Positions 1 to 32,000 of a stretch of DNA of 32,000 nt are shown here, piece after piece; positions within the stretch are counted from its first letter, which is position 1, and each line of letters starts with the position of its first letter. The stretch comes from Enterovirga sp. CN4-39. GTDB lineage: Bacteria; Pseudomonadota; Alphaproteobacteria; Rhizobiales; Beijerinckiaceae. Under the pieces are notes generated by a model that searched no databases, was not told where the DNA came from, and saw only the letters and a list, made by a program, of their open reading frames with translations. Location: contig NZ_JBMSEF010000001.1 in NCBI RefSeq assembly GCF_049446235.1, positions 252,855 through 284,854 of the forward strand. Direction: 5' to 3'. Made by a program: the position numbers and the translations under genes.

Positions 1-437
1 ATGAGCGTGGCCCCGTTCAATCCCGCCTTGGCGCCGTGGAGCGTTCCGCCGGCGGAAGGGCCGGCGTCTCCGTCGATGCTGATCCGGCCGCCGGCGGCCC
101 CGGTCCCGGCGAAGGGGCCGGCGGAGCCGTGAACCTCGAGTGATCCGTCGGTCATCCCTTCCCCGAGGCGCTGACCGACGTCTCCTTCGACGACCATCGT
201 GCCCGCCGCCAACTTTGCCCCGACCCTGTCGAGCCGGCTCGAGCCGCCGCGGACGAGCACCCGGCCGGGTTCCCCGACCGCAATCCCGAAACAATCCCCG
301 AGCGTTAGGCGGTAGCGCGTCGTTCCGACCGGGAGGCGAGCGATCTCGGCTTCGCTCATTCCGGCGAGCGCGGCGGGGGTGATGCCCGACAGGTCGAGGC
401 GCTCCGGCGGCTCCTCCAGCAGCGTCAGGACGGTCAT
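1..437 (-). CDS. fhcC: formyltransferase/hydrolase complex subunit C (FwdC/FmdC-like); N-terminal 145 codons only, gene runs off the left edge
   Basis: The minus frame is open from the ATG at 437 to position 1. My own translation reads MTVLTLLEEPPERLDLSGITPAALAGMSEAEIARLPVGTTRYRL..., followed by Gly-rich repeats (GDVGQRLGEGMTDGSLEVHGSAGPFAGTG) typical of the FwdC beta-helix subunit. ATGA start/stop overlap with fhcD (434-437). It is the last gene of the fhcB-A-D-C order. Confidence 0.85.
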   Translation of the reverse strand, partial: MTVLTLLEEPPERLDLSGITPAALAGMSEAEIARLPVGTTRYRLTLGDCFGIAVGEPGRVLVRGGSSRLDRVGAKLAAGTMVVEGDVGQRLGEGMTDGSLEVHGSAGPFAGTGAAGGRISIDGDAGPSAGGTLHGAKAGLNGATL

Positions 438-1342
438 GCGACCATCTCCGCGAGGTGGAAGTGATGTCGCCCGAGCTTCCCGCCGTAGTTCCCGGCCGTA
501 ACCCCGACGAGCCCGTGCGCGGCTCCAACGCTGGCTGCCGCATGGAGCCCCGCCTTCATGGCGGCTGCGACGGCGTCGGGGAACAGCCCGTCGATCACGA
601 TCTCCAGCACGGCATCGACCTCGGCGGGGAGGGCAGATCCGGGCCGCCCTTTCAGGGTCGGGCAGTAGGCGTCATTGGTCGAGGCGATCACGCCCTTGTA
701 GCGCGATCCGACCTTAGAACCCGAGCGGGCGATCCCGCCCGGGAAAGGCAGGATCGCGTCTGGCACCGCGCGGGCGGCGCTCACGGCCGCCTCTGCGGCA
801 GCCAGCGTTCCGGCGAAATCGCGTCCGAGGAAGATCAGGTTTCCGCCACCGACGGCCCCGTCCACCGCGCCCGTATCGTGCTCGCAGACGAATTCGCCAT
901 CCATCACCGGGATTCGCCAGTAACGTCGGCCGCCCAAGCGCTTGGCCGTCTGGAATCCGTCGCCGAAGATCCGGATCCCGGCGCCGATCTTCAGTCGGGC
1001 TGCTCCCTCGGTGCCCGCGTAGCAGGCGGAGCCCGGCGAGGTGAGCACGCATTGCCCGACCCGCTTCAGCAGCGCCGATTGCAGCCCCTTGCGGTCGAAG
1101 CCGAAGAGCAGAACCCGGATGCCGGGGCGACCGTCCGGCGTCGCCTCCGGCGGGACCACGGCGTCGATCCCGGCTTCGACGCCGCAGCCGATCACCGAGG
1201 TCGCGAAGCCCGTCACGGTGATTGCCGCGATCTCGGCCCAGCGTGCCGTTTCCGCGGTGATCACGATCCCCGTCGCGGCCATGTCGAAGGCCTCGGCGAA
1301 CGTATCCGCGATCCTGACGCCGTTCAGGCTCAGCTCCGGCAT
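434..1342 (-). CDS. fhcD: formylmethanofuran:H4MPT formyltransferase subunit of the Fhc complex (Ftr family)
   Basis: ORF 434..1501 trimmed to the ATG at 1342 (MPELSLNGVRIADTFAEAFDMAATGIVITAE...), 302 aa. Full-length Ftr-like sequence as I remember the family. Sits between fhcA and fhcC. Confidence 0.92.
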   Translation of the reverse strand: MPELSLNGVRIADTFAEAFDMAATGIVITAETARWAEIAAITVTGFATSVIGCGVEAGIDAVVPPEATPDGRPGIRVLLFGFDRKGLQSALLKRVGQCVLTSPGSACYAGTEGAARLKIGAGIRIFGDGFQTAKRLGGRRYWRIPVMDGEFVCEHDTGAVDGAVGGGNLIFLGRDFAGTLAAAEAAVSAARAVPDAILPFPGGIARSGSKVGSRYKGVIASTNDAYCPTLKGRPGSALPAEVDAVLEIVIDGLFPDAVAAAMKAGLHAAASVGAAHGLVGVTAGNYGGKLGRHHFHLAEMVA

Positions 1343-2961
1343 GCGACCTCGCTGAAAACCTCGCGACCCGGGAAGGCCGCCTCGGGAACCGCAAACCCGG
1401 ACAGCCCGGTCCCGAACCGCGTCTCGAGATAGGCGTCGGCCCGGCGCTTCATTCCGGGATCGGCACCGAGCGAGAGGGACAGAGTCCGGCCGGCCTGCCA
1501 ATCCACGACCTCCCCATTCTCCACGATCGTCCTTCCACCTTTGAGGACGTGAGCTGCCGCGGAAAACATGGCCGTCCGATCCGGGAGGTCCCGGTAAACT
1601 GCCACGTCGGCCCGGGCGCCCGGCCGGAGATGGCCGCGATCATCGAGCCCCAGCAGGCGCGCAGGGCCCGAACGCGTCATCGCGGCAACCTCGCTGAGTG
1701 TGTACTCGCGTTCCAGGCGGCCGACGGAGGAACGCTCGGCCACCGCCCGGGGGAGGGTGGCAAGCTCCCGGTCGCGCTCCTCCCTGTCCATCAGCAGGTG
1801 CAGGATGCGGGGATAGGCCGTGAAGGGACCGCCATTGGGGTGGTCCGTCGTCAGGAGGATGCGCTCCGGATCGGGCGAAAGCAGCATCAGCTCGAGCCCG
1901 ATCGCAAATTGCAGGGCGCTCGTGGCGCCCGCGCGCCGATACCTGAACGGAACGAGGCCGCCACCCTCCGCATCTCCGGCGACGAGTGCCCATTTGCGCG
2001 GGGAGGCCGCTTTTCGCCCCCCGAACTGGCGAATGACGTCGAGCGACAGCGTGCAGGTCTGGCCGAAGACGACCTGCCCGACATCCATCGTTGCATTCGG
2101 GTTCTCGGCGACGGCCGCAGCGAAGCGTTCCGCCGCGGAGCGGAAGCCGCTCGAGACCGCCCCGGGCTCCGCCTCGGCATAGGCGTAGAACTGCGCATGC
2201 GCGAAGTGGATGCGACGGCCTTCCGCCGCTGCAAGCGTCTGGATCAGCGTCTCGTCGGCACCCGGCAGGCCGAGGTTGCTGCAATGGACATGCAGCGGAT
2301 GCGGCACCCCGAGCTCCTCCACGGCATCGAGTAGCGCCTGGAGGATGTGCCGGGACGTGAGCCCGTATGCGGGGACCTCGTCATCCAGTCCGAACCGGAT
2401 GGCACCCTCCTTGAAGGCGACGGCGCCGCCTGCATTCACGACCTTCACGCCGAGGCCGCGGGAAGTGGCGAGCGTCAGCGCGACGAGGTCGCGGACGGCC
2501 TCGGAGCTCTCCCTGTTGCGCAAGAGCGCCAGCAGCTGGTCGTCATTGCCGAGAACCGAAAGCGCGCCCCGGTCCAGGAACGGGATGTCGGCCAGTTCCA
2601 GATGCGTCGCGAGCGCATTCGTCGGTGCCAGCGCCGGCTCGATCGCGGTCGTGTAGCCCATCCGGGCGTAGGCCTCCCCGATGGCCCCCGCCGATCCGGT
2701 GACGCCGGGCAGCGGGCCGCCCTCGTCCACCTGCAACTCGGGCAGGAGCAGCCGGGACAGGATCACGTTGCCGCCCGCGATGTGGCTGTGCACCTCGATC
2801 GCGCCGGCCATCACGACGTGGCCGTGCGCGTCGATCCTCCGGTCGGCCCGGCCGTCCGCAGGCGGCTCGACCACGCGCTCGTCCTGAAGCCAGACGTCTC
2901 CGATCGCGTCCCGTGCCGTGGTCGGGTCGACGACGCGCCCGCCGGCGATGCAGGTCAGCAT
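1330..2961 (-). CDS. fhcA: formyltransferase/hydrolase complex subunit A (FwdA-like amidohydrolase)
   Basis: ORF 1330..3096 trimmed to the ATG at 2961 (MLTCIAGGRVVDPTTARD...), 543 aa. Amidohydrolase-type HxH metal motif (AIEVHSHIAGG). Overlaps the fhcD start by 13 nt. Confidence 0.92.
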   Translation of the reverse strand: MLTCIAGGRVVDPTTARDAIGDVWLQDERVVEPPADGRADRRIDAHGHVVMAGAIEVHSHIAGGNVILSRLLLPELQVDEGGPLPGVTGSAGAIGEAYARMGYTTAIEPALAPTNALATHLELADIPFLDRGALSVLGNDDQLLALLRNRESSEAVRDLVALTLATSRGLGVKVVNAGGAVAFKEGAIRFGLDDEVPAYGLTSRHILQALLDAVEELGVPHPLHVHCSNLGLPGADETLIQTLAAAEGRRIHFAHAQFYAYAEAEPGAVSSGFRSAAERFAAAVAENPNATMDVGQVVFGQTCTLSLDVIRQFGGRKAASPRKWALVAGDAEGGGLVPFRYRRAGATSALQFAIGLELMLLSPDPERILLTTDHPNGGPFTAYPRILHLLMDREERDRELATLPRAVAERSSVGRLEREYTLSEVAAMTRSGPARLLGLDDRGHLRPGARADVAVYRDLPDRTAMFSAAAHVLKGGRTIVENGEVVDWQAGRTLSLSLGADPGMKRRADAYLETRFGTGLSGFAVPEAAFPGREVFSEVACRS

Positions 2962-4019
2962 GGCGCCTGCCGGAGGCGGAGCGCCTCGCACCCGAGCCGC
3001 CCGAGCGCGTCCGCAGCCGTGATGGCCTTTTCCGGTCGCGCCGCCGCACGGTACGCGAGGACGCCACGGCCATCGTCCCAGACGGCGCCATCGCATGTGA
3101 CCCCGGGGACGGCGACCTCGATGACGATGTGCGCCTCCTCGCCCGTTGGCTCCCCGAGGAGCGCGACCTCGGGCCTTTCCGAGCCCGCGGGCACCGGTGC
3201 CTCCAGGGACGCGAGCCAGATCACGGCGTCCACCTCTCCGGCTGAGACGGCGCGCCTCAGGTCGAAGCGCCAGGGATCATGCTCGGCAGAACCGCGCCCG
3301 AAACCCTGCCGGGGTGGCAGGCCGGTCGTCCAGGCCGAGACCTGGACCACACACTGCCCCTGCCAGGCATCGGCGAGCGGTAAAGCGAAGCACCGTGCAG
3401 TATCGTTCAACTCCTGGAGCAGTTCGATCAGCATCTGGGAGGCGAGCTCGCCCAGCTCGCCGGGGTCGTAAATCACGACACCGAATCGGGCCGTCCGCAG
3501 GTTCTCGGCAAGGGCGGTCACGTCGGGATCGGCCGCGATCCGCCCGGCCGCAACCGCCCTGAGCAGCCCGATGGTCGCCGGAAGTCCGGCCGCGTTCAGC
3601 GGGTAGGCGAGATGTTCTACCTCGGGCGGCGGCACCCCGCCCAGCGCGACGATCCTGCGGGTCGCTCCGGCCGTCCCGCCGGTCACAGGGCCTCGGCTCG
3701 CGAGACGGCGCAGCATGGATGACGCGGCCGCAGCCTCCCCGATCGCCAGGATGAAGTCGGCGCGGGCCAGGGCCTCGGCCGGGGTTGTCCCGATCGTGCC
3801 CGAGGCGGCGAAGCCGGCGAGCGCTGCATACAGCTCAGTGGACGCGAAAGGATCGACGATCCCGCCGACGACTTCCGCGAGGCGAATGCCCGCCCGGATG
3901 CCGTCCACATCGGCGACGAGCCCCGCAATTGCGGGCAGCCGGGCCTCCGCGATGACAGCGGCTGCAGCCTCGAGGGCTGCTTCTCGATCTACCCGCGCGC
4001 CATTGATCCAGGCCGCCAT
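2955..4019 (-). CDS. fhcB: formyltransferase/hydrolase complex subunit B (FwdB-like)
   Basis: 354-aa ORF starting at the ATG at 4019 (MAAWINGARVDREAALEAAAAVIAE...). First gene of the fhc operon; its stop lies 7 nt inside fhcA. The call rests on position and on general FwdB-like character. Confidence 0.85.
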   Translation of the reverse strand: MAAWINGARVDREAALEAAAAVIAEARLPAIAGLVADVDGIRAGIRLAEVVGGIVDPFASTELYAALAGFAASGTIGTTPAEALARADFILAIGEAAAASSMLRRLASRGPVTGGTAGATRRIVALGGVPPPEVEHLAYPLNAAGLPATIGLLRAVAAGRIAADPDVTALAENLRTARFGVVIYDPGELGELASQMLIELLQELNDTARCFALPLADAWQGQCVVQVSAWTTGLPPRQGFGRGSAEHDPWRFDLRRAVSAGEVDAVIWLASLEAPVPAGSERPEVALLGEPTGEEAHIVIEVAVPGVTCDGAVWDDGRGVLAYRAAARPEKAITAADALGRLGCEALRLRQAPC

Positions 4020-4273
4020 CAGCCGTGCCGCTGCTCCGTGCCGCCTGAATCGAAGCCTCTACGCCCGACTTTCCGCTCGTCCGCGAAGATGTCGCTCGAT
4101 CAAGCAACGCTGCCGAGAGTGCCTGTTGCCCATCAGGCGGGCAAGGGCCCCAGCACAACGCGGGCTTATTCTATGATGTTTCTAAGAGCATGCTGAGTTG
4201 CGGCAGGTCGCTCGTGCATGTGAAGCTGGCGAAGACTTCGGGTAGGAGGCGCGGCAAGGTGGCTTCACAGCCG
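4020..4273. promoter_or_regulatory. divergent control region between fhcB and mptG
   Basis: 254-nt non-coding gap between head-to-head operons. It contains the only AT-rich patch in the area (ttattctatgatgtttctaagagcatgc, about 4167-4193). No specific -35/-10 elements assigned. Confidence 0.4.
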
Positions 4274-5272
4274 ATGCGGGGTGGTCAAGCCGTCCTGGTG
4301 CGGGCGCCCGCGCGGCTGCACCTCGGATTTCTGGACCTCCATGGCGGCCTCGGGCGCCGCTTCGGCAGCATAGGCCTGGCCCTCGACGAGCCTTTCACAG
4401 AACTTCGACTGCAGCCTTCGAGAGAGCTGTGCTGCCAGGGCTTGGAGGCCAGCCGCGTGCGCCGGCTCTGCCTCGCCGCGGCCCAGCATCTTGGTGTCGA
4501 GCCCCATTGTCGGATCGTGATGACTACCGCGATACCGGCTCATGCAGGTCTCGGCTCCGGCACGCAACTCGCGCTTGCAATCGGGAGCGGGATCGCCCGG
4601 CTCAACGGTCGCGCCTTCACGCCAAACGCGGCAGAGGCGCTTGACCGCGGAAATCGCTCCGGGATCGGCATCGCGGCATTCTTCGAAGGCGGATTGATCG
4701 TCGATGGCGGCAGACGCAGCGGCCACGGCCTGCCGCCGGTGATCGCGCGCCTCGACTTCCCGGCCGACTGGCGGGTGCTGCTCGTGCTCGATCCAGATAT
4801 TGCGGGCTTCCATGGCGAGGGCGAGCGCGCAGCCTTCGCGCGGCTCCCCGTCTTCCCGGAACATGACGCCGACCGGATCTCCCGGACGGTCCTCATGCAG
4901 GTCTTGCCTGCCTTGGCCGAGCAGGACCTGCCGGGCTTCGGCGCAGGGATCGCGGACATCCAGCGCCGGCTTGGGGACCATTTCGCCCCGGCGCAGGGCG
5001 GCCGCTACACGAGTCCGCGCGTCGCGGCCGCGATGGCGGCTGTCGAGGCGCTCGGCATCGGCGGTGCCGGACAGAGCTCCTGGGGCCCGACCGGCTTCGC
5101 CTTCGTCGGTTCCGAGGCGGAGGCGGCGGATGTCGTCCGCTGGCTCAGGCGGCCGGGAGGCCCAGCCGACGGGCTCCGCATCCTGGCTGTCCGCGGACGG
5201 AACGGGCCGGCCGAGATCCGGCTGGTCGAAGCGGGGGAGGGTGCCGCCCGCGGCGCTCTCCTGAACGCTTGA
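4274..5272 (+). CDS. mptG: beta-ribofuranosylaminobenzene 5'-phosphate (beta-RFAP) synthase, H4MPT biosynthesis
   Basis: ORF 4190..5272 trimmed to the ATG at 4274 (MRGGQAVLVRAPARLHLGFLDLHGG...). GHMP-kinase-like motif IPAHAGLGSGTQLALAIG. The in-frame ATG at 4190 and GTG at 4214 are possible alternative starts. Confidence 0.85.
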   Translation: MRGGQAVLVRAPARLHLGFLDLHGGLGRRFGSIGLALDEPFTELRLQPSRELCCQGLEASRVRRLCLAAAQHLGVEPHCRIVMTTAIPAHAGLGSGTQLALAIGSGIARLNGRAFTPNAAEALDRGNRSGIGIAAFFEGGLIVDGGRRSGHGLPPVIARLDFPADWRVLLVLDPDIAGFHGEGERAAFARLPVFPEHDADRISRTVLMQVLPALAEQDLPGFGAGIADIQRRLGDHFAPAQGGRYTSPRVAAAMAAVEALGIGGAGQSSWGPTGFAFVGSEAEAADVVRWLRRPGGPADGLRILAVRGRNGPAEIRLVEAGEGAARGALLNA

Positions 5273-5291
5273 GCGCGAGGCGCATCCTCCG

Positions 5292-6194
5292 ATGGCGCGC
5301 TCCATACTCCACATGCTCAGTCCGACCAAGCATGTAAGCCCGTTCGACGTGAACATGGCGGTCGATGCCGGCTTCGACGTGATCGTGCCTCATTCGGACG
5401 TTCTGCCGGGCGAAGTCGGTGCGCTCGTGCAGGACGCGATCTTCTCCCGCTCGCCCCAGGATGGCAGCCGGACCTGCGTATTCATCGGTGGCAAGGACGC
5501 GGAAACCGCGCTCGACATGTTTGCCTCCGCCAAGGCGGCCTTCGTGCCGCCATTCCGTCTCAGTCTCTTCGTCGATCCGGGCGGCTCGTTCACGACGGCG
5601 GCCGCAATGATCGCGATCGTGTCTCGCAAGCTGCGCGACTTCTCTGGAAGCGGGCTTTCCGGGCGTCGCGTACTGATCTTCGGCGGTACGGGTGTGGTCG
5701 CCTACGGGGCGGCGGTGCTCGCCGCCGGCGAGGGCGCGCGGCCGGTTCTCGTCGGCTATGACGGGCGCGATCGCGTGGCCCGCATCGCCGAGGCGATCCG
5801 AGCCAGGTTCGGCGCGGAGGTCGAGGCCCTGGACGGCTCGACGCCGGAACTCCGGCGCAGGGTTATCGGAGATGCGGAGGTCGTCCTGTCCGCCGCGAAG
5901 GCAGGCGTGCAGGTCCTCACCGGCGAGGACCTCCAACACGCTGCGAAGCTGTCCGTCGCCGCGGACGTAAACGCGGTTCCGCCTCCCGGCATCGCGGGCC
6001 TAGAGCTTCAGGCGAACGGCTCCCCGCTCGGCGACAGCGGGCATACATTCGGCGTCGGCGCTCTCGCGATCGGCAACGTCAAGTACCAGACCGAGCTGGG
6101 GCTGTTCCGGCGCATCCTGGCTTCGGAGAAGCCGCTCGCCATCGGCCTACAGGAGGCCTTCGCGCTCGCCTCCGAGATCGCGGGACGTGCCTGA
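5292..6194 (+). CDS. mtdB: NAD(P)-dependent methylene-H4MPT dehydrogenase
   Basis: 300-aa ORF (MARSILHMLSPTKHVSPFDVNMAVDAGFD...) with a Rossmann motif (VLIFGGTGVVAYGAA). Matches the MtdA/MtdB family pattern and lies between mptG and mch. Confidence 0.9.
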   Translation: MARSILHMLSPTKHVSPFDVNMAVDAGFDVIVPHSDVLPGEVGALVQDAIFSRSPQDGSRTCVFIGGKDAETALDMFASAKAAFVPPFRLSLFVDPGGSFTTAAAMIAIVSRKLRDFSGSGLSGRRVLIFGGTGVVAYGAAVLAAGEGARPVLVGYDGRDRVARIAEAIRARFGAEVEALDGSTPELRRRVIGDAEVVLSAAKAGVQVLTGEDLQHAAKLSVAADVNAVPPPGIAGLELQANGSPLGDSGHTFGVGALAIGNVKYQTELGLFRRILASEKPLAIGLQEAFALASEIAGRA

Positions 6195-7362
6195 GGCGGT
6201 CGTCATCCTCGCGCAGTCCGGCCGGGCGCTTGCCCAGGCGGCTCGGCGGGCCGGGCTTCGGCCCTATGTCGCCGACCTGTTCGGGGACGAGGATACTCAA
6301 GCCTCCGCCGAAGCCTGGCGCCCGCTGCGAGGCGGGTTCGGCGGAAGCCTCTGCCGCGCGACTGCGCTGCAGGCTGCGGGCGAACTTGCAGGTCTCGCGG
6401 GCCAAAACCTTGTCGGCCTGATCCTCGGCAGCGGCTTCGAAAGCGCGCCGACCCTGGTGGCCGAACTGGCACGACGTCGTCCGCTGCTCGGAGCCGATGC
6501 CTTCCTCGTCGAATGGCTCAAGGACCCGCTTAGGCTGGAGCGGCTCCTGCTCGAACTCGGCATCCCGCATCCGCCGCTGTCGCTGGAAGCCGTGCCTCGA
6601 CCGGAGGGCTGGCTGTGCAAGCGCGTCGGCGGGTCCGGCGGTGGCCACATCCGGCCAGCATCGCGTGGCGCTCCGCCGAGGGGGAGCTATCTGCAGAAGA
6701 GAGTTATGGGCCGTCCGGTCTCGGTCGGCTTCCTGGCCGACGGGAGCGCCTGCGAGATCCTCGGCTTCACCGAGCAATGGACGGCGCCGTCAAGGAGCGC
6801 TCCATTCCGCTACGGCGGCGCGGTCATTCCGGCCCCCCTCGATCCTGCCGTCGCCGTAGGGATGGCCGAGGCTGTTCGCGACATCGTTCGTGCCACGGGC
6901 CTGCGAGGGCTCACCAGCGCCGACTGCCTCGTCGAGGAAACCGGCTGGTGGCTGCTGGAGATCAATCCCCGCCCGGGCGCGACGCTCGACCTGCTCGACC
7001 GCCGATCGACGCCCCTTCTCCGGCGTCACATCGAGGCTTGCACCGGCCGCTTCGGAGAGCCGGAGAGCGCGCCGGCCAAAGCAGTCGCTCAGGAGATCCT
7101 CTACGCCAGGCGCACGATCCGGGCTGTGCCGGACCTGTGCTGGGCGGGATTCGTGGCTGACCGCCCGAGACCGGGGAGCCGGATCGTAGCCGGCGCGCCG
7201 ATCTGCACGGTCGGCGCGGACGGGATGACGGCAGGAATGGCGCGAGAGAGGCTGCGCGAGAGGTCGGCCGCCGTCCGCGCGATCCTGGAGCAGGAAGGGC
7301 AGGAGGATGACTTGGGCAGGACGGCGCCCGAGCGTGAACGCTTTGGCTGCGCCCCTTGTTGA
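6187..7362 (+). CDS. ATP-grasp domain protein of the H4MPT/methylofuran cofactor island (orf5-type by position)
   Basis: 391-aa ORF with a GTG start that overlaps the mtdB stop by 8 nt. ATP-grasp C-terminal motif [16 protein letters not shown]. The position after mtdB matches the orf5 slot I recall in M. extorquens. Confidence 0.75.
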
Positions 7363-8278
7363 CGCGCTCGCGGCGGAAGCCACCGCGCTGCGGATCGAAG
7401 TAGGCGAGGCGTCCGGCGCCCGCGTCATTGATGCGGGAGCGAAAGCGCGCGGCTCCATCGAGGCCGGCCGGCGGCTCGCCGAGATATGCATGGGCGGGCT
7501 CGGCCGCGTGTCGATCGTCCCGCAGGGTCCCGTGCCGTCCTGGCCGTTTTCGGTCCAGGTTCACACCGCGGATCCCGTTCTGGCGTGCCTTGCGAGCCAG
7601 TACGCGGGCTGGAGCCTGAGCGACAGGGAGGAGGGCGGAGGCTTTTTCGCGCTCGGATCGGGCCCGGGCCGCGCGGCCGCGGCCGTCGAGGAACTGTTCG
7701 GACAGCTCGACTACCGCGACGCGGCGTCATCGATCGTCTTGGTGCTGGAGAGTGCCGATCCGCCCCCGGCCGCCATCGTCGATAAGGTCGCCCGAGCTGC
7801 CGGGATCGCGCCGTCGGCGGTCACCTTCATTTTCGCCCCCACACAAAGCCTCGCCGGCACCACCCAGATCGTCGCGCGAGTGCTCGAGGTCGCGCTGCAC
7901 AAGGCGCATGAACTCGGCTTCCCGCTCGAGGCCGTGCTGGACGGCATCGGCGTTGCGCCACTGGCACCACCCGCGCCGACAATGCTCGCCGCCATGGGGC
8001 GAACCAACGACGCCATCATCTATGGCGGGCGGGTGCAGCTCTTCGTCGAGGCGGACGACCCGGACGCTCGGGATCTCGCCGAGAAACTGCCGAGCAGCGC
8101 CTCCCGCGACCACGGTGCGCCATTCGCCAGCATCTTCGAGCACGCCGGCGGCGATTTCTATGCCATCGACGCCCATCTCTTCAGCCCGGCCGAGGTGATC
8201 GTGACTTCGTTGAAGAGCGGGAAGAGCCATCGCGCCGGGAGGATCGAGCCGGCGCTGGTGGAGGCTTCCTTCACGTGA
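7307..8278 (+). CDS. mch: methenyl-H4MPT cyclohydrolase
   Basis: 323-aa ORF (…[26 protein letters not shown]…GSGPGRA…[24 protein letters not shown]…). Family recognised along the full length. The start is uncertain: ATG at 7307 (overlaps the upstream gene by 56 nt) or GTG at 7334. Confidence 0.92.
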
Positions 8279-9204
8279 GCGCCGGGCTGCGGGTCGCGCT
8301 CGCGGCCGAGAACGGCGAGTGGCATCGCGACCGCCTCGCGTCGGCCCTCCTGTCGCGCGGCGTCGAGCCGGTGCCGATCTCCCTCGCGGACGTCAGCGTC
8401 GTCACTGGGGATGGCGAGCCGCTTCGCGTGCCCGGCTTCGGGCGTGGCCTGCCACACGGATTGCTCATCCGCACCATCTCGGGCGGGACCTTCGAGGCGA
8501 CGACCCTTCGGCTCGGGATCCTGCACGCGCTGGTGGCGTCCAGGACGGTCGTCTGGAACAGCCCTGCCGCGATCGAGCGGTCGGTGGACAAATCGATGAC
8601 GAGCCTGCTCCTTGCGCGCGGCGGCGTGCCAACGCCGGAGACCTTCGTGCTGTCGACCTGGGAGGCGGCCTCCGACCTCGCCGCGAGCGAGGCGCGGCCA
8701 CAGACGCCGCTCGTGCTCAAGCCGCTCTTCGGGTCACAGGGCGAGGGCCTTCGCCTGATCACGCGGCCGGACGACCTGCCCGACAGGGACGAGGTCGCCG
8801 GCGTCTACTACCTGCAGCGCTACGTTTCCCGGAGGGACGGAAGCTGGCGCGACTACCGGGTCTTCGTCTGTGCTGGCCGCGCGATCGCGGGCATGATCCG
8901 CGAGGGTGACGGATGGATCACCAACCTCCGCCGCGGCGGCCGCCCAAGGCCCTGGGAGGTCCCGTCCGAGGCGGCGCGGCTGGCGGAGGCTGCCGCCGCG
9001 CTGACCAGCGTCGACTACACCGGCGTCGACCTCGTGGAAGACGGGGAGGGAGGCTACCTCGTGCTCGAGGTCAACTCGATGCCGGCCTGGTCGGGCTTGC
9101 AGCAGGTCACCCAGGTCGACATCGCGGGCGAGATCGCAGCCGGCTTCGTGCGCGCGGTCAGGGCTGCCCATGGTCCTGCACCCCGGCTCGCGGCGGCCAC
9201 GTGA
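8275..9204 (+). CDS. RimK-type ATP-grasp ligase (orfY-type; MptN-like glutamate ligase candidate)
   Basis: 309-aa ORF with a GTGA start/stop overlap with mch. RimK-like motifs [13 protein letters not shown] and [15 protein letters not shown]. Confidence 0.75.
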
Positions 9205-10037
9205 GTGGGCTCTCGCCCCGGTGCATCGCCGAGGCCTACGAGGCGGCCTGTCTCGCCGAACTCGCGGCGCTGAAGCCGGGCAACGTCCATGTCTTCGCTG
9301 CCGGCCACCGGATGCGCGTGGAGGATTTCCGTCGCAGCGCTACGGTGTCGTCGGGGCCGCTCTCTCGCGCTGGCAGCGGTGTCGGCGAGCGGGTTCTTGG
9401 GGCGGTCGAGGCTACGTCCGGTGCCGTCGGCCAGAACACCAATCTCGGCATTCTCCTGCTCTGCGCGCCGCTTGCGGCTGCCGCGGAACGGGGAGGGCAC
9501 CTCCGGACCGCCCTGGACGAGGTGCTTGCCGCCCTGGACATGGAGGATGCGAGGCGTGTCTACGCGGCGATCCGCCTCGCGAACCCTGCCGGGCTCGGGC
9601 GAACCGATCGGCACGACGTAGCGGAGGAGCCGGATATCGATCTTCGCGCCGCCATGGCGGCGGCGGCCGAGCGCGACAGGATCGCCCACGCCTACGTGAC
9701 CGGCTTCCAGGATCTGTTCGAAACCGGGCTCTCCGCCCTAACGGAGGCGCGCTCCCACGGGCTTGCGGAGCCCTGGCCGGCAACAGCCGTCCATTTCGCG
9801 TTCCTGGCAGGTTTTCGGGACAGCCACATCTGCAGGAAGCATGGCGCCGCTTGTGCGGAGGAGGTGCGGGCCGAAGCTGCCGCCCTCGGCCGGATCCTCT
9901 TCGTAAACGACGAATACGTTCGGGATCTGCTCGCGTTCGACATCTCGCTGAAATTGCGCGGCCTCAACCCGGGAACTACGGCCGACCTTACCGTGGCGAC
10001 GCTTTTTCTCGACAATCTGCTCCGCGAGAACGCCTGA
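9201..10037 (+). CDS. triphosphoribosyl-dephospho-CoA synthase (CitG/MdcB) family protein, orf7-type
   Basis: ORF 8913..10037 trimmed to the GTG at 9201, which makes a GTGA overlap with the upstream stop. Translation [30 protein letters not shown]…NTNLGILLL…[10 protein letters not shown] is typical of the CitG family. 278 aa. Confidence 0.75.
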
Positions 10038-10044
10038 ATGCGCC

Positions 10045-10073
10045 TTGTCCGGTCCGATACGCCCGCGCTAGTC
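10045..10073 (+). promoter_or_regulatory. candidate sigma70-type promoter for fae
   Basis: TTGTCC (10045-10050), a 17-nt spacer, then CTAGTC (10068-10073), in the 149-nt gap upstream of fae. Pattern match only. Confidence 0.2.
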
Positions 10074-10186
10074 TCCTGGTGCCATCTGGCCAACCGGTTC
10101 GGCTCGCCCGAACGCTGACAACAAGGATGGGTGTGCCCGGCCGTCTCGGTCGTGAGCGGCCGTCATCAGCAATGGGAGGACACCGC

Positions 10187-10705
10187 ATGGCGACGATCAG
10201 CAAAGTGATGGTGGGCGAGTCCCTCGTGGGCGAGGGGAACGAGGTCGCGCATATCGACCTTATCATCGGCCCGCGGGGCAGCCCCGCCGAGACGGCGTTC
10301 TGCAACAGCCTCACGAACAACAAGGACGGCTTCACGACCCTCCTCGCAGTGGTCGCGCCGAATCTGCCGTGCAAGCCCAACACCGTCATGTTCAACAAGG
10401 TCACGATCAAGGATGCGCGCCAGGCCGTGCAGATGTTCGGGCCGGCGCAGCATGCTGTTGCAATGGCGGTCAGCGAATGCGTCGCCGAAGGCCTAATTCC
10501 GGCCGCCGAGGCCGACGATCTCTTCGTCTGCGTCGGCGTGTTCATCCACTGGGAGGCGGCGGACGACGCCAAAATCCAGCAGTACAACTTCCAGGCCACG
10601 AAGGAGGCCTTGCAGAGGGCCATCCGGGGTGAGCCACGGGCGAGCGACGTGGTGGCGCGCTACAAGACGGCGACGCACCCCTTCGCGGCGAACAAGGCCG
10701 CCTAG
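10187..10705 (+). CDS. fae: formaldehyde-activating enzyme
   Basis: Only the last 172 codons of ORF 9170..10705 are used. ATG at 10187, preceded by the RBS GGGAGGA (about 10172-10178). [35 protein letters not shown]… is the classic Fae N-terminus. Confidence 0.95.
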
Positions 10706-10796
10706 AGCGGAGACCGTCCTGGGCAGAGCGATCCTCCGCCGATGCCGAGAGGACTGCTGCAGCGACTGGCCGCCGTGTTTATGGGGCGCGCTTGAG

Positions 10797-10820
10797 GAGG
10801 GCGGAGCGCCTTTCCGCCTC
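10797..10820. terminator. possible bidirectional hairpin between convergent fae and the HisA-like gene
   Basis: GAGG(G)CGGA at 10797-10805 pairs with TCCGCCTC at 10813-10820: 8 bp, one bulge, 7-nt loop. No clear U-tract. It overlaps the stop codon of the minus-strand gene. Confidence 0.25.
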
Positions 10821-11529
10821 AGACCGCCGCTCTGTCTCCGGCATGCCCCTGCCGGAGGCGACCGTCATGGATTGCGGAGGCGACGAGGATCCCCGCCGCG
10901 CCCGCGGCCGCAAGGAGTGCGAGGTCCTCCGGACCGCGCAAGCCGCCGGCCGCGTAGATGCGCGTCGTCGGCGAACGTGCCTTGACCTCTCTGACCCTCT
11001 TGAGGTCGGGGCCGAGTTCGGCCCCGACCCGCGTCAACGTCATCGCGATCACGTCGTCCGGCCAGAGTGCGGGTTCGGCGTGCAGTTCCGGGGGACCGAG
11101 GAGCGCGTCGCCCCGGCTGTCCAGGGACAGGATGGCATCCGCCCGGTAGCGCACCGGCAGGCTTGTCTCCCGCAGGCTCTCCGTGCCGAGGACGGGACGC
11201 CCGATCCCGCGATCGAGGAAACGCGCTACGGCGTCCTCGTCCGCAAACCCGGCATCCACCCAGATCTCGTGCCCCGGAAAGGCCCGTCGCAGCCGGGTCA
11301 GCACCGTGTTTTGCGGGAGCTGCGTCTCGATGGCGTCGAGGTCCGCGACATACAGCCGGCGCGACGGCACCGCCCCGAGGAGGCCCTCCGCCACCGCGAC
11401 CGGATCGGGCGAGGGGGCGAGCGGCGTCTCGATCGGTTGGTAGGCCGCGCGCTCTCCTGCCCTGGCGCGGACGACGAGGCCCCCGCGGATATCGATCACC
11501 GGTATGATCGCGAGGTCGCCTAATGACAT
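10819..11529 (-). CDS. HisA/HisF-family TIM-barrel protein of the H4MPT island (orf9-type)
   Basis: 236-aa ORF. MSLGDLAIIPVIDIRGGLVV… and …IYAAGGLRGPEDL… are HisA-like phosphate-binding motifs. Confidence 0.75.
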   Translation of the reverse strand: MSLGDLAIIPVIDIRGGLVVRARAGERAAYQPIETPLAPSPDPVAVAEGLLGAVPSRRLYVADLDAIETQLPQNTVLTRLRRAFPGHEIWVDAGFADEDAVARFLDRGIGRPVLGTESLRETSLPVRYRADAILSLDSRGDALLGPPELHAEPALWPDDVIAMTLTRVGAELGPDLKRVREVKARSPTTRIYAAGGLRGPEDLALLAAAGAAGILVASAIHDGRLRQGHAGDRAAV

Positions 11530-12602
11530 CTCCGATCCCGTCTTCGCGCCACCCTGTCATCGGCTGGGACCTCGGCGGTGTCCACCTCAAGGCAGCGCTC
11601 GCCGAGGCCGGCGCGATCCGTGCGGCCGTGCAGGTGCCGTGTCCACTCTGGCGGGGACTCCCTGCCCTGGACGAGGCTCTTGCGAGCCTGCCCGATTGGG
11701 CGCGCACTCCGGCCGACCATGCCGTGACAATGACAGGGGAGTTGACCGACTGCTTCACGAGCCGCAGCGAGGGCGTGCGCGAGCTCGCGGGCTGGGCCGC
11801 CGGCAGCCTCCAGGGCGCTGTCCAAATCTATGCGGGACGGAGCGGCTTTTTCGAGCCGGACCGGGCGCATGGCGCGGCCGCGGACGTCGCCTCGGCGAAC
11901 TGGCACGCTACCGCCAGCCTGGTTGCCCGGCACCTGCCGGACGCGCTGCTGGTCGATATCGGCTCGACCACGGCCGACCTGATCCCGATCGCGGACGGGG
12001 TTGCCGCCGCGCTCGGCTATACCGATGCGGAAAGGCTCGAGACCGGCGAGCTGGTCTATACGGGCGTGGTCCGCACGCCGCTGATGGCTCTCGCCCGCCG
12101 GGCACCCTTCCGGGGGCGTTGGACGGCGCTCGTCGCCGAGCATTTCGCGACGGCGGCCGACGCCTACCGGCTTCTCAACCTGCTTGATCCGCGATCGGAT
12201 CAGCAGGAGGCCGCCGACGGGAAAGGCAAGTCGCGAGCGGAGACGGAAACCCGTATCGCCCGGATGGTGGGCCGGGACCGTGAGGACGGTGGTTCGGGGG
12301 ACTGGGCGCGGCTCGCCGCCTTCTTCGCGGAGCGACAACTCGTCCTCCTGCAGGAGGCGGTCGCGCAGGTCGCGTCCCAGGGCAGCCTCGTGGATGACGC
12401 TCCGATCGTCGGCTGCGGGGCCGGGCGCTTCCTCGCCGCCCGGCTCGCAGGGCACCTCGGACGTCCCTTTCGCGACCTCGCCGAATTCGTGCCGAGTGCC
12501 GGGACGTCGGCGGACTGGCTCTCGTCCTGTGCCCCGGCGGTCGCGGTCGCGCTTCTGGCGGGCGAGCAGGTCAGGAGCCCGACCGCTCGATCTTCGCCTT
12601 GA
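11523..12602 (+). CDS. hydantoinase/oxoprolinase-like (ASKHA fold) H4MPT-linked C1-transfer pathway protein, orf17-type
   Basis: 359-aa ORF with IGWDLGGVHLK and LLVDIGSTTADLIP sugar-kinase/hydantoinase-type motifs. Its start overlaps the start of the divergent HisA-like gene. Confidence 0.75.
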   Translation: MTSPIPSSRHPVIGWDLGGVHLKAALAEAGAIRAAVQVPCPLWRGLPALDEALASLPDWARTPADHAVTMTGELTDCFTSRSEGVRELAGWAAGSLQGAVQIYAGRSGFFEPDRAHGAAADVASANWHATASLVARHLPDALLVDIGSTTADLIPIADGVAAALGYTDAERLETGELVYTGVVRTPLMALARRAPFRGRWTALVAEHFATAADAYRLLNLLDPRSDQQEAADGKGKSRAETETRIARMVGRDREDGGSGDWARLAAFFAERQLVLLQEAVAQVASQGSLVDDAPIVGCGAGRFLAARLAGHLGRPFRDLAEFVPSAGTSADWLSSCAPAVAVALLAGEQVRSPTARSSP

Positions 12603-13113
12603 GTGCGTCGAGGCCCATTCGATAGAGGCCCGTGACGGCCTTGATCGCCGCGTCGTCGTTGAGTTCCGGCGGCGGATCGTTGTTGGGGTAGCCGCGGTAG
12701 AAGGCGCCGCGCCACACCACAACCGACTTGCCGCCGGTACCCGGCTCGACGGCGATGGTCGATGCGTAGTTTGTGACCGGCAGTACTTTCACATCCACGG
12801 CGGTGATCCGGTACGAGTAGCTCATCGTCTCGGGCTCGTACTTGTGGAGCACCTCGTCGACCGTCGCACCGCCTGTGAGCGTGAGCCTGCGCGTCGCATC
12901 GACAGCGTTGCCGCCCGGGCCTTCCGTCTTCTCGACCGGCGGCAGCCAGCTCATGTCATGGAAATTCGACAGGACGCCCCAGACCTTCTCGGGCGGGGCG
13001 TTGATGTCGACACGCTCCTCCACCTTCTTCCGTGGCGGCCCGTGCGCCTCGGCCCCGGCGGCAAGAACCATGGCGGAGAGGGCCGCGAGCCCCCCGAGCA
13101 GCAGATCCCTCAT
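12571..13113 (-). CDS. secreted SRPBCC (START/polyketide-cyclase-like) family protein
   Basis: ORF 12571..13236 trimmed to the ATG at 13113, which has an upstream RBS GGAGGAG. Signal peptide MRDLLLGGLAALSAMVLAAGAEA-HG. Mature part (VDINAPPEKVWGVLSNFHDMSWLP…) is typical of SRPBCC. 180 aa. Confidence 0.7.
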   Translation of the reverse strand: MRDLLLGGLAALSAMVLAAGAEAHGPPRKKVEERVDINAPPEKVWGVLSNFHDMSWLPPVEKTEGPGGNAVDATRRLTLTGGATVDEVLHKYEPETMSYSYRITAVDVKVLPVTNYASTIAVEPGTGGKSVVVWRGAFYRGYPNNDPPPELNDDAAIKAVTGLYRMGLDALKAKIERSGS

Positions 13114-13144
13114 CGTCTCGTCTCCTCCGATGGTCCGTCCGGGT

Positions 13145-13714
13145 TCAGGCGGCCGGCCCGAGTGTCCGGTCGACCTTCTCCCTGATCCAGTCCCACGCCT
13201 CCTGTTCGGCGGGACCGGCCGTCTTTCCGACGGCAATTGCGAGGTACTTCATCTCCGAGCGCACCTTCTCCGGCGACAGCATGCCGAGGCGCGTCGACAG
13301 GATCGCCGCCTCGATCACGGCGGCCTGGGCGCGGTTGAAGCCCACGAACGGCTGGTGGCTCGCGGAATGGACGAGCCGGCAGCGGAAACGCGGCCGGGCC
13401 TCGTCTCCCTGCACCTCCGCCACCTCGAACTCCCCATGGGCATAGCAGGACGCGAGGCGCACCCCGGCGATGCGGTCGCAGGGGACCGTCGGCCAGTCCC
13501 GCCGACCGGTGACGCAGCCGGCGAGCACCCGGATGTCCGACGGCGAGGACGCGGCCAGGAAGGGATGACGCTCGAGGTTATCGATCGTCGGCGAGGGCCG
13601 GAACGGCGCGACGACGTAGAGCTCACCCTCCTGGATCAAACCGAACGGCACCAGGTGCCACCCCGTCCCGTCGGCGTTCCGGGTCGTGACGATCGTCTCG
13701 AGAATGAGCGGCAC
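13145..13714 (-). CDS. DUF447-family protein (flavin-reductase-like fold) of the orf19-22 H4MPT biosynthesis block
   Basis: 189-aa ORF with a GTG start (MPLILETIVTTRNADGTGWHLVPFG…). Family recognised from memory. Starts 3 nt after the stop of the DHPS-like gene. Confidence 0.7.
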   Translation of the reverse strand: MPLILETIVTTRNADGTGWHLVPFGLIQEGELYVVAPFRPSPTIDNLERHPFLAASSPSDIRVLAGCVTGRRDWPTVPCDRIAGVRLASCYAHGEFEVAEVQGDEARPRFRCRLVHSASHQPFVGFNRAQAAVIEAAILSTRLGMLSPEKVRSEMKYLAIAVGKTAGPAEQEAWDWIREKVDRTLGPAA

Positions 13715-13717
13715 GGC

Positions 13718-15154
13718 TCAGCTCCGTCCGCCGCGGCTGCGCATCGTGTGCCCGGCCTCCTTGAACGCCGTCGTGTCTTCCGGGACGGGATCGGCCGCGC
13801 AGCCCCACTCGAGCGCCTCGTCCTGGACGTAGCGCTTGCCCAGGCGCCAGGCGATTTCCGCCTTGGCGAGCTCCTGGCCGAGATAGAAGGCGTGCCCGCC
13901 GTCCCCATCGACGCCGAGCTGCGGGAAGAAGGACAGGGCCTCCGTGCCGCGCGTGTGAAGGGCCCGGTTGTAGATGTGGATCCCGTCCTCGCCCACCATG
14001 ATGCGGAAGGCGGCGTCGCGGACCTCCGCCGCCTCGGCTGCGATCTCCGCCGGGCTCTGTACGAAAGGCTGCTTGTCGTGCAGCGCCAGCAGGGCCCGGC
14101 CATACCCCTTCGGCACGGAGCCGTCGGCGCGCGCCGCGAACATGACTCGGCGCGCTGCATCGTGCTCCTCGATCGTGCGGCGCGTATGACTGCTCACCTG
14201 GACGACGAGCACGTTGCGGATGGCGAGTTCGGAGCAGATGCCAAGGAGAACGGCGGTTGCTCCGAGGCTGTCGGCCTCGGTGAGTTCGGTGATGTTGCCG
14301 GTTCCCATGAGGATCTCGGCCTCGGGCAGCAGCCTCCGGATCTCGGCATAACGCAGGAGCGATTGCGTGAAGCCGAAATGGATCGGTTCCAGGATGGGAT
14401 CGACGAGGAACGCCTTACCGGCTGCCGTCAGCCGCTCGGCTGCGCGCACCAGGGAGGCGAGATCGTCGGGTCGGACGGGAACCAGAACAGGGATCGCGTT
14501 CGTCCGGAAGGCGAGGTCGAGCGTCATCTCGTCCAAGCTCAGCAGGAAATCGGCTCCGGCTGCCGCGCCGCGCGCGAGTTCGTCGTCTGAGAAGGAGTCG
14601 ACGCTGACGCGCAGCCCGGCCCGCTTCAGCAGCGCGACGCTCTCCTCGAGATGCGGGAAGGGCGTATCCGGCAGTCCGCCGAGATCGATCACGTCCGCCC
14701 CGCGGGCGCGCAGCGAGGATGCCAGATCCAGGATCGCGGCGGGCGCCAGGCGAGGGGCATCCACGATTTCGGCGAAGATCCGCACGTCGTGGCGGGAAAG
14801 GTCGATCTTGCGGCCGGCCAGGCCGAGATGGGTCGGCAGATCGACGATCTCGTCTGGCCCGCGCTCGACCCGAACACCGAAATGATCGCTCAGCGCCGCA
14901 AGGTCCGCACGGCACCGGCCCGGCAGGAGAACGCGGTGGGTGCCCTCCGGTATTACGACCCGGCGCCGGATGATCTCTTCCGTCATCAGGGCGGCGACCT
15001 TAACGCCGGCATCCACGACCGAGCACATGAAGCGCTCTGGCGGGAGACTCGCGGCCAGCTTCTCGAGCCGGGCCCTCGCCAAATGACCGGTGACGAGAGC
15101 AATACGCTCGGGCCCCGTGCCCGGCGGTCTGGCCTGCTCCGGCGGCGTCGTCAC
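13718..15154 (-). CDS. dihydropteroate-synthase-like pterin-binding protein with N- and C-terminal extensions (H4MPT biosynthesis)
   Basis: 478-aa ORF with a GTGA overlap with the upstream kinase-like gene. The central region (ADVIDLGG…, …DSFSDDEL…, …LMGTGNITELTEADS…) resembles the DHPS pterin-binding barrel. Confidence 0.8.
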   Translation of the reverse strand: MTTPPEQARPPGTGPERIALVTGHLARARLEKLAASLPPERFMCSVVDAGVKVAALMTEEIIRRRVVIPEGTHRVLLPGRCRADLAALSDHFGVRVERGPDEIVDLPTHLGLAGRKIDLSRHDVRIFAEIVDAPRLAPAAILDLASSLRARGADVIDLGGLPDTPFPHLEESVALLKRAGLRVSVDSFSDDELARGAAAGADFLLSLDEMTLDLAFRTNAIPVLVPVRPDDLASLVRAAERLTAAGKAFLVDPILEPIHFGFTQSLLRYAEIRRLLPEAEILMGTGNITELTEADSLGATAVLLGICSELAIRNVLVVQVSSHTRRTIEEHDAARRVMFAARADGSVPKGYGRALLALHDKQPFVQSPAEIAAEAAEVRDAAFRIMVGEDGIHIYNRALHTRGTEALSFFPQLGVDGDGGHAFYLGQELAKAEIAWRLGKRYVQDEALEWGCAADPVPEDTTAFKEAGHTMRSRGGRS

Positions 15155-15753
15155 GTGCGCGTCCCCGGCCGGGCGAGGGCGCCGCCTAGATCGCCTGTTT
15201 CCGTGCCGTGGATCACGATCTCGCCCCCGAACCTTGCGGCGAATTGCGGGAATGCCGCGTCGACGAGCCCAGCGCGAGACCAGGCCGCGGGCGTGCCTTC
15301 CGGCACGGCGATCGAGGATTTCACGAGCACGCAGCGCTCCGCTCCGAGCTGGGTCGCCAGCCAGACGGCGAGGCTGTCCGACGTGACATCCCAGCTCTCC
15401 GGGATCTCCGGATGCCCTTCCCGCAAAGCCGCCGGATGCCAGAGCGGGATGGCCGAGCTGCGCCAGGCGCGTCTTATCCCCGCGACGTCATCCGTTTGGC
15501 GCAGGCGAGGCTCGAGGGCTTTGAAGGCCTGAGCCATCGAGCCCATCGCGTCGAGCGCAAGCCGATGGGCGACGCTGTCATTGAACCCTAGCCGGCGCTG
15601 GGCGTCCCGGACCGCATCAGCGAAAACACCACCGCCGGGCACCACCACGATCTCCCCCGGCGCCCTGTCTGCCAGTTCGTGGAGCAGTGTCCGAAGCCGG
15701 CTTCGCTCCTTGGCGACGCTCCCGCCGATCTTCACGACGACCGCGCCCGCCAT
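15151..15753 (-). CDS. amino-acid-kinase (aspartate/glutamate/uridylate kinase) family protein
   Basis: ORF 15151..15894 trimmed to the ATG at 15753 (MAGAVVVKIGGSVAKE…VVVPGGG…). 200 aa. Starts 1 nt after the MfnB-like stop. Confidence 0.7.
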   Translation of the reverse strand: MAGAVVVKIGGSVAKERSRLRTLLHELADRAPGEIVVVPGGGVFADAVRDAQRRLGFNDSVAHRLALDAMGSMAQAFKALEPRLRQTDDVAGIRRAWRSSAIPLWHPAALREGHPEIPESWDVTSDSLAVWLATQLGAERCVLVKSSIAVPEGTPAAWSRAGLVDAAFPQFAARFGGEIVIHGTETGDLGGALARPGTRT

Positions 15754-15754
15754 G

Positions 15755-16483
15755 TCAGGCCGCCTCCCGCCGTCCCGTCTCCGTGAGCCGCGCCGCGGCC
15801 TCACGAATGCGGCCCCCGTCGAGCGCCAGCCCACGGTTGCTGCTCGCGCAGAGGCCGCCGCGGAATCCGAGATAGCTCGGCCCGTGGCGAGCAAGAGCCG
15901 CGATGTCCGCGATCCGAAGCGAGCCCGCCAGCCCCGAGATCAGCCCGGCCTCCCGGCAGCCGGCCACGAAGCCCGCGAGCCGCTCGGGCGGCAGGAGGTC
16001 CGGCAGGCTCGTCCCGTCCTTAATCCGGGTGTCGATCATCGCTCCTGCGAAACCGGCACGGGCGACCGAGGGCAGGATGGACGGCTCCGGCCCGTCCTCC
16101 GCAAAGAAGACCGCGATGACTGGCACCCCGGCATGGGCCAGCGCTGGCCGCAGCATGTCCGGCTCGCTCCAGATCCCTGCCGGGAGCGCCACCTTCAGAA
16201 GGTCGGCGCCCGCGGGCGCGAGCGCGCCAAGGCTGGAGGCCAGTTCCGCAACCCCCCGCGGCTCTCCCGCGACTGCGCTGACGAGCGGGGAATTGGGGTT
16301 CGTCCGTACGTCCGCCGCTATGGCTGAGACAATGCCGGGCGGCAGCGCGCCTAGCGCGCCGCGATCGGGGTCTTTCGCGTCGACCAGATCGGCCCCGCAA
16401 TCAGCCGCGAGCACTGCCTCTGCCGGGTCGCGCACGCTGACGAGCAGGCGGGTGCTTTGGACTGGCGTCTCCGCTGGACTCAT
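15755..16483 (-). CDS. (5-formylfuran-3-yl)methyl phosphate synthase-like protein (MfnB/DUF556 family), furan-cofactor biosynthesis
   Basis: ORF 15755..16984 trimmed to the ATG at 16483 (MSPAETPVQSTRLLVSVRDPAEAVLAADCGADLVDAKDP…GFAGAMIDT…). 242 aa. ATGA overlap with the upstream secreted-protein gene. Confidence 0.75.
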   Translation of the reverse strand: MSPAETPVQSTRLLVSVRDPAEAVLAADCGADLVDAKDPDRGALGALPPGIVSAIAADVRTNPNSPLVSAVAGEPRGVAELASSLGALAPAGADLLKVALPAGIWSEPDMLRPALAHAGVPVIAVFFAEDGPEPSILPSVARAGFAGAMIDTRIKDGTSLPDLLPPERLAGFVAGCREAGLISGLAGSLRIADIAALARHGPSYLGFRGGLCASSNRGLALDGGRIREAAARLTETGRREAA

Positions 16484-17004
16484 GAGCGTTCCGGGAGGGG
16501 CTCGGCGAGCAGCCGGTTCTTCACCATCCAGCGGATGCCGCGAAGCCAAGTCTCGTCCGTGTTGCCCCGTATGTCGACCTGCGCGCCGCGCACGATCTTT
16601 CCGTCGGCGATATCCGTAACGGTGAGGACGAAGCTCAGGATGAGGTTCGAGGTCTTCTGCACGTAGCCGGAGACGACGAGTTCCGCGCCGAGGGACTTGC
16701 CGATCTCCTCGATGCAGCCGTTGCACTTGAAGACGGGGCTCTTGTCCTGGATTGCGGTGGCCTGCGGCGCGATGTCGACGGGCGTGATCTGTCCGGACTC
16801 GGCCAGCAGGCGCCGCAGTTCGGTGCTGGCGAGCCCGAGCCGACGAGCCTGCTCCGCTTCCAGCCCGCGGTCGCCCGAAGGCTGGCTCATGTCCAGCAGT
16901 TCGATCTCTAGGATCGCCGTTCGAGCCGGGCGCGCCATCGCTGCCGATGCTAGGAGCAGCGATACCAAAACCAGGACAGGCCACACATTGGCCTCCCGCA
17001 ACAT
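16480..17004 (-). CDS. secreted CxxC protein of unknown function (possibly DUF3280-like)
   Basis: ORF 16480..17139 trimmed to the ATG at 17004. Signal peptide MLREANVWPVLVLVSLLLASAAMA. Mature part carries KCNGCIEE and the beta-rich segment VVSGYVQKTSNLILSFVLTVTDIADGKIV. First gene of the minus-strand operon. The family name is a recollection, not verified. Confidence 0.6.
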   Translation of the reverse strand: MLREANVWPVLVLVSLLLASAAMARPARTAILEIELLDMSQPSGDRGLEAEQARRLGLASTELRRLLAESGQITPVDIAPQATAIQDKSPVFKCNGCIEEIGKSLGAELVVSGYVQKTSNLILSFVLTVTDIADGKIVRGAQVDIRGNTDETWLRGIRWMVKNRLLAEPLPERS

Positions 17005-17120
17005 AATACTAATAAATCGATCACACGCCATTTCGCTCTGCACAAGCGCGCGAGTTCTTAGTTTTCTCTCATCGATAATCTGTTGTGCAAGATCACTTTG
17101 CCTGGGTAACCTGCGACACC
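17005..17120. promoter_or_regulatory. divergent AT-rich control region (cofactor operon to the left, lut-like operon to the right)
   Basis: 116-nt gap that is clearly AT-richer than the flanking DNA. Two ATCGAT palindromes (17016-17021, 17071-17076). GATAAT (17074-17079) is -10-like. Confidence 0.5.
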
Positions 17121-18335
17121 ATGACGACAGCGAGGCCATTTTCAGGTTTGCTTATGTCGCGGAGCAGGCGGATCGCGATCTGCGCTGCTCTCGTCTGCCT
17201 TGCCGGGCGTGCCGTCGCGGCGGACCCGGTAGAATTTCGCATCGGCATTATCAGCCGGGAGATCCCGCCGCCGGCGGCCTCGGACATCGAGGCTCGGCCG
17301 GAGGATGACGGCATCGCGGGCGGGCGGCTCGCGATCCGCGACAACAACTCGACGGGGGCCTTCACTCGACAAAGCTACAAGGCCGAGGAGGTGATCCTGG
17401 AGGAGGGGCAGAGCGCGGGCGAGGCCGCGAAGGCCCTCGTTTCGGGCGGGACCCCCTTCATCGTCGCGGCGCTGCCGGCGGACGATCTTCTGGCCGTGGC
17501 GGATGCCCTGAAGGACACGCCGGCGGTCGTGTTCAATGCCGCGGCAGGCGAGGACCGGCTGCGCGGGCCGGATTGCCGCGCGAACATCTTCCACGTCGCG
17601 CCGAGCACCGCGATGCTGACCGACGGGCTCGCGCAGTTCCTGTCCCACATGCGCTGGCGCAAGCTCTTCCTGATGGTTGGACCGAACGAGGCCGACCGGC
17701 TCTACGCCGAGGCGGTCAAGCGCTCGGCGCGCAAGTTCGGGCTGCAGGTCACGGCCGAGAGGCCCTGGGATCTCGGGCCGCTCGCGCGGGCGAAGGCCGA
17801 CAGCCCGACTACGGCCGAGGCACTCGTCTTCACCCGGGGGGGCGATTACGACATCGCGGTCGTCGCCGACGAGGCCGGCGATTTCGGCGACTACGTTCCC
17901 TTTCGCACCGTCGACCCGCGGCCGGTCGGCGGCACGCAGGGGCTGATCGCCACGACGTGGCATCCGACTCTCGAGGCCTGGGGTGCGACCCAGGCCCAGA
18001 ACCGTTTCCGCCGCCTTGCCGGCCGTCTCATGCGGCCGCTCGACTACCAGGTCTGGGCGGCGGTGCGCTCGGTCGGAGAGGCGGGCACGCAGACGAAGAG
18101 CGCCGATCCGCGCCTCGTCGCGGCATTCCTGAGAAGCCCGGATTTCAGCCTGCCGGGCCACAAGGGCGTGGGCCTTTCCTTCCGCACCTGGGACCAGCAA
18201 CTCCGCCAGCCCATCCTGATCGTGCAGCCCAAGGCCCTGGTGACGGTCGCGCCGGAGAAGGGCTTCCTCCACCAGCGGACACCGCTCGACTCCCTTGGCC
18301 TGGATCAACCGGAGAGCCCATGCAGACTCGGCTGA
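17121..18335 (+). CDS. lutA: periplasmic type-1 (LivK-like) ABC substrate-binding protein, PQQ-dehydrogenase/lanthanide-associated system
   Basis: ORF 17085..18335; start at ATG 17121 or ATG 17154 (MSRSRRIAICAALVCLAGRAVA signal peptide). Periplasmic-binding-protein pattern (FRIGIIS…, IVAALPADDLLAV…, LFLMVGPNEADR). The symbol is assigned by position in the lutA-H-like order. Confidence 0.7.
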   Translation: MTTARPFSGLLMSRSRRIAICAALVCLAGRAVAADPVEFRIGIISREIPPPAASDIEARPEDDGIAGGRLAIRDNNSTGAFTRQSYKAEEVILEEGQSAGEAAKALVSGGTPFIVAALPADDLLAVADALKDTPAVVFNAAAGEDRLRGPDCRANIFHVAPSTAMLTDGLAQFLSHMRWRKLFLMVGPNEADRLYAEAVKRSARKFGLQVTAERPWDLGPLARAKADSPTTAEALVFTRGGDYDIAVVADEAGDFGDYVPFRTVDPRPVGGTQGLIATTWHPTLEAWGATQAQNRFRRLAGRLMRPLDYQVWAAVRSVGEAGTQTKSADPRLVAAFLRSPDFSLPGHKGVGLSFRTWDQQLRQPILIVQPKALVTVAPEKGFLHQRTPLDSLGLDQPESPCRLG

Positions 18336-19336
18336 CCCCTCCCGCGCGGCCGCTGGTCAGCCGCCCCGGCACCTTCCCGGCTTTCATCGCTCTGGCGGTC
18401 GGTCTGGGATTTGCGGCCGAAGCCGCCGCCTTCACGATCTATGTGAGCAACGAGAAGGACAACACGGTCACGGTGCTCGATTCCGGGACGCTGGAGATGA
18501 AGGCGACCTGGAAGGTTGGCCGCCGGCCACGCGGCGTCACGCTGAGCAACGACGGCTCCCTGCTCTTCGTCTGCGCGAGCGACGACAACCGCGTCGACGT
18601 CGTCGACACCGCGACCGGCAAGGTCCTGCGCAGCCTACGGTCAGGGCCGGATCCGGAGCAGTTCATCCTGCATCCGTCCGGCAACCCGCTCTACATCGCC
18701 AACGAGGACGACAGCCAGGTCACGGTGCTCGACGTCGAGAAGAACCGCGTCATCGCCGAGGTGCCCGTCGGGGTGGAGCCGGAGGGGATGGGGATCAGCC
18801 CGGACGGCAAGATCCTGGTGAACACCTCCGAAACCACCAACATGGCGCATTTCATCGACACCGACAGCCTCAAGGTGGTCGAAAACGTCTTGGTCGACGC
18901 CCGGCCGCGCGTCGCCGAGTTCACGGCCGACGGAAAGAAGCTCTGGGTCTCGGCCGAGATCGGCGGCACGGTTGCGATCATCGACGTCGCGACCCGGCAG
19001 GTCGAGAAGAAGGTCGGCTTCAAGATCCCTGGCATCCCGGACGATGCCATCCAGCCGGTCGGCATCCGTATCACGCGGGACGGCTCACGGGCCTTTGTGG
19101 CGCTCGGGCCCGCCAACCGCGTCGCCGTACTGGATGGGAAGACGCACGAGGTCCTGAGCTACCTCCCTGTCGGCCAGCGCGTCTGGCAGCTCGCCTTCTC
19201 GCCGGACGAGAAGCTCCTGTTCACTACCAACGGCACCTCGAACGACATCTCCGTAATCGATGTCCCGAGCGCCAAGGTCGTCAGGAGCGTCAAAGTCGGG
19301 CGGCTGCCATGGGGCGTCGTCGTGTCACCGAAATGA
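18320..19336 (+). CDS. lutB: secreted YVTN-repeat beta-propeller protein
   Basis: Last 338 codons of ORF 17573..19336; the ATG at 18320 overlaps the lutA end by 16 nt. N-terminal hydrophobic signal. Repeated motifs: YVSNEKDNTVTVLD, LFVCASDDNRVDVVD, LYIANEDDSQVTVLD, LFTTNGTSNDISVID. Confidence 0.75.
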   Translation: MQTRLTPPARPLVSRPGTFPAFIALAVGLGFAAEAAAFTIYVSNEKDNTVTVLDSGTLEMKATWKVGRRPRGVTLSNDGSLLFVCASDDNRVDVVDTATGKVLRSLRSGPDPEQFILHPSGNPLYIANEDDSQVTVLDVEKNRVIAEVPVGVEPEGMGISPDGKILVNTSETTNMAHFIDTDSLKVVENVLVDARPRVAEFTADGKKLWVSAEIGGTVAIIDVATRQVEKKVGFKIPGIPDDAIQPVGIRITRDGSRAFVALGPANRVAVLDGKTHEVLSYLPVGQRVWQLAFSPDEKLLFTTNGTSNDISVIDVPSAKVVRSVKVGRLPWGVVVSPK

Positions 19337-19346
19337 GGAGGGGGCG

Positions 19347-19775
19347 ATGAAGAGGCTTCTGCCGGGGATGCTGGTCGGGGCGGTCATGGCGGCGATGCCC
19401 GTTCAGGCGCTCGACCTCATGAAGGGCCGGACAGATCTTCCGGAACTGGCCCTGGGCGACGAGGACGGGAACGATTTTGCGCTTCCCGTGCGCGACATCG
19501 AGATGGAGGGCGGGAAATCCTACCGCCTGAAGATCACTGCCAAGGGCCAGAAGGAATACAAGTTCCTCGCGCCCGACTTCCTCCGGAACATCTGGATCAA
19601 TCAGGTCGTCATCAACCGCCTGGAGGTGCACATGGCCGGCGCCCCCTACGCCTTCGAGTTCGACGACCAGGGAACCATTGCCGTGGACTTCGTCGCGGTC
19701 CGGCCGGGCGAGTACCGCTGGTGGATCCAGGGCCTGGAAGGCCGCGGCATGACCGGCAAGCTGGTTATCAAGTAG
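19347..19775 (+). CDS. lutC: small secreted protein, possibly a cupredoxin-like fold without copper ligands
   Basis: ATG at 19347 preceded by GAGGAGGGGG. Signal peptide MKRLLPGMLVGAVMAAMPVQA. 142 aa. The symbol is purely positional. Confidence 0.55.
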   Translation: MKRLLPGMLVGAVMAAMPVQALDLMKGRTDLPELALGDEDGNDFALPVRDIEMEGGKSYRLKITAKGQKEYKFLAPDFLRNIWINQVVINRLEVHMAGAPYAFEFDDQGTIAVDFVAVRPGEYRWWIQGLEGRGMTGKLVIK

Positions 19776-19785
19776 GACTGCGGCG

Positions 19786-20025
19786 ATGAGGCGTCTTCTT
19801 GTGCCCCTTGCGATGATGCTGGGATCCGGCCTCGCGCAGGCCGATGACCAGAGCGAGTGCGTCGCGGGCATCGCGATGCTTCAGGCCGAGGTGCCTAAGG
19901 CAACGGGCGCGGTCCGGACCAAGGTCGAGCGCGAATTGCGGGTCGCCCAGCGCGAGCAGGGCGAGGGCGAGTTCGACGAATGCATGGACGCGATCCGGGC
20001 TGCGCGCGCGGCACTCGGGAAGTGA
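19786..20025 (+). CDS. lutD: small secreted two-cysteine helical protein
   Basis: 79-aa ORF. Signal peptide MRRLLVPLAMMLGSGLAQA. The stop overlaps the ATPase GTG start (GTGA). The symbol is purely positional. Confidence 0.5.
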   Translation: MRRLLVPLAMMLGSGLAQADDQSECVAGIAMLQAEVPKATGAVRTKVERELRVAQREQGEGEFDECMDAIRAARAALGK

Positions 20026-20762
20026 CCGGGGTTCCGGCTCTTCTCGTCCGTAACCTCGGTCATCGCTTCGGGAGCCGGGCCGCCCTCTCGGAAGTGTCGC
20101 TCACGGTGCCGGAGGGGGGCTTCGTCGCACTGCTGGGCCCGAACGGGGCGGGGAAGACGACGCTCTTTTCCGTCGCGACTGGCCTCTACGCAAATCAGAG
20201 CGGCGCCGTGTCCGTCTTCGGTCACGACATCCGGACCTCGCCCGCGGGGGCGCTCGCGCTCACGGGCGTCGTCTTCCAGGCCCGCACGCTCGACGGCGAC
20301 CTGACCATTCGCCAGAACCTCGTCTACCACGCGGCCCTGCACGGGATCCGCGGCCGGGCCGCGATGCCGCGCATCATCGAACTCCTCGGCCGCGTGGGCA
20401 TGCGCGAGCGCCTGGACGAGAGGGTCAGAACGCTGTCGGGCGGGCAGGCCCGCCGGGTCGAGATCGCCCGCGCCCTCGTGCACGCCCCGCGGCTGCTCCT
20501 CCTGGACGAGCCGACGGTCGGGCTCGACCTCGCCTCCCGCTCCGACGTCGTGCACATCGTCCGCGACCTCGTCGTGGACGAGAGGCTCTCGGTTCTGTGG
20601 GCGACGCATATCTTCGACGAGGTCCATCCCGGCGACGAGGTCGTCGTCCTCCATGCCGGGAGGGTGATCGCGACCGGGCTAGCGGCCGACCTCGCGCGGC
20701 CTGGTGGCTCCCTTGAAGCCTCGTTCCGGCAGATGACTGCCGTTCCACTGAGGGCGGCATGA
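20022..20762 (+). CDS. lutE: ABC transporter ATP-binding protein
   Basis: ORF 19980..20762 trimmed to the GTG at 20022. Walker A GPNGAGKTT, signature LSGGQ, Walker B LLLLDEP, H-loop WATHIFDE. Confidence 0.85.
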   Translation: MTGVPALLVRNLGHRFGSRAALSEVSLTVPEGGFVALLGPNGAGKTTLFSVATGLYANQSGAVSVFGHDIRTSPAGALALTGVVFQARTLDGDLTIRQNLVYHAALHGIRGRAAMPRIIELLGRVGMRERLDERVRTLSGGQARRVEIARALVHAPRLLLLDEPTVGLDLASRSDVVHIVRDLVVDERLSVLWATHIFDEVHPGDEVVVLHAGRVIATGLAADLARPGGSLEASFRQMTAVPLRAA

Positions 20763-21607
20763 GCGCCGTCGCGCTGCGGAGCCGGGTGGACGGTGCGGGC
20801 TATCTCGTCTGCTTCGTTGGGATCGTGCGTCGGGAGCTCCTGCGGTTCCTCAACCAGACGGGACGCTTCTTCTCTGCACTCGTGCGGCCGCTGGTGTGGC
20901 TGTTCATCTTCGCCGCCGGATTCCGGAGCGTGCTCGGCCTCTCCATCACGCCGCCCTACGAGACCTACGTGCTCTACGAGGTCTATGTCGTGCCCGGGCT
21001 CGCGGCCATGATCCAGCTCTTCGCCGGCATGCAATCCTCCCTGTCCATGGTCTATGACCGTGAGGTCGGGTCGATGCGGCTGCTTCTGACGAGCCCCTTC
21101 CCACGCTGGTCGCTTCTGCTGGCGAAGCTCGCGGCCGGCGTCGTCGTCTCGCTCGTCCAGGTCTACGTGTTCATCGCGATCGCGCAGCTCTGGGGCACGG
21201 ACCTGCCGCCCCTGGGCCTTCTTACGGCCCTGCCGGCCTTCATCCTGGTCGGGCTGATGCTCGGCGCTATGGGGCTCTTCCTCTCCTCGCTCGTGCGGCA
21301 GCTCGAGAACTTCGCCAGCGTGATGAACTTCGTCATCTTCCCGCTGTTCTTCGCGTCCTCCGCGCTCTACCCCCTGTGGCGGATCCGGGAAGCGAGCGAG
21401 ATCCTCTACCGCATCTGCCTCGCCAATCCCTTCAACCATGCGGTCGAACTGATCCGCTTCGCACTCTACATGCGGCTCGAGCCGGTGGCGCTCGCCGTCG
21501 TAGCCGGAACGACCGCGCTCTTCTTTCTGCTCGCGGTCGCGGCTTACGATCCCGGTCGCGGCGTGATGGGTCGGCGCGGCGGCGGCCCGCAGGAGGCGCC
21601 GACATGA
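20759..21607 (+). CDS. lutF: ABC-2-type transporter permease
   Basis: 282-aa ORF with an ATGA overlap with the ATPase gene. About six hydrophobic segments. Typical ABC-2 features (…MVYDREVGSMRLLLTSP…). Confidence 0.8.
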   Translation: MSAVALRSRVDGAGYLVCFVGIVRRELLRFLNQTGRFFSALVRPLVWLFIFAAGFRSVLGLSITPPYETYVLYEVYVVPGLAAMIQLFAGMQSSLSMVYDREVGSMRLLLTSPFPRWSLLLAKLAAGVVVSLVQVYVFIAIAQLWGTDLPPLGLLTALPAFILVGLMLGAMGLFLSSLVRQLENFASVMNFVIFPLFFASSALYPLWRIREASEILYRICLANPFNHAVELIRFALYMRLEPVALAVVAGTTALFFLLAVAAYDPGRGVMGRRGGGPQEAPT

Positions 21608-22209
21608 GGCCCTACATCCTCGCGGTTTGCTCCATCCTGGTCGCGCCGGCGGCCGCATGGGCGCAGCCGAAGCCGGATCCCGACTGGCCCTGCGTGCAGC
21701 GCCGCGTGGCGACGATCGCGCCGGCCGCAATCTGGTCGGGACCCGACCTGGAGAAGGCAGGCGCATGGGGAAGTGACCCTCCCGTTGCAGCGCTCGCCCA
21801 ACGGCTGGCGTCGCGGCGCACGACGCTGGAGGAGGCGGACACGTTGCTGGAAGGCTTCGCGAGGGAAGCGGGCCCTGACCGGAAGGAAAAACTGACCCGG
21901 CTCTTCTCCGGGATCCTCGCGCTCACCAACGCGGAGAGGAGCCGGGTGCTCGAGGGGATCACCCGCTATGCGCGTGGCCAGGAGCGCTTGGCAGAACGGA
22001 TCCGGGATGAGGCTGACCGGATCAGCGCAGCGAAGGATTCGCCACAGGCGGAGGCGCCCAAGGACATTGCCGCACTCGAGACGAGCTTCGCCTGGGACAA
22101 GCGCATCTTCGAGGAGCGCAGCCAGGCCCTCAACTATGTCTGTGAAGTTCCGACGCTCATCGAGGAGCGACTGGGTGAGATCGCGCGGCGGATAGAGGCG
22201 CGATTGTGA
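21604..22209 (+). CDS. lutG: secreted helical protein of unknown function
   Basis: Last 201 codons of ORF 21376..22209; ATGA overlap with the permease stop. Signal peptide MRPYILAVCSILVAPAAAWA. Two Cys residues (DWPCVQ, NYVCEVP). The symbol is purely positional. Confidence 0.5.
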   Translation: MRPYILAVCSILVAPAAAWAQPKPDPDWPCVQRRVATIAPAAIWSGPDLEKAGAWGSDPPVAALAQRLASRRTTLEEADTLLEGFAREAGPDRKEKLTRLFSGILALTNAERSRVLEGITRYARGQERLAERIRDEADRISAAKDSPQAEAPKDIAALETSFAWDKRIFEERSQALNYVCEVPTLIEERLGEIARRIEARL

Positions 22210-22300
22210 AGCTTAATGGCAGACTATTCTAAGCTAATCATAATGTCATAATCGGTTTCTTCGGTATATATCTGTTGTATGTAGCTCAATCGGCGGCATC
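22210..22300 (+). promoter_or_regulatory. AT-rich control region upstream of the TonB-dependent receptor
   Basis: The most AT-rich stretch in the window. Tandem TCATAATG/TCATAATC (22238-22253). AAGCT(T)AAT direct repeat (22209-22217, 22231-22238). TATATA (22265-22270) is -10-like, with ATGTCA 16 nt upstream. Confidence 0.5.
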
Positions 22301-24745
22301 ATGCGTCTGGCGAGGGCGAAACGCCCTCGTGGCGGGGCGGGCACGATGCGGGGCATGTGGTTTGCGCTGTCGGCGGGTGTCGCCAGCCTCTCGGCCGCGG
22401 AGGCCATAGCTCAGAGCGCGACAGCGCTTCCGGAGATCGAGGTAATCGCGACGACGCCCGTCGCGAGTTCGGGTTCGACGCGCGGCATCGCGCGCGACAT
22501 GATTCCGGGCACCGTCGAAACCGTCACGGCCCGTGAGTTCGAGCGGCAGCGTTCATTCAACCTCCTGAATACGCTGCAGGCCCGCACGCCGGGGGTGAGC
22601 CTCAACGACGTCCAGGGCAGCGAGCAGTTCCAGGACCTGCGCTATCGCGGCTTCGCAGCCTCGCCGCTGCCCGGCACGCCCCAGGGGATTGCCGTCTACC
22701 AGAACGGCGTGCGCATCAACGAGGCGTTCGGCGACAGCGTGAACTGGGACTTCATCCCGCCTGTCGCGATCAACCGCCTCGACCTCTTCAGCAGCAACCC
22801 CATCTTCGGTCTCAACGCTCTCGGCGGCGCCGTGAACATCGAGATGAAGAACGGCTTCACCTGGCAGGGCTTCGAGACACAGATCCAGGGGGGCTCCTTC
22901 GGCCGGTTCGGCGGCTCGATGCAATACGGGGCGGCCATCGGCGATTGGGGCCTCTACATCGCGGGTGACGGAATGCGCAACGACGGGTGGCGCTTCCAAT
23001 CGCCATCCGAGATCAAGCGCTTCTACGGCGATCTCGGCTATCGGGCGGAGTCCTCCGAGTTCCACCTGATCGGCGCTGGCGCCTGGAACTCGTTCGGCGT
23101 GATCGGGCCGACACCCGTCGATCTTCTGCGCCTCAACGAGCGCTCGATCTACACGTGGCCGCAAACGACGCGGCACGAGATGAGTCTCGTCGCCCTCAAC
23201 GGCCGCGTGGATGTAAGCCCCACCTGGACGATCCAGGGCACGGCCTATGTCCGGACATTCGACCAGCGGCACGTCGACGGAAACGACGCCGAGTTCGAAC
23301 GGTGCAGCAACCAGTCCTCGTTCGGCGGCCGCCTTTGCCTGGAGGACGACGGCTTCGGCGTCCCGCCAGGCGGAAGGACGCGCGCCTTTCGAGACCAGTT
23401 CGCAGTGGTGGGCCCGAACGGTGCAAGCCTTCCCTTCACGCCCGGCGCCACCTACGGCACCGTCGATCGGACACGAACCTCGGCGACCAGCTATGGCGGC
23501 TCGCTCCAGGCGACAAGCACGGAGACGCTGCTCGGCCACAAGAACACCTTCATCCTTGGCGGGAGCATCGACGGCGCGGATTACAGCTTCCGCTCCGGAA
23601 GCGAACTGGGCGTCATCTATCCAAACCTGTTCGTCGGCCCCAGCGCTGCCGTTCCGGGCACCGGGACCGGCCCGATCCGGTCCTTCGGTAACATCGGCTA
23701 TGCGCCGGTCGACCTCCGCGGCACCAACACCTATTTCGGCCTTTTCGCGACCGACACGTTCGAGGTGACGGATCGGCTTGCCGCGACCTTCGCCGTCCGG
23801 CTGAACTCGATCCAGATCGATACGCGCGACGCGAGCGGCGTCGCGCCGGAATTGAACGCGAAGAACAGCTTCACGCGTGCCAATCCGGCCTTCGGGCTGA
23901 CCTACAAGCTCACGCCGGAGGTCTCCGTCTATGGTGGGTATGCGGAAGCGAACCGCGCTCCGACCCCGCTCGAGCTGAATTGCGCCGACCGCAATCGGCC
24001 CTGTCTCCTGGAGAACGCGCTCGTCGCCGACCCACCCCTCCAGCAGGTGGTGTCGCGCACCTTCGAGGCAGGCCTGCGCTCGACGGTGACGGACTTCCAT
24101 GGCGGAACGCTCCGCTTCAAGGCTGGAGCATTCCGCACCGCCGTCGAGGACGACATCATCGCACTCGCGAGCGTCATCCAGGGGCGCGGCTTCTATGCAA
24201 ATGTCCCGTCGACCCTCCGGCAGGGAGCAGAGCTGTCGGCGGAATATGCCGGCGAGCAATGGCAGCTCTACGCCAATTACAGCTTCATCGACGCGACCTT
24301 CCGGTTCACCGGCGCGATTGCCTCTCCGAACAACCCGGCCGCCGACGATGACGGCAATATCCTCGTGCGGCCCGGCCACCACATTCCGCTGATCCCACGC
24401 CACCAGGTCAAGGCCGGGTTGGAATACGCGTTCACGCCAGCGTGGCGGTTCGGGATCGAACTCGCCGCCTTCTCGAGCCAGCGCTTCGCGGGGGATGAGG
24501 CGAACCTCGCCCGCGTTCTCCCGGCCTATTGGTTCGCGAACCTCCGCACCACCTATCAGGTCACGCCGAACATCCAGGTCTTCGGCGTGGTGAACAACCT
24601 GTTCGACCGCCGCTACGCGAGCTACGGCACCTTCTTCGAGAGAAGCGCGATCCCGAACGCGGCCGGTGTTGTCTTCAACGACCCGCGGACCATCACGCTC
24701 GCCCAGCCTCTCTCAGTGTATGGGGGCGTGAAGATCACCTGGTGA
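22301..24745 (+). CDS. lutH: TonB-dependent outer-membrane receptor
   Basis: 814-aa ORF. The likely signal peptide MRGMWFALSAGVASLSAAEAIA-Q suggests the ATG at 22346 as an alternative start. Plug region (EIEVIATTP…GVSLNDVQG…RGF) and a C-terminal beta-barrel ending in W (YGGVKITW). The symbol is positional. Confidence 0.85.
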   Translation: MRLARAKRPRGGAGTMRGMWFALSAGVASLSAAEAIAQSATALPEIEVIATTPVASSGSTRGIARDMIPGTVETVTAREFERQRSFNLLNTLQARTPGVSLNDVQGSEQFQDLRYRGFAASPLPGTPQGIAVYQNGVRINEAFGDSVNWDFIPPVAINRLDLFSSNPIFGLNALGGAVNIEMKNGFTWQGFETQIQGGSFGRFGGSMQYGAAIGDWGLYIAGDGMRNDGWRFQSPSEIKRFYGDLGYRAESSEFHLIGAGAWNSFGVIGPTPVDLLRLNERSIYTWPQTTRHEMSLVALNGRVDVSPTWTIQGTAYVRTFDQRHVDGNDAEFERCSNQSSFGGRLCLEDDGFGVPPGGRTRAFRDQFAVVGPNGASLPFTPGATYGTVDRTRTSATSYGGSLQATSTETLLGHKNTFILGGSIDGADYSFRSGSELGVIYPNLFVGPSAAVPGTGTGPIRSFGNIGYAPVDLRGTNTYFGLFATDTFEVTDRLAATFAVRLNSIQIDTRDASGVAPELNAKNSFTRANPAFGLTYKLTPEVSVYGGYAEANRAPTPLELNCADRNRPCLLENALVADPPLQQVVSRTFEAGLRSTVTDFHGGTLRFKAGAFRTAVEDDIIALASVIQGRGFYANVPSTLRQGAELSAEYAGEQWQLYANYSFIDATFRFTGAIASPNNPAADDDGNILVRPGHHIPLIPRHQVKAGLEYAFTPAWRFGIELAAFSSQRFAGDEANLARVLPAYWFANLRTTYQVTPNIQVFGVVNNLFDRRYASYGTFFERSAIPNAAGVVFNDPRTITLAQPLSVYGGVKITW

Positions 24746-24750
24746 GCGGC

Positions 24751-24780
24751 GGGGAGGCCCGGCGGGGCAGGGCGCTCCCC
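24751..24780. terminator. GC-rich hairpin between the convergent receptor and GMC oxidoreductase genes
   Basis: GGGGAGGCCC (24751-24760) pairs with GGGCGCTCCCC (24770-24780): 10 bp, one bulge, 9-nt loop. No U-tract. Confidence 0.3.
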
Positions 24781-24805
24781 ATGTCGGTGCGCCGGAGTCC
24801 TTCCT

Positions 24806-26419
24806 TCACGCCCGCACGGTCTTCCCATCTTCCAGGATCATGGCGGCGGCTTTTTCGGCGATCATGATGGTGGGGGAGTTGGTGTTGCCGGAGGTGATGC
24901 GGGGCATGGCGGAGGCGTCGGCGACGCGCAGTCCGCCGACCCCGCGCACGCGCAGGCGCTCGTCGAGGACCGCCATCGGGTTGTTGTCGGGGCCCATGGC
25001 GGCCGAGCCGGCCGGGTGGAAGATGGTGGTGCCGAGGCGGCCGGCCGCGACCAGCATGTCCTCGTCGCTCGCGACCCCCGGGCCCGGCAGGTGCTCGACC
25101 GGGCTGTAGCGGGCGAGCGCGGGCTGGCTCACGATTCTGCGGGCGAGCTTGAGCGAATCGACGGCGACCCGGCGGTCCTCGTCCGTGGTCAGGTAGTTCG
25201 GCTGGATCAGAGGCTTGCCGTCCGGGCCGCGATGCACGCTGCCGCGGCTCGAGGGTCGCAGGTTGCAGACGCTCGCCGTGAAGGCCCCGAACGGGTGCAG
25301 GCCCTCGCCCCACTTGTCGAGCGAGAGCGGCTGGAAGTGGAATTCCAGGTTCGCGGTCGCGTAGTCCGGCGAGGATTTCGCAAAGGCGCCGACCTGGGAG
25401 GGCGCCATGGTCAGCGGCCCTGTGCGGAGGAGGGCGTATTCGACCCCCATCCAGGCGCGGCGGAGGAGGTTGGCATAGTCGGTGTTGAGCGAGCGCACGC
25501 CCGTGACCTTGTAGACCGGGCGGATCTGGAGGTGGTCCTGCAGATTCTCGCCGACCCCGGGCAGGTGCCGGACGGTGTCGATGCCGTGGCCCGACAGCCG
25601 CTCGCCATCGCCGATGCCGGAGGCCTCGAGCAGGACCGGCGAGCCCACCGCGCCGGCCGAGAGCACCACCTCGCCGGCCACCGCGGCCCGGTATTGCTCG
25701 CCGCCGCGCGAGAAGATCACGGCGCTGGCGCGGCCCTCCGTGAACTCGACCCGGTCCACATGCACGCCGGTCTCGAGGCGGAGGTTGGGCCGGTTCAGGA
25801 CGGGCTTGAGGAAGCCCCGGAACGCGCTCCAGCGCCGGCCCCGCCTCTGGTTCACCTGGAAATAGGACGAGCCCTCGTTGTCGCCGGTGTTGAAGTCCGG
25901 GATCTTGGGGATGCCGGCTTCGGCGGCGGCCTCCCGGATCGCGTCCAGGATGTCCCAGCGCAGGCGCGGGTGCTCGACGCGCCACTCGCCGCCCGACCGG
26001 TGGAACTCGTTCGGCGGCGCGATGTGGTCCTCGTGCTTGAGGAAGAAGGGCAGGACGTCGTCCCAGCCCCAGCCGGCGAGCCCGAGCTGGCGCCAGCCGT
26101 CGTAATCGGCCGCCTGGCCGCGCATGTAGATCATGGCGTTGATGGCGGAGGAGCCGCCGACCACCTTGCCGCGCGGATAGGCGATGGTGCGCCCGCCGAG
26201 CCCCGCCTCCGGGGCGGTGGCGAACATCCAGTCGGCGCGCGGATTGCCGATGGCGAACAGGTAGCCGACCGGGATGTGGAACCAGACCCAGTTGTCCCGC
26301 CCGCCGGCCTCCAGCACCAGCACTCGGTTCCGCCCATCCGCCGAGAGCCGGTTGGCCAGCACGCACCCCGCCGAGCCCGCCCCGACGATCACGTAGTCGT
26401 ATGTGCCAAATTCCTGCAT
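24806..26419 (-). CDS. GMC-family FAD-dependent oxidoreductase (choline/alcohol dehydrogenase-like)
   Basis: ORF 24806..26449 trimmed to the ATG at 26419 (MQEFGTYDYVIVGAGSAGCVLANRLS…VLVLEAGG…). C-terminal GMC signature region (…HPAGSAAMG…VADASAMPRITSGNTN…). Confidence 0.9.
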   Translation of the reverse strand: MQEFGTYDYVIVGAGSAGCVLANRLSADGRNRVLVLEAGGRDNWVWFHIPVGYLFAIGNPRADWMFATAPEAGLGGRTIAYPRGKVVGGSSAINAMIYMRGQAADYDGWRQLGLAGWGWDDVLPFFLKHEDHIAPPNEFHRSGGEWRVEHPRLRWDILDAIREAAAEAGIPKIPDFNTGDNEGSSYFQVNQRRGRRWSAFRGFLKPVLNRPNLRLETGVHVDRVEFTEGRASAVIFSRGGEQYRAAVAGEVVLSAGAVGSPVLLEASGIGDGERLSGHGIDTVRHLPGVGENLQDHLQIRPVYKVTGVRSLNTDYANLLRRAWMGVEYALLRTGPLTMAPSQVGAFAKSSPDYATANLEFHFQPLSLDKWGEGLHPFGAFTASVCNLRPSSRGSVHRGPDGKPLIQPNYLTTDEDRRVAVDSLKLARRIVSQPALARYSPVEHLPGPGVASDEDMLVAAGRLGTTIFHPAGSAAMGPDNNPMAVLDERLRVRGVGGLRVADASAMPRITSGNTNSPTIMIAEKAAAMILEDGKTVRA

Positions 26420-26551
26420 GAAAGACCCATATCCGAGTTGAACGGCCAAGGGCGAGGGATCCCGTCTCCGTCCGCTCGAAAATCGGGGGCGCTCGCGGAA
26501 TGCCGCCGGACAGGTTAGCTAGCCGCCGTCACTCCCAAAGGCGGCGCGAAC

Positions 26552-27322
26552 ATGAGCTACACTATAGATTTGTCCGGTCGGACGGCCCTCGTGACCGGGG
26601 CCTCGAGCGGCCTTGGCCGGCACTTCGCGACGGTGCTCGCACAGGCTGGCGCACAGGTCGTTCTGGCGGCTCGGCGGATCGATGCTCTTTCCTCCCTCCA
26701 GACCGAGATTCGCGACGCAGGCGGGTCGGCGGAGCTTGTCGGACTGGATGTGACCGATCCGAGGGCCGTGGCGACAGCCGTTGCCGAGGCTCAACGGATC
26801 GGGGCCGGGCAACTCGACATCGTTGTGAACAATGCCGGCGTCGCCCTGACAAAGCCCTTCCTGGAACTAACGCCGGAAGACTGGGACGGCGTCCTCGACA
26901 CGAATCTCCGCGGCGCCTTCCTGGTCGGTCAGGCTGCGGCACGCCAGATGAAGGAAAGCGGCCGCGGCGGGTCGATCATCAACATCGCCTCCATCCTGGG
27001 GCTCAGGGTCGCCGGCCAGGTCTCGGCCTATGCCACGTCCAAGGCCGCGCTCGTGCAGCTTACGCGTGCGATGGCGCTTGAGCTCGCCCGTTACGGGATT
27101 CGCGTGAATGCCCTCTGCCCGGGCTACGTGGAGACCGATCTGAACCGCGATTTCTTTGCCACCGACGTGGGCAAGGACCTGATCCGCCGCGTGCCCCAGC
27201 GCCGACTCGGCCAGATGTCGGACCTCGACGGCGCTCTGCTTCTGCTCGCGGGCGATGCCGGGCGATCGATCACGGGTGCTGACATCCCTGTCGATGGCGG
27301 CCACCTGGTCTCGTCCCTCTGA
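26552..27322 (+). CDS. short-chain dehydrogenase/reductase (SDR) family oxidoreductase
   Basis: 256-aa ORF. Cofactor motif TGASSGLG, NNAG, and catalytic S…YxxxK (SAYATSKAAL). Confidence 0.9.
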   Translation: MSYTIDLSGRTALVTGASSGLGRHFATVLAQAGAQVVLAARRIDALSSLQTEIRDAGGSAELVGLDVTDPRAVATAVAEAQRIGAGQLDIVVNNAGVALTKPFLELTPEDWDGVLDTNLRGAFLVGQAAARQMKESGRGGSIINIASILGLRVAGQVSAYATSKAALVQLTRAMALELARYGIRVNALCPGYVETDLNRDFFATDVGKDLIRRVPQRRLGQMSDLDGALLLLAGDAGRSITGADIPVDGGHLVSSL

Positions 27323-27402
27323 CGAACGAGCCGCATTCAAGCAGCGTCCACAGGAGCCGGCGCAGCCGACTGCAAAGTTCCACCGGAATTTGCTGGTTCC
27401 GC

Positions 27403-27431
27403 TTGACAACCAGGGCCGCCGCCACCTAAAC
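27403..27431 (+). promoter_or_regulatory. candidate promoter for tRNA-Asp
   Basis: TTGACA (27403-27408), a 17-nt spacer, then CTAAAC (27426-27431), about 35 nt upstream of the tRNA 5' end. The same stretch can also fold (GGCCGCCG…CGGCGGGCC), so this assignment is ambiguous. Confidence 0.3.
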
Positions 27432-27466
27432 GGCGGGCCTCCCCGGTTGGGGACCAGCTACCCCGC

Positions 27467-27543
27467 GCGGGCGTAGCTCAGTTGGTTAGAGTGCCGGCCT
27501 GTCACGCCGGAGGTCGCGGGTTCGAGCCCCGTCGCCCGCGCCA
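27467..27543 (+). tRNA. tRNA-Asp (anticodon GUC)
   Basis: Folded by hand. Acceptor GCGGGCG/CGCCCGC, D arm GCTC-AGTTGGTTA-GAGT, anticodon stem CCGGC/GCCGG with loop CTGTCAC, variable loop AGGTC, T arm GCGGG-TTCGAGC-CCCGT, discriminator G, encoded CCA. 77 nt. Confidence 0.95.
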
Positions 27544-27690
27544 CCTTCAAACTACGCAGCTTATTCGCCAGCGAGGCGAAAGCGGAATGCTGCGGCTTCC
27601 CTCCCTCCAGGATACAGATCGTCGAACCGGGCTGGGGTCTCGCCCCGCCAGGCGCGTCGCGAGGCAAGGGCAGATTCTCGCGCGCGCAGG

Positions 27691-27918
27691 TCAGCGAAGA
27701 CGGGAGCGCCTCATAATCGGGATTGACGGCCGTTGGCCGACAATCTCGTACGCGCAGCGCAATGCCGCGGGAATTCCTGCAGTGTCGAGCAAAGTGATTT
27801 TGGCGGGCTTGTAGGCTTCGGTGATGATCCGGGGTGGCTCGAAGCCGGCCTGGAGCGCGTCGTTGATGACGTGAAGTCCTCCAGGCCTACACCTTAGCGG
27901 CGCTCTGCAGCGGCGACG
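27691..27918 (-). pseudogene. possible remnant of a coding sequence (no start codon)
   Basis: Open minus-strand frame directly continuing the 27919..28149 frame past its TGA. The distal part (LHVINDALQAGFEPPRIITEAYKPAKITLLDTAGIPAALRCAYEIVGQRPSIPI) has G/C-ending codon bias like real genes here. The first ~17 codons are rich in rare codons. Family not recognised. Confidence 0.25.
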
Positions 27919-28149
27919 TCACGCCGCCCGGGTCCGAACATTGGCATCGGCGAAGGCCGGCGGGAGCGAGCCGCGGACACGCTTGACGATCTCAGCCTGA
28001 TCGGCGCCGCTCTCGATCGCAACCTCTACCGAGGCGCTGCCGGCCGCCATTCCGGTGCTGTAGCTGATGATGACGCCTTCCCGAACCAGTCCGTTCAACG
28101 CGACGTTCAGTTCCCCCCAGCCGGCGGGGGCTTTCGGCTTGCGACTCAT
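27919..28149 (-). CDS. hypothetical small protein (76 aa)
   Basis: ATG at 28149 with GAGAGAG upstream. Strong G/C third-position bias throughout (MSRKPKAPAGWGELNVALNGLVREGVIISYSTGMAAG…). No family recognised. Confidence 0.5.
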   Translation of the reverse strand: MSRKPKAPAGWGELNVALNGLVREGVIISYSTGMAAGSASVEVAIESGADQAEIVKRVRGSLPPAFADANVRTRAA

Positions 28150-28177
28150 TGCTGCTCTCTCAGTAAGGTCAAAGACA

Positions 28178-28223
28178 ACTCAAGACACGAAAACGCCCGC
28201 TCGAGACTGAACTCGGCGGGCGT
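28178..28223 (-). terminator. Rho-independent terminator (minus strand)
   Basis: The minus strand reads ACGCCCGCCGAG-TTCAGT-CTCG(A)GCGGGCGT followed by TTTCGTGTCTTGAGTTGTCTTT. This gives a 12-bp GC-rich stem with one bulge, a 6-nt loop and a U-rich tail. Confidence 0.6.
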
Positions 28224-28474
28224 GTCCTCCAACTTTGCAGCGCCGGACAATCTGCCGGGACGGGCAAAGGTGGGCGGAGGGCTGCTCAAGCTTTTCGCGA
28301 GCGTCGGCCCGAACCGCAAGACCTCATATGGTCTGAAAGCGCGGATGTTCAAGACCAGACGAATCTGCCGCGGCTCACGGCTCCCGGCCAGCGCCGTCTT
28401 TGGGACCTCTTTGCCCTGTTCCGCATTGTTTGATTCCGGCCACGCCGCGGTGATGCGCCCCGAGTGCCTTCGCC

Positions 28475-28912
28475 ATGCCGACCTTCAGCAAGCACTTCGT
28501 CCAATTCTCGAACTTCGTGGCGCATGCCAGCGGAAAGCAGCTGACCTTCGCCCTCGCAGTTTTCCTCACAGCGGTCTGGGGCGTTACCGGCCCCTTGTTC
28601 CACTACTCGGATGCCTGGCAGCTGGTGATCAACACCGGCACGACGATCGTCACGTTCCTGATGGTGTTCCTCATCCAGAACACCCAGAATCGGGACGGCG
28701 CCGCCATCCAGACCAAGCTCGACGAGCTCATCCGGGCGAGCGCGGCTCAGAACGTCTACATCGGCATCGAGCATCTTACCGACGAGGAGCTGGATGAGCT
28801 GCGCGCCAAGTGCGAGGCGAGGGCGCGCTCTGAGCGCTCAGGCGACGAGGCGGCGCGTAGGGCGCAGGAGAAGGCAGCGGCGGCTGCGGACCGCGCCGCA
28901 GGGATTGGCTGA
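28475..28912 (+). CDS. low-affinity iron permease family (Fet4-like small membrane) protein
   Basis: 145-aa ORF. FALAVFLTAVWGVTGPLFHYSDAWQLVINTGTTIVTFLMVFLIQNTQNRD…IQTKLDELIRA is the hallmark core of this family as I remember it. Confidence 0.8.
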   Translation: MPTFSKHFVQFSNFVAHASGKQLTFALAVFLTAVWGVTGPLFHYSDAWQLVINTGTTIVTFLMVFLIQNTQNRDGAAIQTKLDELIRASAAQNVYIGIEHLTDEELDELRAKCEARARSERSGDEAARRAQEKAAAAADRAAGIG

Positions 28913-29108
28913 CCGGCCCCGCCGGGCCAAGTTTCGAAACAAGCCGGAAACACGCTTGTGCGTCGCAGCGACGGCTTGTCACTTTAGAACCGCTGCGATA
29001 ATCGAGCCGCACGCTTTGCGGACGGTCCGGCTCGCGGCCATATCTGCCTCAAAGACAAGCAACCCAACGCGTTCCGGCCCCTGACCTGTCCGCGTTCGCA
29101 GGTGGCGA

Positions 29109-29474
29109 ATGAACGCAGTCGTATCGGACTACCTACCTCTCATCATCTTCATCGGCGTCTCGGTGGTGATCGCGGCAGCGCTTCTCGTTGCCCCGTTCCT
29201 GCTGGCCTACAAGAGTCCGGATCCGGAGAAGCTCTCGGCCTACGAGTGCGGCTTCAACGCGTTTGACGACGCCCGGATGAAGTTCGACATCCGGTTCTAT
29301 CTCGTCGCCATCCTGTTCATCATTTTCGATCTCGAAGTGGCGTTCCTCTTCCCCTGGGCCATCACCTTCGGCGACCTCGGCTGGTACGGCTTCTGGTCGA
29401 TGATGATTTTCCTGGCCATCCTCACGATCGGCTTCATCTACGAGTGGAAGAAGGGAGCGCTGGAATGGGACTGA
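29109..29474 (+). CDS. nuoA: NADH-quinone oxidoreductase subunit A
   Basis: 121-aa ORF; …KLSAYECGF…[26 protein letters not shown]…. Confidence 0.95.
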
Positions 29475-30043
29475 CCGCCTCCCAGACCGCGATTGCACCG
29501 GCACCGCGTGGCATCATCGATCCTTCAACGGGGCAGCCGGTTGGGGCGCGCGATCCGTTCTTCCGCGAGGTCAACGCCGAGCTCGCCGACAAGGGCTTCG
29601 TGGTCACGACCGCCGAGGATCTGATCACCTGGGCGCGAACCGGGTCCCTCATGTGGATGACCTTCGGGCTCGCGTGCTGCGCGGTCGAGATGATGCAGAT
29701 GTCGATGCCGCGCTACGACGCCGAGCGCTTCGGCTTCGCGCCGCGTGCCACGCCGCGCCAGTCCGACGTGATCATCGTGGCAGGCACCCTGACGAACAAG
29801 ATGGCCCCGGCCTTCCGCAAGGTCTATGACCAGATGCCGGAGCCGCGCTACGTCATCTCCATGGGGTCGTGCGCCAATGGCGGCGGCTACTACCATTACT
29901 CGTATGCGGTGGTGCGCGGCTGCGATCGCGTCGTGCCGGTCGACATCTACGTGCCGGGTTGCCCCCCGACCGCGGAGGCGCTGCTTTACGGAGTGCTGCT
30001 ACTCCAGCGGAAGATCCGCCGCGTCGGAACAATCGAGCGCTGA
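29465..30043 (+). CDS. nuoB: NADH-quinone oxidoreductase subunit B
   Basis: ORF 29444..30043 trimmed to the ATG at 29465 (MGLTASQ…). Conserved [26 protein letters not shown] and VPGCPP cluster-N2 motifs. Confidence 0.95.
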
Positions 30044-30045
30044 GA

Positions 30046-30651
30046 ATGGCAATGGATCTCGCCCAGCTCGGGCAGCACATCGCCAGCCGACTTGGTTCGG
30101 TGGTGACTGGCCACGCGGTCGCCTATGGCGACCTCACGATCGGGGTGGAGCGCTCCGCCATTGTGGAGGCGGTCACCTTTCTGCGTGACGATCCCGAGTG
30201 CCGGTTCATCTGCTTCATCGATATCTGCGGGGTGGACTACCCGGCGCGCGAGCGGCGATTCGATGTCGTCTATCACCTGCTCTCACCGGTCCTGAACCAG
30301 CGGATTCGGATCAAGCTCGAGACGGACGAGGTCTCGCCCGTCCCCTCGATCATCAGCGTCTTCCCGGCTGCCGACTGGTTCGAGCGGGAGACCTACGACC
30401 TCTACGGCATCCTATTCACCGGGCATCCGGATCTGCGTCGCATCCTCACCGACTACGGTTTCGAGGGCCACCCGCTGCGCAAGGACTTCCCGATGACGGG
30501 GTTCGTCGAGGTACGCTACGACGATACCGAGCGTCGGGTCGTCTACGAACCCGTGAAGCTGCAGCAGGAGTTCCGCAGCTTCGATTTCCTCTCGCCGTGG
30601 GAGGGGACGGATTACGTCCTGCCCGGCGACGAGAAGGCGAAGGCTGTCTGA
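30046..30651 (+). CDS. nuoC: NADH-quinone oxidoreductase subunit C
   Basis: Last 201 codons of ORF 29869..30651; ATG at 30046. …[39 protein letters not shown]…. Confidence 0.95.
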
Positions 30652-30652
30652 C

Positions 30653-31957
30653 ATGGCTCTCGAGGATCACGGCCTCGCGGCTCAGCGCGACGAGCTGCTC
30701 GATACCCGGCCTCATGCCGAGGCCTCCAACGCGGTCCGCGAATCCGGGACCCTGCTGCCGTCTGCGGGGCGCGAGCACGAGATCCGCAACTTCTCGATCA
30801 ATTTCGGCCCGCAGCATCCGGCCGCCCACGGCGTGCTGCGCCTGGTGCTGGAGCTCGACGGCGAGATCGTCGAGCGGGTGGATCCGCATATCGGCCTGCT
30901 CCACCGCGGCACCGAGAAGCTGATCGAGTACAAGACCTACCTGCAGGCGACGCCCTATTTCGACCGGCTCGACTATGTCGCGCCGATGAACCAGGAGCAC
31001 GCCTTCTGCCTCGCCATCGAGAGGCTGGTCGGGCTCGAGGTGCCGAAGCGCGGGCAGTTGGTCCGGGTGCTCTACTCCGAGATCGGCCGCATCCTTTCGC
31101 ACCTCCTGAACGTCACGACCCAGGCGATGGATGTCGGCGCCCTCACGCCGCCGCTTTGGGGCTTCGAGGAGCGCGAGAAGCTGATGGTGTTCTATGAGCG
31201 TGCCTCCGGCTCGCGCATGCACGCCAACTACTTCCGCCCGGGCGGGGTGCATCAGGATCTGCCGCCCGAGCTGATCGACGACATCTGGGCGTGGTGCGAC
31301 CCCTTCCTGAAGGTCTGCGACGACCTCGACGCGCTCTTCATCGGCAACCGCATCTTCAAGCAGCGCAACGTCGATATCGGCGTGGTCTCGCTCGAGGATT
31401 GCTGGCGCCTCGGCTTCTCGGGCGTGATGGTCCGCGGCTCCGGCGCGAAATGGGACCTGCGCAAGGCGCAACCCTACGAGTGCTACGAGGAGGTGGAGTT
31501 CGACATCCCGGTCGGCACGAGCGGCGACAACTACGATCGTCAGGTGATCCGGATGCTCGAGATGCGGGAATCCGTCCGCATCATGAAGCAGTGCCTGCAC
31601 AAACTCCGCTCTCCCGAAGGTGCGGGCCCCGTAACGTCCCTCGACGGCAAGGTCGCCCCGCCGAAGCGCGGTGAGATGAAGCGTTCGATGGAAGCGCTCA
31701 TCCACCACTTCAAGCTGTATACGGAAGGCTTCCACGTCCCGGCCGGCGAAGTCTACGCCGCCGTGGAAGCGCCGAAGGGCGAGTTCGGCGTCTATCTGGT
31801 CGCCGATGGGACCAATAAGCCGTATCGGTGCCATATCCGGGCACCGGGCTTCGCTCATCTCCAAGCCATGGACTTCATGTGCCGCGGTCACATGCTCGCC
31901 GACGTGTCCGCCGTGCTCGGTTCCCTCGATATCGTGTTCGGCGAGGTTGATCGCTGA
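30653..31957 (+). CDS. nuoD: NADH-quinone oxidoreductase subunit D
   Basis: 434-aa [31 protein letters not shown]… through …[13 protein letters not shown]. Starts 1 nt after the nuoC stop. About 40 residues precede the conserved core. Confidence 0.95.
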
Positions 31958-32000
31958 TGGCCGTCCGTCGTCTCGCCCCTGTCGAGGTCCAGCCCGCCTC
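31957..32000 (+). CDS. nuoE: NADH-quinone oxidoreductase subunit E, first 14 codons (runs off the right edge)
   Basis: The ATG at 31957 shares its A with the nuo[18 protein letters not shown]… resembles alphaproteobacterial NuoE N-termini. Position after nuoD. Confidence 0.75.
   Translation, partial: MAVRRLAPVEVQPA

Follow-up and report, generated by a model that had tools for sequence, protein, structure and literature searches.

Organization of the locus

Within the 32-kb window (the whole stretch of DNA that was analyzed), which comes from a relative of Methylobacterium, positions 17121-24745 carry seven tightly coupled genes followed by the gene for a TonB-dependent receptor, all on the plus strand. 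Judged from their sequences, these genes very probably constitute a lut-type (lanthanide utilisation and transport) cluster, and we use lut gene names in the following list of the features at this locus.

16480-16986, minus strand: DUF3280 gene, the divergent neighbor of the cluster (Pfam PF11684, 149 bits)
16987-17120, no strand assigned: intergenic region between the divergent DUF3280 and lutA genes, 47% G+C; the box [AT]TnTGTTG[CT] occurs in it twice
17121-18335, plus strand: lutA, periplasmic LivK-like substrate-binding protein, 404 aa (TIGR03863)
18320-19336, plus strand: lutB, secreted YVTN beta-propeller, 338 aa (TIGR03866)
19347-19775, plus strand: lutC, secreted 142-aa protein (assigned from an AlphaFold model and position)
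19786-20025, plus strand: lutD = lanD (landiscernin), secreted protein of 79 aa, with a three-helix mature form of ~60 aa (PDB 9c8w)
20022-20762, plus strand: lutE, ABC ATPase, 246 aa from GTG (TIGR03864)
20759-21607, plus strand: lutF, ABC-2 type permease, 282 aa (TIGR03861, PedC)
21604-22209, plus strand: lutG, secreted 201-aa protein (assigned from a model and position)
22210-22345, plus strand: AT-rich spacer, which is probably the 5' leader of the receptor gene, with the box and a promoter-like match
22346-24745, plus strand: TonB-dependent receptor at the lutH position, 799 aa from the ATG at 22346 (Pfam Plug and TonB_dep_Rec_b-barrel)

The end of lutA overlaps the start of lutB by 16 nt, and gaps of 10 nt separate lutB from lutC and lutC from lutD. 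The next three junctions are the short overlaps GTGA between lutD and lutE (20022-20025), ATGA between lutE and lutF (20759-20762), and ATGA between lutF and lutG (21604-21607). An initial annotation of this DNA had likewise described seven coupled plus-strand genes with these overlaps, and its coordinates match exactly. Two of the start sites are ambiguous, such that lutA could begin at 17121 (404 aa) or 17154 (393 aa), and lutE at the GTG at 20022 or the ATG at 19980. The excess of G+C at third codon positions is 0.82-0.89 in the ORFs checked, as expected for real genes of this genome, and chance ORFs are therefore not an explanation for the cluster.

Upstream of the cluster is an H4MPT island in which fhcD, fhcA, fhcB, the RFAP synthase gene, mtdB, mch and fae are present, along with DHPS-like, MfnE-like and MfnB-like genes. 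The last gene of this H4MPT/methanofuran block is the DUF3280 gene, which starts with GTG and encodes a secreted 168-aa protein with the signal peptide MWPVLVLVSLLLASAAMA. The same H4MPT/methanofuran genes are located upstream of lut in all 23 Methylobacterium and Methylorubrum loci used for comparison, and the DUF3280 gene keeps its position and orientation upstream of lutA in 23/23 of these loci and in the further loci L026-L030. The identification of the island genes, and an arrangement common to the 23 loci, bear out the earlier placement of the cluster next to an H4MPT island. Downstream of the receptor gene are a convergent GMC oxidoreductase gene, an SDR gene, a tRNA-Asp gene and nuo genes. 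No PQQ dehydrogenase was found among the ORFs of the 32-kb window, as the initial annotation had also reported, and neither xoxF nor PQQ genes are present there. Similarly, no EF-hand DPDxDG motif indicative of lanM occurs in any frame of the window; among the compared loci, lanM follows lutH only in those of the Methylorubrum type.

The order lutA-B-C-D-E-F-G is identical in the 23 loci, some of them from species in which LanD is 87-93% identical to that of Methylorubrum extorquens AM1, and LutA through LutG are 48-78% identical to their counterparts there. The homology of all eight proteins, the order of their genes and their genomic context are direct observations at this locus. A receptor gene directly follows lutG in 16/23 loci, and also in the 95%-identical relative L031. 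In the nearest fully sampled relative (L029/L030, 77% DNA identity), lutA-G are present and no receptor gene follows lutG, which indicates that the receptor is a variable add-on to the cluster.

The core ABC transporter genes

HMM searches with the ABC families associated with PQQ dehydrogenases place LutA, LutB, LutE and LutF above the NCBI curated cut-offs. LutA scores 457.6 bits against TIGR03863 (cut-off 413.6) and also matches Pfam Peripla_BP_6; it is 64-70% identical to the product of the same-position gene in Methylobacterium loci, and no relative with a solved structure was found for it. LutB scores 518 bits against TIGR03866 (cut-off 287.3), is 70-77% identical to its counterparts in the compared loci, and has the YVTN propellers 1l0q and 5c2v and YncE (3vgz) as its nearest solved proteins. 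LutE reaches 319.7 bits against TIGR03864 (cut-off 302.25) and carries the expected ATPase motifs (Walker A GPNGAGKT, signature LSGG, Walker B LLLLDE and an H-loop). LutF, with about six hydrophobic spans in its hydropathy profile, scores 382.6 bits against TIGR03861 (cut-off 241.35), also matches Pfam ABC2_membrane, and is 75-78% identical to its counterparts. The initial annotation had read the locus as a lut/ped-type lanthanide-uptake cluster and had likened the binding protein, propeller, ATPase and permease to the pedA1A2BC quartet of Pseudomonas putida. Both proposals are upheld by the match of these four proteins to the same four curated families, and the first also by the gene order kept in 23 loci.

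Small secreted proteins

The sequence of the 79-aa LutD identifies it as LanD (landiscernin), a lanthanide-binding protein. Its mature form aligns end to end with PDB 9c8w (E 6.4e-13), and the predicted signal-peptide cleavage site AQA/DD coincides with the mature N-terminus of the crystal construct. The motif REQGEGEFDEC is fully conserved, such that R56, E57, E60, E62, E65 and C66 correspond to R69, E70, E73, E75, E78 and C79 of the AM1 protein, and every metal ligand and second-sphere residue observed here is identical to that in 9c8w. The Cys25-Cys66 pair, which forms the disulfide between helices 1 and 3, is also conserved. The earlier statement that the small secreted proteins have no assigned mechanism is thus wrong for LutD, since this is LanD, for which there are crystal structures and a defined lanthanide site.

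LutC matches no Pfam or NCBIfam family, and we model it as a cupredoxin-like beta-sandwich that lacks copper ligands. Its AlphaFold model (pLDDT 86) retrieves cupredoxin domains from the PDB with Foldseek (E ~2e-6, TM 0.49-0.59, probability 1.00), including those of nitrite reductase, plastocyanin, Cupredoxin_1 domains and the cupredoxin domain of N2O reductase. The His-Cys-His-Met ligand set of type-1 copper sites is absent from LutC, the mature protein has no Cys, and conservation of H95 does not extend to the wider family, which comprises 337 clusters at 50% identity. Only E93, G56, Y59 and G121 are at least 90% conserved in that family, and the conserved acidic residues are E93 and E104/D106. 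By tblastn, LutC is 53-71% identical to the products of same-position genes in the 23 loci.

LutG likewise has no Pfam or NCBIfam family match, and is modeled as a long helical hairpin or coiled coil (pLDDT 89), with helix spanning residues 75-145. Cys30 and Cys180 are invariant, and the protein is 55-62% identical to the products of same-position genes in the 23 loci (tblastn). Its homologues (n=435) are all annotated as hypothetical, and neither fold nor sequence searches gave a significant PDB match.

The TonB-dependent receptor

The longest receptor ORF spans 22301-24745 (814 codons). In metagenome contigs that are ~95% identical, a 2-nt insertion between the ATG at 22301 and the ATG at 22346 breaks the reading frame, and the receptor is called from the second ATG as a protein of 799 aa. 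Because of this frame disruption, the start is probably at 22346 and the spacer probably 136 nt long. The 91-nt AT-rich gap noted initially therefore holds as the spacer between ORFs (22210-22300), but the true spacer is likelier to be the longer one.

The receptor matches the Pfam plug (51 bits) and barrel (152 bits) domains, has the TonB box LPEIEVIAT, and ends in a C-terminal Trp (...KITW); no NCBIfam equivalog cut-off was reached. An STN domain is absent (in the long ORF the plug begins at residue 68), and the neighborhood of the receptor gene contains neither sigma nor anti-sigma genes, a pattern that does not fit FecA-type cell-surface signaling. The protein is homologous over its full length to receptors at the same position in 16 loci. 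Its identity is 38-40% with the LutH clade of Methylorubrum and 50-54% with the post-lutG receptors of species such as M. hispanicum, M. trifolii and M. nigriterrae. By sequence it therefore groups with a second clade of receptors that occupies this position, and is not a close LutH orthologue. The gene-for-gene lutABCDEFGH order proposed in the initial annotation stands as a match of position, but not as an assignment of the last gene to close LutH orthologues.

Intergenic regions

A short conserved box lies ahead of three genes in the window: lutA and the receptor gene, where it is promoter-proximal, and the DUF3280 gene. In the divergent intergenic region, the minus-strand copy TTATGTTGC (17006 down to 16998) immediately precedes the ribosome-binding site of the DUF3280 gene, and the plus-strand copy ATCTGTTGT (17078-17086) ends 34 nt before the lutA ATG. 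This plus-strand copy is unchanged in L026 and L027, two 95%-identical contigs. A further copy of ATCTGTTGT precedes the receptor gene at 22270-22278. Here, positions 22210-22300 have a G+C content of 38%, compared with 68% for the window, and differ by one mismatch in 91 nt from metagenome relatives. The spacer also includes a sigma-70-like match at 22216-22244 and a CTAAG motif at 22229. The element AAG-N3-nTGnn-N12-16-TGTTGC-N8-CACG occurs before the receptor gene in 14/16 loci, which represent both receptor clades, and its core 9-mer has only 22 occurrences in 1.13 Mb.

Comparison with known systems

The closest parallel is the lutABCDEFGH-lanM-lutI cluster of M. extorquens AM1 (META1p1778-1787) and PA1, whose first eight genes have the order and orientation seen in the window. 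The likeness extends to the style of the overlaps, with lanD overlapping the ATPase gene, to the position beside H4MPT/methanofuran genes, to the separate promoter region of the receptor gene, and to an identical LanD metal site. However, the AM1 cluster continues with lanM and lutI, both of which are absent downstream in the window, and the salt bridge of the AM1 LanD apo-dimer (D39/R47) is replaced by A27/E35.

The pedA1A2BC genes of P. putida KT2440 encode, by family assignment, the same quartet (TIGR03861 is named after PedC). The ped locus lacks genes for LutC, LanD and LutG, has no adjacent TonB-dependent receptor gene, and adjoins pedE and pedH, whereas the window has no PQQ dehydrogenase gene. 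In Beijerinckiaceae bacterium RH AL1, the lutABEFG core is shared but lutH, lanD and lanM are unlinked, an arrangement which shows the modular nature of the accessory genes and the receptor; in the window, lutC, lanD and the receptor gene are all linked to the core. For the receptor itself, the relevant relative is TonB_Ln (Maq22A_c14845) of M. aquaticum 22A, which represents a widespread clade related to but distinct from LutH (Juma et al., PMC9301485). The second clade at the lut loci presumably corresponds to that of TonB_Ln, and the window receptor is an outlying member of it at 50-54% identity.

Genetic data agree with the earlier statement that lut and pedA1A2BC are tied to lanthanide uptake (PMC7391723, PMC6839425). 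AM1 mutants in lutE or lutF fail to grow on methanol with La, those in lutA, lutB or lutG grow slowly, and lutH is needed when mxaF is absent (PMC7391723). Similarly, La-dependent growth of P. putida requires pedA1A2BC (PMC6839425), and M. aquaticum 22A requires TonB_Ln, whose promoter is repressed by La (PMC9301485). From M. extorquens AM1/PA1, M. aquaticum 22A and P. putida, we infer the lanthanide specificity and the direction of transport for the present cluster.

Alternative explanations

NosDFY, an ABC-2 permease system with periplasmic partners, loads copper into N2O reductase, and NosZ combines beta-propeller and cupredoxin folds. As a mechanistic analogy only, lut resembles this system in joining an ABC ATPase and an ABC-2 permease to several partners in the periplasm. 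LutEF might accordingly use ATP, as a mechanotransducer or an exporter, to power a step in the periplasm, for example lanthanide release from a chelator or transfer of the metal among LutA, LutB, LutC, LutD and LutG, with entry into the cytoplasm by another route. The ABC-2 fold of LutF is typical of exporters, its next-best families (DrrB, NodJ, KpsM, GldF) are exporters or machines, 5/8 of the gene products are soluble periplasmic proteins, and the literature holds no structure or biochemical transport assay for LutAEF. Furthermore, the seven-bladed-type propeller LutB, with partial matches to lactonase-type NosZ, and the cupredoxin-like LutC represent the two folds of NosZ. Nevertheless, we consider this explanation unlikely. 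The lut and Nos systems have no specific sequence relationship, LutF shows no specific affinity to NosY models, and lut, unlike NosDFY, includes a LivK-type binding protein, a hallmark of importers. Moreover, genetic evidence supports net import, since La builds up in the periplasm of AM1 mutants in lutA, lutE or lutF and its cytoplasmic deposits disappear (PMC7391723), and a cytosolic sensor is cited as showing that light lanthanides reach the cytoplasm (in PMC6839425 and PMC11551332).

A second alternative, which we judge quite improbable, is that 22346-24745 encodes an ordinary iron-siderophore receptor with no role in lanthanide uptake, its gene simply adjoining lutA-G. Such a receptor would fit the best NCBIfam matches (generic subfamilies of siderophore and haem receptors, none of which reaches its cut-off), the low identity to LutH, a G+C content slightly below that of the neighboring genes, and the lack of a receptor after lutG in L029/L030 and 7/23 Methylobacterium loci. 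It does not explain why receptors of two related clades are found in 16 loci at precisely this position and in this orientation, or why both clades and the window share an upstream box that in the window is also found before lutA. In addition, LutH and TonB_Ln are required for La-dependent growth and repressed by La, and the second clade is probably that of TonB_Ln. The least credible possibility, which we regard as very remote, is a generic transporter associated with PQQ alcohol dehydrogenases, one that would carry an alcohol, PQQ or some other small molecule. Older family names ('alcohol ABC transporter') evoke this function, but these predate lanthanide biology and describe only the association with PQQ dehydrogenases, whereas three organisms have yielded genetic, imaging and metal-depletion data in favor of lanthanides, and the operon itself includes the gene for a dedicated lanthanide-binding protein, LanD, whose metal site is intact.

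Proposed function of the cluster

We favor a lanthanide-uptake pathway in which a lanthanide-chelator complex would cross the outer membrane via the TonB-dependent receptor, whose gene may be served by its own promoter in the AT-rich spacer. Metal handling in the periplasm would then fall to LutA, LutB (which would be translationally coupled to LutA), LutC, LanD and LutG. Among these, LanD may offer four carboxylate oxygens to a surface lanthanide ion and hand less-favored lanthanides to lanmodulin. LutE2F2, as an ABC-2 type transporter, would move light lanthanides into the cytoplasm, where they would allow XoxF-type PQQ methanol dehydrogenases, with genes elsewhere in the genome, to be expressed and used. 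The lut system has been described since 2019-2020, and the cluster presented here is a clear but ordinary copy of this known bacterial system, located beside H4MPT genes as in M. extorquens.

A complete lut cluster next to an H4MPT island

The initial annotation proposed that the plus-strand genes at 17121-24745 form a lanthanide-uptake (lut) locus. This cluster was correctly identified and is complete, running from lutA through lutG to a receptor gene in the lutH position. Its described gene order and overlaps (one of 16 nt, one GTGA and two ATGA) are reproduced by the ORF table and the sequence, and third-position G+C in the ORFs checked (0.82-0.89) is the coding signature of this genome. 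The starts of lutA and lutE are ambiguous, and gene callers applied to relatives placed them differently.

Core lut genes, all on the plus strand, and identity of each product to the lut loci compared (tblastn)
17121-18335: lutA, start at 17121 or 17154; 64-70%
18320-19336: lutB, overlapping lutA by 16 nt; 70-77%
19347-19775: lutC, after a 10-nt gap; 53-71%
19786-20025: lutD, after a 10-nt gap; 48-58%
From GTG 20022 (within the GTGA overlap) or ATG 19980: lutE; 62-69%
From 20759 (ATGA overlap): lutF; 75-78%
21604-22209: lutG, start within an ATGA overlap; 55-62%

Curated NCBIfam cut-offs served as the family criterion for the Lut proteins, and membership in the pedA1A2BC type rests on these models. 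As had been anticipated, four proteins score above the cut-offs of families associated with PQQ dehydrogenases: LutA (TIGR03863, 457.6 bits versus 413.6), LutB (TIGR03866, 518 versus 287), LutE (TIGR03864, 319.7 versus 302.25) and LutF (TIGR03861, the PedC family, 382.6 versus 241). The Pfam assignments are concordant (Peripla_BP_6, YNCE/Lactonase propeller families, ABC_tran and ABC2_membrane). LutE carries the Walker A, signature, Walker B and H-loop motifs, LutF has approximately six hydrophobic spans, and LutA, LutB, LutC, LutD and LutG begin with signal peptides. LutC, LutD and LutG match no Pfam or NCBIfam family, and PDB sequence searches with LutA, LutC and LutG return no match. Among 5.8 billion proteins, LutB has a closest match of 75% identity, and a public gene index contains no exact record of it. 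Solved relatives of LutB include E. coli YncE (3vgz, 54.8 bits), whose gene adjoins yncD/pqqU in that species. A propeller-receptor pairing (LutB/YncE with receptor/PqqU) may therefore recur around PQQ systems, which could well be a coincidence.

Screening species-representative genomes with a LanD (LutD, landiscernin) alignment recovered 25 loci, 24 from Methylobacterium or Methylorubrum and one from an Azospirillum MAG, and 23 complete loci were counted after tblastn with the eight proteins of the window. M. extorquens itself and M. aquaticum 22A lay outside this set, and strain AM1 was represented by M. aminovorans, M. populi, M. zatmanii, M. rhodesianum and M. thiocyanatum, whose LanD proteins are 87-92% identical to the AM1 crystal sequence. 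In AM1, lutA-H, lanM and lutI occupy META1p1778-1787 (PMC7391723). The A-B-C-D-E-F-G order is present in all 23 complete loci. So are genes for DUF447, DHPS-like, kinase, MfnB-like and DUF3280 proteins, located ahead of lutA on the opposite strand; together, the gene order and these upstream genes verify the proposed arrangement beside H4MPT genes. Metagenome contigs from two ENA assemblies are closer still, with 95.3-95.4% identity to the window over 8-10 kb.

On its upstream side the cluster is flanked by an H4MPT/methanofuran island. This island comprises fhcD, fhcA, fhcB, a beta-RFAP synthase gene, mtdB, an ATP-grasp gene, mch, an MptN-like ligase gene and fae, together with genes for HisA/F-like, H4MPT-linked hydantoinase-like, polyketide-cyclase-like, DUF447 and DHPS-like proteins, an MfnE-like kinase and an MfnB-like synthase. 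At this high G+C, ORFs of maximal length overrun real genes: fae is the C-terminal 160 codons of a 511-codon ORF (9170-10705, plus strand), and a 409-codon ORF that overlaps the DUF3280 gene (15755-16984, minus strand) contains an MfnB-like gene of 242 codons.

Features flanking the lut cluster
16480-16986, minus strand: gene for a secreted DUF3280 (PF11684) protein, divergent from lutA
24806-26449: GMC oxidoreductase gene, convergent
26552-27322: SDR gene
27467-27543: tRNA-Asp (Rfam scan)
28475-28912: low-affinity iron-permease family gene

Further downstream are nuoA, nuoB and nuoD. The tRNA-Asp is the sole find of the Rfam scan, which detected no riboswitch or other known RNA in the AT-rich gaps. 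The 32-kb window contains no PQQ dehydrogenase gene, as previously noted. Neither lanM nor lutI follows the receptor gene (24746-32000), and a scan of the window for lanmodulin EF-hands found none. Only Methylorubrum-type loci carry lanM after lutH, and two other loci carry it directly after lutG, whereas the window has none. LanD orthologues have been reported alongside LanM in nearly all genomes.

LutD is LanD, and LutC adopts a cupredoxin fold

LutD, LutC and LutG had been described as three small secreted proteins with no assigned mechanism. This no longer holds for the 79-residue LutD, which matches M. extorquens LanD (PDB 9c8w, E 6.4e-13) over its entire mature chain and thereby gains a defined biochemical role; LutC and LutG still lack a family match. 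LanD is a three-helix bundle stabilized by a disulfide, in which Glu70 (bidentate) and Glu73 and Glu75 (both monodentate) coordinate a lanthanide at the protein surface, with Arg69 and Glu78 as conserved second-sphere residues (PMC11551332). The window protein has the motif R56-E57-Q-G-E60-G-E62-F-D-E65-C66, identical to that of AM1, and retains the Cys25-Cys66 pair. Residues D39 and R47, which form a salt bridge in the AM1 apo-dimer, are replaced by A27 and E35. The metal site is unchanged, while these substitutions may mean that the interface of the metal-free dimer is not conserved. LanD has been proposed to hand disfavoured lanthanides (Nd, Sm) to lanmodulin and so exclude them from the import path.

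A word index finds 35 homologues of LutC, the closest being 98% (metagenome) and 81% (a MAG labelled Enterovirga sp.) identical, and an exhaustive profile search extends the family to 337 clusters at 50% identity (E <= 0.001). The confident AlphaFold model of LutC (pLDDT 86) matches cupredoxin domains in Foldseek (E ~2e-6, probability 1.00, TM 0.49-0.59), including copper nitrite reductases, plastocyanins, Cupredoxin_1 (4hcf), AcoP and N2O reductase. Mature LutC contains no cysteine. Only G56, Y59, E93 and G121 are at least 90% conserved across the wider family; positions 103-106 form a fairly conserved L-E-F-D/E motif, and H95 is kept among close relatives only. Based on the modelled fold, the missing cysteines and this conservation pattern, LutC is predicted to be a cupredoxin fold minus the copper site, and its conserved carboxylates would suit a hard cation.

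All 435 homologues of LutG are annotated as hypothetical. C30 and C180 are invariant, and the confident model (pLDDT 89) is dominated by a 70-residue helix in a hairpin, for which fold and sequence searches of the PDB yield generic coiled coils only (Foldseek E > 0.08).

The receptor gene is a modular add-on with a probable revised start

The initial annotation placed a 91-nt AT-rich gap ahead of the receptor gene. The AT-rich character stands (22210-22300, 38% G+C versus 68% for the window), and its length is more likely 136 nt. The longest receptor ORF spans 22301-24745. Two contigs from the same two ENA assemblies (L031 and L032) carry lutF, lutG and the beginning of the receptor region, and L031 includes a complete receptor gene and the GMC gene, arranged as in the window. 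Alignment of the spacers reveals a 2-nt insertion in both relatives between the equivalents of ATG 22301 and ATG 22346. Consequently, the first ATG is out of frame in the relatives and the gene is called from the second (799 aa). Initiation at ATG 22346 also yields a more canonical signal peptide, MRGMWFALSAGVASLSAAEAIA. The window receptor therefore probably starts at ATG 22346, such that 22301-22345 would be leader and the non-coding interval 136 nt.

A receptor homologous over its full length to that of the window follows lutG in 16 loci, and these proteins form two clades that are 37-41% identical to each other. Clade I (71-97% identity within the clade) comprises Methylorubrum plus M. bullatum, M. 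marchantiae and Leaf91, and clade II (69-88%) comprises M. hispanicum, M. trifolii, M. nigriterrae, WL119 and a MAG. The window receptor is 38-40% identical to clade I and 50-54% to clade II. LutH is mostly confined to Methylorubrum, and the related TonB_Ln is more widespread (Juma et al., PMC9301485). La-dependent growth of M. aquaticum 22A requires TonB_Ln, whose promoter is La-repressed (PMC9301485). We infer that clade II corresponds to TonB_Ln. The window receptor reaches no NCBIfam equivalog. PqqU, its third-best match, was rejected as an identity (98.7 bits versus a cut-off of 1200), as was a FecA-type signalling receptor, given that the STN domain and a nearby sigma/anti-sigma pair are absent.

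The receptor gene is missing after lutG in seven Methylobacterium loci and in a 77%-identical relative (L029/L030). DNA homology between the latter and the window breaks off no more than a few bases from the lutG stop codon (22209/22210), and LysE and TctC genes take the place of the receptor. G+C content in the receptor region (22001-25000) is 0.635-0.666, slightly under that of its neighbours. The receptor is a variable, modular add-on. Across the lut system, the fixed parts are the H4MPT/DUF3280 neighbourhood, lutA-G and the LanD metal site, and the modular parts are the receptor clade, lanM/lutI and the downstream context.

One box is shared by the lutA, receptor and DUF3280 upstream regions

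The arrangement AAG-N3-nTGnn-N12-16-TGTTGC-N8-CACG lies ahead of the receptor gene in 14 of the 16 loci, spanning both clades. Its core, [AT]TnTGTTG[CT], occurs only 22 times in 1.13 Mb (loci plus window, both strands), and 13 of these occurrences precede receptor genes. The exact 9-mer ATCTGTTGT is found twice in the window versus 0.02 expected; the box was found post hoc, making these statistics indicative only.

Copies of the box in the window
17078-17086, plus strand: ATCTGTTGT, 34 nt before the lutA ATG
22270-22278, plus strand: ATCTGTTGT, 22 nt before ATG 22301 and 67 nt before ATG 22346
17006-16998, minus strand: TTATGTTGC, directly before the ribosome-binding site of the DUF3280 gene

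One further copy lies in the lutH-lanM interval of a LanD-scan locus (L008). Methylobacterium lutA promoters carry a related element, TTGAG-N13-ATG(T/C)TGTTA, located only ~12-15 nt before the lutA ATG (L001, L004, L010, L025, L002 and others). This proximity suggests that the lutA leader in Methylobacterium and Methylorubrum is very short or absent. The window box ends 34 nt before the ATG. Reading the box as a sigma-70 -35/-10 pair was rejected due to the poor fit of spacing and hexamers, and it was left as a promoter-proximal element.

The box probably acts as a common promoter or operator, and its presence gives independent, indicative support for co-regulation of the receptor gene with lutA. 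This agrees with the separate, La-repressed promoters of lutH and TonB_Ln (PMC7391723, PMC9301485). The DUF3280 gene keeps its position in all 23 Methylobacterium/Methylorubrum loci and in closer relatives, and in the window it has the same upstream box. Its product may be functionally part of lut and not of the H4MPT set.

Proposed lanthanide import by the Lut proteins

Homology, synteny, the intact LanD site, protein folds and the shared box were computed for the window, and the lanthanide phenotypes come from the literature on other organisms. In AM1, La-dependent methanol growth has lutE and lutF as essential genes and lutA, lutB and lutG as important ones; La accumulates periplasmically when lutA, lutE or lutF is mutated, and lutH mutants take up none (PMC7391723). 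Likewise, P. putida needs pedA1A2BC for lanthanide-dependent growth, and the encoded proteins are >43-50% identical to those of M. extorquens (PMC6839425). The form in which lanthanides enter is believed to be a metallophore complex. The best-supported model is a three-step import, in which the receptor would bring the lanthanide-chelate through the outer membrane, LutA, LutB, LutC, LutD and LutG would handle and sort the metal in the periplasm, and LutEF would carry it across the inner membrane.

The pairing of an ABC-2 permease with a binding protein, noted earlier as puzzling, is a genuine puzzle: LutA has neither a structure nor a relative in the PDB, and LutF has a marginal PDB match only. 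This puzzle belongs to the whole family and is not peculiar to the window locus. By analogy, LutEF might act as a NosDFY-like mechanotransducer, a reading we disfavour because periplasmic La accumulation in the AM1 lutA, lutE and lutF mutants weighs against such a role.

We also consider, as an unlikely reading, that the periplasmic half may not simply shuttle the metal but work as a machine that sorts it. In that case LutC would be a previously unrecognized lanthanide or chelate binder, built on a cupredoxin scaffold whose copper ligands gave way to the conserved carboxylates E93 and E104/D106, and LutB, LutC, LanD and LutG would dock onto LutA/LutF. Chelator release and lanthanide selection would be powered by ATP hydrolysis at the ABC-2 pair, either in addition to membrane translocation or in its place; NosDFY plays the corresponding ATP-driven role for copper. 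The shared box would be the signature of a lanthanide-responsive regulon, with the secreted DUF3280 protein among its members.

Concluding remarks

The lut cluster of the window is complete and fairly divergent, and it adds an example from an uncultured Methylobacteriaceae lineage whose nearest named hit is an Enterovirga MAG. Its comparison with other loci separates the fixed from the modular parts of the system. What the analysis contributes is the identification of LutD as LanD, folds for LutC and LutG, a clade for the receptor, a corrected start for its gene and a conserved box upstream. The current understanding of lut is not overturned by LutC, LutG or the box. The cupredoxin-like fold of LutC that lacks copper ligands, the orphan helical hairpin of LutG and the conserved promoter-proximal box shared by lutA and the receptor gene offer practical leads for lanthanide trafficking and bio-separation.
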